Positions 1-64,000 of a DNA stretch of 64,000 nt are shown here, piece after piece; positions within the stretch are counted from its first letter, which is position 1; each line of letters starts with the position of its first letter. A program made the position numbers and the translations under genes. The stretch spans positions 48,484,001-48,548,000 of the forward strand of contig JBNRSN020000026.1 of NCBI GenBank assembly GCA_051313645.2, written 5' to 3'. This DNA comes from Centroscyllium fabricii (lineage: Eukaryota). The notes beneath the pieces were generated by a model. That model worked only from the letters and a program-made list of their open reading frames with translations, did not search any database and was not told where the DNA came from.

Positions 1-1064
1 GCTTCCAGGTGAAGTGTTCCCCCATACTGAGCAGTTCCAGTATTTATACTAATAGAAAACAGGAAGTGACATATACAGAGTTCACCCCTTAGCCTTCCCC
101 CGAAGTCTGTTCAATATTACCACACCAAGCAATCACATGGTTTTTGTATTGAACTTGGAACAGTTTGGAGACTCTGTTACAAACAGTTAAGCCAATATTA
201 AGAATTGAATGGAAAACCTTCAATAAGGATGGCATCAAAGAAATAAATCCGTAATGACAATTTTATATACGTTTTTGGAACACCTAAAGGCAGATACATA
301 ATTATACATGCAGCACCTGAATTGACAATAAGAATTGAAAAAAGTCAACAGGAAGATAACTAGAGACAATTAGCTTACATCAGCAGTAAACTTTAAAAGA
401 AAAACCACTAAAAAAATATATAAAAATTTGAGCTTTTCACAATAGAAAGTCAGAAGTTGCTGTAAACGGGCAAGTGATTCACGGCTTCAGAAACACTCGG
501 TAAGCCTACAACTCTAAGTCTCGGGTAATCAAGGTATTTGATTTTGGTGGATATCCTGGATTAGAATTAAGAATAAGAAATGTAAAAATATACAAAGTTA
601 AGATTTGAGAATAAGGATCTCTGAGGATAAGAAATATAAGCTATTTGTTTTTGAACTGTAATGTTGTGATGGACTAACCAGCTGTTAACTACATGTCGGT
701 TCTTTAATAAATCTATATACAGTATTTTTAGAATTGTTTCAAGTAGTATTTCTGTATCAAACTCACAAACTCAAATCTCTGAACATTCTTTAGTGAAGAG
801 TTGCAGAGTTCTGGGGGGTATTCTGGACCCACATAATATCCGGAAGGTTACAGTCTAGTTAATCTTATGATAAGTGCTATCCGGTGGACAGTCATATCTT
901 CACGTCATTTCTTTCCTTTGGGGAGAGATAGCCTGAACCTTTAGACCCAATTAAGCATCTTATAAACTTTGGCTATCTTTAACTTTAGTTGAAGGTGAAC
1001 GTCTGGGGAATACGCCTGATCTGGGATAGCCCGAAAAGGGCTAGAACTGGTAATTATCCCTTCA
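1..1064 (+). mobile_element. Probable 3' part of a long LTR (ERV or Gypsy-like), truncated by the window edge
   Basis: AT-rich non-coding tract with TATAA (~635) and AATAAA (~706). It ends in ...CCCTTCA exactly where LINE RT sequence resumes. The 5' end is not visible. Confidence 0.3.
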
Positions 1065-1067
1065 GTA

Positions 1068-2122
1068 CCTCATTATAGCCTTGGTCCAAGCATGGACCAA
1101 AGAGTTGAATTCCAGAAGTGAGGTGAGAGTGACTGCCCTTGACATTAAGGCAGCATTTGACTGAGTGTGGCATCAAGGAGTGCTCGTAATACTGAAGTCA
1201 ATGGGAATCAGGGGGAAACTCTCCACTGGCTGGAGTCATACCTAACGCAAAGGAAGATGGTTGAGCTGGTTGGAGGTCAATCATCACAGCCCCAGGACAT
1301 CGCTGCAGGAGTCCCTCAGGGCAGTGTCTAAGGCCCAACCATCTTCAGCTGGTTCATCAATGGCCGTCCCTCCAACATAAGGTCAGAAATGGGGATGTTT
1401 GCTGATGACTGCACAGTGTTCAGTGCCATTCGCAACTTCTCAGATAATGAAGCAGTCCATGCCCGAATGCAACAAGACCTGGACAACATTCAGGCTTGGG
1501 CTGATAAATACTGTGGCAACAGAAGCAAGTCAGAGGCTGGGTATTGTGCAGTGAGTGTCTCACCTCCTGATTCCCCCCCAAAGCCTTTCCACCATCTACA
1601 AGGCACAAGTCAGGAGTGTGATGGAACACTCTCTACTTGCCTGGATGAGTGTAGCTCCAACAACACTCAAGAAGCTCAACACCATCCAAGACAAAGCAGC
1701 TCGCTTGATAGGCACCCCATCCAGCATGTTAAACATTCATTCCCTCCACCACCGGCGTACCGTGACTGCAGTGTGTATCATTTACAAGATGCACTGCAGC
1801 AACTCACCAAGGCTTCTTTGGCAGCACCTTACAAACCCGCGACCTCTACCACCTAGAAGGACAAGGGCAGCAGACACCACCACCTGCAAGTTCCCCTCCA
1901 AGTCATACACCATCCTGACTTGGAAGTATATCACTGATCCTTCATCGTTGTTGGGTCAAAATCCTGAAACTCCCTCCCTAACAGCACTGTGGGAGTACCT
2001 TCACCACACGGACTGCAGCGGTTCAAGAAAGGGGCTCACCACCACCTTCTAAAGGGCAACTAGGGATGGACAATAAATGCTGGCCTTGCCAGTGATGCTG
2101 AAATCCCATGAACTAAAAAAAT
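1068..2122 (+). mobile_element. CR1/L2-group LINE family B, 3' fragment (degenerate RT C-terminus plus tail)
   Basis: ALDIKAAFD, GVPQGSV.GP, FADD and YKAQVRSVME motifs in broken frames. The tail GGGCAA.TAGGGATGG..AATAAATGCTGGCCTTGCC...poly(A) is shared with other copies in the window. Confidence 0.85.
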
Positions 2123-2941
2123 ATATAAATGCACATCTTTCTTTTTCTTTCTTGAAGCTGGAAGTGGTACTCATGACATACAACATGTCATCATCTGTAA
2201 AATTACTATGATTGGGCAATACAGTTTCTGGAAGGATAATGACACTAAAGCTTGCCATGCCATTCTCTAAAAGAACATAATTCTCTTAAATAGTCAATAC
2301 ACTAATAAAACTAGACAGGGCATTATAAGAAGTTTAGTGTTTATTCAAAGCATATTTTGCAGCTAAGGATTACAGTCATCACTCCTTGTTATTTTTTAAA
2401 ATAAATTACATAATACAAAGGCACTTCAGCTCCAATCAATTGCAAAGCATACAATTTCACTGTCAAAAGATAATTGGATATAATACTGGCCCCATTGACT
2501 TGAATCATATATAAAGAGAAAGAACACAAGAAATATGAAATGAGGAAAGATTTTGGCATATCAGATCTGTACCTTCGAGATATGATGAAGATCAGCTCGA
2601 TCAAGTTTATTAATATCCCCAGATAAACTTCTGCAAAATGTCCTCCTGTATTTTGAAGGTGTTTGTGCCAAATTCAAGGTATCTATCTTACTGTACAACA
2701 TCCATGAATCTACCCTGGTTCGGTTGTTTTTTTGTAGATGCCACTTTCATGCTTCCAGCAACACTGGAGCAAAAATGGTTCCAGGCAGTGCTTGATCATC
2801 TTTGTTTCGACTTATGCCTGAAAACCTTTCATCGCGTTTCTAACGAGGTCCTGGTCCATTGCTTGAGTCGAGTCGGCAATCAAGGGGCTGCAGCGGGGAG
2901 CAAAGAGCTAGACAGACTGTTTCAGGGACTGTCTGTTGACA

Positions 2942-2990
2942 GTTCCCATGGAAACACTCCATTGTGACATCACAACAGAGTACAACCAAT
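2942..2990. promoter_or_regulatory. Candidate promoter module: RFX X-box, CRE-like site and CCAAT box
   Basis: GTTCCCATGGAAAC (2942-2955) matches the X-box consensus GTTNCCATGGNAAC. TGTGACATCACA lies at ~2963-2974 and CCAAT at ~2986, in apparently non-repetitive DNA flanked by splice-donor-like sites on both strands. Confidence 0.5.
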
Positions 2991-3199
2991 CGGGAAGGCC
3001 AGGTGCTTTGAATGACAGGTGGACAGGCAGGCTGCAAATCTTTGACAGCTAGGGAGAGTCTCTGAATGGATCTGTCAAGGTAAGGTTTTTAAGTATTTTC
3101 TCCACAGCTGGTCATCACCCAAGGGAGTCACTTACGCCTCCAGGGTGCTGAAGGCCTGGGAAGTATTTTGCTCTAGGTCCTTCAATGTCTTGAAGGAGA

Positions 3200-3510
3200 A
3201 AGTGACCAAGGCCACTGGGTTTCACCAGCGGGGTTTCAGGATGACGGGGTTTGGGTGGGAAGGGGTTTAAAATAGGTGAGGGCCCTTAAAATGGCATTAT
3301 CCAGACCAATTAAGGGCCCTCAACTACTTAAACGAGCAACCCCACCGGCGGCGGGCGGGAAGGTTTCGGGATGGCGGGACACGCTGCCCGAAACTGACCA
3401 GCCGGGGGCGATCTGGCAAGGGGGGGTGGGGGGGGAACCACCTGGCTCCGCGATTGTAGGCCCCGCCCTGCTGGAAATCTGCCCTGACGGACCGAGGACA
3501 ATCACCCCCA
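3200..3510 (-). mobile_element. GC-rich Harbinger-type MITE fragment related to 42057-42937
   Basis: Shares GGCCCTTAAAATGGCATT and AATTAAGGGCCC with the reverse complement of the 42057 element; degenerate TIR-like end GGACAATCACCCC. Confidence 0.45.
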
Positions 3511-3514
3511 ATGT

Positions 3515-3692
3515 GTCAGATCAATGACCTTTCATCAGAACTGGAAAAAGTTAGAGAGGTAACAGATTTTAAGCAAGTGCAGCAGTAGGGGAAGAGAGGG
3601 GTGGGGGGGAGGAAAGAACAAAAGAAAAGGTCTGCGATAGGGTCGAAGACAGGAGAGATAAATGACAAAACATCAACAGCAGCCTGCACCGC
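3515..3692 (-). mobile_element. Penelope-like pseudo-LTR remnant with partial hammerhead core
   Basis: The minus strand reads CTGATGAAAGGTCATTGATCTGA, similar to the Penelope-type core at 10011. Confidence 0.45.
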
Positions 3693-3694
3693 TT

Positions 3695-6361
3695 TAGAAA
3701 CATAGAAACATAGAAGATAGGAGCAGGAGTAGGCCATTCGGCCCCTCGAGCGTGCACCACCATTCAATTAGATCATGACTGATCTTTCAGATTCAGTACC
3801 CTGTCCCTGCCTTCTCCCCATATCCCTTGATCCCTTCAGCCTGAAGAAATATATCCAACTCCTTCTTGAATATATTTAATGAAACGGCCTCCACCATCCT
3901 CTGTGGCAGAGAATTCCACAGGTTCACCACTCTCTGGGTGAAGAAATTCGCCCCTATCTCAGTCCTAAATGGCTTTCCCCTTATCCTTAGACTATGATCT
4001 CTGGTTCTGGACTCCCTTTTCATCGGTAACATCCTTCCTGCATCCAGTCTGTCCAGACCTGAAAGAATTTTATAGGTTTCGATGAGATCCACACTCAATC
4101 GTCTGAACTCCAGTGAGTATAAGCCCAATCGACTCAATCTCTCCCCACACGTCATTCCTGCCATCCCAGGTATCAGCCTCGTGAATCTTTGCTGCACTCC
4201 TTCAATGGTAAGAACGTCCTTCCTCAGATGAGGCGACCAAAACTGTACACAATACTCGAGGTGTGGTCTCGCCAAGGTCCTGTAGAGCTGCAGCAAGACA
4301 TCCTTGTTCTTATATTTGAACCCTCTTGCTACGAAGGCCAACATACCATTTGCCTTCTTAACCGCCTGTTGCACCTGCATGCTTACCTTCAGTGACTGGT
4401 GCACAAGAACACCCAGGTCTCTTTGCACTTCCCCTTCTCCCAATCTGTTGCCATTCAAATAATAATCTGCCCTCCTGCTTTTGCCACCAAAGTGGATAAC
4501 CTCACATTTATCCACATTATAGTGCATTTGCCATGTATCTGCCCAATCACCCAACCTGTCCAAATCACATTGGAGTTTCTCGACATCCTCCTCACAGCAT
4601 ACCCTCCCACCCAGCTTTGTGTCATCTGCAAATTTGGAGATATTACATTCAATTCCCTCATCCAGGTCATTAATATATATTGTGAACAGCTGGGGTCCTA
4701 GGACCGATCCTTGCGGTACACCACTAGTCACTGCCCGCCACTCAGAAAACGACTCGTTTATTCCAACTCTCTGTTTTCTATCTGCCAACCAGTTCTCTAT
4801 CCAAGTCAATAACTTGCCCCCAATTCCATGAGCCTTAATTTTGCACCCTAATCTCTTATGAGTGACCATATCAAAAGCTTTCTGAAAGTCCAAATACATC
4901 ATGTCTACTGGTTCTCCCCTATCTATTTTACCAGTTACATCCTCAAAAAATTCCAGTAGATTAGTCAAGCACGATTTACCTTTTGTGAATCCATGTTGAC
5001 TCTGTCCGATCCCATCACTGTTTTTCAAGTGTACTGCTATTACAGCTTAATAATGGACTCTAGCATTTTCCCCACTACCAATGTCAGGCTTACTGGTCTA
5101 TAATTCCCCACCTTTTTCTCTACCCACTTTTTTGAATAGTGGGATAACATTAGCTATCCTCCAATCTATGGGTACTGTTTCAGAGTCTATCGAGTTCTGG
5201 AAGATGATCCGCAATGCATCTGCTATCTCCAGGGCCACTTCCTTAAGTACCCTAGGATGTAGATTATCTGGCCCTGGGGATTTGTCGACCTTCAATCCCT
5301 TCAACTTCCCCAACACCATATCCCTACAAATACTGATTTCTATCAGTTCCTCCCTCTCATTAGTCCCTATGTTTCCCGACATCTCTGGGAGGTTATTTGT
5401 GTCCTCCTTTGTGAAGATAGAACCAAAATATGTATTTAATTGGTCTTCCATTTCCTTGTTCCCCATTATATATTCCCCTGATTCGGAGTGCAAGGGACCA
5501 ACACTTGATTTCACCAATTATTTCCTCTTAATATATCTATAAAAGCTTTTGTAGTGATTTTTTATGTCCGCCAGAAGCTTACTTTCATAATCTATTTCCC
5601 CCCTCTTAATTAATCCCTTTGTCCTCCTTTGCTGTACCCTAAATTGCTCCCAATCATTAGGTCTGTTGCTTTTTTTGGCCAATTTATATGCCCTCTCTTT
5701 GGATTTTATGTTATCTCTAATTTCCCTTGTTATCCACAGTTGAGTCACCTTTTTTGGTTTATTTTTGTGGCAAACTGGTATAAGCAAGTTTTGTAATTCT
5801 TCCATTTGATCTTTGAATGTTTGCCATTGTCCATCCACCGTCAACCCCCCGAGCGACACCATCCAATCAATCTTACCCAACTCGCGTCTCATACCATCAT
5901 AGTTCCCTTTACTTAAATTTAGGACCATAGTCTCTGAGTCAATTTCTTCACTCTCCATCTTAAGTGAGAATTCGATCATATTATGATCGCTCCGACCCAA
6001 GGGGCCTCATACAACAAGATTGCTAATTAATCCTTTCTCATTGCATAATACCCAGTCTAAGATGGCCTGATCCCGAGTTGGTTCCTCAACATATTGGTCC
6101 AGGAAACCACCTCGCATACACTCCATGAATTCCTCCTTCACAGTATTGTTACTGATTTGATTAGTCCAATCTATATGTAGATTAAAGTCACCCATGATGA
6201 CTGCTGTGCCCTTATTGCATGCTTCCCTGATTTCCCTTTTTATGCCATCCCCAACCTCAGCATTACTGTTCGGGGTCTATACACCACTCACACTAACTTT
6301 TTCTGCCCTTTGGTATTTCTCAGTTCGACCCATACAGATTCCACATCATCAGAGCCAATGT
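3695..6361 (-). mobile_element. CR1 LINE (HER1-like), 5'-truncated; ORF2 endonuclease-RT broken by frameshifts
   Basis: ORF pieces 6007-6195 (GDFN, APE domain), 5518-6000 (SDH), 5098-5517 (KSPGPD) and 3793-5028 (QHGF, LDFQKAFD, GVPQGSVLGP, FADD). Stem-loop tail with (TTTCTATG)n microsatellite. Confidence 0.95.
3793..5028 (-). pseudogene. CR1 ORF2 reverse transcriptase segment (411 aa open)
   Basis: Canonical non-LTR RT motifs plus the CR1 C-terminal motifs RPHLEYCVQFW and FFTQRVVNLWNSLP. Confidence 0.9.
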
Positions 6362-6588
6362 CTTTCTCCATACTTACCCAGAGACAGAACCTGTAAAAAA
6401 TCGCAAGTGTATTCTGCATCCGCTGCCGCACATGCGCACGCATTATGAGCCCTGACCCCTTCTGTCAAAGGATCAGAAGTGCCGGTTACGCGCGCATGCG
6501 CTGTACATGCACGAAACCGGCACTTTGGATGGGCCTATGGGTGAGTACCCAGCGCGTACTCACCCAGGGCGATCGGAATTTCTGGGCC
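6362..6588 (-). mobile_element. Terminal part of a Harbinger-type MITE (same family as 62406-63161)
   Basis: The reverse complement aligns with 62406-62630. TIR GAATTTCTGGGCC; subterminal hairpin GGGTGAGTAC-N7-GTACTCACCC. Confidence 0.8.
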
Positions 6589-7740
6589 AACATCGCGGAG
6601 TTACGTGTAACAGCGCCGCGGTACTGCAGGCCTCCCTCCCCTGATTAAAGGGGAGGGGCCTAGCACAGCACACACCAGGATCCTGCTGGACCACCAGGGA
6701 GGAAGGTGCCAGCAAAAGAGCCCGACACTCAAGAGGAGTGACCGTTCGCGGCCGGCACCCTGCATGAGCAGGCGAAAGGGGGCGGGTGCTGGCAGGCAGC
6801 CCAAAACAAAATGGCAACCGGCACCTGCCCTTTAATTTGCCCCACTGCAGCCGCCGCAAACATGGCACCCTGACCCTTCGGACATAGCGTCCGGCGGGAG
6901 GTCAGGGGGCGTGACCGAAGTTTGCCGCCAGGGTGCTGCGCACAGCGATGATGTCGTCGTCGGAGGCACAGCGTCGCGGTGTGCTACCAGCTACCTCTGC
7001 CGCTAACCTCCCACTGAATTTCATGGGAGGCATTAACGCCACCACGCCTGGGCACTAACTCAATTATTCCCCTTGGGAACTTGCAATTTAACTCCAGAGT
7101 CAGGGCCCAATATAACATTCGGTCAAACCCGAGACTCCCGGGAGTCTGACTTTTCTTCACTCCACTGTCGGATCAAATCCTAACTCAGGGATTTACACTA
7201 CGACTTCTTAGCAATATTGCAAAGCAAAACTGCTTTGCCCCTAAGTTAGCATAAATGCTGCCTCAGTTAAATCACAGTATAATTGCACCCTAAAATGAAA
7301 TAATATAAAAGAATGAATTAACTTTTAAGTAGGAGGTAAGATATTAGCAAAGGAACAAAATGCAACAGAACATTAATAATTGGAAGTAAATGGGCCATTG
7401 TGAGAATCTGAAATTTGGTGCTGGGATGGTTCATATTACACCTTCAACATTATCCTTCCACTATGTTTAGATGAAGTACAAGACTGACTTGTAGGAGCAA
7501 AAACAGTTCATTAAGCACAATCATGGAGTTGGCAGTTCATTTGTTTCCTTATAGACTGCACTACATTCTACTTTGCAGGGGCATTACTTCATACAGAATC
7601 TTACACGTGGCTTAACAGGATATTAAAACTCATTCTCAGGCTAGGCTGAAGGCCAAAGCCTCAGGTTTGGATTCATTACGCTCAGCTGATACTGCATCTG
7701 CTATTACTACAGAGAGGGACAAACAGAAGGGAGAGAGAGA

Positions 7741-8211
7741 GAAAGAAAGAAAGGCTTGCATTTATGTAGCACTTCTCTCGCCCACCGGACGTCCCAAAGC
7801 GCTTTACAGCCACTGAAGCACTTCTGAAGTGTAGAGACTATTGTAATGCAGGGAAACGCGGCAGCCAATTTGCACACAACAAGCTCCCACAAACAGCAAT
7901 GTGTTAATGACCAGATAATCTGTCTCAGTGAATTTTTATTTGCGGGATAAATATTGACCAGGATATTGGGTTAACTTCCCTGCTCTTCTTCGAAATGGTG
8001 CCCTGGGATCTTTTACATCCACCTGAGAGAGCAGACGGGGCCTCGGTTTAACGTCTCATCTGAAAGAAGACACCATCCGACAGTGCGGCACTCCCTCAGC
8101 ACTGCACTGGAGTATCAGCCTACATTTTTGTGTTCAAGTCTCTGGAGTGGGACTTGAACCCACGACCTTCTGACTTGGAGGCGAAGGTGCTACCCACTGA
8201 GCCACAGCTGA
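7741..8211 (-). mobile_element. tRNA-derived Deu-domain SINE (SacSINE1-like), near full length
   Basis: Minus strand: A box TGGCTCAGTGGG, B box GGTTCAAGTCC, Deu-like core (ATTATCTGGTCATTAACACATTGCTGTTTGTGGGAGCTTG) and tail ATAAATGCAAG(CTTT)n. Confidence 0.8.
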
Positions 8212-9429
8212 GAGAAAAAAGTTGACCGAGATAAAAGGCCTACTCCAGACTGGAGAATGCAAGTGGGGCAAAAAAAAGTTTCCGTTAAATCACTAGCTCT
8301 TATATTTCCATTATTTAACGTGCAGAGACAGCACTTTTCATACTTCAGCTGTCACTGTGAGCTCTGCATCAGCTCCCCCCTACCAATCTGGCACAGAGCA
8401 AAAGGGAGGTATGTGCACCTTATGAAGAACAGATTTAGCTCGAATTACTCCACCCATCAACTGTCCTAGTTTCTAATTTGCCTCTCGTTAGGTCATTAAG
8501 CATGCTATTCTCTTTGAACGTAGCAACGTGAATCCTGTCAATCACCATATCTGGGAGCAGCTGACCTCAAGAAAACTCACAGCATTTTCAAATATTGTCA
8601 TCAACCCTAAACTACAAGTTCAAAACTTCAAGGAGTTTCATATTTCTACAATCTCACATTTTAAAAAGCGATTTCTCTGCTATTGCAAATGTACTGCTCT
8701 GCCAAAGGCAGCATCCACTCTATATACATTCAGCATGTCATAAGCCCTAACAATGAATTGCTCAATACAAATAACTTTAAAATGCCAGAGAAAAGAAAAT
8801 GCCAACGTGTGATAACACATCTGCTGACGTCCCTCCGGGGTTATCCTGACCGACTGCCATAAATTCAGCAGAAGATCAGAGAAAACCCCCCTGGGTACAC
8901 CATGTAAACGGGGTTCATAGAACCATGTAGCACAGAAGGAGGCCATTCGGCCCATGGAGCCTGTGCCGGCTCTTTGACAGAGCGTATCAATTAGTCCCAC
9001 TCCGCATAGCACTGCAAATGTTTCCTTTTCAAGTACATAAGAACATAAGAAATCGGAGCAGGAATTGGCCACTTGGCCCCTCGAGCCTGCTCTGCCATTC
9101 AATAAGCTCAGGGCTGATCTTGGGCTGTAAGCCACTTCCCCGCCTGCTCCCCGTAACCCTTCCCTCCCTTATCTTGCAAAAATCTGTCGATCTCCACCTT
9201 AAATGTATTTAATGACCCGGCCTCCACGGCTCTCTGGGGCAGAGAATTCCACAGATTTACGACTCTCTGAGAGAAGAAATTCCTCCTCGTCTCAGTTCTA
9301 AAAGGGCGACCCTTTATTCTGAACCTACGCCCCCTAGTTCTAGATTTCCCCATGAGGGGAAACATCCTCTCTGCATCTACCTTGTCGAGCCCCCTCAATA
9401 TCTTATATGTTTCAATAAGATCACCTAGC

Positions 9430-9705
9430 TGTGATGAACCTTTTGGTGTGATTCACACTGTACTGTTATTGTATATAGTTCTGTTTAATGTGTTGTATAT
9501 ATATTGTTATATATCTGTTAATGTCTTTACCTTTCTGTAAGGACCTGTACCGGCTGACCCCGCCTCTGGGTGCTAGTATAAAGGAGAACGCTCCACCCAC
9601 TGGTCTTTTGTACCAGGCAGACTCATCGGGGACACGGTTCAGTTCCTTGTTAATAAAAGCCTCTTTATTAAGAAACTCGCTACCGTCATAATTTGAGGTA
9701 TCTCA
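9430..9705 (+). mobile_element. Solo LTR (Gypsy-like)
   Basis: TGTGA…TCTCA termini, TATAAA (~9577), AATAAA (~9653); imperfect TSD CTAGC/CTACA. Confidence 0.7.
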
Positions 9706-9708
9706 CTA

Positions 9709-10405
9709 CAGGTTGAGCACCGTTAATCCGTGTCCCGAATAGCCGGCAGCTTCAGTCTGCCGGCACAAATTGCCCCGACTGCACTGCGCATGCGCAAAAT
9801 GTCAGCCCCCATCTTGGCTTCAGCGAATGATCTGCGCATGCGCCGAGCGCATGCGCAGTTCATTCAAAACAGCTGCGGGTGTTTTGAATGATCTGCGCAT
9901 GCGTCACCGGACGGTTAGCGCATGCGCAGATAATTCAATACGGCCGCCCGTTATTTTCTCGATCCGAAACAACAGAAATCTCTGGAGAAACTCAGCAGGC
10001 CAGGCAGCATCTGAAGAAAGGTCATCGACCTGAAACGTTAACTCTGCTTCTCTCTCCACCGATGCTGCCTGGCCTGCTGAGTTTCTCCAGCGTTTTCTGT
10101 TATTACTTCAAAATGATCATAGTCACACAGCTGTTGCTTAGTGACTGAGGCGGACAGTCACTAAGCAACAGCTGTCAGCCTGAGTCCCGCTCGGCGGCAG
10201 CAGCAACCCCAAAGGCGATGGAGAGGGATGGCGGACCCGGGCCCGATCTGCGCTTGCGCGCGCCAGCCAATCGCAATGCTGCGCGCATGCGCGCGGCCAT
10301 TTTGAATGGCGCGCATGCGCAGTATCCAAACTCCTTCTCCCGGTTTTTTCCATTTCCTGGCACGGGCCTGGTCCCGCCCGTGCCCGATTAACGGTGCTCA
10401 ACCTG
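9709..10405. mobile_element. Tc1/mariner (pogo/Tigger-like) MITE
   Basis: Perfect 20-bp TIR CAGGTTGAGCACCGTTAATC and TA target duplication. Confidence 0.9.
10011..10042 (+). ncRNA. Minimal hammerhead ribozyme core of Penelope type
   Basis: CTGAAGA - stem II AGGTC(ATC)GACCT - GAAA - palindromic AACGTT, within a ~40-bp inverted repeat (9971-10011 / 10061-10101). Confidence 0.6.
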
Positions 10406-10527
10406 TATCATTCTTCTAAATTGCAATGAGTAGAGGCCCAACCTGCTCAACCTTTCCTCATAAGTCAACTCCCTCATCTCTGGAATTAACCTAATGAATT
10501 ATCTCTGAGCTGCCTCCAAGGCAAGTA

Positions 10528-11241
10528 CAGGTTGAAGTTCGTTAATCCGGCACCCGAACAACCGGCAGCTTCAGACGTCCGGCACAGATTTCCTCGAGTG
10601 GTCGGCGCATGCGCAGTGGTGCTCCTCATTGTCCGCAATCCCCGACTGGCCTGCGCATGCGCAGCGCCGCTCTTCGATGCTTTACAAAAAAACCCGTACC
10701 TGACATGAAGCTCGGGCCCCGTGAAGTGTTGGACCGGGCTCCCTCCCGGGGCCGTTCCCGAATGCGCACTGGTCCCGACGGCGTGGCTTCAGCCGCACCC
10801 AAACTTCCGGTGTGTGTCCCGACGGTTGGACTGTGCTGTAGTGCTATTTTCGCGCGCTGCGGGCAGTTGGACGGCTCCACCTGGAAATCACCCCTGTACC
10901 GTGTGATCTGTTGCACCCGCGCGCTGCAGGCAGTTGAACTCCTCCACCCAGAAAGCTTTGCAATCCCCCCTGTACTCTGCTCGGTTCCACCCGTGAGCTG
11001 TGGGGAGTTGTACTGCTCCACCCGGAAATCGCCCCGTGCTCTGTGCTCTGCCTCCACCCGCGCGCTGCGGCCACCTGCACTGGTCTGCACGTGCTGCAGC
11101 CATTTTGAATGTTCTGCGCATGCACGTTGCCATCTTGAATGGTCCGTGCATGCGCTCGGGACAGCTTCATTCGTTCGGGTTATTTCAGTATTCCGGCACG
11201 GGCCTGATCCTGACCCTGCCGGATCAACGAACTTCAACCTC
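10528..11241. mobile_element. Tc1/mariner (pogo/Tigger-like) MITE, related subfamily
   Basis: TIR CAGGTTGAAGTTCGTTAATCCGGCA / TGCCGGATCAACGAACTTCAACCTC; TA on both sides. Confidence 0.85.
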
Positions 11242-11588
11242 TATATCCTTCCTTAAATAAGGAGACCAAAACTGTACGCAGTACTCAAGGTGTGGTCTCA
11301 CCAATACCCTGTGGCAGGACTTCCCTGATTTTATACTCGAACCCCCTTGAAATGAAGGCCAATATTCCAATTCCCTTTTGAAGGTTACTACTGAATCTAC
11401 TTCCACCACCCTTTCAGACAGTGGATTCCAGATCATAACTAGTTGCTGCAAAAAATAAAAACTCCTCATCCCACCTCTGGATCTTTTGCCAATTATCTTA
11501 AACCTGTGTCCTCTGGTTGCCAACCCTCCTGCCAGTGGAAGCAATTGCACCACATTTACTCGTATCAAAATCCGCCGTCATTTTAAAC

Positions 11589-11993
11589 GGGCGGCACGGT
11601 GGCATAGTGGTTAGCACTGTTGCCTTACAGCACCAGGGTCCCGGGTTCAAATCCAGCCTCGGGTGACTATCTGTGTGGAGTTTGCACATTCTCCCCGTGT
11701 CTGTGTGGGTTTCCTCCGGGTGCTCTGGTTTCCTCCCACAGTCCAAAGATGTGCGGGTTAGGTTGATTGGCCAGGATAAATTGACCCTTAGTGTTAGGGG
11801 GATTGAATATGTGGGATTACGGGGATAGGGTGGGATATGTGTCAGTGCAGGCTCGATAGGGATCGAGGGATATGGGGACAAGGCAGGGACAGGGTACTGG
11901 GTTTGGATGATCAGCCATGATCTCATTGAATGGCGGAGCAGGCTCGAAGGGCCGAATGGCCTACTCCTGCTCCTATCTTCTATGTTTCTATGT
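11589..11993 (+). mobile_element. HE1/V-type tRNA-derived SINE, full length, with CR1 tail
   Basis: A box TGGCATAGTGG, B box GGTTCAAATCC, V-domain GTGTGGAGTTTGCACATTCTCCCCGTG, tail matching the CR1 3' end; TTAAAC flanks both sides. Confidence 0.9.
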
Positions 11994-12146
11994 TAAACAC
12001 ATCTCAGGGTGCCCGCTGATCTTCTGCCAAGGTTACGGTGGCTGGTGAGGAGAACAACCCAAGGAAATTGCCAAAGATCATCACAACACTTCTACCTGTC
12101 AACCGCTTCTTGGCTATCAAAACTTCTTCAAATTACAAAACATATT

Positions 12147-12977
12147 GGGCCAGAAATTCGGGTGGCCCGCAGCAGTTGCACCCGCACGGAGGGGGGCCAA
12201 TATGCCCCGTGCGATGAACGCACGGGGCATGCCCACGGATCGGAGCTTTCCGATGCTGAGGGAGAAGGGCCCTCAGCATCAAACGCAGGAGTGAGTTGCA
12301 CCCAAAAATCTCGATGGAAAAGGGTGATAATTGGTGTGTAATTCTGTGGGCAACTTACCCTTGAGCTGCACGGGAGAAAAGCAGTAGTAACTCATGTGTG
12401 AGGGAGAGCAGTGCGTTCCTAAGCAAGGTAAGTTACTTTTTTACCTTTAATTTTAAGTTTTAACAGTTTTTTGGAGTAATGTCGCCAGATCGGTATCATT
12501 AAATTTGGATGTTAGAGTTTTTTTTAAAAAATTACAAATCCGATTTTCAATTGCTATACCTATTCCAAATCGCTAACTTTTAAATTTAAAGTTCTGAAAT
12601 TTTTAACTATTTAGTTAAGTTAAAAAACTAAGAGAAGAAATGGCTGAGACTTACCTCTGGTGAAAAGCTGCTCTGGCCGCGCTGCTCACTGCCGAGTCTG
12701 TGGGTGCAGCGCCTCACGTCCCTGCTCTCTATGAGGTCCGACTGTGAAGCAGGGGGCGTTTTTAAATTTAAATTAGGGATTTGTGGGCGGGGCATCACTG
12801 CTGCACACACACGACGGCAGCGCATATACTGCGCTCCTAGCGTGGCTGGACCGCCACGCAGCGCAGGAATGGGGCGGAGCCAACCCGAAGGTCTCAACGT
12901 GCGATTCTGGTGTGCAGCTAAAGGTGTCCGCAGGGTCCTTGCACCCACACAAACCGGCACACCCGAATTTCTGGCCC
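12147..12977. mobile_element. PIF/Harbinger-type MITE
   Basis: Perfect 18-bp TIR GGGCCAGAAATTCGGGTG and 3-bp TSD ATT. Confidence 0.9.
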
Positions 12978-12989
12978 ATTCTAAACTGA

Positions 12990-13338
12990 CAATTGAGTGC
13001 GGCACTGAGAGTGTGCTGCACTTTCAGGATTGCTGCCTTCTGGATGAAACAATAAAAGAAGTCCCCATCTGCCTGCTCTTAGAAGTAAAACATCCCAGAA
13101 CACTATCCGACAAAAGGCAGACAGTTCTCCCAGTATCCCAGCCAAATTTCTCCTTTAACCAACACCACCAACTAATTATCTGGTCATTTATTTGCAGTTT
13201 ATGGGATGTTGCTGTGTACACATTGGCTGTCTTGTAAGCCTGCCTGCACAGTAACAGTGACTGCACTTTCAACAAGTAGTCCATTAATTGCAAAGCACTT
13301 TAGAATGAAAGGTGCTATATAAATGCATGTTCTTCTTT
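12990..13338 (+). mobile_element. Old Deu-domain SINE fragment
   Basis: ATTATCTGGTCATTT core and GCTATATAAATGCA tail as in 7741-8211. Confidence 0.65.
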
Positions 13339-13589
13339 AAATATCTTGGGCGAACCATTCGGTTGTGTAGCGCCTGTTGTTTGGGCACTACTGGTGCCAG
13401 TTGTCAAAATGGCATCTGAGCAGCGTACACACACTCCTGGTGCGGGTTGCGCCTGATGCCATTTTGGTCAGGGCGTTAGCATCGGCGCTGGGAGCGTGTG
13501 CCAGAAGTATGCAGAGTACGCAGATCGTGACACCAATCTGCGTGTAACACTGATTTGATGCCAGGGCTGCCATTTTCGACCTCAACACC

Positions 13590-14903
13590 GGTGATAAACC
13601 CCGGTAGTGAAATCAGGACTCGAAGAGGCGATATAACAGTAACAAAATGTGTGCTTTATTCTCTGATTGTGTAGCCGACATACAGGCATGGAAGACCCCG
13701 AGTTCCCGCCCTTTGCTGATCTTTCACCCTCGACCAGTAGCCACACTAGCTACAGCACCACCTGGTGGATAACCTTAATCATAACAACCCAGATTACTAT
13801 ATTCCTCCTCCCTTAAGATTTCAGTATGACTTTCTTAACAACAAACATTCCTAAAGGTCACATAAGAGTCTCCATTCACTATGTTCAATACTTGATGAAT
13901 CTAACAGGTTTGTACAAGTCTCTCTGGTGGCTTGCGAGCCCTCTGTGAACATCTAACATTAAAGTCCCTACTTGGTTGTTGTGAAGCCACCAGCTGCTCC
14001 TGAGTAGTGCTCAGAGTATCTGACTCTGCAACGATGGTTTCTTCTTGCCAAATGGGTTCCTGTGGGATTGTCTCTGTCCATGGTGGTGGCAGCCCAGATG
14101 CACTTGGACAACTGGGGGCAATCCTGTCCTCAGCCATTGCATTTGGAACCTCGATTATAATTTCCCCTTGTCTGGTAAGTATGTGATCTACATGTCAGCG
14201 TACTACCCTACCATCTCCCACCCTGACCTTGTATGATACAGGACCTGTCATTGAGTCTATGAAGCCAGGAATCCACTTTGGTCCAGAACTGAGATTCCTG
14301 GTAAGGACCGCATCTCCTTCTCCAAAACATCAGCTCTTTGTTCTTTTGTCATGGTTCTCTTTTTGTTTGTTTTGTCTGTTTTCAAAAGTCCCATCCGACT
14401 TCTCTTCTTTCTTCCCGGGTCCTTTTTACCTCGTCACGGTGGCACAGTGGTTAGCACTGTTGCCTCACAGCACTGGAGACCCGGGTTCAAATCCGGCCTC
14501 GGGTACTATCTGTGTGGAGTTTGCACATTCTCCCCGTGTCTGCGTGGGTTTCCTCCGGGTGCTCTGGTTTCCTCCCACAGTCCAAAGATGTGCGGGTTAG
14601 GTTGATTGGCCAGGATAAATTGACCCTTAGTGTCAGGGGGATTGAATATGTGGGGTTACGGGGATTAGGGTGGGATGTGTGTCGGTGCAGGCTCGATAGG
14701 GATCGAGGGATATTGGGGAGAAGGCAGGGGCGGGGTACTGGGTTTGGATGATCAGCCATGATCTCATTGAATGGCGGAGCAGGCTCGAAGGGCAGAATGG
14801 CCTACTCCTGCTCCTATCTTCTATGTCTATGTCTATGTCACCAAAAGTGATAAACCCCGGTAGCGAAATCAGAACCTTAATCATAACAATCCAGATTACT
14901 ATA
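13590..14903 (-). mobile_element. Internally deleted Gypsy LTR element (integrase C-terminal remnant)
   Basis: LTR 13590-13801 and deleted LTR ~14846-14903, TSD ACACC, PPT (minus AAGGGAGGAGGAA), PBS TGGTGACGAGG split by a SINE, and PKWIPG / RKPPERL peptides. Confidence 0.75.
14434..14838 (+). mobile_element. HE1/V-type SINE inserted in the PBS of the Gypsy element
   Basis: Near-identical to 11589-11993; GTCAC repeated at the junctions. Confidence 0.9.
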
Positions 14904-16858
14904 ACACCGGAGCTAACACCCTCTCTTAACCTTGCACAAGAAGGAACCCCACCAGCGCTATTTAAAGAGATCATCACCTACTCACAGGTTAGTTGCTGAT
15001 TGATTTCTATTAGCTGTTGCTGAGTTTGCCGAAGGTTTTGGTGCTTTCTAGACTTCTTTAAAGTTGCCTAAAACCTACAAGGCGTGATGTGGCACGTCCT
15101 CAAGGACTTGGCACTGACTTGCAAGGTTTCGGCTCAGGCCAGTTGCTCCCAGGCATGGGTGCAGTAGTTTGCAGCCCCCTTGGCCTGCAGTATGACAGGG
15201 AATACGAGCAGGACATGCTGCTCGAAGAGGCAGGAGAAGGTGGAGAAGAAGGGCTCTGAGCAGGAGGCCATGTCCACCCAGGGTCTTCAGCGAGCAATAC
15301 TCCTACCTCAACCTCAGCGAGGAACAGTGTGCATGACGTCTCAGTTTTACTAAGGAGGTGCTCAATGAAATCTGCCACTCGCGAGGATGGAGGCGGGGCA
15401 TTGACATAACAAGCAGCAGTCCCGCCTCCAACTCACCTCCATTCACATAATCCAGCCCATGGTGTCCTCCTCACAACTTGCTTTCCCACCAATCTTTGCA
15501 ACGCCAGCAAATTTGGCTACAGTACACTCAGTCCCTTCATCCAAGTCATTAATATAGATTGTAAATAGTTGAAGCCCCAGCTCTGATCCTTCTGGCACCC
15601 CACTAGTTACAGTTTGCCAACCTGAAAATGACCTTTATATCAAGAGGGTTTGAGTATAGGAATAGGGATGTCTTGCTGCAGCTGTACAGGGCCTTGGTGA
15701 GGCCACACCTTGAGTATTGTGTGCAGTTTTGGTCGCCTCATCTGAGGAAGGATGTTCTTGCCATGGAGGGAGTACAGCGACGATTCACCAGGCTGATACC
15801 TGGGATGGCAGGAATGACTTATGAGGAGAGATTGTGTAGTCTGGGCTTATACTCGCTGGAGTTTAGAAGATTAAGAGGGGATCTCATCGAGACTTATAAA
15901 ATTCTGTCAGGCCTGGACAGGTTAGATGCAGAAAGGATGTTTCCGATGGCGGGGGAGTCGAGAACCAGGGGGCATAGTCTAAGGATAAGGGGTAAGCCTT
16001 TTAGGACTGAGATGAGGAGGAAATTCTTCACACAGAGAATGGTGAACCTGTGGAATTCTTTGCCACAGAGGGCGGTGGAGGCCGGTTCATTGAATATATT
16101 CAAGAGGGAACTGGATATATTTCTTCAGGCTAAAGGGATTAAGGGATATGGGGAAAAGGCGGGGACGGGGTACTGAACGTGTAAGATCAGCCATGATCTC
16201 ATTAAATGGCGGAGCAGGCTCGAAGGGCCGAATTGTAACGGTTGATGGTAGGGCCCAAATGCAAAACACCGGAAACCAGCGTAGAAGTAAAATTCCTTTA
16301 TTTTCGAGTCGTCAGAAGATATAGAAACATAAAGTCAATAACTGCAGTAAGTTCACGGAGACAAACAAGTCCAAACCAGAGTTCAGGTAATATAGAGTAA
16401 CAAGTCCAAACCAGAGTTCAGGTAGGAGAGAGCAATAAGTCCAAATACAGAAACAGTAATTCTCCAGGTGGTCCGCTTCACCGAAGGGACAAACTCCAAC
16501 ACAGAGTTCCAGCAGAGTAGAATCCAATTCTTCTGTAAGCAGGTCAGTAACACAATTCGACTGGATCAGAGAGCTAGGAACAGAACACATGTATCACAGT
16601 AACAGAATTAACGATCTGGCAAACTCCTGGTGCAAGGTGGAAGCTTATAAACAGCTCAAGATCTTATTGGTTAATTAGGGCTGTCCAATCAGGTGTATGC
16701 AGTAGTAAAAGAGGTACTGGCCAATTTAAAGGAGAAGAGACCACCTAGGATTTAAAGGGGAATCCAACCTATGACAGAACCCCCCCTCAAGGGGCGACTC
16801 CTGACGTCCCAAACCCCAAATGCCGGAATCGGGTGGGTGGAGGGGTGCGGAGGAGGAA

Positions 16859-19800
16859 CTAACAGTCCTCGGGGCCCTCCTCCATGTCTATCTCATCACA
16901 AGACTGAAGGGAATCTTCCTCATTAGCAGAATCTACCTCCTCGTTCAGGGTTTCCAGAGACTGCACGGAACCGGACCCTTGTCCAGACTCCCCAGGGGTC
17001 GCAGTCCTCTTACTTGGCTGGTCGGGATGCCTCCTGTGAAAATCGACAATGAGTTGAGGATCCACTATGTGGCGAGCAGGAACCCAGGACCTCTCTTCTG
17101 GACCATACCCCTCCCAGTCCACCAGGTACTGAAGTCCTCTCCCTCGACGACGGGAGCGAAGTAGGCGACGAACAGTGTAGACCAACCCACCGTCGAGCAT
17201 ATGAGGAGGTGGAGGGGGCGCGGCAACAGGCACCAAAGCACTCTCACGTGCTGGCTTGATTCGTGAGACATGAAATGTGGGATGAACTCGCATGGATTGA
17301 GGGAGCTTGAGTCTCACCGCAGCTGGGTTGATGATCTTCTGGACCTCGAAGGGTCCAATAAAACGGGGAGCAAGCTTCTTCGACTCCACTTGGAGAGGCA
17401 GGTCCTTAGTGGAGAGCCACACCTTCTGCCCAGCCTGATATTTAGGAGCCTCCGAACGACGACGGTTGGCAGCAGCCGAGTATCGATCCGCCGAGCGAAG
17501 CAACAAAGTCCGAGCCTGGTCCCATGTTCAGCGACAATGCTGAATAAATGCCTGGACGGACGGACAGGAAACTTCCCTTTCCAGGTCCGGAAACAATGGA
17601 GGCTGGAATCCATAGGAGCACTGGAACGGGGAGAGTCCGGTGGCGGAACTGGTCAGAGTGTTGTGAGCGTATTCTACCCACAGGAGTAACTGGGACCAGG
17701 AAGAAGGATTCTGGGAGACCATGCATCGGAGCGCCTTCTCCATCTCTTGATTCATCCGTTCTGACTGCCTGTTGGTCTGTGGATGAAAACCCGACGACAG
17801 ACTGACTGTGGCCCCGATCAGACTGCAGAACTCCCTCCAGAATACAGATGTAAACTGAGGACCCCGATCGGAAACTACGTCTAAAGGAAGCCCATGAAGC
17901 CGGAAAACATGTTGTAGCATGAGTTCAGCTGTCTCCTTCGCCGAGGGCAGTTTAGGCAGAGGTATGAAGTGGGCCATCTTGCTGAATCGGTCCACCACAG
18001 TCAGGATCGTGGTTAGTCCCTTGGATGGAGGCAGACCGGTAACAAAATCCAAGGATATGTGGGACCAAGGACGATGTGGTATCGGCAGAGGTTGCAGAAG
18101 ACCAGCAGGGGCCCGACGAGACGGCTTGTGTTGGTTACATACCGAGCAGGCGTTGACAAATTCCCGGGTATCCTCCTCCAGTGTATCCCACCAGAACCTC
18201 CGCAATATAACTTCCTTGGTCCTTTGAGCCCCCGGATGGCAAGAAAGCTTGGAAGCATGGGCCCACAGGAGAACATCAGGTCGAAGGTCCGTGGGAACGA
18301 ATAGACGGTCGGGAGGACAACCGCTGGGTCCAGCCTGATCCTCCACGGCTGATCTCACTCTCTCCTCGATCTCCCACGTAACCGCAGCAATAAGACAAGG
18401 AGCTGGAAGGATGAGGTCAGATCCAGGAGCGGGGCCCTCCTCCTTCTGGAACTGGCGGGACAGAGCATCAGGCTTGACGTTGCGGGAACCAGGCCTGTAG
18501 GAGAGGGTGAAGTTGAAACGTGTAAAAAAGAGAGACCACCTAGCCTGCCGTGAATTCAACCTCTTGGCCGTGCGAATATATTCCTGGTTTTTGTGATCAG
18601 TCCATACTAGGAACGGCAGCTTGGTCCCCTCTAGCCAATGGCGCCACTCCTCCAATGCCATTTTGACCGCCAGTAACTCCCGGTTCCCGATGTCATAGTT
18701 CATCTCAGCCGGGGACAGGCGCTTGGAAAAATAGGCACAGGGATGTAGCTTTTGGTCTGAAGCCGAATGTTGAGACAGAATAGCTCCTACTCCAACATCT
18801 GATGCGTCCACCTCTACCACGAACTGCTGATCCAGATCAGGCACCTGGAGAACGGGAGCAGAAGTGAACCGGGACCTGAGATCTCGAAAAGCCTTCTCCG
18901 CTGCAGGAGACCACAGGAACGGCACCCTTGAGGAGGTAAGAGCCTATAACGGAGCCGCTACCGTACTGTAGCTACGAATGAACCGTCGATAAAAATTGGC
19001 GAATCCCAGAAACCGCTGTAGTTGTTTGCGTGTCTCAGGAATAGGCCATGACGCAACAGCTGACATCTTCTCTGGATCCATCTGCACGCTCCCCTGCGCA
19101 ATGATGTACCCCAGGAAAGAGACGGTAGTGACATGAAATTCACATTTCTCTGCCTTCACGAACAATGAGTTCTCCAGGAGCCGTTGTAGGACCGTCTGGA
19201 CGTGGTGAACATGCTCCTCCTGAGATTTGGAAAAGATTAGAATGTCGTCCATGTACACAAACACAAACCTATTCAGCATGTCACGTAAAACATCATTAAC
19301 CAAGGCTTGGAATACCGCCGGGGCGTTGGTTAACCTGAACGGCATAACGAGGTACTCATAATGTCCAGAGGGGGTGTTGAAAGCAGTCTTCCATTCATCG
19401 CCCTCTCGTATCCGGACCAGATGATAAGCGTTACGAAGATCCAGCTTTGTAAAGATGGTCGCCCCCTGTAGCAACTCAAAAGCCGAAGAGATGAGAGGAA
19501 GAGGATACCGGTTCTTCACCGTAATGTCATTAAGGCCCCTGTAGTCGATGCATGGTCGCAGCGACCCGTCCTTCTTGCCCACAAAAAAGAATCCAGCCCC
19601 AGCTGGTGATGAAGAGGAACGTATGATCCCCGTCGCCATAGAGTCACCGATGTATGTTTCCATGGCCTCCCTCTCAGGTGCAGACAAAGAATACAGACGT
19701 CCCTTGGGTGGGGAAGAACCTGGCAGCAAATCAATGACGCAGTCATAGGGGCGATGTGGAGGCAGCGACGTGGCTCTAGCCTTGCTGAACACCTCCCTAA

Positions 19801-20341
19801 AATCATGGTATTCGGTGGGGACCACTGAAAGATCTGAAGCGGGAAGAGGTGTTACTGGCTGTCGGAAGACGGTAGCCTGTTTCAGACAGACCTGGTGACA
19901 GGAGGAACTCCACCCCAAAATAGCTCCCGTGTTCCAGTCAATGTGAGGGTTGTGGCGGCGAAGCCAAGTGTGTCCCAGAATTAAAGGAGGCCGAGGTGAT
20001 TTCAAGATATGAAATTGAATGCTTTCATGATGATTCCCAGACAGAAGCATATGAACCGGTGAGGTCTGATGTGTCACCGTTCCCAGGAGGTGGCCGTCTA
20101 GGGCGTTGGCAGGAACCAGCTGTGGCAGTGGCACCCGGTCAATTTCCAGCTGTGTGACCAGATCTTCATCGATAATGTTGACGTCCGCTCCAGAGTCAAT
20201 AAAGGTGACGAGAGTCTGGGATCCACTGGGGAGAAGAAGTCTGGCCTGGCACAAGGGTCGTGGATTGGGAGAGAGTCTTGTAGGAGTTCGACTCACCAGT
20301 ACGACTCCATCTACTGGTGAGTCCGGTCTTTTGCTGGGCAT
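16859..20341 (-). pseudogene. pol: Pol (protease, RT, RNase H, integrase, chromodomain) with two in-frame nonsense codons
   Basis: [38 protein letters not shown] and [16 protein letters not shown]. Three same-frame ORFs are separated by TAG (18944-18946) and TGA (17528-17530). Confidence 0.92.
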
Positions 20342-21258
20342 TGGGAAACAAAATGGCCGGCCTGACCGCAGTACAAACAGAGATTCCCCTTGCGGCGTCG
20401 TTTATGCTCCACCAATGAGATACAGGTGCGACCCAACTGCATTGGTTCGGGGCCCACTGGCTCTGACCCTGCTGTCGCAGTATTCCTGGGCGCCACGAAT
20501 ATCTCTTGAGTCCGTTTCGGAGGATGTCGACCAGTCGTTCCCAGTAGTCTCTCACGTCGACGCGCCTGGATATGGAGATCGATCCTGGTGGCAAGACTAA
20601 TTAGTTCATCCAGGGTGGAAGGGAGATCATAGGAGACCAGTTCATCCTTGATGCAGCCTGCAAGCCCATGAAGAAAAATGTCACATAATGCAGCCGAATT
20701 CCAATTACTCAGATGAGCTCTGATTCGGAAGTCTATTGAGTAATCAGCAACTGTCTGATTGCCCTGGCTCAGATTCATGAGTCCCCGAGCTGCTTCAGAG
20801 CCGAAGGTTACCATGCCGAACACCTTTCTTAATTCGGTGGCGAATCCCTTGAAAGAAGAGCAAGCCTGAGTCTCTCTCCCCCACTTGGCGGTTCCCCAAA
20901 GACGAGCTCTTCCTGTGAGGTGGTTAATCACAAAGGCTACCTTTGCCGTCTCATTGGCAAAGGTGCGGGGCTGCAATGAAAACAGAATGGAACAGTTAGT
21001 GAGGAAGGGATTACATTGCTCAGGTTCACCGACTCGGGGTTCGGGTGTGAGACCTTGTAGGTGAGGCATGGGTGCCGACACCGATGCTGGAGCCGGGGCT
21101 GGTGGTGGTGAGATCCCTGCCGGATCCGACGCTACCCGCAGGTTCCAGGCGACGGTTAGCTGCTCCAATTGAGTGAATATATTCCCCAAGGCCTGCCCCT
21201 GGTGTAATTGGGCGCCCTCGACCTGTGCCAGATGCTTTGGTGTGTCTGCTGGGTCCAT
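20311..21258 (-). CDS. gag: Gag (sushi/PEG10-like capsid with CCHC zinc knuckle)
   Basis: Starts MDPADT just after the PBS; EPMQLG and [14 protein letters not shown]; overlaps pol in a different frame, consistent with a frameshift. Confidence 0.88.
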
Positions 21259-21874
21259 TCTTGGCCAGATCGTTCTGTAACGGTTGATGGTAAGGCCCAA
21301 ATGCAAAACACCGGAAACCAGCGTAGAAGTAAAATTCCTTTATTTTCGAGTCGTCAGAAGATATAGAAACATAAAGTCAATAACTGCAGTAAGTTCACGG
21401 AGACAAACAAGTCCAAACCAGAGTTCAGGTAATATAGAGTAACAAGTCCAAACCAGAGTTCAGGTAGGAGAGAGCAATAAGTCCAAATACAGAAACAGTA
21501 ATTCTCCAGGTAGTCCGCTTCACCGAAGGGACAAACTCCAACACAGAGTTCCAGCAGAGTAGAATCCAATTCTTCTGTAAGCAGGTCAGTAACACAATTC
21601 GACTGGATCAGAGAGCTAGGAACAGAACACATGTATCACAGTAACAGAATTAACGATCTGGCAAACTCCTGGTGCAAGGTGGAAGCTTATAAACAGCTCA
21701 AGATCTTATTGGTTAATTAGGGCTGTCCAATCAGGTGTATGCAGTAGTAAACGAGGTACTGGCCAATTTAAAGGAGAAGAGACCACCTAGGATTTAAAGG
21801 GGAATCCAACCTATGACACGAATGGCCTACTCCTGCTCCTATCTTCTATGTTTCTATGTTTCTATGTTTATTCT

Positions 21875-22140
21875 GACTCTGTTTTCTGTTAGTTAGCCAA
21901 TCCTCTATCCAAGCTAATATATTGCCCCCAACACCATGACCTCGTATCTTGTGCAGCAACTTTTTATGTGGCACCTTATCAAATGCCTTTTGGAAATCCA
22001 AATACACTACATCTACTGGTTCCCCTTTATCCACCTTGTTCGTTACATCCTCAACGAACCCTATAAATTTGACAAACACAATTTCCCTTTCATAAAACCA
22101 TATTGATTCCGCTTGATTGTATTATGATTTTCTAAATGTC
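21875..22140 (-). mobile_element. CR1 RT fragment
   Basis: VDVVYLDFQKAFDKVPH peptide. Confidence 0.8.
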
Positions 22141-22482
22141 CTAACGGGTTCCATCTGCTACCCACGTTCCTGCATAATATCTCCTCCTTGTTGCAGAGCA
22201 AATTTTAATGTCCCACAACTCCAACTTTTTGATTAGCACATTGTCCTCAATATAAACTGGCAGGTTTAAGAATGAGACCACCACCTCTTCACACAGACTC
22301 CAGACTGCAACATTTGACCCTTTGTGACTGCACCCTTTGATCTCAGGCTGACTGATATGTTAGAACACCTTTGATTGCTTTGATGTCTGTCTGCTGAGGT
22401 GTGATGTTGAACAGTTGGAGAGGCCACATTGTTCTCTCCCTCTATATATATGCTGTGTTTAAATGAATCTCTTTACATGCCC

Positions 22483-22515
22483 CTGATGAAGGAGCTGTGC
22501 TCCGAAAGCTTGTGA
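22483..22515 (+). ncRNA. Minimal hammerhead ribozyme core in a Penelope pseudo-LTR remnant (~22300-22562)
   Basis: CTGATGA - A - GGAGC(TGT)GCTCC - GAAA - palindromic AAGCTT, followed by AATAAA. Confidence 0.65.
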
Positions 22516-22832
22516 TTTCAAATAAAACTGTTGGACTATAACTTGGTGTTGTGTGACTTCTTATAACTATTTCAGCAGCTTTGTAGAAAGAAATGGCAGT
22601 GTAGAGGCTTCAGAAAGGGAAGCAAAGACAGTAAATGAATGTGCCAAAGTATTGTAGGAAATCAGAACTATCCTGGGACCACAGTATAAACCTTTAATTT
22701 TAATAATTTTTACTGATAATACAGAAATACTATGGAGAATTCAAACCTTGATAAAATTAATTCCGGATGAGTAAAACGATTTTCTATTTCCCACAACTAA
22801 TAATGCTGTGTGATGGCACAACTAACCTATTA

Positions 22833-24055
22833 TCAAGATTCAAGATTCAAGATCATTTTATTGCCATATGTAACTGGTACAATGGAATGCTTACTCCCCA
22901 CTCATTCCCACAATATCAGTATAAATATAAAAAGCAAAGGTAAAAACAAATATAAATATAGAAATAGTAAGCAACTAAACAAATATGCAAATGAGTGCGG
23001 TTAGCAGTTCAGCAGGCCCACTGCCTGTGGGTAGAAACTGTTCTTGAACCTGCTGGTCCTGGTCCAGATGTTGCAGTACTGATGGCTGGACCGCAGGAGG
23101 GAGAACAGATCGTGCCCAGGGTGACTGCGGTCCTGAATGATGGTGCGGGCCTTGTTCCGACACCTGGTCTGGAAGATCTCCTCGATAGACGGAATAGTGC
23201 ACACCCGGTGATCTTTTCTGCCGTCCTCACGACCCTCTTCTGGATGGCTTTCCTGTCCTGTGCAGTGGTGTTACCATACCACACAGTGACACCACCCGTC
23301 AGGACGCTCTCCATGATGCCGCGGTAAAGGTTCACAAGCCACTGTGTGCTTATGCCACATTTCCTCAGGCACCGTAGAGGGCGTCGTATTATTCAAACTT
23401 GCGCGTGGGCAAAAATATCAAGAGTGTATATCTTTTGTCTTTTATTCCAGCAACCAGAACACACATTGTGACCGAACTAACGACCTCGTGGACGAGTAGT
23501 TAGAAAGAGAAACAATGCGGCTTTTATTAACTAAATGGTGGGACATGCACCAGCTAGTCGACTGTCCCCAGGTGTGGCCGGGGGATGGGATACGGCCACT
23601 TATATACCCCCTCCTGGGAGGGAGGAGTCGCGGGCGGAGCCAGCCTGGGCATGTCCCGGTAATCGTATAACAGGTTATGTACAACATGGCATTAGGTACG
23701 ATTACATAGATACAAACGGGGTGAGTATATACAATAAGAAACAGTGGGAAACAGTGGTTTATCACACACATGTTACACAGTACTTTTTGTTTCAGTTTCC
23801 CTTCTAGTTCTCTGTGACCCGGAACCTCAAGTAATGAACTTTGACCCTCCCATAATGCCCCTTGCCATTATGCTATCAGATTACACCACAGAGGGTAGAG
23901 GCGCTGGTGTGCCTTCTTCAGCATGGCCTCAGTGTTGTGATTCCAGGCCCGCTCATCGGAGATCTGCAGACCCAGGAATCAGAAGCAACTGACGACTTCC
24001 ACCGGTATCGTGTCTATACTGATAGGGTGGTAGTTCCCTCGATGGCTTCTGAAGT
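22833..24055 (-). mobile_element. Rex1/Babar LINE 3' fragment split by a solo LTR
   Basis: ESVLTGGVTVWYGN, SHPGH.LF and TRTSRFKNSFYPQAV peptides; tail ATGGCAATAAA(ATCTTGA)n. Confidence 0.8.
23381..23779 (-). mobile_element. Solo LTR (Gypsy-like)
   Basis: The minus strand begins TGTGTAAC and contains GGGGTATATAAG and TTAATAAAAG; it interrupts the Rex1 fragment. TSD unclear. Confidence 0.6.
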
Positions 24056-24120
24056 TTAACCCTATGAAGCATTTACTCTTTCAGTGGTAATACTCAATAG
24101 GGCAGAGAGTACAGAATATT

Positions 24121-24692
24121 GGGCTAGAAATTGGTGTACGTTGGGGCCATTTTACGCCCCAAGGCATGCCAGTTTAGCAGAAGTATGGCTTGTGCCCAAT
24201 TTGCACAGGTGTTCGACCCGTTGTTAAATTAGTCAGGCTCATTCCCAGGCAGCTGCATAACACAGGTGTCAGGCCCCTTGCCCGTGTAAATGAGAGTCTT
24301 AAATCCTGTTGAAAGACCCTTTGCTCAAATTAGTTTACGATGATTGGAACAGGCATCGTGCCAACAAAAGGTAAGTTTATTTCGGTTCTTTTTTTGATTA
24401 AAAACGTTCCTGTAGACCTGGGAGCAGCGGAAGTGCTCCCCCAATTCCACAGTCGTCGTGATCGGCCTCATCACACCCCTCCCCGCCCCGGAGCACGCTT
24501 TAACCCTCCCTCCCTAGGTTACTGATTTTCCCGTCGGTGTGAGCTGCCTGCGGAGATGTGATGAGCACCGATTGTGTAGACGAGGCCCGAGGACCAATTC
24601 CTGGTGATCCTCAGGCCTTTCCATTCGCGTGTGCGATGCCTCCGCTGTACCGAGTCTGGGCCCAAAATTGGACACTGATGAAATTTGACCCC
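24121..24692. mobile_element. Degenerate Harbinger-type MITE
   Basis: GGGCTAGAAATT … AAATTTGACCCC termini. Confidence 0.5.
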
Positions 24693-25561
24693 ATGATTTG
24701 ATTGTAGTGGCCCAGAAATTCGGGTCTCCATGGGTGAGTACGCACAGAGTACCCACCCGTATGCTCAACAAAAGTGCTGGTTTCATGCATGCACTGCGCA
24801 AACACGGGAAACCGGAACTTCCGTTCCCTTAAATGAAGGGGTTCAGAGGTCGAACGCGTGCACAGGAGAGGCAGCACATGTGGCTGGAGCGTACGTTTTT
24901 TTTTCAGCTTTCTCTGGGAGGGTAAGTCTCCAGTAGTTACACTTTTTAAAAGTAGGCGCAAGGCCTGCTTTTAGCAAGGTAAGTGGTGAATTAATTAATA
25001 TTAAAACATTTTTTCCACAGGTTTATTATTTTTAAATACTTTAACATAGAAACATAGAAACATAGAAGATAGGAGCAGGAGTAGGCCATTCGGCCCTTCG
25101 AGCCTGCTCCGCCATTCAATGAGATCATGGCTGATCATCCAAACCCAGCACCCTGTCCCTGCCTTGTCCCCATATCCCTCGATCCCTGTAGAGCCTGCAC
25201 CGACACATATCCCACCCTATCCCCGTAACCCCACATATTCAATCCCCCTAACACTAAGGGTCAATTTATCATGGCCAATCAACCTAACCAATGTGGTAAC
25301 CCTTGTATATAGTTGTTTACCAGTGTAATTATTGTACCAATAATGGGCTGTGCAGATGTAAGGCACAGCCCTGTATACTGTGTAATACTGTTGGGAGCCA
25401 GGTCAGCCACACCTCTAACTCCTCCCCCAGGTGAGGCCCTTTATAGGTGGAAACTGACCGAGGCTCCTCATTCCTGTACAGAAGTTCGTCCGGAGGGTAG
25501 CTCCGTTCTTTTAATCTGAGGTATTGACGATACGTCAATTTTAATCGCTAAATATTTTAAA

Positions 25562-28500
25562 ATGGAGAGCAGCGCAGTCAAACCTGAGAAGCTGGACATC
25601 AGCCCCCAGGACCTGGCCGCTGCTACCACATTCGAACACTGGTTCGGCCTCCTGGAGGCCTACATGGACACCGCCAAGGCTACATCGGCCAGGAACAAAC
25701 TGCAGGTCCTCCGGTCGAGGATCTCCAGCAGGGTATTCTCCCTCATCAGGAACGCCTCAACCTACACAGCGGCCGTACTACTACTACGAAAATGCTACGA
25801 GCGCCCGGTCCACTCGGTCTATGCCCGACATGTGCTTGCGACCAGATCTCAGCTACCGGGTGAGTCCAATGAGCAGTTCGAGCAAGCGCTCCAGGCCCTG
25901 GTACGGGTCTGTGGCTGCCAAGCCAGAACAGCTGAAGAGGAGGCGGAACTCCTCATTCGGGACGCTTACGTTACGGGACTAAGGTGCGTGGAAGCCCGCC
26001 AGCGGCTACTGGAGAAAGACACTCTGTCCCTCGAGGAGGCGACTAAGATAGCCAAATCAGTAGAGGGGGCCCGAAACAAGTTACAGGCGTACAGCGGCAC
26101 TAACCCGCAAGCCTACGACATTTGGGCCGCGCCACAACGGGCCCAGGCCTGGGCAGCACCACAACGGGTCGAGACCCCCACGATGGCTGCGACAGCCACA
26201 AAAGATAAGCGCTGCTACTTCTGCAGCCAGGAACTGCACCCAAGAGCGAGATGCCCGGCCAGGACAGCGACCTGCGAGAGATGCGCTAAGAAAGGTCATT
26301 ACGCTAAAGCCTGCAGATCAGCTCCAGCAGCGCCTAACCCAAGGTACAACAGTGCAGCCTGTGAGAGCACCGACAGACACCAGGTAAGCTGCAATAGCAG
26401 TGCGATCCAGCGACGGTCCGGGGGTAGACAACAAGCGCCCCCATCTCCCACCCCGATGCGGCAAAGGCCGGCCAAGCGCGACCCCCCAACGCGGCCGGCT
26501 GCGTACGAATCACGGGCACCGCCAACCGGATCACCGCGGTCCGCTGCGTGCAAATCACGGGCGCCGCCAGCGCGCTCACAGCGGCCCACCATGTGCGACC
26601 CCGCGGCGAAGCCATTTTGTATCCAGGGCCCCTCCATGTGCGAGCCAGGGGCGCCGCCATTTTGTATCCAGGGCCCCTCCATGTGCGGGCCAGGGGCGCC
26701 ACCATTTTGTATCCAGGGCCCCACCATGTGCGAGCCAGGGGCGCCGCCATCTTGTGTACAGCCCCGACCAGCAAGGGCCCCACACACACGGAAACGCACG
26801 GCTGCGGCAGCCAAAATCAGAGTGAACCAGGACAGGCCACATACCCTGTCTAACTCTATAATGCCAATTTTGATTCACGGCTACACGGTTAACTGCCTTT
26901 TTGACAAAGGAAGCACTGAGAGTTTCATACACCCCGATACAGTGCAGCGCTGCGGAATGCAGGTCCGGCCCACTAACTACCAAGTCTCCCTAGCTTCACA
27001 GTCCCACACCGCAGACGTCACCGGCTACTGCTCCGTCGCGCTCACTGTCAAGGGGCGCGTGTACCGTAATTTTAAATTGTATACCCTCCAGCAGTTGTGT
27101 GCCCCAGCCTTACTTGGTTTGGATTTCCAGTGCCACCTCAAGAGCGTGACAATGGAGTTCGCTGGGACCTTGCCCCCCCTCAAAGTCAGTAGCCGGGACA
27201 ATCCCTTCCCAAAGCGGAGCCCGGCCTGCGGCCTCTCCACCCTGAAAATCGAACCCCCCTCGCTGTTCACCAACCTCGATCCGAAGTGCAAACCCATTGC
27301 TACTAAGAGTCGGCGGTACAGTGAGGGGGATCGCACGTTTATCAGGTCGGAGGTCGGGCGGATGCTGAAGGAGGGGATAATTGAAGCCAGCACCAGCCCC
27401 TGGCGCGCCCAAGTTGTAGTGGTGAAGTCTGGCGAGAAACAGCGGCTGGTTATCGATTACAGCCAGACTATCAACCACTACACCGGGCTCGACGCCTACC
27501 CCCTTCCCCGCATCTCAGACATGGTCAACCAGATCGCCCAGTACAAGGTGTTCTCCACGATCGACCTTAAATCGGCGTATCATCAGCTCCCGATTCGGAA
27601 AGCCGACCGCCCCTACACCGCCTTCGAGGCGAACGGTCGGCTCTACCACTTCCTCCGGGTCCCCTTTGGCGTGACCAACGGAGTGTCAGTGTTCCAACGG
27701 GAGATGGACCGCATGGTTGACCAAAATGACTTGCAGGCCACTTTCCCTTACCTGGACAACGTGACCATCTGCGGCCACGACCAGCAGGAGCACGATGCCA
27801 ATCTGGCCAAATTCCTCGACGCGGCGGACAAGCTGGACCTTACGTATAACAAGGACAAATGTGTCTTTAATATAGACCGGCTCGCCATCCTCGGATACGT
27901 GGTGGAGAACGGGGTCCTCCCACAGCGTATGCGACCCCTGCAAGAACTGCCCCTACCTCACAACCCCAAAGCCTTGAGGAGATGCCTAGGATTTTTCTCC
28001 TATTATGCACAATGGGTCCCACAGTTCGCAGATAAGGCTAGACCACTCCTCAAGGCTGCCATCTTCACCCTTTCTGTAGAAGCCCAAACGGCATTCGCAA
28101 GGATAAAGGAAGATATTATCAAGGCGACCATGCTCACTATTGATGAATCTATCCCTTTCCAGGTGGAGAGTCACGCTTCAGACTTTGCCCTTGCTGCCAC
28201 CCTGAATCAGGCAGGCAGGCCCGTAGCGTTTTTCTCCCGCACCTTACAGGGACCCGAAACTCGCCACTCCGCAGTGGAAAAGGAGGCCCAGGCCATCGTG
28301 GAGGCCGTGCGCTACTGGCATCATTACCTGGCCGGTAAGTGTTTTACCCTGCTCACTGACCAACGGTCGGTGGCGTTTATGTTTAATAATAAACTACGGG
28401 GTAAAATCAAGAATGATAAGATCCTGCGGTGGCAGATCGAACTCTCGACTTACGAGTATGACATTCTTTACCGACCAGGTAAACTCAATGAACCCCCAGA

Positions 28501-29779
28501 CGCACAGTCCAGGGGAACATGCGCCAGTGCCCAGCTAGACCGGCTGAAGGACCTCCATGACCGCCTTTGCCACCCGGGTGTCACCAGACTCGCCCACTTC
28601 GTTAAGTCCCGTAGCCTCCCCTACTCCATCACGGAGATCAAGGCTATGACCCGAGAGTGCCCTGTCTGCGCCGAGTGCAAACCCCACTTTTTCCGGCCAG
28701 ACACGGCGCACCTCATTAAGGCCACCCGCCCCTTTGAACGTCTCAGCGTGGACTTCAAAGGCCCCCTCCCTTCCACCGACCGCAATTCATACTTCCTCAC
28801 GGTAGTGGATGAGTTCTCCCGCTTCCCCTTCGCCTTCCCCTGCGCAGATATGATGAGCGCAACGGTGATCAAACACTTCACCACGCTGTTCGCCATTTTC
28901 GGTCTCCCCAGCTACATCCATAGCGACCGGGGGTCATCGTTCATGAGCGATGAACTGCACCAGTTTCTGCTCCAGAAAGGGGTTGCCACGAGCAGAACGA
29001 CCAGTTATAACCCCCGGGGGAACGGCCAGGTAGAAAGGGAGAATGGGATCATTTGGAAGGCGGTCACCCTGGCTCTCAAGTCCAGAGGCCTTCCAGTGTC
29101 CCATTGGCAGGCAGTCCTCCCAGACGCGCTGCACTCTATACGCTCTCTATTATGTACTGCTACTAACGCCACCCCGCACGATCTGATTTTCTCCTTCCCT
29201 AGGAAATCGACTTCGGGGACAGCTCTTCCTCCATGGCTGACGACTCCGGGGCCGGTTTGGCTTAGAAGACATGTCCGGAGCCACAAGACAGACCCCCTGG
29301 TGGACAAGGTACAGCTCCTACACGCGAACCCCCACTATGCATTCGTGCAGTTCCTGGACGGGCGTGAGGACACCGTGTCCATCAGGGACCTGGCTCCCGC
29401 AGGAAGCACCACCGCAGAGCCCCTGGCCGGCCAGCAGGCCGCTCAGCCGCGGTATCCAGAAAACTCACCAGACACACGATGGCCCCCGAGCTTCCCAGAA
29501 CAGTGGCCAGTACAGAACTACGACCCGGACGGCGGGGACCAGCCAGATCCATCGCCACCAGAAGCCACGGCACCCGATCAGTGGTCACCACCGGCAGATG
29601 CAAGTGGTACGAACCAGGAGGCACCACCACCAACACCGGAACGCCGGCGGTCCTCCAGGCAGACACGACCGCCGGACAGACTGATCATGAACTGTTCGGC
29701 CCATTCACCCCCCCCCCCCCCCCCCCCCCCGGACTTAAAATTTTCAAGAAGGGGTGAATGTGGTAACCCTTGTATATAG
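25562..29779 (+). CDS. Gag-Pol polyprotein (two CCHC knuckles, protease, RT, RNase H, integrase); open but probably defective
   Basis: CYFC…HPRARC, CERC…HYAKAC, LFDKGS, YLDN, HHCC and VDFKGP/SDRG. RNase H reads VESHASD and ENGVLPQR, versus VESDASD and ENGVIGPDPQR in the sister copy. Confidence 0.85.
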   Translation: MESSAVKPEKLDISPQDLAAATTFEHWFGLLEAYMDTAKATSARNKLQVLRSRISSRVFSLIRNASTYTAAVLLLRKCYERPVHSVYARHVLATRSQLPGESNEQFEQALQALVRVCGCQARTAEEEAELLIRDAYVTGLRCVEARQRLLEKDTLSLEEATKIAKSVEGARNKLQAYSGTNPQAYDIWAAPQRAQAWAAPQRVETPTMAATATKDKRCYFCSQELHPRARCPARTATCERCAKKGHYAKACRSAPAAPNPRYNSAACESTDRHQVSCNSSAIQRRSGGRQQAPPSPTPMRQRPAKRDPPTRPAAYESRAPPTGSPRSAACKSRAPPARSQRPTMCDPAAKPFCIQGPSMCEPGAPPFCIQGPSMCGPGAPPFCIQGPTMCEPGAPPSCVQPRPARAPHTRKRTAAAAKIRVNQDRPHTLSNSIMPILIHGYTVNCLFDKGSTESFIHPDTVQRCGMQVRPTNYQVSLASQSHTADVTGYCSVALTVKGRVYRNFKLYTLQQLCAPALLGLDFQCHLKSVTMEFAGTLPPLKVSSRDNPFPKRSPACGLSTLKIEPPSLFTNLDPKCKPIATKSRRYSEGDRTFIRSEVGRMLKEGIIEASTSPWRAQVVVVKSGEKQRLVIDYSQTINHYTGLDAYPLPRISDMVNQIAQYKVFSTIDLKSAYHQLPIRKADRPYTAFEANGRLYHFLRVPFGVTNGVSVFQREMDRMVDQNDLQATFPYLDNVTICGHDQQEHDANLAKFLDAADKLDLTYNKDKCVFNIDRLAILGYVVENGVLPQRMRPLQELPLPHNPKALRRCLGFFSYYAQWVPQFADKARPLLKAAIFTLSVEAQTAFARIKEDIIKATMLTIDESIPFQVESHASDFALAATLNQAGRPVAFFSRTLQGPETRHSAVEKEAQAIVEAVRYWHHYLAGKCFTLLTDQRSVAFMFNNKLRGKIKNDKILRWQIELSTYEYDILYRPGKLNEPPDAQSRGTCASAQLDRLKDLHDRLCHPGVTRLAHFVKSRSLPYSITEIKAMTRECPVCAECKPHFFRPDTAHLIKATRPFERLSVDFKGPLPSTDRNSYFLTVVDEFSRFPFAFPCADMMSATVIKHFTTLFAIFGLPSYIHSDRGSSFMSDELHQFLLQKGVATSRTTSYNPRGNGQVERENGIIWKAVTLALKSRGLPVSHWQAVLPDALHSIRSLLCTATNATPHDLIFSFPRKSTSGTALPPWLTTPGPVWLRRHVRSHKTDPLVDKVQLLHANPHYAFVQFLDGREDTVSIRDLAPAGSTTAEPLAGQQAAQPRYPENSPDTRWPPSFPEQWPVQNYDPDGGDQPDPSPPEATAPDQWSPPADASGTNQEAPPPTPERRRSSRQTRPPDRLIMNCSAHSPPPPPPPPDLKFSRRGECGNPCI
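26591..26760 (+). repeat. 45-bp coding tandem repeat (~3.7 units) between Gag and protease
   Basis: Unit ATGTGCGAGCCAGGGGCGCCGCCATTTTGTATCCAGGGCCCCTCC encodes MCEPGAPPFCIQGPS. Confidence 0.9.
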
Positions 29780-31939
29780 TTGTTTACCACTGTAATTATT
29801 GTGACAATAATGGGCTGTGCAGATGTAAGGCACAGCCCTGTATACTGTGTAATACTGTTGGGAGCCAGGTCAGCCACACCTCTAACTCCTCCCCCAGGTG
29901 AGGCCCTTTATAGTTGGAAACTGACCGAGGCTCCTCATTCCTGTCCGGAGGGTAGCTCCGTTCTTAGCGATTAAAAGCCTTTAGTTTCGGTAACTACTCG
30001 TCAACTCTTTTAATCTGAGGTATTGACGATACGTCAACCCGCACATCTTTGAAAGAAAGGTAAGACTTTTTAGCTCCGTTATTTCAAAAATTTAAATTAT
30101 TGTTTAAAATAGTTATTTTATGTAATTCATAGTTATTTTAAAAATGTGATTTTTTTAAAAATGTATTTGAAGTTTTAGTTATCTTTTGGGGCTTATCGTA
30201 TTTATAGTTCTGACAGCTCTTCCTGTCAATTTTATGAATGGGCATTCCCTGCTACCATTGGCTCTCCATGGCCCCCGTGATCCCAGGGGACGCTTCGAAC
30301 TAACTGCACCCCTGGGATACGCAAGCACTGCACGCCGGCAGTTGGAGGTGGCCCAGAATCGGAATCCCACGCGGGCCCACAGCTCAATGGCCGGTGCGCA
30401 AGCTAAGTGCAGGTTGGAGGCTTCAACACGCGGGAAGCGTCTGACCCGAATTTCCGGGCCATTGTATATTTGCAATGAAATGAAGTTTCCAAATATGCAA
30501 ACAGCTCAGCCTGAAACATATGCTCAACTTTGTTGTGTTTCCTACACATCTGCTTTGTGAATATTTATTTAGGGCTGGCCATACTTGAAAGGAATTAAAT
30601 ATAAACAGCACTCAGTTTGAAATATCATTTATATAGAACAGTGTTTGTACTGGGAACAACAGTCAAAGCAATTTGGGAAGCAGATTGCGTGACTCGTGAG
30701 CTTTTAAATATTTCAAAAGCTTCTTTAGAATTTGAGCCTTATAACTGTCTATTGTATGTTATAATTAAAGCATACTTCACTTCTGCAAATTCTATCAAAT
30801 TTGTTTTCATTTGTTTTTTTTTAAATGAGTCTTTTTTATTAAAATATCATTTAACTCCAAGAGTATGGAGTTTTGTGCTGTAAATCCTTGCACAATGGGA
30901 ACTCAATTGAGACGACCCAAATTTATTTTACTCAGGACGCCGAGTAGCGATTAGGAGGAGCAAACCAGAATCCCGAAGGCGATTGATTTTAAACTTTAGG
31001 GCGGGCAATTGGCGGAGCAGGCCCGTTCCATGGGTGAAGAAGACGGAGCCATTTTGCGGGCCAGCCCTTATTTAAAATGGAAGCTGCGAGCTGAGGGCAC
31101 CAAAGGTGGGAGCCTGGGCCGGTAGCAACCCCGATTTACATATTAAATGGGGCCTGCCGCTTGAAGCAGGCAGGCGCATTGGCCACCCAGTGGTAGGCCC
31201 CTCTAAAAGTGGCAGTGGGCAGACCATCGCCAACAACAGGACGGCGAGTCTACTGACTCCAGTTTGGGGCCATTACTGACCAATTGCCGATTTCAGCAAG
31301 TTAAAATTGACCACCGTGTGTCCGGCCTTGGTTTTAATACAGGATCCACAATTTAAAGAACTGTTCCTTCTAACCCACTACACCAGACCTGTGTCTTTTA
31401 CTTTTACTTTAACGCATCTAATGAGTGTTAACATGTGAAATTAAAACTGCTGACTTGCTAAAGCTTCCAGATCTACCATGAATTGATGGTTTTAAGATTG
31501 CAGGGTTCAGTAACTAGTATAAATGAAAGAAAGACTTGCATTTATATAGCGCCTTTCACGACCGCTGGACGCCCCCAATGAAATATATTTGAAGTGTAGT
31601 CAAAGGCAGGTACGGGGTACTGAGTTTGGATGATCAGCCATGGTCTCATTGAATGGCGGAGCAGGCTCGAGGGGCCGAATGGCCTACTCCTGCTCCTATC
31701 TTCTATGTTTCCATGTTTCTATGTTGTAATGTATGAACACGTCGATAAGAGTATGTCACCTGTATAATGACTTAGTTGATTCCCTGGTATTGTTTTGCTT
31801 CTAAACCAAAATAAAGTTGTGATGGGTAAAAATTCTAGAGTGAGCTGGAGAAAGTGCCTGTGTAATAATAATGCTGAGGGTGAGTAGTTGATTTTGGCTT
31901 TAAGAGGTCCTAAAGCTCAGTCCTGATAATCAAGTTCAC

Positions 31940-32185
31940 AAAACTTGAACCACTGCAGTCCTTGTGTTGATGGTATTAGGCAGGGAATTCCAGGATTTCC
32001 ACCCAGAGACGATGAAGAGACAGTGACATATGTCCACGTCAGGACGGTATGTGACTTGAAGGGGAAGTTGGAGGTGATGGTGTTCACATGATCTTACTGC
32101 TCTTGTCCTTGATGGAAGAGGACACAAGCCTGGTGGTACGGTTGAAGTAAGCTTAATGAGTTGCTGCATTACAGTCTGTAGATCT
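31940..32185 (-). mobile_element. LINE family B fragment
   Basis: Similar to the 3' region of 59095-60277. Confidence 0.65.
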
Positions 32186-32410
32186 CCAATCAGGTTTGCA
32201 CCTCTGCCATAGGAGTGAAATGGCCTTTATCAAAGTCACAAAAGCAGCTGTGACTGCGGTGAACTATCCCTCCTCATCCTGCTCCACCTGTCTGCAGCCT
32301 TTGGCACGGATGACCACACCATCCTCCGCTCTTCCGTTGTCCAGCTGGGTGGGACGGCCTTCACCTATCTGTCCAATCATACTCAGAGAATCTCCTGCAG
32401 TGGCTTCTAA

Positions 32411-32665
32411 TAATAATGATAATTCAACTTTTATTGTCATTATACAATGTACAAGTACATGAACAACAAAATGTGATCTTGCAAGCTCCCAAGAGTCCAG
32501 CAAAGCCCCTGCGTCTGTGCGCGCCGCCATTCCATCTTTCCATCATTCCGACAATCTTCAGCCAACCGCCCCTCCCCGGGGCTCCTTTCGTGACCTTCTG
32601 CACCTGGCATTGCCTGGTGGTCACCCATCCAAGTACTAACCAGGCCTGGCTCTGCTTTGCTTCTA
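32411..32665 (-). mobile_element. 5S rRNA-derived SINE (SINE3-like), 5'-truncated, inserted in an old L2-like fragment
   Basis: Minus strand GAAGCAAAGCAGAGCCAGGCCTGGTTAGTACTTGGATGGGTGACCACC matches the 5S internal control region; tail TGTAC…ATGACAATAAAG(TTA)n; GCTTCTAA at both junctions. Confidence 0.7.
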
Positions 32666-33183
32666 AGCCTTGCCAGTGACCCTGTCCCTAGTCCCAGGAA
32701 CAGGGCTCTTCCCGCTCTCACACTATTACCTCTGGACTTACTCAAGGATCTATCCTTGGCCCCTTTCTATTTTGATCTACATGCTGCCCATTGGCGACAT
32801 CATCTGAAAACACAACATCAGATTCCATTTGTATGCTAATGACACCCACCTCTACCCCGGACAAAGAAGGATTTGAGGGATTACAAAGTATTTACAGCAG
32901 AGAAACAGTTCCATGCCGGTGTTGCTCCACACGAGCCTCCTCCCACCCTTCTTCATCTAACTCCATCAACATATCCGTCGATTACTTTCTCCCTCATGTG
33001 TTTATCTAGCTTCCCCTTAAATATATCTATGCTCGTCACCTCAACCACTCCATGTGGTAGTGGGTTTCACATTCTAACCATTCTCTAGGTAAAGATGTTT
33101 CTCCTGAATTCCCTACTGGATTTATTGGTGACTATCTTAATTTCATGGCCCCTAGTAATGGTCTCACCCACAAGTGGAAATAT

Positions 33184-33990
33184 GGGGGGGGAAAATTCAG
33201 TTGGTTCTGCCTCCCATTTGTGCCTTAGGGGGCAACTAGCGCCCGGGCTTGGCGAGTTTAGCGTCACTCAGGGAATTGACGAGGCATTTTGCGGTGATGC
33301 TACACACTACCGCCACGGTCTCCTGTGCCGGCAGATTGTGACGTTATTTGAGTGCGCAATGCCCCGGTAGCGCCCCAGAGTGGATATTGAGTGGTGCTTC
33401 CTGCCTTACCGCCTGGCGCTAGCAACGACAGGTTGAGGGGAGCGTTCTGCAGCCAGAAAGTGACTGGGGGAGCGCTATTTAAAGGTGACTGCTTACTGCC
33501 TTTTTTTGTTGGTGACATTTTTGCACCACCCATTCTGAGAGAGAGAGAGACTTCTGGAGAGATTCAATGCTGTGTGAAGGAGTTTTGGATACTGAGCTGT
33601 ATTTTGCAGGTTCATTTTGATTTGCCCTTGTATCTATTTAGAAGAGAATGTGGGGGCTGCACTCTCAGCTCTTTCCCTGGGTCTCTCCATTATTCTTCCT
33701 GTTGTGTATGTGATAAGAGTATGATGGGCAGCCTGTAAGCCTATAACAGAGCTGCACTATTTATTGTATGGTGGAGGGATATTGTAATACCTCCACAGGC
33801 CACCTAGTATAAATAGCGCTGTACTGCAAGCTGTATTCAGTTTCCCCCTGGACCTTGAAGAGTAAAGACCTTTTGTTCCTGTGACCGAGTCTTTATTGAG
33901 TGCCTACCAAACACTGACAACGAGGTGTTAGGACAGGACACAACACTTTGCAGCAAATTTGATGTTTTCAGGAGTTGTCCAATTTTGCCC
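33184..33990 (+). mobile_element. Harbinger-derived deletion element containing a solo LTR
   Basis: GGGGGAAAATT … AATTTTGCCCC termini; GCGCTATTTAAAG motif shared with other Harbinger 5' ends. Confidence 0.5.
33700..33945 (+). mobile_element. Solo LTR-like insertion
   Basis: TGTTGTG…CACAACA inverted termini, TATAAA and AGTAAA. Confidence 0.55.
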
Positions 33991-34175
33991 CTGATATCTC
34001 GCCTTCAGTACCCTTTAATATATGCTTATATTTAGCATCCTTTTGCTTTAACAAACCTCCTCTGGAACTGTAAAGATTTACTGCCATGATAAAAGGGCTT
34101 ATTTTTCAATGACAGTTTTGAGGTGCTCTGTTTCATTCCATCAACATTTTGACTAGCCCAGTTCATGCATATAGC

Positions 34176-36993
34176 GGGCTAAAAAATTTGGGTGTTTTAC
34201 ACCACCCATTACCGAAAAGAAAATGCAAAAAAACGGTTGCCGTCGCTCTTCTGCCAGCTGGTGGCGGGTCCTGCGGCAGCCTCCATTTTGGGAGGGCCGG
34301 CAGCGCTGCCGATAAAAGCACTGGCCCTGGAAATGTAAATGGGGAGACGGTGGCATCAACTTGGTGAAATTGGACCTTTGCGCTGAGTTCAGCACTGTGT
34401 CCTAAGCTCGCCATGAAAACCGACCATTCAGCAGGCTCACAGAGGCGCTGTCAGCACCTCTTAAAGGGACACACACATCTTTCAGGTAAGGTTTCACTTA
34501 AGCTTTTGGACTGGATTTTTTTAATTTATTGAAGTAGTGGCTTGGTACAGTACATGTTTCAAGTTTTTCTTAAGAATGCAGGGTGTGCAGGGAGTGCTAC
34601 TGGATGCTTGCAAGGCCCCAGATGGTAAAGAAAGGCCTCTGAAAAGACAGAAAATGCTGGAAATACTCAGCAGGTCGGGCAACATCCATGGAGAGAGAAA
34701 CATTGTTCACGTCTGAGGCCGAGGTGCTGTCTGACCTGCTGAGTATTTCCAATATTTGATGCTTTTATTTCAAATTTACAGCATCCGCTCACACAGAGAA
34801 GAGGAAGACACATAAGAGGAAGATGTAGAAGAAAGGATGCAACCCAGACAGGCCCTTTCTGGCCGGGATATCTGGGATGGAATCCTCCACCTGCGATACC
34901 AGTGACCACAAACCCCAATTTCCCTTTCAACATTAGTCCCACACCTTACCTTCCCTCTGTTACTGACCATCACAGTATCCTCTTAGACGATAGGAGCAGG
35001 AGTAGGCCATTCGACCCCTCGAGCCTGCTCCGCCATTCAATGAGATCATGGCTGATCATCCAAACTCAGTATCCTGTCCCTGCTTTCTCCTCATATCCCT
35101 TGATCCCTTTAGTCTTAAGAAATATATCCAACTCCTTCTTGAATATATTTAATGAATTGGCCTCAACTGCCTTCTGTGGTAGAGAATTCCAGGCTCCATT
35201 GTCTTGCTGCCTGTCCTTTCCTGGATCCTTCAATCTGTGTGGGACTGAGTGCCCATCCTAAGGCCTGGTCCCTCTCTGCATTCCTCCAAGTGGGCAGCTG
35301 TCCAGCATGGGTACGAAAATGTGGTGGGAGGTGACGTTGATGTTATTCCCGTTTCATTTAAATAGGATCTGAATGCCTTCACCTGCTCCAGGTTCAAGTA
35401 GTCTGCTTCCCCCAGCGCATGGGAAAACTTGGTAATCCCAGGGCAATGCAGACAGGGTGGATACCCATCGGCTTGGATAGACAACCCTTTCCACTCCGCT
35501 TTGCACCTATGAAATACGTATTTCCCAGGTGCAAAGCCCAGCCGCACGTTATACACCCCGCCCAATTTTTCTATGCAAGGTTGGATGGGGTGTATAACTC
35601 TTGGCCACAATGCTGAAATAAAAGCAAATTTTCCAATACAACTTTATACATCTATCCATCCAATATGACACCAAGAAATTAACTCATTACCCGTATGCAT
35701 TCCCTCAGTGACTGTCTTGTGTGTGCCTTTGCCTATCCTACTGATGTCACGCAGTGCTACCAGCATGGCTGGTGAAAAAGGCTGCTGACTTCCAGTGGGG
35801 GACACTGCAAGTAGCCTTGCTGGTTGACCTTGAGGAGCTGGTGGCTGGGAGTATCAAATCGCGTGACGGTGTTTCTTCTTCTTCTTCACTCTCCCTCTCC
35901 TTGGTCACCCATTGGCTGGACAGGCTGCATGTCGTGGGTGTGTGAAATGAAGGCACAAGGATGGAGTTGTGGTGAGGGGAGGATGGGAAAGGGAGTGGTG
36001 CATGCGAGAAGGAGGATAATGTATGAGGACACCAGCATCTTGTATCCTTTCAGCCTCACTGCTGGCCAAGGGCTCAGCCATGCCCCTGCCAAGAATGACC
36101 AGCACCATCTCCTCCAAGGGGGTGAGGTGAAGCTAGGAATGGGAGATGTGCCTCGGGGTTGGTACAGATTGTTGGTAGATGAGTGATTGGGGGTGGGGGG
36201 AGGCGTGCATTGAGCAGTGTGTGAGACTAGTGATGCAGTTAATGGGAAATGACTTTTGAAGATGCATTCACTGATCCTGACCAGTGCTCTGAGGTCATGA
36301 AGCTTCTTTGGGCACTGGAGCCAGGTGGTGGCGGGTGACATGGCTGGCAGTGATGGCCTCGGCGATGTGGTCCCACATCCTTCTTTCTGGAGGACCTCCT
36401 GGGCCCTGCGGGTAGAGGCCCTCTCTTGCGGTGTTGACCACCTGCACAAAGCTGGAGTGCGGCATGTGAGACCCTGGGTGCCCCTTCGTGGCTTGCTGAG
36501 CCATTTGAGTTAGTGCTGAAGCACTTTGCCCATTTGTTTAAGTGCAGATGGCAATTTAGCTTTAAGAGCTGAAGATTCCCATTTGGGAATTATTTTCCAT
36601 TTTTTTTTCAGGAGACAGATGAGCTGTAAGGACTGAAAACGGCATATTTTTACATTATCATTTTTATTTTTATCATTTCAGAAGGCATTGCCCTTTTAAG
36701 AAAAAACAACAATGCATTGCCCTTTTAATATCCCATAATGCTTTGCGACATTACAGCCCCACTTTCAGAGGCTGTTGGAAGCTATAACGCTCCTTGTGGA
36801 CACCACAGTGGTGCCTGATGCTGGGACAAACGCCACCAGGAAGGCGTTACACGGTGAGTTTAGCGCTGGGCTGATAATCGTTAGTACCCAGCACCAATTT
36901 TTTAGTTCTAACGGTGCCACCATTTTTGGTGTCCGTTAACACGCGGTCGCGGTGGGACCGGCAGCTTTCGTGTCGCACTTGAATTTTTAGGCC
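34176..36993 (+). mobile_element. Internally deleted Harbinger with Myb/SANT gene remnant
   Basis: TIR GGGCTAAAAAATT / AATTTTTAGGCC, flanks AGC/AGT. Minus-strand peptides WDHIAEAITA and TWLQCPKKLHDL at ~36275-36504. Confidence 0.7.
34643..34772. repeat. Penelope-derived inverted repeat
   Basis: GGAAATACTCAGCAGGTCGGGCAACA … TGCTGTCTGACCTGCTGAGTATTTCC, homologous to 9971-10101. Confidence 0.65.
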
Positions 36994-37139
36994 AGTGACT
37001 TCCGACAAAATGTAACAATGGAAAAAGAAACACATTCTCAATTTAGATTTTGTGAACTAAAATTTGAGCATTATGCATTTTCATAAGCGTGGTTATTTTT
37101 TTCAAATTTCCATTGGCAGAATTTTGCCTTAAGTCCATC

Positions 37140-38330
37140 GTTGTTAAATTCGGCTCCATAGCGCCCAGTTTTCCGCCACTACAGGTGTCGATGCGGAGCC
37201 AAAATAGTATCCGGGGAGCGTGCGTACACATCTGGTGCTGGCCTCACCAGAGGCCATTCGGGGTAGGTAGTTAGCGCGGGCACTCGGAACCTGCGCTGTA
37301 AGTATGCACAGTATGCAGATCGTGACGTCAATCAGCGTATAACACTGATTTGATGCCAGCACTGCCAATTTCGACCTCAACGCTATAGCAACGCCCTCTC
37401 TTAACCTCACACAGCTGAACACACATTCAGCAGCAGGAAGGACCCCCCCACTATCATTTTTTATAGGGATCATCAATTGCTTTCAGGCTATTTGCTGATT
37501 GATTTCAACTGGCTGTTGATGAGTTTGTGCAAGCGTTTTGTTATCTTATATCTTATATCTTATATGAAGTTGCTGAAATCTCCAGAGAGTGGTGTGACAG
37601 GTTACTTCAAGGCTTCTGCTCAGACCAATTGCTCCCAGACATGGGTACAATAGTTTGTATCCACCTTGTCCTGCAAGAGAGAGGTAAGTAGGTGAGTGAC
37701 AGGCGGGATGGTGAATTGAGCAGTGTCTGAGCCTAGTGGTTCACTTGTAAGGATATGGCATTTGAAGATAAAGTCACTGACCACGACCACTCATGTGAGA
37801 TCATTAAACTTCTTGTGGCACTGCATCCAGGTCCTCGAGACTACACTGCTGGCTTTGATCGCGACGGCTATCTGCTCCCATTGCCTTCTCACACTTTGTC
37901 TGGATGGCTTTCTGAAGTCTGGTGGATACAGAACATCTCTCCTCCTGTCCACCTCCTGCACCAAGGCCTTGTGTTCTGCATCAGACAAACTGGAAGCTCT
38001 CTCTCTGCCATGTTTCACCATCTTCACTCTTCCTGTAGGTCACATACACCTCTAACAATAACTTCCAGTCCCTGCTGCAGCCAGAATACACCTCCACTTT
38101 CAGAAGTGCAGGCTAGCTTTAATTGGTGTGAGCCTCACATGAACTTGGACCTCCTGCTGAGGCATGCAGCCATTCAGCAGTGCATTCAGCGCTGGGTTGC
38201 ACATCACAATCATTATAATTACAAGGCAGTGTGAAGTTTATGTGCTGCCTGCACTACCTTTAATGGGTGCGGGTTGAATGCTCATCGCAATCCCCATGCC
38301 TGTTTTTGGGGGCAATCAAAATTTTAGCCC
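37140..38330 (+). mobile_element. Deleted Harbinger with Myb/SANT first-exon remnant on the minus strand (~37770-38020)
   Basis: LSDAEHKALVQEVDRRRDVLY…WEQIA…RTWMQCHKKFNDL; end AATTTTAGCCCC. Confidence 0.7.
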
Positions 38331-38861
38331 CATGTGTTTCATAACCCTATCCTTTTTAGGAGACATGGTGGAGCCAGGTGCAGGGGTTTAACAGCACACA
38401 GAGGCAGAGGGTCATCTCAATCCCAAGATGCTGGCCTAGAAATTCGGGGGTATAGCGCCGGCCGTTAAGGCCCATTTTGATGAAGAAATGCGGCCGACAC
38501 GCTTCCACCCACTTCCGCCGCCATTTTCAGCAGGATGGCAGTGCTGCCGTTGCCAGCGCTCGCTATTAAAATGGCAATGAGGCAGATCATGACGTCAATG
38601 AGTGTGCAATGCTCATTTGACGCACGACCCGCCATTTTCAATTTTGCCGCTCAAATTACTGCCCTCCCTTAGTCACGACCAGCTGACCAAGCATTCAGCA
38701 GCAGGAAGGAACCTCGAGCAGCGTTATTTAAAGTGATTATCAACAACTTGCAGCTGACATGCTTTTTCAGTTTGACTGGCTCTGTGGTACTTTTTGTAAA
38801 TCTTGCAGCTTTCTAAACTTGTTTCAAGTTCCTGAGGTAAAAAAGGGAGTGTAGCTGCATT

Positions 38862-39332
38862 AGGGGGAGGTGGTGGCCTGGTGGTTATGTCACTAGACTA
38901 GTAAGCCAGAGGCACAGTCAAATGTTCTGAGGATATGGGTTCAAATCCCACCACAACAACTGGTGGAATTTAAATTCAATTCAATTTAATTCTGGAATTA
39001 AATGTTAGTCCTAATAATGGCAACCATGATATCATTGTCGATTGTTGCAAAAACCCATCTGGTTCACTAATATCCTTTAGGGAAGGAAATCTGCCGTCCT
39101 TACCTGGTCTGGCCTACTTGTGACTTCAGATCCACAGCAATGTGGTTGACTCTTAATGCCCTCTGAAATGGCCCAGCAAGCCACTCAGTTGTAAACAACC
39201 ACTACGAAAAACAGTAAGACTGCAGCGGTTCAAGAAGGTGGCTCAACACCATCTTCTCAAGGGCAATTAGGGATGGGCACTAAATGCAGGCCAAGCCAGC
39301 GATGCCCACATCCCATCAATGAATAAAAAAAA
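38862..39332 (+). mobile_element. tRNA-derived SINE carrying the LINE family B tail
   Basis: A box TGGCCTGGTGG and B box GGTTCAAATCC. The last ~110 bp match the LINE B 3' end (GACTGCAGCGGTTCAAGAAGG…GGGCAATTAGGGATGGGCA). Confidence 0.8.
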
Positions 39333-39383
39333 GTGGAGAACACCTTGATTCGCATTTAAAGGCTCACACCACTTGGCCACAAT

Positions 39384-40530
39384 CATGGGGTCTCTACCCA
39401 CAGTCCCCCTCGTGCTCGAGTATCTTTGGGAGACGGAGCAGAGGCAGCGATGAAGAGGAGATGATGCTCACAGAGAGAGGAGCTTGATGGGCAGGAGAGC
39501 TCTCAACAGGAGGTCTTCCGAATGGACTTCTCCTACCTCCAATTAAGCGAGGAGCAGTGTATTAGGAGGTTCCACTTCACCAAGGAGGTGGTCACAGAAC
39601 TCTGCCAGCTCCTACAACCAGACCTGCAGTCTCAGAGCAGGGCGACCACTACTCTCCGAGTAGTCCTCAAGGTCACCGTGGCCCTCAATTTCTTCGCCAG
39701 GGGATCCTTCCAGTGTTCAGCAGGAGGCATAGCTTACATCTCCCAGTTTGCCATCCATCGCTGCATCTGTGAGGTGACAGAGGCTCTCTACTCCAGGAGA
39801 AGTGACGACATTGTCTTCTTTCTGAACAGGGAGAAGCAGGACGAGCGCACACGTGGTTTTGCCAGGATAGCAGGCTTCCCCATGGTGCAGGGTGCCATCG
39901 ACTGAACACACTTGGCTTTGCAAGCACTGTATACCAATCTTTAGATGATCCGTAACTGAAAATGCTGCCACTCACTGAATGTGCAGTTGTTGTGCGACCA
40001 CGCCCAGCACATTATGAGGGAGAATGCCCGCTATCCTGGCAGCAATCATGATGCCTTCATCCTGCACCAGTCTAGTGTGCCAGCAATCTTCCAGCCACCA
40101 CGTCAAACCCGAGGGAAGTTGCTCGGAGACAAGGGCTATCCGCTCTGCACCTGGCTAATGACTCCCCTCCGCAACCTTACCACTAGTGCCCAGCACTCAT
40201 ATAATGACAGCCATGCTGTCATCAGGGACAGCATTGAGCAGACCATCAGGGTGCTCAAGCAATGGTTAACTGCCTTGACCGCACGGGAGGAGCCCTCCAG
40301 TATTCACCAGAGTGGGTGTCCCATTTCCTGGTGGCCTTCAGCATGCTCCACAAATTAGCCACCATGAATGCACAGCCCTTGCCACCAGGGGTTGCAGGAC
40401 CACCGCAGGATGAGGAGGAAGAGAAAGGAAGATGAGGATGAAGAGGGCGAGGAAGGGAGGAGGCAGGCAGCACATCCCAATTCTGGATGAGCTGTCCGTG
40501 ATCGCCTCATCAGACTCCAATTCCAGTGAA
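39384..40530 (+). pseudogene. Harbinger (HARBI1-like) DDE transposase pseudogene
   Basis: KVTVALNFFARGSFQ, GFPMVQGAID*TH, NVQLLCD, YPGSNHDAFIL and LLGDKGYPL..WLMTPL, with stops and frameshifts. Confidence 0.9.
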
Positions 40531-40693
40531 TGAAATCCCAGATCCCCGTTGCTCACCCCTTCCCCATCTTACCATCCCTCTGTCAGGGAACATTACAGCA
40601 TGCTCCTGGGCACAAAGCTAAAATGCGAGCCACCACAAAACACACATTCCAAACAAAAATCGTAAATTATTTGAATGCAATCAAAATGACAAT

Positions 40694-41454
40694 GGCCCAG
40701 AAATTCCAGTCAGCGCATATCTGGTTTAAGCTCTGCGAGCGCACCAGAGCTTACACCCGCAGGAAGCAGCCGGAGCGCACGCTTCGGGTTTTCCTGTGCC
40801 GCCCAGCGGGGGGGTCGCTGCTTCCTGCGAGGTCCACCGCAGGAAGCAGCGAACTACAGGATCACCCAGTCTTTCCGATTTAAAAAAAAAGTTTTTCTAC
40901 GGACCAAGAGCAGAAAATTCAACGCTGGAAGAAAGCAGTCGTAAACACACGTTTTTATCTGGTAAGTGTGTATTTTATTGATTTTAATTGTTATTTTTTC
41001 AGGTTTTTAATTGTTGATAACTTTAAAGACAGGTAAGTATTTTTTTAGACCTGTTGGAAGTAGAAAAAAATTTCTGCAAATTTTTATTTTTTATTTTAAA
41101 TAGGTTATTTGTGTTAGTTGGGGTAATGTTTAAAAAATGTGGTGTTTGTAAAATTTAATTTTTGTGTTTAGATGTCTTTTGGGAATCTCTCCATTCAAAA
41201 CTCGCACAGATTTCTCTGTGGAAGTTTTGAACGGAGAATTGCTTCCACTGATTGGCTCGCTGCCAATCACGTGGTCTCAAAAGCCACTTCGCACTAATTA
41301 CGCCCTTCAGATGCTCATGAAACTCGCATGGAGCTCTGATAGGCTGGGCTAACGGGAATTTCTCAGTGCAAAACAGCAAAACTGAATATGGGCAATTAAA
41401 GTGCGTTAAGCAGGTACTGCACCTGCACGAAGGCTCCACTGCAATTTCTGGGCC
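40694..41454 (+). mobile_element. Harbinger-type MITE
   Basis: TIR GGCCCAGAAATT / AATTTCTGGGCC and TSD AAT. Confidence 0.85.
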
Positions 41455-42056
41455 AATATCAACGAATCACCTTTCTGCATTCCCTTAGTGTCTGTCATTT
41501 GTGTGCCTTTACCTAGTTTAATGCTTCTACGCCGAGGTCCCCCAGTGGCTGCAGCATGGCTCGTGGAAGGTGCTGACTTTCAGTAGGGGAGACTACAGAT
41601 GGCCGTGCACGACAAGTCCGACCAGCTATGGACCTAGAAGGCCCGGCTGTAGACTGCACCACCTTGGCATGGGCAGCATCAGTCTGAGCTGGTGGGCTGA
41701 CAGGCAGCAGCAAAGGCACTGGCGGAGTGGCAGTGGCGGGAGTAAGAATGCTGCCATTCTAATAGAGGACAGCGGGTTCTTGTTCCACAGACCCATTGCC
41801 ACTCCCCCAGGGCGGTGCCTCAGCATACCTAGCAATCTGTTGGCAGAGAGATTGCTGGCCAGCTGCGACACCCTGTGAGCCCTTTTCAACACTCATAAAC
41901 CCAGTGAAGATAGCAGCAGTCTGAGCTTGTGTGAGCCTGCAGGAGAGCAGTATGCACTTCCACTGCAGCGCTAAGACGTCAGGTCACTTCCGCCAGTGCT
42001 GCAATGGAAGCCTCAACATCACCCATCACATACAGCATCATGGCTGGGACCACAAG

Positions 42057-42937
42057 GGGCAGGATTTTCCTCGGGCCGTGAGGCAGGTTTCCGGGCAGGA
42101 CTGCAGTAAAAATAACAGAAATGGGGGTCCGCGACCCCTCCCGCCGCCTTCCCGCCCGCTTAGCAATTTCACCCAGCGGGTCCAGTCGGCCCTCCTCAGT
42201 CCCGCCTGGCATCGGCGGGGATGCTCATTGGACTCATTAGGGGCCCTTAATTGCCATCGGTAATGCCATTTTAAGGGCCCCTTGCTACTTTGACCCTCTT
42301 CCCACCCAGAACTCGCCTGGTGGGAACACCGCCGTTGAAAGCTGGCGGGCACCCAATCGGCTGGGTGACTGCCACCTTCAAGGCATGGGAAACAGCAGCC
42401 ACACAGCGGCTTGCTAGCCTCCATCAGGCTGGAAGTGTAACTGGCAATCAAGGGTGCCAAATTTCAGTGCCCAAAGAGCTTAAAATCACTTAACTGACAG
42501 CTGCGACCAACTCACTCACAGACAATGTGCTGTGTCTGTGAAGCAAAGTGTCAATCACCCAGTGGATCAGTTTCTGTTTACATTCCACTGAAACCAAAAA
42601 CAAACAGAGACAGCCTACTTAAAGCTGTCACTCTTAGATTTGTGGTTTCATCTGTTGACATAGCATTATGACATCATAATGCCCTGAAAGCACAGAAAGA
42701 GAAACACCAAGCCTATCAGTACAGCTGCCAATCATTGGCTCTGCTGCAGACACAGGTCAAAACCCATCCAGTTTCCAGGCAAAATCCCTCAATTGCTAAG
42801 ATCTTCCCACACTCTGGGAATTAATTGGCCAATTAAGCCAAAATTGCATGGGGATTCCACACCCTTCAAAAAGCAGGAAGATAGAGTGATCAGTGGGGAT
42901 CCCACCCATTTTCCACACCTTCAGGAAAATCCTACCC
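42057..42937. mobile_element. Harbinger-type MITE with a distinct internal cassette
   Basis: TIR GGGCAGGATTTTCCT / AGGAAAATCCTACCC and TSD AAG; the flanking Myb-like sequence appears to resume across it. Confidence 0.75.
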
Positions 42938-43480
42938 AAGGTCTCTGCTGGAGTTGTTCATCATTTTCATCCTGGAAATCATCGGCTCCAAGCTCTGCAC
43001 AAAGGCCCATCTAATGTTGGAGCCGGACTCCTCCAGGCTCCTTCACACTGACAAGAGGTTCTCTGGCAGGCTGGCCATTGCACCTAGCATTTCCATGTGC
43101 ATGCCCATCACCCTTCTTCTGAAGGCCGCCCCATCGAGGTCATCATCTGAGTCCTGTGCAGCAGAACTTGTGTGCGAACTCGCCCTTCGGGGAGTTGGCA
43201 CCCGAGCTACCCTTTCTCCCTGGCCTGGCTGCAGCCCACTCATGCCTGGTGCCTCACCACATGCAGATCCTGCCTCCAAACTATCATCTATATTCCACGC
43301 AGTCCCATTTTCTGAGCTGGTGGCTGCAAGTGGCAAATACACTTCCAGTGTCTCTTCTTCTTCTTCTTGTTCGTCTCCTCCTTCACTTTGGTCAACATGA
43401 GGGACAGGCTGGCCTGCTGGCAGTTCTTGAGTGTCTGAAAGAAGAGAGGCACAGGAGTTGGGTTGTGCTGAGGGGAGGGG

Positions 43481-44205
43481 AATAGAAACATAGAAACATA
43501 GAAGATAGGAGCAGGAGTAGACCATTCGGCCCCTTGAGCCTGCTCCGCCATTCAATGAGATCATGGATGATCATCCAAATTCAATATGGACGACATGGTG
43601 GCACAGTGGTTAGCACTGCTGCCTCGCAATAAGGAGCTCCTGGGTTCGAATCCTGCTTGGCCCGGGACCTCTCTGCGTGGAGTTTGCATGTTCTCCCCGT
43701 GTTCGTGTGGGTTTCCTCCGGGTACTCCGGGTTTCCTCCCACCCCTCAAAGACATGCAGGTTAGGTAAAAATTGCCCATGAGTATATGTGTGTGTGTGAG
43801 ATATAGTTCTTAGAGTTGGGGGTGTCGGGGGATATGGGGAGAGGGTAGGAGGGGGGTGCTGGGTTTGGATGATCAGCCATGATCTCAGCAAAATGGCGGA
43901 GCAGGCTCAAAGGGCCGAATGGCCGACTCCTGCTCCTATCTTCTGTGTTTCTGAGTACCCTGTCCCTGCTTTCTCCCCATATCCCTTGCTCCCTTTAGCC
44001 TTAAGAAATATATCTAACTCCTTCTTGAATGATTTAATGAATTGGCCTCAACTGCCTTCTGTGGTAGAGAATTCCACAGGTTCACCACTCTCTGGATGAA
44101 GAATATCCTCCTCACCTCTGTCCTAAATGGCTCACCCCTTATCCTTAGACTGTGACCCCTGGTTCTGGGCTCCCCCACCATTGGGAACATCCTTCCAGCA
44201 TCTAG
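43481..44205. mobile_element. CR1 3' end (-) with an inserted variant V-type SINE (+, ~43587-43950)
   Basis: CR1 tail and C-terminal peptide; SINE A/B boxes TGGCACAGTGG / GGTTCGAATCC and V-domain. Confidence 0.8.
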
Positions 44206-44384
44206 TATGGGGTGGAAAGCAAGATATCCATGCATACACCATCAGCAGCTTGTAAGTGAGAAGAGATCGTGGGATGAGGGGCAAGCGGGATGTGAAAAGG
44301 AGGATCAGGTATGACCAGACCGTTATTATCAGCAATGGCTTGAACTTCTCCGGTGGCCACAGACTCCATCAGCACCACACCCTC

Positions 44385-45485
44385 CAATAATGTAACATAT
44401 CAAAGTTTGCAGATGATACTAAGATGGGAGGGAAAGTGGTGAATGAGGAGGACATAAAGAACCTGCAGGGGGACATAGACAGGCTAAGTCAGTGGGCAGA
44501 GATTTGGCAGATGGAGTACAATACTGGAAAGTGTGAGGTGATGCATTTTGGCAGGAAAAATCGTAGCGCGGATTATTATCTTAATGGCAAGAAACTGGAA
44601 AGTACTGTAGTACAAAGGGATCTGGGGGTCCAGGTGCACGAAACTCAAGAGGTTAGTATGCAGGTGCAGCAAGTAATTAAGACAGCCAATGGAATGTTGG
44701 CTTTCATTGCTAGGGGGATAGAATATAAAAATAGGGAGGTATTGCTTCAGTTGTACAATGTATTGGTGAGACCGCACCTGGAATACTGCATACAGTTTTG
44801 GTGTCCATACTTAAGAAAGGACATACTCGCTCTCGAGTCAGTACAAAGAAGGTTCACTCGGTTAATCCCAGGGATGAGGGGTTGGACATATGAGGAGAGG
44901 TTGAGTAGATTGGGACTCTACTCATTGGAGTTCAGAAGAATGAGGGGTGATCTTATTGAAACATATAAGATTGTGAAGGAGTTGGATCGGGTGTATGCGG
45001 GGAAGATGTTCTCAATGATGGGTGAAAAAAGAACTAGGGGGCAAAAACTTAGAATAAGGGGCTGCTCTTTCAAAACCGAGATGAGGAGAAAATACTTCAC
45101 TCAGAGGGTAGTAGGTCCATGAAACATGCTGCCCCAAAAAGCTGTAGAAGCTACATCATTACATAAATTTTAAACAGAAATAGACAGTTTCCTAGTAGTA
45201 AAAGGGATTAAACGTTACGGGGAGCGGGCAGGAATTTTGACATGAGTCTAGGTTCAGATCGGTCATGGCCCTGTGGGTAGTGGAGCGGGCCCAGCGACTG
45301 TGTAGCCTGATCCTGCTCCTATTTTGTGTGTCGAATTCTGTTAGATGCAGGAGATGCTTCTGTGATAGTTGTTAGGATCAGATCAGCCATGATCTTATTG
45401 AATGGCGGGGCGGGCTCAAAGGGCCGATTGGCCTACTCCTGCTCCTATTTCTTATGTTCTTATGTTCTTATGTTCTTATGTTCTT
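44385..45485 (+). mobile_element. CR1 LINE 3' fragment with duplicated tail
   Basis: KFADDTK…RPHLEYC ORF 44424-45122; two successive tail stem-loops; (TTCTTATG)n. Confidence 0.9.
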
Positions 45486-46059
45486 AATGCCCTCCAGGTC
45501 AGTGAGATTTTATATTGCGGCTTGGCGGCCTCCCATCTGCCGTTGCTCCCTCCTGTTATGTGCCACTTATGCCTGTGAAAGAAAGGAAAGTGTGTCAGTG
45601 AGTCTAGTGCAATGTGTTTGGGTGATGTGCCTGCCATAGTTGAATAGCTGTCAGTGTGTGCAAGGTGCGAGATGTGGTTTTGTGTGTTGCAACAGTGGTA
45701 AGATTGTGAGGGTGAAGTGAAGCCATGATGTTGATTGGTGGAGATTGCTGGTAGGTGAGTGATGAGGGTGTATACATTGAACATTGTCTGAGGCTTGTGG
45801 TGCAGATGGTGGGGTATGGAATCTGCTGAAGCCTTCACTCACCTTGGCCTGCTGTGTGAGGTCATTAAACTTCTTTTGGCATAGGATCCAGGTCCTTGGA
45901 ATCATACTGGTGGCAGTGACAGAGTCAGCTATCTCCTCCCACAGCCTTCTGCAAATGGCCATTGTAAGACGTTTAGATTCACCCTTGTCCTCCAACCCAT
46001 CAAACGATTTCCAAAATCCAGACCCATCGGACAGATATCACAAAACCCAATGAATCTGT

Positions 46060-48515
46060 TGACGTATTGTCAATAATACACAAAGACGAATAGTTACCTC
46101 AACTAAAGGCTTTTATTAACTATAAACTGAGCTGGTACAGAGCTGGTCTTTGGCTGGGCTCAGGACAGGAAATGACTGGGGAATGGTGAGCGGCCACCTC
46201 TCTACTCCGACCTGAGGGGAGGAGTTAGAGGCGGGGTCAGTTCCTGCAGCCAGGTATCTACAGGTATATACAATTACAAGCATTACCACAGTAGGGTCCC
46301 TTACGGTACAACAATATATACATAGTGGTAAATGCAGGATTAGCACATTCACCCCTTCTTTAAAAATGAGTCCAGCGGGGTGAATGTGTGTCAACATTCA
46401 GCAATAAGTCTCTCAGGTGGCCTCGTCTGCCGAAGGGACCGGCGGGGTGCCGGTAATGGTGATTCCGCCCGCGGGATCAGGGGTGTGATGTCAGTCATCG
46501 GTGCCGGCGGCGGTCTGTTGGTCCCCTCGTCATCGGCTGGTGGAGTCGAGTGCCCTGGTGCGTGTGTGTACGTGGGCCAGCGGCCGGTTGGTGGTGGCTG
46601 GTAGAGCTGGGGCTCGGCCGGGGATTCAGTGTTCGTGATCCCGGCGGGCGCCAGGTCCCTGAACGAGACTGTGTCTTCGCGCCCGTCTGGGTATGTCACG
46701 TATGCGTAATGCGGGTTGGCGTGGAGCAGGTGCACCCGTTCCACCAGGGTGTCTGTCTTGTGACTGCGGACGTGCTTCGTAAGCAAGACCGGCCCCGGGG
46801 TGGTCAGCCACAGTGGGTGTTCAGTCCCCGAAGACGATTTCCTAGGAAAGCAAAACAATTTATCATGAGGTGTGGCATTGGTGGAGGTGCACAGCAGAGA
46901 GCGGATGGAATGGAGCGCGTTGGGGAGGACCTCTTGCCAACGGGAGATTGGAAGGCCTCTGGCGTGGTGAAGTGTTTTATCACCGTCGTGCTCATCATGT
47001 CTGGGCAGGGGAATGCGAAGGGGAAACGGGAGAACGCGTCGATGACCATGAGGAAGTACGAGTTGCGGTCGGTAGAGGGGAGGGGACCTTTGAAGTCCAC
47101 ACTCAGGCGCTCGAAGGGGCGGGTGCCCTTGATGAGGTGCGCTCTGTCCAGCCTGTAAAATCGGGGTTTGCACTCGGCACAGAGAGGGCACTCACTGGTC
47201 ATAGCCTTGATCTCCGAAATGGAGTAGGGGAGGCTGCGGCACTTGACAAAGTGGGCAAGTCTAGTGACACCCGGGTGGCAGAGGCTATCGTGGAGGGCCT
47301 GCAGCCGGTCGAGCTGGGCGCTGGCGCACGTTCCCCTGGACAGGGCGTCCGGGGGCTCGTTGAGCTTACCGGGCCGGTAAAGAATGTCGAACTTGTAAGT
47401 TGAGATTTCGATCCGCCACCGAAGGATCTTGTCATTCTTGATTTTACCCCGTTTGTTAAACATAAACGCTACCGACCGTTGGTCGGTGAGCAGGGTAAAT
47501 CTTTTACCGGCCAGGTAGTGGCGCCAGTAGCACACTGCCTCCACAATAGCCTGGGCCTCCTTTTCCACTGATGAATGGCGAATTTCGGGTCCCTTTAGGG
47601 TCCGGGAGAAGAACGCAACGGGCCTGCCCGCCAGGTTGAGGGAGGCAGCGAGGGCAAAGTCCGATGCGTCGCTCTCCACCTGGAAGGGGATGGACTCATC
47701 AACGGCGTGCATGGTAGCCTTGATGATGTCTCCCTTAATCAGGGTGAAGGCCGTTTGGGCTTCTGCCGAGAGTGGGAAGACGTCAGCCTTGAGAAGAGGC
47801 CTGGCCTTATCCGGGTACTGGGGCACCCATTGTGCGTAATAGGAGAAAAACCCCAGGCATCTCTTCAAGGCTTTGAGGTTGTAAGGTAAGGGCAGCTCCT
47901 GCAGGGGGCGCATACGTTGGGGATCGGGGCCGATGACCCCGTTTTCCACCACGTAGCCGAGGATGGCAAGCCGGTCCGTACTAAATGTACATTTGTCCTT
48001 ATTGTACGTCAGGTTCAGCCGTTGGGCCGTGCGAAGGAATTTGGCGAGATTGGCATTGTGATCCTGCTGGTCATGGCCGCAGATGGTCACGTTGTCCAGG
48101 TAGGGGAAGGTGGCCTGCAACTCGTTCTGGTCAACTTTGGAAGACGGACACTCCGTTAGTAACGCCGAAGGGGACCCGGAGGAAGTGATAGAGCTGACCA
48201 TTCGCCTCGAAGGCGGTGTACCAGCGGTCTGACGCCCGGATGGGGAGCTGGTGACTCGCCGACTTAAGGTCAATAGTGGAGAAGACCTTATACTGGGCGA
48301 TCTGGTTGACCATATCCAAGATTCGGGGGAGTGGGTACACGTCGAGACCAGTGTAGCGGTTAATAGTCTGGCTATAGTCTATGACCATGCGCAGTTTCTC
48401 GCCTGTCTTAACCACCACGACCTGGGCCCTCCAGGGGCTGGTGCTGGCCTCGATGATCCCTTCCCATAACAGGCGTCGACCTCCGTCCTGATAAACGCCC
48501 GGTCTCCTGCCACCC
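46060..48515 (-). mobile_element. 5'-truncated Gypsy element, sister of 25292-30036 (RT-RH-IN plus 3' LTR ~46060-46347)
   Basis: Frameshifted ORFs 48131-48418, 46804-48273 and 46391-47191 are highly similar to 25562-29779; PPT AAGAAGGGGTGAA; LTR ends TACGTCA. Confidence 0.92.
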
Positions 48516-48780
48516 TGAGGGTACAGGCCATTTTACTGCACCCTAAGCCGATCAGCAGTGTGTTTAGTGCCAAGATCAGCGCTGTAATCATTATAATGAG
48601 CAGGCAGCATTAATTTTACGTGCTGCCTGCACCACTTTGAACGGGCGCAGGCAAATAGCGCTAGACCATGACAACGCCAGTTTCTGTGCCATATCCAATT
48701 TCTAGGCCGCTGGCTCTGAAACCTAGCAGCTAGCCATTGCACTTACTCCAGCCACTGTGGAGCACCTAGAAGGAACACAG

Positions 48781-49551
48781 TGGCTTAGAATTTTGAGTGC
48801 ACCCATTTTATGTCACACGGTGGGGTGCAGGGAACAGTCCTGTGCCTGAATGGATACGTCAGAGACGCACCTGATATTGGGCCTTGGCAACATTATCATC
48901 GAGCCAGCAAGTAACGGACACTTAATAGGCGTTCTCGGGCAGTTCGCTTGGAGAGGAAAATCAGGCCACTGCAGGTAAGTCGTTAAAGGGGACCGGGAAG
49001 GGAAGGGGAGGAATCGGGAAGGGTGGGGTGTGGTGGAGGGTGGGGGGATGACCGGGTCGTGATGGCAACGGTGGCCAGGAAGGGTGGGTAGTGGTCAGGC
49101 AGAACAGAAGCTGGGATCGGTCAGGGAGGGCAGAGGCCAGGATTGGGAAGTGGTCTTGAGGTCACGATTGGTGGGTGTGGGGGAGGGGGGTGGGTGGAGT
49201 GCTGGCTGGCAGCAGCCTGCGTGCTTTGAATGTGACATCAGGAGTAACACTACTCCTCTCGGCTCCACATTCAGGTAAGTATATTTTAGACACTTGTTGG
49301 TTGCGGCCAGCGCGGTCCCTTTGAAGACCATCTGTTAAGCCGCATGTAGACCTGGAAACCCAATATTGCAGAGGAGGCTTCAAACGTGCTTTTGGCTCCT
49401 TATTTGAATATATAAAGGGTCTCAACACCTGGATACATATTTTCTTACCTACACCAATATGGCAGGTGGCGTACTTCCGGCCCATAGTGCTTCCTGCCTG
49501 CCATATTGCTGAAGTTAAAAAACGTGCACTGCGTGGTCGAATTTCTAGGAC
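48781..49551. mobile_element. Degenerate Harbinger-type MITE
   Basis: GGCTTAGAATTT … GAATTTCTAGGAC termini; flanks AGT/AAT. Confidence 0.55.
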
Positions 49552-49812
49552 AATATTAGGAAGTACAGCATGTAAAATATATACTACGAACAAGGAGGAA
49601 CACTGGGGTAAAACATACACACTGAACACTTGGAGGAAATGCATTTTCAACTTATTTCAACTGTTTGCAGGCAGTTTTCTTCACATAGTTTTGTATAAGG
49701 CTTTAGCAGATGAACGGATTGATATCTATGCTTGCCGCAGTTAATGCAGGGGCCAATATTGGGTAAAATGTGTTCGGCCACTGCACTGTGCAGACGTAGA
49801 GTATTGTTAATA

Positions 49813-50240
49813 CAGGTTGTGCACCGAAAATCCGTGACCCGAAACGCCGGCAGCTTCAGTCTGCCGGAACAAATTGCCCCGACTGCACTGCGCATGCGCA
49901 AGATGGCGGCTTCGGCGAATGATCTGCGCATGCGCCGCCGGACGGCTAGCGCATGCGCAGATCATTTAAAATGGCCGCCGGGCCTTCCGTGGCGCCGCAT
50001 TTTGAATGTGCGAGTCCTGAGCGCCCGCCAAGGTGAAGCGCACGTTTCCCGGAGCAGCCTGCTGGCCGTCAGCTGAGACTCCACAAAGACAGTCGGCGGC
50101 CATTTCCAATGTTGTGCGCATGCGCGCGGCCATTTTGCATGGTGCGCGCATGCGCACTGACCGACTTCATTCTGCCGGTTTTTTCACTTTCCCGGCACGG
50201 GCCTGGTCCCGCCCGTGCCGGATTTCCGGTGCGCAACCTG
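49813..50240. mobile_element. Tc1/mariner (pogo/Tigger-like) MITE
   Basis: TIR CAGGTTGTGCACCGAAAATCCG / CGGATTTCCGGTGCGCAACCTG, TA TSD; homologous to 9709-10405 but lacking the Penelope insert. Confidence 0.9.
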
Positions 50241-50329
50241 TACAATGTGTGGGTGGAGCACTTTGTTGGTTCTGGCTGCCTGAAAAGGTGACTCCGCAAG
50301 AATCGCTGGACATTCCTTGTTTACTCCTT

Positions 50330-50560
50330 GCTCCTGCCTCCAGGTCCATGCCCTGCTCTTCCATATACTTCAGGGTCATGCCACTTTGGATGACAAGCCT
50401 GTGCAGCATGCAACACACAACAACGATCTTGGAGACCTCGGGGAGGCTGTGCTGCGGATGACCTCAGATATGCCCAGACATCTAAAATACTGATTCAAAA
50501 CGCTAATCATGTGTATAATGATGATCCTGGTCACTCCTGCTCACTGTTGGTTCCTGCATG
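50330..50560 (-). pseudogene. Harbinger transposase C-terminal remnant
   Basis: Minus-strand FRCL…EVSKIVVVCCMLH motif. Confidence 0.5.
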
Positions 50561-50861
50561 GGCCCTCTCTCCCCACCCACCTCACCCCCTGCCATTGGCT
50601 GACCCATTCTCTTAAGGTGTCCTTGCTGGCACAAATCCGAAAGAAGTCACCGGATTCACCCCACCTCCGATCGGCGAGGTGGTTGTCAGCACCCCTTTAG
50701 TGCTGCCAGATCAGTGATTTTATGATAATGAGGTCCGATCACTAAAATCGATCGGACCTCCTATCGGTGATGTGGGGCGGGGGATGTGATCGTTCCGCCC
50801 ACTGCCCGTCTGATGTCTACCTCAATCAATAATCACCCCGACATCTCCACACCAAAAGCAA

Positions 50862-51993
50862 ATAGAAACATAGAAACATAGAAACATAGAAGATAGGAGC
50901 AGGAGTAGGCCATTCGGCCCTTTGAGCCTGCTCCGCCATTCAATGAGATCATGGCTGATCATCCAAACCCAGCACCCCGCCCCTGCCCTCTCCCCATATC
51001 CCTCAATCGCTATCGAGCCTGCACTGACACATATCCCACCCTATCCCCGTAACCCCACATATTTAATCCCCCCAAACACACTAAGGGTCATAGAAACATA
51101 GAAACATAGAAACTAGGAGCAGGAGTAGGCCATTCAGCCCTTCGAGCCTGCTCCGCCATTCAATGAGATCATGGCTGATCATCCAAACCCAGTACCCCAC
51201 CCCTGCCCTCTCCCCATATCCCTCGATCCCTATATCGACACATATCCCACCTTATCCCCGTAACCCCATTATTCAATCCCCTTAACACTAGGAGTTAATT
51301 TATCAAGGCCAATCAACCTAACCCGCACATCTTTGGACTGTGGGAGGAAACCGGAGCACCCGGAGGAAACCTACGCAGACACGGGGAGAATGTGCAAACT
51401 CCACACAGATAGTACCCGAGGCTGGCTTTGAACCTGGGTCTCCAGTGCTGTGAGACAACCGTGCTAACCACTGTGCCACCGTGCCGCCCGTCTCGGGTCA
51501 ATTTATCCTGGTCAATCAACCTAACCCGCACATCTTTGGACTGTGGGAGGAAACCGGAGCACCCGAAGGAAACCCACTGACGTATCGTCAATAGTCTTAA
51601 TAAAACTAAAGACGTGTAGTTACCTTAACTAAAGGCTTTTATTAGATTACAAAGGAGCTATGCTCCGATCGAACATCAGGTACAGAATGAATGGGGACAG
51701 GTCAGTCCCCACCTATAAGGCACTCACCTGAGGGGAGGAGTTAGAGGTGTGGCTGACCTGACCCCGTGACAGTGTCGCAATACAAGGTAGTGTATTATGC
51801 ACCCGGCCGCTATACATGCAATACAATATTGGCACAATATTGAGGTGGTAAAAGAGTACATATATAACGGTTACCACACCCACGCAGACACGGGGAGAAT
51901 GTGCAAACTCCACACAGATAGTCACCCGAGGCTGGATTTGAACCCGGGTCTCTAGTGCTGTGAGGCAACAGTGCTAACCACTATGCCACCGTG
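50862..51993 (-). mobile_element. Two nested HE1-type SINEs (inner ~51090-51489)
   Basis: Reverse complement of 11589-11993; the outer copy resumes at GGGTCA. Confidence 0.88.
51578..51878 (-). mobile_element. Solo LTR of the 25292-type Gypsy lineage, inserted in a SINE
   Basis: Minus strand TGTGGTAACC…GATACGTCA; perfect 5-bp TSD CCCAC. Confidence 0.9.
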
Positions 51994-52412
51994 ACAATCT
52001 AGTTCATATCTGTTTAAAGCAAATGAATTTCACTTATAAAAAGGTTCAGCAGCAATTAGGAATTCAGCTTGCCATTGCTCCTCACTGATGCCAACACTTG
52101 ATGCCCTGGGATAAATCATTCCTAAAGTGTTTGCACTTTATTGAGTGAAGAAAACTTATAAAGCACAGGGTGCCTGCAAAAAGCTGCAGGACAATCTGTT
52201 AAATTACTTTCAGAAATGTCACTCAATGATGCTGGCCATCAGTCTTATATATTGGAATTGAAGCCAAAACATACTTTTAAGAGCAACTGATCAGAAAATA
52301 AATGGAGAAAACCCAGACAGTGAATCAGCTTGTTTTTAATCAGAAATGTACTGAAATAAGAAAATCAAATTTGTAAAATTTCTAAACTTTGATCACAATA
52401 CATTTCTCTAAT

Positions 52413-53178
52413 GGCCCTGTCACACATTGACGTTTTAGCCAGCGTATGCAAATTTGGCTAAACCGCTGAACTATCGATGTTTTTTTCAGTTTTGGGCGTA
52501 TAATAGCGTATTCATAACGAGTTGGATGTACGTATTAGTAACGTACACAGAACGTTTCGATAAGTTACAGATAACTTATACCAACGAATGCTTAGCGTGT
52601 TGTCGGCGTTCACAACTTATGCCCAACGATAGTCTAACGTATGCATAGCGCGCGGCAGCGTATCGCCGACGTTTTAGATAAATTTTGATACGTCGGCATA
52701 CGCTAGCTAAATCGTCAAGGTGTGACAGGGCATGACAGGGGCATAAGTTCTGTGGTCGTCCGGAAGACGTCAAATACGTCAATATGCGTTGGAGATACGT
52801 TACACATAGGTTCAAAGCACGTTACTCATAGGTTAGAAATAAGTTCCGGGTACGCTAGACATTATCTCGACGTATTTTGACTTATGACTAACTTACAAGT
52901 AACGTGTGTCGACGTGTGTCAACGATCGCCTAACGTGCCTACAACGTATGGCCAGCGTATGCGGAACGTGTGAATCATACGCAAGGTACGTCGAGAAATT
53001 TTGTGCATGCTCAAAATTTCTCGACTTACTCGGAGTACAACGACGTATGCAACTTATGGCCAGCGTATGCCAGCGTGCTCTTAACATATGCAAAACGTAC
53101 CCATAACGTATCCGACGTAACCCAGCGTTTTTGCCAAATTTGCATACGCTGGCTAAAACGTCAAGGTGTGACAGGGCC
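52413..53178. mobile_element. CpG-rich non-autonomous DNA transposon with long TIRs (possibly Harbinger-related)
   Basis: ~46-bp TIR GGCCCTGTCACACATTGACGTTTTAGCCAGCGTATGCAAATTTGGC (1 mismatch); a third internal TIR copy at ~52698-52731. Confidence 0.8.
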
Positions 53179-54539
53179 ATCACTCTTCTATCATGAATTA
53201 TTGCTTTTCTGCATTCAATGGTGTTGACAGATCTGCTTGTAAAGTTACCAGAATAAACAGGTTAAAAAACTCATACAACCTTTATAGTTCGGAGAATAAA
53301 TATTTTTGAGCAAAGCCTGAATCATATGTGAATTTTACCCTCTTTAAGCTTTAATAGCACTCTGTAAGGCAGGATTTTTGATCATGGACCAATTCCTCCA
53401 TTCTGCTATCCATTCCACATCATCACTAACGTATCATTGCCAAATGCTGGTTCTGCAAACATCACTCATTTCTTTTTGTCTTCTGCTTCGCCTAATTTAA
53501 CCCGCAGTAATGCTTTAGCGGTCCAGCTCTTAATTGGAACATGGCACTGTTCTGCTTCCCTTTGACCTCAAGATCTTTCATTGTTTTCAGTGCATTATCC
53601 ATTGGGAGAAAATACACCCAGTACAACCGGTACCTGAAATAAGAACTTCTATAGAATGAAGGTATTGCATGTGAAAAGTGAAAAAGCAAAAGCTGTTTCA
53701 AATCATGTCTAACTTTGACATTATTTCCTGCAAGAAACGTAAGGCGCAATTTTTTTGGCAGACGTTGTTGGACAAATAGGAAAAGTTTACTTCACAAAAT
53801 AATTACAACCATCTGCAACATGGCGGATTGGCCAATTTATTCTTTCACAGACAGAAAGAATAAAAACCACCTAATCTCAATGGCTGATTGCAGAAATGTT
53901 TAAGCTTTGACCAGAGTTAACCCTCTGGTCTGGTTACCAACTGGTTCCCCAATAACTGAAAGGGACGGCAAATCTCTACAAACTCAAATCAATGATGCTA
54001 TTTGGAGAAAATTAAACAACCTCTGGTAAGAAACATTCCAAGATACGATAGTATAAATTAAACTAACAGAGTAGAAATGTATAAGCTCTGCCAATATATG
54101 GTGAACAAAATCGAGACAGATTAGCTGTGTGGGAGGTGAGGAGAATGCACTTCGGCAACAAATTGTCTTCCAGTCTATGGAGCCACTTTATATTGTGTTC
54201 CAACGATCATGGTAGAAGTAACATCGAAAAATGCAGCATGTTGACGCAAAGCTTACCTTGCTCCCTGGTCCCCTCATATCCTCTGATCTTAGGGGATCCC
54301 AGGCATGTGGCCCAGAGCAAGCTTCTTCGAGCAGCTCTCAAAATCAACAATCTTTTCTTACACAAGTAGGCCTAATTTCTATAGCTACCTGTTGTAGATG
54401 AAGGCTTGGGTGCACCTGAGGAAGCACTTGGAGGCCCCAGGAAAAAAAAAAAAAAAAAGGAAAAATCAGAGGCGGACTAAAGGCGGCACTACATTGAGGG
54501 CCCAAGGGCCTGTACAGTGCTGTATGTTCTATGTTCTAT

Positions 54540-55608
54540 AACATCAGGTAACATTCGCGCCACAGAAGTGCCAGACAATGACTATCTCCAACAAGCGAGA
54601 GTCTAACCATCTCCCCTTGACATTCATAGAAACATAGAAACATAGAAGATAGGAGCAGGAGTAGGCCATTCGGCCCTTCGAGCCTGCTCCGCCATTCAAT
54701 GAGATCATGGCTGATCATCGAAACCCAGTAACCCGCCCCTGCCCTCTCCCCATATCCCTATCGAGCCTGCACCGACACATATCCCACCCTATCTTCGTAA
54801 CCTCACCCTATCCCCGTAACCCCACATATTCAATCCCCCAAACACTAAGGGTCAATTTATCCTGGCCAATCAACCTAACCCACACATCTTTGCACTCAAC
54901 GGCATTACCATCGCCGAATCCCCCACCATCAACATCCTGGGTGTCACCATTGACCAGAAACTTAACTGGACCAGCTACATAAATACTGTGGCTATGAGAG
55001 CAGGTCAGAGGCTAGGTATTCTACGGCGAGTGTCTCACCTCCTGACTCCCCAAAGCCTTTCCACTATCTACTAGGCACAAGTAAGGAGCGTGATGAAATA
55101 CTCTCCACTTGCCTGGATGAGTGCAGCTCCAACAACACTCAAGAGGCTCGACGCCATCCAGGACAAACCAGCCCGCTTGATTGGCACCCCATCCACCACC
55201 TTAAACATTCACTCCCTCAACCACTGGTGTACAGTGGCTGCAGTGTGCACCATCTACAAGATGCAGTGCAGCAACTCGCCAAGGCTTCTTTGGCAGCACC
55301 TCCCAAACCCGCAACCTCTTCCACCTAGAAGGACAAGGGCAGCAGATGCAAGGGAACACCACCACTTCCAAGTTCCCCTCCAAGTCACACAACATCTTGA
55401 CTTAGAATTATATCACCGATCCTTCATTGTCGCCTGGTCAAAAACCTGGAACTCCCTAACTAACAGCACTGTGGGAGTATCTTCACCTCACGGACTGCAG
55501 TGGTTCAAGAAGGCGGCTCACCACCACCTTCTCAAGGACGATTAGGGATGGGTATTAAATGCTGGCCTTGCCAGCGATGTCCACATTCCATAAACGAATT
55601 AAAAAAAG
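54540..55608 (+). mobile_element. LINE family B 3' fragment with an inserted truncated HE1 SINE (-, ~54626-54891)
   Basis: ORF 55090-55545 is similar to 1555-2052; same tail. Confidence 0.85.
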
Positions 55609-55611
55609 TTG

Positions 55612-58600
55612 TCTGTACCTGGGGGTATTAGTGCATGAATCACAAAAAGTTAGTATGCAGGTGCAGCAAGTGATTAGGAAGGCCAATGGAGTCTTAGCCT
55701 TTATTGCTAGGGGGATAGAGTATAAAAGCAGGGAGGTCTTGCTGCAGCTGTACACAGTATTGGTGAGACCGCATTTGGAATACTGTGTGTCACAGGGGGC
55801 CTGTTCCTTTAAGAATGAAGAACAGTTTTTGCTGTGCTTCACAGCTGTTTTGAGGACTGGGTTTCCCTGTTATGTCGTTAATTATTCTATTATCTGTCTA
55901 TTGCTAGTTGTGTCCTGCTCTCATTGCCTCCAAGTTATTGGCTATCACCAAAGGGTTTGCTTGCTGGTTTTAGTTCATAAACTGGAGGTAGGCTTGAGAG
56001 CAGCGCGGGATCATTGTATTGTATGGTATGGTATGGTATTGTATTACTGAACTGGACTTCTACCACACATTCTTCAGGCCACTGGACGAGGTGGTTACTG
56101 CTGCTGTGCTGAGTGGCCGTCAGAGGCAAGGAGGTTTGGAGATCGACTGACTCAGCCTTTACTTTGCACTCTGCTATTTCAGGTGCTCAGGCTGAGTTGC
56201 CCGACAGGGGCATTGGGGTGGAACTCATATCACTCTGCCTTGACAGTGCGCCCTGCTATCGGGAACCCAGCAATGGACAACTCATATGTGGAGTAAGGGC
56301 GTTCCCCTGCTTGTGGATCTGAATCCACTACTTGGACATTCGTTTTCTGTTTCATCCGAACCCAGGTTTGGACATTGGATACCTGTATGCAGAAGCTGTT
56401 CCCAAATCCTCTACGAAGTATTTGGATTGTGATGTCCTACTCGCAGAGGAGAACTTGTTCGTTTCTCTTTAAGTATTTGGATTGTGATGTCCTGCTTCTA
56501 GAGGAGAGCTCGTTTAAGTTGGACAGTTATGCCTGGACTTGTATTCCTCGGGAGAATGACGCGCTTGGTTGCGTGGCACCCCTCTATCCATTACTCACTA
56601 TTTTGGGAAGTCTGTGCCAGTCTTTAGATAAGACTTGTGTCCAATATGTTTCTTATATAATTGTATGTTTATGCTATTTTATGGGGTTGTGTAATAAAGG
56701 AGTTTAGTTATAAAGGACGTTTCAGTGTCTCTGCATTTGGACCCCGCCCTCATTCCGTTTACACCATTCCGTTACAGAATGATCCCGCCAAATTTGGGGC
56801 TCAGCAGACACTGTAGCGTCTAAGCACTCCTTAAAATTTTTTTTTTGTAGACTGTTGTCTCTTCTCTGTACCCTCCGCCCACCCTATTTCGGCATATTGG
56901 GTATTTGGGCCGTCGCCGTCGGCCCTTAACGGGGGGGTCCTGTCACAGGGGGCCTGTTCCTTTAAGAATGAAGAACAGTTTTTGCTGTGCTTCACAGCTG
57001 TTTTGAGGACTGGGTTTCCCTGTTATGTCGTTAATTATTCTATTATCTGTCTATTGCTAGTTGTGTCCTGCTCTCATTGCCTCCAAGTTATTGGCTATCA
57101 CCAAAGGGTTTGCTTGCTGGTTTTAGTTCATAAACTGGAGGTAGGCTTGAGAGCAGCGCGGGATCATTGTATTGTATGGTATGGTATTGTATTACTGAAC
57201 TGGACTTCTACCACACATTCTTCAGGCCACTGGACGAGGTGGTTACTGCTGCTGTGCTGAGTGGCCGTCAGAGGCAAGGAGGTTTGGAGATCGACTGACT
57301 CAGCCTTTACTTTGCACTCTGCTATTTCAGGTGCTCAGGCTGAGTTGCCCGACAGGGGCATTGGGGTGGAACTCATATCACTCTGCCTTGACAGTGCGCC
57401 CTGCTATCGGGAACCCAGCAATGGACAACTCATATGTGGAGTAAGGGTGTTCCCCTGCTTGTGGATCTGAATCCACTACTTGGACATTCGTTTTCTGTTT
57501 CATCCGAACCCAGGTTTGGACATTGGATACCTGTATGCAGAAGCTGTTCCCAAATCCTCTACGAAGTATTTGGATTGTGATGTCCTACTCGCAGAGGAGA
57601 ACTTGTTCGTTTCTCTTTAAGTATTTGGATTGTGATGTCCTGCTTCTAGAGGAGAGCTCGTTTAAGTTGGACAGTTATGCCTGGACTTGTATTCCTCGGG
57701 AGAATGACGCGCTTGGTTGCGTGGCACCCCTCTATCCATTACTCACTATTTTGGGAAGTCTGTGCCAGTCTTTAGATAAGACTTGTGTCCAATATGTTTC
57801 TTATATAATTGTATGTTTATGCTATTTTATGGGGTTGTGTAATAAAGGAGTTTAGTTATAAAGGACGTTTCAGTGTCTCTGCATTTGGGCCCCGCCCTCA
57901 TTCCGTTTACACCATTCCGTTACAACTGTGTGCAGTTTTGGTGTCCATACTTAAGAAAGGATGTACTTGCCCTGGAGGCAGTGCAGAGAAGGTTTACACG
58001 GTTAATTCCAGCGATGAGGGGGTTGACATATGAGGAAAGGTTAAGTAGGTTGGGACTCTACTCTTTAGAGTTCAGAAGAATGAGAGGCGATCTTATTGAA
58101 ACGTATAAGATCGTGAGGGGCCTTGATCGGGTGGATGCGCCAAGGATGTTTCCAATGATCGGGGAGACTAGAACTAGGGGGCATAGTCTTAGAATAAGGG
58201 GGGTGCTCTTTTAAAACTGAGATGAGGAGAAACTTCTTCACCCAGAGGGTGGTTAATCTATGGAATTCACTGCCTTAGGGAGCTGTGGAAGCGGGAACAT
58301 TAAATAAATTTAAAACCGAAATAGACTGTTTTTTAGCAGACAAGGGAATTAGGGGTTACGGGGAGCAGGCAGGGAAGTGGACCTGAGTTATGGTTAGTAT
58401 AGTGAGACCTGAGTGATCTCCTGGACAAGTTTCGATCGCCTGGATTGGGGTCGGAGAGGAATTTCCCGGATTTTTTTCCCAAATTGGACCTGGGTTTTTA
58501 TCCGGTTTTTCGCCTCTCCCAGGAGATCACACGGTTCTTTGGGTGGGAGAAGGGTGATAGTGGTACGAAGGTTAGGGTAGGATCAGCAATGATCTTGATG

Positions 58601-58806
58601 GGTGAGGGGGCGGGCTCGGGGGGCCGATTGGCCTACTCCTGCTCCTATTTATGGGGTTCTTGTGTTCTTGTGTTCCTGTGTTCTTGTGTCTTCTGTTCTT
58701 GTGTTCTTGTGTTCAGCCATGAGCGAATTGAATGGCGGTGCAGGCTCGACGGACCGAATGGTCTTCTCCTGCACCTATTTTCTATGTTTCTATGTTTCTA
58801 TGTTTC
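55612..58806 (+). mobile_element. CR1 LINE 3' fragment with long structured 3' UTR, split by an LTR element
   Basis: RPHLEYC | CVQFWCPYLRKD joins across 55788-57924. Confidence 0.9.
55788..57924 (+). mobile_element. Non-autonomous LTR retrotransposon: two ~0.99-kb LTRs and a 164-bp non-coding interior
   Basis: LTRs 55788-56776 and 56941-57924 (2 substitutions and one 5-bp indel seen), TGTCAC…GTTACA ends, PBS-like 56777-56791, G-rich PPT, 6-bp TSD ACTGTG. Confidence 0.95.
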
Positions 58807-58959
58807 CCCTATCCATTGCACCTGGGTAATGAATGTTCCCCAGGTGTTATGAAGAGAACTATTGAAGCCAACAACTCAATCTATGGAAAGAGTGGAGCTC
58901 CAATTTGAGTTACAAAAACCAGATCTCACAATCTGATGCTCCAACATAATATTCCACTC

Positions 58960-60680
58960 TGATCTCTCTGTCCCTGGCCTCTTACATTGTTCCTCAGAAG
59001 CTCAGCGTAAACTCGAGGAACAACACCTCATCTTCTGAGTAGGCACTTTGCAGCCCTCCGTACTCAGTATCGAGTTCAACAATTTCAGATCATTTTTTTT
59101 TAATCCATTGATGGGATGTGGCCTAGCTAGGCCTGCATTTAGTGCCCATCCCTAATTGCCCTTGAGAAGATGGTGGTGAGCCGCCTTCTTGAACCACTGC
59201 AGTCCATGTGGTGTAGGTACACCCACAATGTTGTTAGGAAGGGAGTTCCAGGATTTTGGCCCAGCGCCAGTGAAGGAGTGGCGATACAGGTCCAAGTCAG
59301 GATGGTGTGTGGCTTGGAGGGGAACTAGTAGGTGGTGCTGTTCCCATGCATCTGCTGCCCTTGTCCTTCTAAGTGGTAGAGGTCGTGGGTTTGGAAGGTG
59401 CTGTTGAAGGAGCTTTGGCGAGTTGCTGCAGTGCATCTTGTAGATGGTACACACTGCAGCCACAGTGCACTGGTGGTGCAGGGAGTGAATGTTGAAGGTG
59501 GTGGATGGAGTGCCAATCAAGCAGCCTGTTTTATCCTAATGGTGTCGAGCTTCTTGAGTGTTGTTGGAGCTGCACTCATCCAGGCAAGTGGAGAGTATTC
59601 CATCACACTCCTGACTTGTGCCTTGTAGATGGTGGAAAGGCTTTGGGGAGTCAGGAGGTGAGACACTCGCCACAGAATTCCCAGCCTCTGGCCTGATCTT
59701 GTAGCCACAGTATTTATATGGATGGTTCAGTTCAGTTTCCGATCAATGGTAACCCCCCAGGATGTTGATAGTGGGGGATTCAGCGATGATAATGCCATTG
59801 AATGTCAAGGGCAGATGGTTAGAGTCTCACTTGTTGGAGATGGTCATTGCCTGGCACTTGTGTGGTGCGAATGTTACTTGCCACTTGTCAGCCCAAGTCT
59901 GAATGTTGTCCAGGTCTTGCTGCATATGGACACGGACTGCGTCAGTATCTGATGAGTCTCGAATGGTGCTGAACAGTGTGCAATCATTAGCGAACATCCC
60001 CACTTCTGACCTTATGATGGTGGGAAGGTCATTGATGAAACAGCTGAAGATGGTTGGGCCTAGGACACTGCCCTGAGGAACTCCTGCAGTGATGTCCTGT
60101 GGTTGAGATGAATGACCTCCAACAACCACAGCCAACTTCCTTTGTGCTAGGTATGATTCCAACCAATGGAAAGTTTTCCCCTTGATTCCCATTGACTTCA
60201 GCTTTACCAGGGTTCCTTGATGCCACACTCGATCAAATGCTGCCTTGATGTCAAGGGCAGTCACTCTCACCTCACCATAACTTCGGCCCCCATTAAATGT
60301 TTACCTATTTATATCCACACCTTTTATTTGGCCTTTTGTTTCTCTCTCTCTCTCTCGTGGCAGCCACCTCCCATTTTGCCAGTGCTTTTCACACCTAATC
60401 TACAGCTGTCTCCTGTCCACAGCCCCATCAGCATATTGTCTCACTTTGAATACCTCTTAATGTCTTTTCTCATTGGTTCTCTCGTCTCTTTTGTTTTCTC
60501 TTTCCTTTTGTTCTCTCCCAGCTCCCCCGGCTTCTCACCTGTTTCATTTCCTTGCTTTAGTCTTGACAAAGGGTCCTAACCCGAAACGTCAACTCTATAT
60601 TTCTCTCCACTGATGTTGCCTGGCCTGCTGAATTTTTCCAGCATTTTCTGTTGTTATTTTGGATTCCGCAGTATTTTGCT
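58960..60680 (+). mobile_element. Penelope-like element 3' part split by a LINE
   Basis: RKLEEQHLIF.VGTLQP..LSIEFNNF at 58980-59090 (GIY-YIG C-terminus). The pseudo-LTR at 60278-60680 has a decayed core TTGACAAAGGGTCCTAACCCGAAACGTC. Confidence 0.7.
59095..60277 (-). mobile_element. LINE family B 3' fragment
   Basis: ALDIKAAFDRVWH and GVPQGSVLGP; tail with poly(A). Confidence 0.9.
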
Positions 60681-60897
60681 ATCGTATAATATAAAATAAG
60701 ATTTTCTTATTGAGCCTCCAACTGCGCAGATGTTGGGCAGTGCATAATTAATTTCCGCCTAACTGTTGGTGTGCTGATCTGGGATAGATCCTGCTAGGAA
60801 CTTCACAATTAGTCTCATTTACATGGAGTTAGGGAGCTCCTCACATCAAGAAGAACTGTTCTGTTGTTGAGAAATTGTGTGCTGCTGCAGATTGTAC

Positions 60898-61373
60898 AGG
60901 AAAACTCTCCGTTAGTTGTTGGAGGCCAATCATCGCAGCCCCAGGACATTGCTGTAGGAGTTCCTCAGGATAGTGTCCTAAGCCCAACCAACTTAAGCTC
61001 CTTCATCAATGACCTTTCAATGAACCTTTACTCCCTCCACCACCAGCGTACCGTGGCTGCAGTGTGTACCATCCACAAGATGCATGGCAACATCTCGCCA
61101 AGGCTTCTTTGGCAGCACCTCCCAAACCCGCGACCTCTACCACCTAGAAGGACATGGGAACACCATCACTTCTAAATTCCTCTCCAAGTCACACACCATC
61201 CAAATTTGGAAATCCTGGAGCTCCCTCCCTAACAGCACTGTAGAACTACCTTCACCACACAAACTGCAGTGGTTCAAGAAGGCAGCTCACCACCACCTTC
61301 TCAAGGGCAATTATGGATGGGCAATAAATGTTGGCCTTGCCAGTGATGCCACATCCCATGAACGGATAAAAAT
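60898..61373 (+). mobile_element. LINE family B fragment with internal deletion
   Basis: GVPQDSVL joined to HHQRTVAAVC; same tail. Confidence 0.8.
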
Positions 61374-61764
61374 GACCAACTTTTCTCTTTTGTATTCTTA
61401 TACAGTTTTGACAAGTTCAACTTTCTCTAGTATGTCTAATTGAAATCCTAGATACTTATTGATTGATTGAGCATGCAACATTGTCTCTACAGCAAGAAAA
61501 ACATTAGCTTTATTGAATGGTTCCTATTAACTTGTTAAAAACATGTGCATTGGTCCAAGCTGGTAGTAAGGTGTCCTATAGATACTTTTGAACTAAAATC
61601 ACTTGACCACCTCTATTGGCAAGTTTATAATCATGTAATAAAAGAATGTTAAACTCTTCCCATTAAACTTTATAGGAGTGGGGCTATTGGCCTAGATTTT
61701 TCCATTCAAAATCAAATAGGTTAATGACGACATTAAATACAGTATCAGCATCAGTTTGGCTCAG

Positions 61765-62300
61765 TTGGTTATTGTTGTTTCGTGTGAGTAGAAAAGCTTA
61801 TAATGCGATGCCTAGTTTGGCTATCCCTTCGATGGGCCCCTGAGAGAAATGAGGTGCTTCTCGCCACAGATCTCAGTGAGCAGATTGACGTGATGTGTTC
61901 CATGGACTGTGACTCATGGCCACAGTCACACTTCGGGTCGTTCCTCATCTTCCACTTGTGCGGATTGGGTTGAGCGCTGTCCACTGTCTTTGAGGGAGGT
62001 CGAAGCCAGGGACCTCTGCTGTTGGGTCAGTGATGAGGTGCCAGTTCTTTATGTTGCATGCGTCCCATGATTCCATGCATCTGGATAGTAGGTCGATATT
62101 AGCAACATGAATATTGGCTGCTGTTTCCCAGAATGACTGGCGTGATTTTAAGCGCTTTCGTGGTGTGTTTTTCAAGTCTTTGTGAATGGGAAGGTTGATG
62201 TTTCATGATTTATTCCATCTCATGGAGCATGGTGGCTTTGCGGTGAATGGTAGGCGGGGCGATGTGGGACAGCACTGGGAGGGCTACTCAGTTGGAGTGT
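61765..62300 (-). mobile_element. Vingi/Ingi-like non-LTR retrotransposon 3' fragment
   Basis: LPVLSHIAPP, RLKSR, PGFDLPQRQWTALN..RT and a C-terminal CDCG…QSMEHITSIC zinc knuckle. Confidence 0.6.
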
Positions 62301-62304
62301 CCTT

Positions 62305-63492
62305 GAGCTCAGTTGTCAGCACTCCTGCCACTGAATCATAGGCTATGAATTCAAACCACATTCCAGAATTTGAGCGCATAATTTAGGCTGACACTTCAAA
62401 ACAATGGCCCAGAAATTCCGATCCCAATGCCTGAGTACGTGCTGGGTACTCATCCATGGGCCCATCCAAAGTGCCGGTTTCATGCATGCACAGCGCATGC
62501 ACGCGAAACCGGCACTTCCGATCCCCTGACAGAAGGGGTCAGGGGTCGGAATGCGTGCGCGTGAGCGGCAGCGCGTGCGTAATGGACTTCCGATTTTTTT
62601 TACAGTTCTGTGTGCGGGTAAGTAAGGAGAAAGATACGGCTGATATCTTCAAGCGCAAAGAGTGGTTTTCAGAAGGTAAGTGGTGAATTAATCCAATTTA
62701 AAACATTTTTACCACAGGTTTTTTATTTTTAAATACTTTAAAGAAAGGTAAGTTTATTTTTAGCCCCGTTAACTATTTTTTTCAAAACATTTTATTTTTG
62801 TTTAAAATAGCTAATTTATGTAATTGATAGTTATTTTAAAAAATGTGATTTAAAAAAAAAATTATTTGAAGATTTACTGAGGTTTTAAGGCTTGTAGTAT
62901 TCATAAGTTTGACAGGTCTTCCTGTCAAACTTATGAATGGAGCATTCTGTGCTCCGATTGGCTCTCCGTGGCCCACGTGATCCCGCGCGATCCCTCACAC
63001 CATCTTCGCAGCTGGGATCCGGGAGCGCGGCGCGCCGGCAGTTCAGGGAGGCCCCGCATCGGAATTCCATGCGGGGGCCACAGCTCAACGGCCGGTGCGC
63101 TAGGTAAGTGCAGGTTGGAGGCTTGCACACGTGGGAAGCCTCCGACCCGAATTTCTGGCCCAATACTGAAATGGTACTACACTGTTGGAGGTGATGTCTT
63201 TTGGATAAGATGTTTAACTAAGGACTTGTCTGCCTGTTCCAATAGTTTAGGTGGATGCGAAAGAACTTATGGTATTATTTGAAGAAAATTAAGACATTCT
63301 CCTAGATAACAACCAGCATCTCCAAAACCAGGTTAACTGGCCATTCATCTTATTGATTATTTGTGGTACCTTGCTGTGTGGAAATAGGTGGCCGCATTTG
63401 CCTACATAACAACAATGACTGGATTTCAAAAAAGTTATTTCGTTGTGACATCCCGAGAACGAAAAAGATACAATCTAAATGCAAGTTCTTTC
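62305..63492 (+). mobile_element. Old Deu-domain SINE split by a Harbinger MITE
   Basis: Head 62305-62405 and body 63162-63492 join at AAT; tail AAATGCAAGTTCTTT. Confidence 0.65.
62406..63161 (+). mobile_element. Harbinger-type MITE (intact copy)
   Basis: TIR GGCCCAGAAATTC / GAATTTCTGGCCC and TSD AAT. Confidence 0.9.
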
Positions 63493-64000
63493 ATTATATA
63501 TAAGTGACACTATTTGGAGCAGTTAATTCCACTTAATTGTCATGCTTTCTAAGTATATATCTATTCAGCAGCAACAACTGTTACCGTTATAGTCCAATGT
63601 TTTCCACTGAAATGTGCAGAGGATGAACCGAAGCCATGTCAAATTCCCATTAGCAAGACAGCTAATCTCGCATGTGCTGTATTACTCTAAGATGGCCTGG
63701 ATGCACCAAGAAGTCACTCTTGAATCCCCATATTTATTTGGCTTTGCTCTAAAGATGATTCTGTAATATTTTCTGATTCTATCCTGCATTCTCCTTGTTG
63801 TTTGACAAATTCATGTAACCGACTGATTATTTTCTTGCCGTTGATATGAGACACTAACCTAGAGGATACAGTGAATGTGGCCCAAGGTTTTGTGCCCTTA
63901 GTGTTGGTGACTGAATGATTTAAGCTGGGTTTGTTCAGCTTTTAGGAGTTAAAAATTAAAAAATGTAAGCAGTTGTAATACAGTGCAACATAGATGTAAT

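Follow-up and report, generated by a model that had tools for sequence, protein, structure and literature searches.

The locus described here raises the question of how an LTR retrotransposon begins reverse transcription when no tRNA primer-binding site (PBS) follows its 5' LTR. The element resides in a 64,000-nucleotide stretch of Centroscyllium fabricii DNA (contig JBNRSN020000026.1), referred to below as the window. To our knowledge, experimental proof of self-priming is confined to elements of fission yeast, and in animals it has been treated as a chromovirus trait. A reading of the sequence alone had noted that the bases after the 5' LTR complement a segment of the element's own 3' LTR. 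It offered two explanations, namely a second, different mode of tRNA-independent priming or a fold-back that hides the 5' poly(A) signal. On the basis of the analysis presented here, the element likely primes reverse transcription with a ∼52-nt piece from the 5' end of its own RNA (probability about 0.7). The last 13 bases of this piece would be paired, and the cut that releases it is predicted to be made by the element's own RNase H.

Architecture of the element

Features of the element and its sister families are listed in Table 1. The TG...CA LTRs, the polypurine tract, and the PR-RT-RNase H-IN order are those of Ty3/Gypsy elements, and the closest solved structure to its reverse transcriptase (RT) is that of Ty3. 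The encoded protein displays two CCHC knuckles and the RT motif YLDN with no chromodomain; its protease and RNase H motifs deviate from those of its relatives. Two CCHC motifs are found in 94 of 120 relatives. Profile comparison of the protein and three relatives gave no match to Chromo or SH3_Tf2-1, both of which matched a chromovirus in the same window that served as the positive control, and the earlier assignment as a non-chromovirus holds.

Table 1. Coordinates of the element and of its sister families in the window
Feature	Positions	Strand	Remarks
Left target-site copy ACCAA	25287..25291	+	3/5 match to right copy; sister solo LTRs have 5-bp duplications
5' LTR, TG...CA	25292..25537	+	private 44-bp deletion removes pairing segment
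TATA-like box TTTATA	25440..25445	+	3' LTR copy 29907-29912; spacing to initiator conserved across families
Predicted transcription start, A of initiator-like TCATTCC	25470	+	3' LTR copy 29937; read-through copies stop here
Small hairpin CGGAG/CTCCG, unpaired body of putative primer	25491..25505	+	3' LTR copy 29946-29960; weak covariation (one pair changed on both sides)
Possible U5 hairpin just 5' of PBS	25523..25539	+	predicted; alternative pairing with upstream CGTC also predicted; almost invariant
13-nt PBS TTTTAATCGCTAA	25539..25551	+	complementary to own R segment
Single Gag-PR-RT-RNase H-IN reading frame	25562..29779	+	1405 aa
Polypurine tract, AA-ended	29746..29758	+	precedes 3' LTR
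3' LTR	29759..30036	+	278 nt (sisters 290-291 nt)
Pairing segment TTAGCGATTAAAA	29964..29976	+	ATTAAA at 29970-29975; nt ∼40-52 of intact transcript; putative primer 3' end
Hairpin TAGTT/AACTA directly 3' of putative cut	29982..29996	+	outside relatives: hairpin of other sequence, same place
Right target-site copy ACCCG	30037..30041	+
5'-truncated sister element, family B	46060..48497	-	3' LTR 46060-46347; pairing segment 46111-46123
Solo LTR of sister family C	51578..51878	-	GTGGG duplication; pairing segment 51637-51649, one-base variant

Apart from indels, the two LTRs show 230 matches and 4 mismatches. The loss from the 5' LTR at a TCTT microhomology, put at ∼44 bp in the sequence-only reading, measures 44 bp and includes the partner segment. 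An additional 12 nt present in the 5' LTR are absent from the 3' LTR, a difference unmentioned in that reading. Eleven sister solo LTRs are flanked by 5-bp duplications, eight of them perfect.

A single spacer A follows the 5' LTR, and the next 13 nt are the exact reverse complement of the pairing segment, as had been claimed. Each of these 13-mers is unique within the window, and only 2 of 100,000 shuffled LTRs provided a 13-nt match 0-5 nt from the LTR end. The poly(A) signal ATTAAA does lie inside the partner, and the Gag ATG begins 24 nt past the 5' LTR, both as noted in that reading. The TTTATA box, said to precede the partner by ∼55 nt, lies 52-57 nt away in the shortened 3' LTR and ∼13 nt further in intact sisters.

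Covariation of the PBS with the LTR

The sequence-only reading had proposed that post-LTR bases be checked for covariation with those upstream of AWTAAA. A pattern search of the genome gave 24,145 matches to 5' junctions, of which the first 40 were taken unselected. Seven copies lacking an independent anchor were dropped (four with 12-13 matches, one with 11, and two with disrupted LTRs). In the remaining 33, 224 of the 231 free positions are Watson-Crick pairs, whereas the shuffled mean is 162 and none of 10,000 shuffles reached the observed value, relatedness being ignored. A G-U pair occurs at only one of the 231. In a further set of ten chosen copies, again ignoring relatedness, four pairs carry changes in both partners, and no pair has changed in one partner alone; the true register there pairs at 97.8%, as compared to 27-48% for slid controls. 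The genome contains at least nine PBS types, each matching its own LTR.

PBSs had also been predicted from the two sister LTRs. The prediction for the element at 46060 was right, with TTTTATTAACTAT present in both of the 5' LTRs found among 20 loci. That for the LTR at 51578 was one base off, since 10 of 11 5'-type LTR rows carry TTTTATTAGCTTA; the solo LTR in the window is a minority variant of its family.

The pairing was also sought in relatives from metagenomes. Of 80 loci, 58 were without a recognizable Gag start plus enough upstream DNA, leaving 22 that were testable. Matches of 11-18 nt to the own LTR, starting 1-3 nt after its CA, were observed in 18 of these, representing ∼10 families. 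A search of 83 candidate stretches of viral contigs for relatives of the element yielded none.

These data leave little room for a host tRNA, a tRNA half or another small RNA as the primer with the LTR match incidental, a notion that is scarcely credible. Half-tRNA priming does exist in copia lineages (PMC6317226), yet a PBS starting with TTT is unable to pair with a CCA end, and every PBS type, of which there are at least nine in C. fabricii and ∼10 in other sources, matches the LTR of its own element. An Rfam search of the LTR/PBS region gave no meaningful match, only a chance one with an E of 2.6. A search for the partner segment followed by CCA, a poor test, gave two matches.

The second explanation, that the fold-back serves to hide the 5' poly(A) signal while some other RNA primes, is very unlikely. 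The duplex does cover ATTAAA or AATAAA in the C. fabricii families, and its formation is restricted to the 5' end. The AWT of the hexamer, however, was imposed by the search pattern and therefore provides no evidence for hiding, and in six of the ∼10 outside families the hexamer is GTTAAA, TTTAAA or otherwise non-canonical, so that hiding is hardly the main purpose. In L134, an outside relative, an AATAAA lies free ∼25 nt downstream of the duplex. Additionally, the duplex always begins 1 nt past the CA of the LTR, which is the register needed by a primer, hardly any G-U intermediates occur, and the genome carries fixed copies of DNA extended from the duplex. Hiding of the signal may be a side benefit.

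The sequence-only interpretation thus survives in part. Priming independent of tRNA is well supported by Watson-Crick covariation, both in the genome and in distant relatives, and by integrated DNA extended from the duplex; poly(A) hiding as the main function is not. Note that the "second, different" mode does not look unrelated to Tf1-type self-priming but resembles a variant of it.

Extended copies and the RNA start

At 283 places in the genome (22 + 229 + 32), about 1% of insertions, the complement of the LTR runs past 13 bases; reversed-pattern controls gave none. Junctions were measured at 82 loci, 68 of them being distinct. Fourteen of the 68, with 14 different continuations, end within two bases of the start predicted from the TATA box and initiator, which lies ∼40 bases upstream of the pairing segment. 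Another 18 end inside the first ∼50 nt, whereas only eight fall in the ∼165 nt beyond. The pile-up at the start is significant against the inside density (P 1e-5), as is the density step (P 2e-10); within the first 52 nt the density of ends is 14 times that found beyond. Spacings of 51-53 nt between TATA/initiator and duplex end occur in all 82 reference LTRs passing a motif filter that itself required these motifs. TATA/initiator motifs could not be placed confidently in the outside relatives, and support for the 52-nt primer length therefore comes only from the C. fabricii families.

The run-off pile-up at the initiator indicates that RNA starting there was present in the particles. Strong-stop DNA ending at 13 nt and mis-annealed to uncut RNA would also run off at the start, and thus the pile-up maps the RNA 5' end without strictly proving a retained primer body. 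Indirectly, it places the pairing segment away from the extreme 5' end of the transcript, as the sequence-only reading had supposed, though a second start may exist. Contigs of three runs contained nothing informative on transcript starts or ends, and a search for polyadenylated retrocopies that might locate the poly(A) site gave one uninformative match.

Such a second start is central to a plain Tf1 geometry, in which RNA beginning at the pairing segment would provide a primer of 13 nt from its 5' terminus, longer copies being the result of strong-stop DNA mis-annealed to longer RNAs. In normal elements (24,145 pattern matches) precisely 13 nt are retained, as expected here without any stop signal, and the outside relatives, having no clear TATA, leave room for a start at the segment. 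Even so, this geometry is unlikely given the conserved motif spacing in the filtered reference LTRs and the run-off ends at the initiator. Moreover, the chromovirus in the window, a true Tf1-geometry element whose partner begins ∼31 nt after the TATA box, shows 0 extended copies against 691 normal ones (one exact pattern, one chromovirus family).

Twenty-eight of the 68 junctions cross U3 to the LTR edge, and at six such loci the copy extends further, into sequence complementary to the polypurine tract; other templates were therefore used too, either plus-strand DNA or the RNA 3' end. Copying of an RNA 3' end would be expected if the self-primer came from elsewhere, in trans, either from the 3' R of a packaged RNA, where the segment is also present, or as a short capped RNA produced by host cleavage or early termination. 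In C. fabricii the hexamer at the end of the segment is of the poly(A) type and could be recognized by host factors. Host poly(A) cleavage, however, normally occurs 10-30 nt past the hexamer, unlike the putative cut at its end. With the hexamer non-canonical in most outside families, and with ends piled up at the start and 14-fold denser within 52 nt than beyond, an origin in trans is quite improbable.

Seven of the LTR-edge loci are 0.5-kb inverted mini-elements with both ends visible and 5-bp target duplications (six perfect, one 4/5), and these copies were therefore DNA before integration. Of 31 full-length fold-back loci, 19 were set aside for having no left end within 1.5 kb. Host replication slippage was rejected as the source of the seven on account of their duplications; copies with internal jumps may individually be slippage.

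A model for self-priming

In the favored model, a self-primer cut from the 5' end of the element's RNA, transcription would begin at the initiator ∼30 nt past the TATA box, a position predicted from motifs and consistent with the run-off ends. The leader is then predicted to fold such that the 13-nt segment ending in TAAAA, whose pairing with the PBS is supported by covariation, closes a multi-hairpin loop. Tf1-type self-priming involves a three-duplex "pretzel" in which both sides adjoining the PBS pair with LTR sequence. Folds of the leader give a multiloop with hairpins; the side helices are nearly invariant, so covariation is uninformative there. Cleavage at or beside the end of the A run would leave a primer of ∼52 nt, 39 nt of which form an unpaired body that bears hairpins, the responsible enzyme being suggested by analogy to Tf1. 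By the standard pathway, minus-strand DNA would copy U5 and the short remainder of R before jumping to the 3' end. Plus-strand strong-stop DNA would subsequently copy the primer, with usually only 13 nt kept, and this retained copy would rewrite the PBS and keep it matched to the LTR. In ∼1% of insertions longer copies became fixed, presumably after jumping into gag/pol or folding back to form the inverted mini-elements. The model does not account for the usual stop at 13 nt.

Comparison with known elements

In tRNA-primed retroviruses and Ty3, only a short stretch at the 3' end of the primer is paired, the longer remainder being unpaired and structured, and reading beyond the paired part leads to faulty plus-strand transfer. 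The primer here would differ in coming from the RNA of the element itself and in lacking a modified base at which copying could stop.

Tf1 and Tf2 of Schizosaccharomyces pombe and the Tf1/sushi chromoviruses share with the present element the lack of a tRNA PBS, a PBS that pairs with the own R, flanking hairpins, and plus-strand DNA whose 3' end is a copy of the primer (PMC7175516, PMC11042837, bioRxiv 2022.12.06.519325). In the first two of these, Tf1 sets a precedent both for cleavage by RNase H and for a single-stranded 3' end made by copying the primer. Tf1 is primed by the 11 nt at the very start of its RNA; in the present element, a 13-nt segment ends ∼52 nt from the mapped start. In contrast to the Tf1/sushi elements, the window element lacks a chromodomain and a Tf2-type SH3 domain and has two CCHC knuckles and a YxDN motif, and its read-through and fold-back insertions were not found for the window chromovirus, with which it shares 27% identity. 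For the plant copia TAR lineage (Houba, Osr-1), which lies outside the chromoviruses, and for moss Tcn1, self-priming has been predicted from post-LTR/LTR complementarity (PMC6317226); these elements differ from the present one in superfamily or clade and in host.

Two CCHC knuckles in Gag are typical of the Mag lineage, and in its two-knuckle Gag and ∼1,200-aa ORF the present lineage presumably resembles Mag and Cigr-1. The knuckles and 5-bp duplications of Mag are found in the lineage; its tRNA-Leu, -Ser or -Arg PBS is not. Most mosquito Mag elements have a single short ORF and 5-bp duplications, as here (PMC3286476), whereas those described carry a tRNA-Leu, -Ser or -Arg PBS. Cigr-1 appears under Mag in a supplement of PMC6238403. 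That the element belongs to the Mag lineage of Ty3/Gypsy, and perhaps to its Cigr-1 clade, is no more than a lead. The label Saci2 was not adopted; Saci2 has 4-bp duplications and reported tRNA PBSs.

We lean, if slightly, toward a broader view in which a pan-animal Gypsy lineage (sharks and rays, corals, jellyfish, mussels, and insects) evolved self-priming independently of Tf1/sushi. Its first ∼52 nt of RNA would provide a capped and structured primer about the size of a tRNA, extended by an RT with mostly YxDN rather than YxDD. Copying of this primer would keep PBS and LTR in step and spawn inverted-repeat mini-elements inserted by integrase. The lineage, although not a chromovirus, is very abundant, with more than 24,000 5' junctions in the C. 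fabricii genome. If it primes without tRNA, it bears on the question of a single ancestral versus a repeated origin of hairpin priming, and it would escape tRNA-fragment control and go unnoticed in annotation that relies on the PBS. The fossil read-through copies offer a route to the RNA start and the primer length from genome sequence alone. A second, biochemical question is raised by the YxDN motif of its polymerase.

Pairing between the primer-binding site and the LTR

The window element, a Gypsy insertion of 4.75 kb, lies in a host genome of 7.2 Gb, and its closest named proteins (72-79% identity) are those of sharks and rays. Its organization is given in the table.

Features of the window element and loci of the fold-back mini-elements
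Feature	Position or loci	Strand
5' LTR	25292-25537	+
PBS, one spacer A past the 5' LTR	25539-25551	
Single 1405-aa frame (Gag, protease, RT, RNase H, integrase)	between the LTRs	
3' LTR	29759-30036	+
Partner segment complementary to the PBS	29964-29976	
0.5-kb inverted-repeat mini-elements, two U3 ends, 5-bp duplications	L031, L224, L241, L243, L244, L260, L263	

As noted in the sequence-only reading, the 13-nt PBS is the exact complement of a segment in the 3' LTR; only 2 of 100,000 shuffled LTRs matched as well. The loss of ~44 bp that it described in the 5' LTR is likewise present, measures 44 bp and is private to this copy. The partner is gone with it, and therefore the window copy is unable to form its own 5' duplex. 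Among the 30 best sister loci, retrieved with a query that favoured partner-bearing LTRs, all 17 normal 5' LTRs carry the partner and 15 of these have the identical PBS.

Covariation between the post-LTR bases and the LTR partner had also been proposed as a check, and it is observed. A partial-PBS pattern gave 24,145 genome matches (reversed control, 0), and of the first 40 in list order, 33 had a PBS-independent anchor. With relatedness ignored, 224 of 231 free positions form Watson-Crick pairs in these 33 copies and only one is G-U, versus 162 ± 6.7 paired on average after shuffling. Ten copies selected to be diverse, again irrespective of relatedness, revealed 4 of 13 pairs changed on both sides and none on one side only, with every cell paired. 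The sister families pair too. Specifically, ATAGTTAATAAAA pairs with TTTTATTAACTAT in both 5' LTRs of family B (window LTR at 46060), and TAAGCTAATAAAA pairs with TTTTATTAGCTTA in family C (window LTR at 51578), perfectly in 9 of 11 rows.

Named relatives with 57-67% identity come from corals, a jellyfish, mussels and insects. Of 80 metagenome loci, 22 were testable, having a recognisable Gag start and upstream DNA, and 18 of these (about 10 families by our own grouping) contain a complement of 11-18 nt. It starts 1 nt past the CA in intact copies, and it ends 35-67 nt ahead of the LTR end. The partners end in TAAA or near-TAAA. An AATAAA or ATTAAA hexamer occurs in only 4 of the about 10 families, and at one locus, L134, a separate AATAAA lies beyond the duplex. 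In the predicted folds the duplex closes a loop in all eight leaders folded (z-scores of -0.9 to -4.2), most with a hairpin immediately after the partner. Chance is unlikely because at least nine distinct pairing types and several other hosts are represented, though the tests ignore relatedness. The feature of the window element is real.

In a copy of an outside family, at L139:2752-2770, one base just after the PBS differs from that in three sisters and lengthens the match to the element's own LTR, possibly by primer-templated conversion.

The target duplication of the window element reads ACCAA on the left (25287-25291) and ACCCG on the right (30037-30041). The left AA may stem from the U3 end, as a two-base overhang left unprocessed on integration; the polypurine tract ends in AA. 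A 45-bp tandem repeat in four in-frame copies (26534-26758), in the Gag-protease interval, makes the frame longer than that of the ~1,200-aa invertebrate relatives. The RT catalytic motif, near 27751-27762, is YLDN; among 120 relative proteins (P0001-P0120) YxDN occurs in 91, YxDD in 23 and neither in six. Replacement of the second Asp by Asn is unusual for an active lineage.

Extended copies and the predicted RNA start

In a sister copy, L020, integrated DNA is extended along the duplex, such that the complement continues for 52 nt instead of 13. Pattern searches located 22, 229 and 32 extended copies of this kind, read as fossil copying errors; they amount to about 1% of the normal junctions, as counted with patterns that are not exactly equivalent. 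Measurement of all 22 and the first 30 of each other set yielded 68 distinct junctions. The start site, predicted separately from the TATA box and an initiator-like CATT ~30 nt on, lies 51-53 nt from the duplex end. Eighteen junctions end inside the predicted stretch, 14 at the start ±2, eight partway into U3 and 28 at the LTR edge. The pile-up at the predicted start is significant relative to the inside density (P 1e-5), and beyond it the density drops ~14-fold (P 2e-10). Such a boundary is expected of an RNA beginning there and is absent from a DNA template, which indirectly supports the RNA start. The 14 start-site junctions lead into 14 different continuations, mostly gag or pol and often at short microhomologies, and thus a single shared microhomology fails to explain the stops.

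A single jump from the primer copy to gag, in two variants, is common to eight loci (L032, L036, L038, L041, L042, L044, L045 and L047) with seven different flanks. Its source is either an error that recurred or a non-autonomous lineage that went on moving with 53-bp pairing.

Fold-back mini-elements

The LTR edge is reached in 31 loci, 12 of which have both ends in view. Seven of the 12 are 0.5-kb inverted structures with 5-bp duplications (six perfect), and five run into the polypurine-tract complement, as does L257, whose left end is out of view. The two arms share 98-100% identity in 11 of the 12 loci. In six elements compared, arm identity within an element (98.7-99.6%) equals or exceeds that between elements (91.8-98.7%). 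Given the duplications and arm identities, the fold-backs formed as DNA and were then integrated; chromosomal slippage is ruled out as the source of at least the seven bounded by duplications. In annotation tools these seven would pass for MITEs.

In L098, L105, L116 and 19 fold-back loci the LTRs are broken within R/U5, several apparently by the ends of other LTR elements, a possible nested-insertion preference.

Proposed mechanism and related elements

Self-priming in some form is very probable (roughly 0.9). Cleavage where the A-run ends would free a primer of ~52 nt, with RNase H the presumed cutter, as in Tf1. Copying of this longer primer would yield the products seen and would also overwrite the PBS with LTR-derived sequence, in keeping with the near-absence of G-U intermediates. 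Three points count against the long primer. The identical run-off arises if DNA ending at 13 nt mis-anneals to uncut RNA, the long extensions show that other templates are used, and the normal stop at 13 nt calls for an additional cause. Candidates for this cause are a small hairpin 4 nt further on and primer removal by RNase H. We nevertheless regard the long-primer version as likely.

Self-priming zebrafish Gypsy families are reportedly noted in Repbase. The window element looks like a variant of known self-priming, Tf1-like yet outside the chromoviruses. In Tf1, RNase H cuts out a 5' primer of 11 nt (reviewed in PMC7175516), and about half of the cDNA retains the primer copied as single-stranded DNA (PMC11042837). 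The window element would work similarly, but it is not a chromovirus and its pairing segment would not be 5'-terminal. Self-priming outside the chromoviruses was already predicted for plant copia TAR elements (PMC6317226). No description of it in an animal non-chromovirus Gypsy was found in the full-text literature searched, which was mostly open-access and included PMC3601003, PMC6934838, PMC3286476, PMC6238403, PMC2774666, PMC12471100, PMC7472051 and bioRxiv 2022.12.06.519325. The Mag-like Gag and 5-bp duplications point, as a lead only, to the Mag lineage or Cigr-1.

Other window elements

A second Gypsy, on the minus strand at 16.2-21.6 kb, encodes a chromodomain and a Tf2-type SH3 domain, is sushi-like and has near-identical LTRs. 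Its 11-nt self-complement starts ~31 nt past the TATA box, which corresponds to the Tf1 geometry. Used as a control for the extended copies, a genome search with one pattern for this one family found 691 normal junctions with the exact PBS versus no extended junctions, where by our arithmetic ~8 would be expected at the rate of the window Gypsy. At 55788-57465, two ~530-bp direct repeats beginning TGTCAC, 97-99% identical and ~1.15 kb apart, probably constitute a short non-autonomous LTR element.

Follow-up and report, generated by a model that had tools for sequence, protein, structure and literature searches.

The 2,137-bp element at positions 55788–57924 of the window, by which we mean the whole 64,000-nucleotide stretch of the Centroscyllium fabricii genome analyzed here, belongs to a large family of non-coding LTR elements (family A) that is likely a stepwise-deletion derivative of a chromovirus, is likely copied by the Gag-Pol of that helper, and is likely self-primed by 11 nt in the manner of Tf1. 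We put the probability of this reading at roughly 0.85, with the helper assigned from sequence because of descent and shared ends.

On the forward strand, the element consists of a 989-nt 5′ LTR (55788–56776), a 164-nt non-coding interior (56777–56940), and a 984-nt 3′ LTR (56941–57924), with LTR ends TG...CA. As the preliminary description had stated, the two LTRs are nearly identical, differing by 2 substitutions and one 5-nt indel, which is a single unit of the 5-nt microsatellite at 56016–56045. The 6-bp target site duplication (TSD) ACTGTG lies on both sides (55782–55787 and 57925–57930), and both flanks align to one continuous paralogue of the target repeat at 44622–45247 that lacks the insertion; the element is therefore an insertion. 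Two LTRs, a primer binding site (PBS, AATGATCCCGC, 56778–56788), a polypurine tract (PPT, 56928–56937, 3 nt upstream of the 3′ LTR), and the TSD are all present, together with a likely polyadenylation signal, AATAAA, at 56693–56698, 84 nt upstream of the LTR end (57841–57846 in the 3′ LTR). The interior comprises the PBS and a remnant of the gag start, a decayed middle, and a remnant of the chromovirus pol end and 3′ UTR, to which the block at 56850–56939 is 77% identical. The longest ATG frame, of 106 codons, is located within the LTR, three ORFs gave no Pfam matches, and neither ARAGORN nor Rfam returned a match within the element, including any tRNA- or 5S-derived LTR piece of the kind that marks TRIMp3 elements.

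Exact patterns counted across the 7.2 Gb genome, where control patterns gave 0 matches, revealed 811 family-A junctions of 41 nt, 3,870 LTR-end/PBS junctions of 18 nt, and 15,323 LTR starts. The interior measured 162–170 nt in 59 of 60 sampled loci (the sixtieth, without the exact junction, had 164 nt), and 161–172 nt in 19 of 20 loci chosen by the 18-mer alone. Among 30 LTRs chosen by their start, 12 were solo LTRs with a TSD, 10 were followed by an interior of 159–168 nt, 6 were 3′ LTRs, and the remaining 2 could not be assigned to a structure. A TSD was found in 34 of 44 resolved loci (29 of five bp, 5 of six bp), the other 10 being mostly array units, and tandem arrays occur in the family alongside solo LTRs. 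The same interior is thus present at many loci with different TSDs, and the suggestion that this is more than a one-off deletion stands insofar as the family is multicopy and amplified, although it did arise by deletion, apparently stepwise and once. Among contigs of four runs compared with the region 55950–57090, none spanned the element; pieces of it were found in three other organisms, and one organism whose contigs matched mostly microsatellite was discounted. A fish-gut run also contains the sequence, which, together with the LINE repeats, would fit a fish-like vertebrate host.

LTR-LTR divergence within family-A copies had a median of 0.4% (n = 33), while the LTR subfamilies are mutually 59–99% identical, yet share one interior length and layout; mean identity between five clusters of 62 copies was 77% for the LTR and 88% for the interior. 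This combination of low divergence within pairs and high divergence between subfamilies indicates that many subfamilies with a single layout were recently active. It also bears on the possibility that an undetected autonomous element shares this LTR and PBS, the short copies being its passive deletion derivatives or its arrays. An interior pieced together by deletion from the chromovirus would suit such an origin, the approximately 140 junctions inspected are a sample of 3,870, and for two family-A copies (L277 and L120) no partner LTR was seen in the vicinity. However, one layout recurs under divergent LTR subfamilies at different loci with different TSDs, the LTR pairs of the short copies are near-identical, and no coding interior followed the family-A PBS and no path to gag was found at any of the inspected junctions. 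The gag ATG, described as lost, is in fact kept at 254 family-A junctions, so that its loss is not family-wide; 30 sampled copies with PBS and ATG open only 6–45 codons, and 29 of 30 sampled ATG-bearing loci had interiors of 159–172 nt. We consider passive deletion extremely improbable and retain an amplified non-coding family as the better account.

The likely parent and helper family is represented in the window by a chromodomain Ty3/gypsy element on the reverse strand (16234–21818), which has 543-nt LTRs that differ at 3 columns, a 5-bp TSD, a gag with CCHC, and a PR-RT-RH-IN-SH3-chromodomain arrangement, that is, the Ty3/gypsy order with a C-terminal chromodomain. Two in-frame stops disrupt pol in this copy, and the helper-type junction pattern has 1,187 matches genome-wide. 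A sushi-type assignment is suggested by the chromodomain, the CCHC motif in gag, the separation of the gag and pol frames, and the self-type PBS. A second Ty3/gypsy family is also present in the window, with LTR ends unlike those of the chromovirus and the mini-elements.

Alignment bore out the proposal that the leader and the block preceding the PPT are common to the element and the chromovirus: the family-A interior is a mosaic of chromovirus-family sequence, drawn from the leader, from a fragment of protease, and from the 3′ UTR. A second mini-family (family B, 295 junctions), sister to family A, has interiors of 161–173 nt in 29 of 30 sampled copies, assembled from helper interior nt 1–52, 1278–1301, and 4406–4496, and LTRs that are 72–93% similar to helper LTRs across U3-R. 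The window copy aligns end to end with family B and matches helper interior nt 4409–4499 at 77%. One copy, L162, has a 368-nt interior made of five helper pieces (1–52, 1278–1402, 3758–3791, 3940–3957, and 4347–4496), of which the two long ones are 92–94% identical to the helper, and it shares its first breakpoint with family B. This deletion intermediate and family B together link family A to the helper. In a tree of the 3′ block (100 columns), 17 of 18 family-A copies formed one branch (93/92), with family B between family A and the helper; the root of this tree is arbitrary, its bootstraps are unsettled, and the helper 3′ end was not found at 6 of 20 fetched loci. Taken at the level of sequence, family A apparently arose once, by stepwise deletion from the chromovirus family, and probably then underwent long amplification and divergence. 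A chimeric copy (L181) with a helper-type 5′ LTR and a family-B interior and 3′ LTR suggests recombination, but as its TSD could not be made out, we do not take it as proof of co-packaging.

The element does not share its LTR with an autonomous element. The family-A LTR resembles helper LTRs in its last ∼50 nt only, the U3 likeness is lost, and LTRs appear to have lengthened from the 543 nt of the helper to about 1,000 nt. Tandem duplications within R were seen in family B and some family-A subfamilies, and are absent in the window copy. The lost U3 similarity, together with the frequency of 6-bp TSDs (5 of the 34 loci with a TSD above and 4 of 12 solo LTRs) and the presence of the second Ty3/gypsy family in the window, could mean that family A is self-primed but now mobilized by a Ty3/gypsy family other than that of its parent. 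However, the LTR ends, PPT-to-LTR spacer, leader, and 3′ UTR of family A are all of chromovirus type, family B grades into helper LTRs, and the second gypsy family has different ends. A change of helper therefore seems very improbable, and mobilization by the chromovirus family remains our preferred reading.

The evidence for priming begins with the PBS, which, as first described, is the exact reverse complement of GCGGGATCATT at 56005–56015, 29 nt after the C of a putative TATA-like box, CATAAA (55976–55981). When the LTR was dinucleotide-shuffled 2000 times, 4 of the shuffled sequences contained a complement of at least 11 nt to the PBS region. The chromovirus has the matching arrangement that had been reported for it, with PBS AACGATCTGGC (21264–21274) and predicted self-primer GCCAGATCGTT (21652–21662), both on the reverse strand, three positions being changed with pairing kept. 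All 11 R:PBS positions were Watson-Crick pairs in 52 of 62 copies of family A, 18 of 23 of family B, and 24 of 30 of the helper. These samples comprised 62 of 90 family-A loci, after tandem duplicates, truncated copies, and unresolved copies were dropped, and 23 of 30 family-B loci, after removal of four array units, two copies without a findable R, and one chimera. The covariation that had been proposed as a check across copies was observed: at R positions 3, 4, and 9, both partners of the pair change between helper, family B, and family A. Because the search patterns predetermined the PBS letters in most samples, the covariation rests on approximately three changes among related lineages rather than on many independent events. 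In 53 of 62 family-A copies, the distance between the TATA-like box and the predicted start is 29 nt, a spacing that was partly preset by regular expression in family B and the helper. LTR subfamilies with about 70–77% identity to the window copy still have the R motif. A MAFFT column test, in which the adjoining microsatellite was misaligned, did not support its conservation (rank 757 of 979 windows).

The absence of a tRNA-type TGG PBS was also corroborated: the first TGG of the window copy is at interior nt 19, and none is present at the LTR edge, which excludes priming by a tRNA CCA end. The best tRNA match to the PBS was at most 6 nt, in a comparison with 31 Lys-TTT and Cys-GCA sequences that covered two isotypes only. 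Another form of trans-priming, by a tRNA fragment or by the 11-mer released from the helper, would leave the element's own R:PBS match as a relic. Half-tRNA priming is described among TRIMs, in fungal Helenus (PMC10886601), the tRNA comparison was confined to those two isotypes, and the primer itself is predicted only. Against this, the LTR edge has no TGG, the helper 11-mer forms only 8 Watson-Crick pairs and one G-U pair with the family-A PBS, R follows the PBS at all three changed positions, and the R motif is kept in the subfamilies at about 70–77% identity. We regard trans-priming as quite improbable and self-priming of the Tf1 type as likely for family A, on the strength of these sequence patterns and of the analogy with Tf1.

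Folding with ViennaRNA was consistent with this interpretation in most copies. The central R:PBS duplex had a probability of at least 0.75 in 12 of 14 family-A, 4 of 7 family-B, and 8 of 8 helper 5′ regions; it was ∼0.6 in two of the 29 folds, and at most 0.1 in three (L094, L117, and L182), where the U5:leader stem formed instead. In the window copy, each R:PBS pair had a probability of 0.84–1.0 across a 770-nt loop, and in the window chromovirus with a longer tail the central duplex reached only ∼0.29. The U5:leader and R:PBS stems cross, and each can form, but ViennaRNA never predicted them together. Both strands of the U5:leader stem claimed for the window element are present (56738–56745 and 56796–56803), with the reservation that one of the two LTR substitutions falls in the U5 strand of the 5′ LTR and breaks one pair; the copy at 57886–57893 is intact. 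In the helper, this stem has an A-C mismatch inside gag codons that is a G-C pair in both mini-families, consistent with RNA selection after coding was lost. Selection on RNA structure likely maintains family A. An alternative cause of the R:PBS match is the copying of an unremoved self-primer, which could preserve the complementarity mechanically and would still imply self-priming.

In the life cycle that we propose, RNA polymerase II would start the transcript at 56005, and the helper Gag would package the RNA via the retained leader and 3′ UTR. Nucleotides 1–11 would fold onto the PBS in a pseudoknotted "pretzel" with the U5:leader stem, the start of the microsatellite immediately 3′ of the primer being predicted to pair with the U5 end. 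The helper RNase H would then cleave after nt 11, the helper reverse transcriptase would extend the primer, the PPT would prime the plus strand, and the helper integrase would insert the product. Recombination between LTRs would yield the solo LTRs and arrays.

The LTRs of some family-A subfamilies are themselves the target of a LINE. Two family-A copies of different subfamilies (L091 and L101) carry one 7.1-kb insert, 98% identical between them, antisense in the 5′ LTR, which encodes an ORF1 with CCHC and an ORF2 with AP endonuclease and reverse transcriptase, a set common to the Tx1 and L1 clades; this LINE may be Tx1-like. An 11-mer to the left of L091 and L101, considered as a helper cDNA end joined to the mini-element, turned out to be the LINE 5′ end. 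Among 68 LINE 3′ ends, all 30 sampled were at LTR nt 106, 29 with an identical 15-mer; 18 of these were outer ends of separate insertions and 12 were array-internal. The sampled 3′ ends thus all lie in one repeat, compared with the more than 20% of flanks in one repeat that defines target specificity in PMC4494074. Of 30 sampled matches to the LINE 5′ motif, 28 adjoined a family-A LTR start and 2 were family-B LTRs. These positions suggest that the LINE endonuclease recognizes the site at LTR nt 106. The targeted 15-mer was found in 1 of 30 unselected LTRs, and the window copy, which has no LINE, differs from it at two positions of the equivalent site (55878–55892); we hypothesize that such target-site variants represent escape from the LINE.

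Insertion of the LINE duplicates LTR nt ∼2–106 (∼105 bp). The duplicated copies differ at nt 24–43 in 8 of 13 pairs, at nt 87 only in one, and are identical in four. An extra base at nt 24, absent from ordinary LTRs, is frequent in the 5′-side copy, and the LINE therefore likely brings along a portion of its target and is joined through homology. A literature search on long LINE target duplications, judged by titles, returned nothing relevant. The first ∼88 nt of the LINE are 91–93% identical to family-B R, and this homology starts exactly at base 1 of the predicted family-B primer, the predicted +1. The LINE 5′ end is thus probably the outcome of one ancestral capture of the 5′ end of a family-B transcript, which would lend indirect support to the predicted start, as would the 29-nt TATA distance for a putative RNA 5′ end at 56005 in the window copy.

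Each of these components has a counterpart among known elements. Tf1 primes with its first 11 bases, which are removed by RNase H (PMC7175516), and a pretzel of three duplexes is described as common to the Tf1/sushi group (10.1101/2022.12.06.519325, PMC6317226). Family A resembles Tf1/Tf2 of S. pombe, sushi-ichi, Tcn1, MAGGY, and Tj1 in having an 11-nt PBS complementary to its own predicted 5′ end, and, as in Tf1/sushi elements, it has predicted flanking U5:leader and R:U5 stems and no tRNA site of the CCA-end type at the LTR edge (PMC7175516, PMC6317226, 10.1101/2022.12.06.519325). Unlike these elements, it lacks gag and pol, has an R-U5 loop of ∼770 nt, and would depend on a helper; self-priming is demonstrated for Tf1, whereas it is predicted for family A.

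The description of the element as a TRIM-like parasite holds in that family A is non-coding and dispersed, but fails on size, given that classical TRIMs are <1 kb with repeats of 100–250 bp (PMC6934838, PMC10886601) and the family-A element is 2.1 kb with ∼1-kb LTRs. Similar to plant TRIMs, Cassandra, PbTRIM, biv-TRIM, and Helenus/Ajax, it has two LTRs, a short non-coding interior, a PBS, and a PPT, and it shares TSDs, solo LTRs, tandem arrays, and thousands of copies with TRIMs and Helenus/Ajax (PMC6934838, PMC10886601). In contrast to TRIMs, its PBS is predicted to pair with its own R rather than with a tRNA, and, unlike the TRIMp3 elements Cassandra, Helenus, and Ajax, its LTR contains no tRNA or 5S piece. 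Vertebrate Helenus (zebrafish LTR-11_DR), as presented in PMC10886601, has thousands of copies, arrays, and priming by a tRNA 3′ end. Like LARDs and intermediate non-autonomous LTR elements, family A is non-coding with long LTRs, but at 2,137 bp it is shorter than LARDs, which exceed 4 kb (PMC13570524). A survey of sugar beet from 2026 treats size as a continuum and applies the name "TRIM" across its whole range (PMC13570524), a broad use that family A fits; the term "self-priming" occurs 0 times in the main text of that survey. Within a search of mostly open-access literature, and as far as the available text of PMC6934838, PMC10886601, PMC7175516, and PMC13570524 goes, no self-priming non-autonomous LTR family is described.

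Two crocodilian Tx1 families are reported to prefer specific LTR retrotransposons (PMC4494074), and the LINE identified here, similar to Xenopus Tx1 in Tx1D and crocodilian Tx1-Mar, Tx1-8_Crp, and Tx1-4_AMi, inserts into another transposon. Compared with the crocodilian and Xenopus Tx1 elements, its target is a non-autonomous LTR element, at one nucleotide position in 30 of 30 cases, and it differs from known Tx1 elements in the ∼105 bp duplicated, in its arrays, and in the captured R segment that serves as its 5′ end. Target details in the supplement of PMC4494074 could make this LINE less novel. Precedents exist for non-autonomous LTR elements, for self-priming, and for Tx1 LINEs that prefer LTR retrotransposons.

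A wider picture, which we advance tentatively and at slightly less than even odds, is that of a three-tier chain. A self-priming chromovirus would be outnumbered by protein-less self-priming derivatives with perfected RNA stems and length regrown by R duplications, and these derivatives would in turn be parasitized by a nucleotide-homing LINE that inserts in U3, has a 5′ end with target sequence on it, makes the ∼105-bp duplication, and drives escape variants. The LINE 5′ end would then amount to a fossil 5′-RACE of the self-primer start.

Every ingredient has precedent, and what is noteworthy here is that the deletion series can be traced, that the changes are compensatory, and that the LINE is site-specific. 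The LINE lends itself to testing as a parasite that exploits another parasite, with an endonuclease that has a defined, non-essential target, and its unusual duplication bears on how LINE 5′ junctions form. In the series of helper, intermediate, and mini-element, natural deletions map which RNA signals a sushi-type element needs, with about 50 nt of leader and 90 nt of 3′ UTR kept. Other non-autonomous LTR elements in the literature searched are tRNA-primed or are presented there without a stated priming mode, and LTR finders based on tRNAs would miss self-primed families. If our reading is true, Tf1-type self-priming would be a portable cis module able to sustain, in a giant genome, a large family that encodes no proteins.

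Sister to the non-coding LTR mini-elements of family A is a second mini-family, family B (L142, L143 and L155-L184 among the sampled loci), which bridges family A and the helper, the chromovirus family that is its likely parent. The family-B interior measured 161-173 nt at the sampled loci with a single exception of 368 nt, its PBS reads AACGATCCGGC with a matching R, its TSDs are 5 bp long, and its LTRs span ~780-1,300 nt, with size gained via tandem repeats in R; 295 family-B junctions were found. The exceptional interior, at L162, contains five helper pieces and is flanked by an LTR 93% similar to that of the helper; this locus is a deletion intermediate. Elsewhere, L075 is a copy with the helper leader and the family-B PBS in which R has changed too, making the change two-sided, and L181 has a helper-type 5' LTR with a family-B interior. 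The family-B LTR at L142 (reverse complement, 615-1338) hosts an insertion of ~720 bp with terminal inverted repeats.

Further LTR subfamilies were found in 10 of 20 loci (L265-L283), including L273 and L275; they resemble the window LTR only patchily and their starts differ, with the PBS and the R 11-mer unchanged. Family-A TSDs are usually 5 bp; among 34 full copies, five have a 6-bp duplication, as do four of 12 solo LTRs. Tandem arrays of at least six LTRs (L124, at 128.87 Mb of contig C224; L106-L111) are bounded by a single TSD.

Nucleotide 106 of family-A LTRs is the antisense insertion site of a 7.1-kb LINE (L125-L154 and L185-L214; copies at L121:2750-10000 and L122:2734-9969), which encodes an ORF1 with CCHC and an ORF2 with endonuclease and reverse transcriptase. 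There were 68 exact matches to its 3' end and 107 hits for its 5' motif, two of the 30 sampled motif hits being family-B LTRs, and copies often lie in ~7.2-kb tandem arrays. LTR nt ~2-106 are duplicated at the insertions, and because the two duplicates differ at nt 24-43 in 8 of 13 pairs, the comparison suggests that part of the target sequence travels with the LINE. An exact 15-mer at LTR nt ~91-106 was the target in 29 of 30 insertions; it was present in only one of 30 LTRs chosen by LTR start (L235-L264), and near LTR subfamilies deviate from it at one or two positions. Such variants are possibly escape variants from the LINE.

The window also holds a second Ty3/gypsy family (25290-29949, forward strand; about 46391-48464, reverse strand) with short LTRs and one frame of 1,419 codons, in which a search for a chromodomain gave no match. 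Many LINE fragments with a short-repeat tail in common (3691-4340, 15629-16233, 44622-45474, 55617-58400 and others) are present, and the chromovirus and the mini-element are each nested within such fragments.

When contigs of sequencing runs X10-X12 were compared with window positions 55950-57090, none spanned the interior; one covers the U5 end, PBS and leader (56727-56821) and another the pre-PPT block (56871-56937). LTR pieces are present in three other organisms. The mini-element family probably predates the Centroscyllium fabricii genome.
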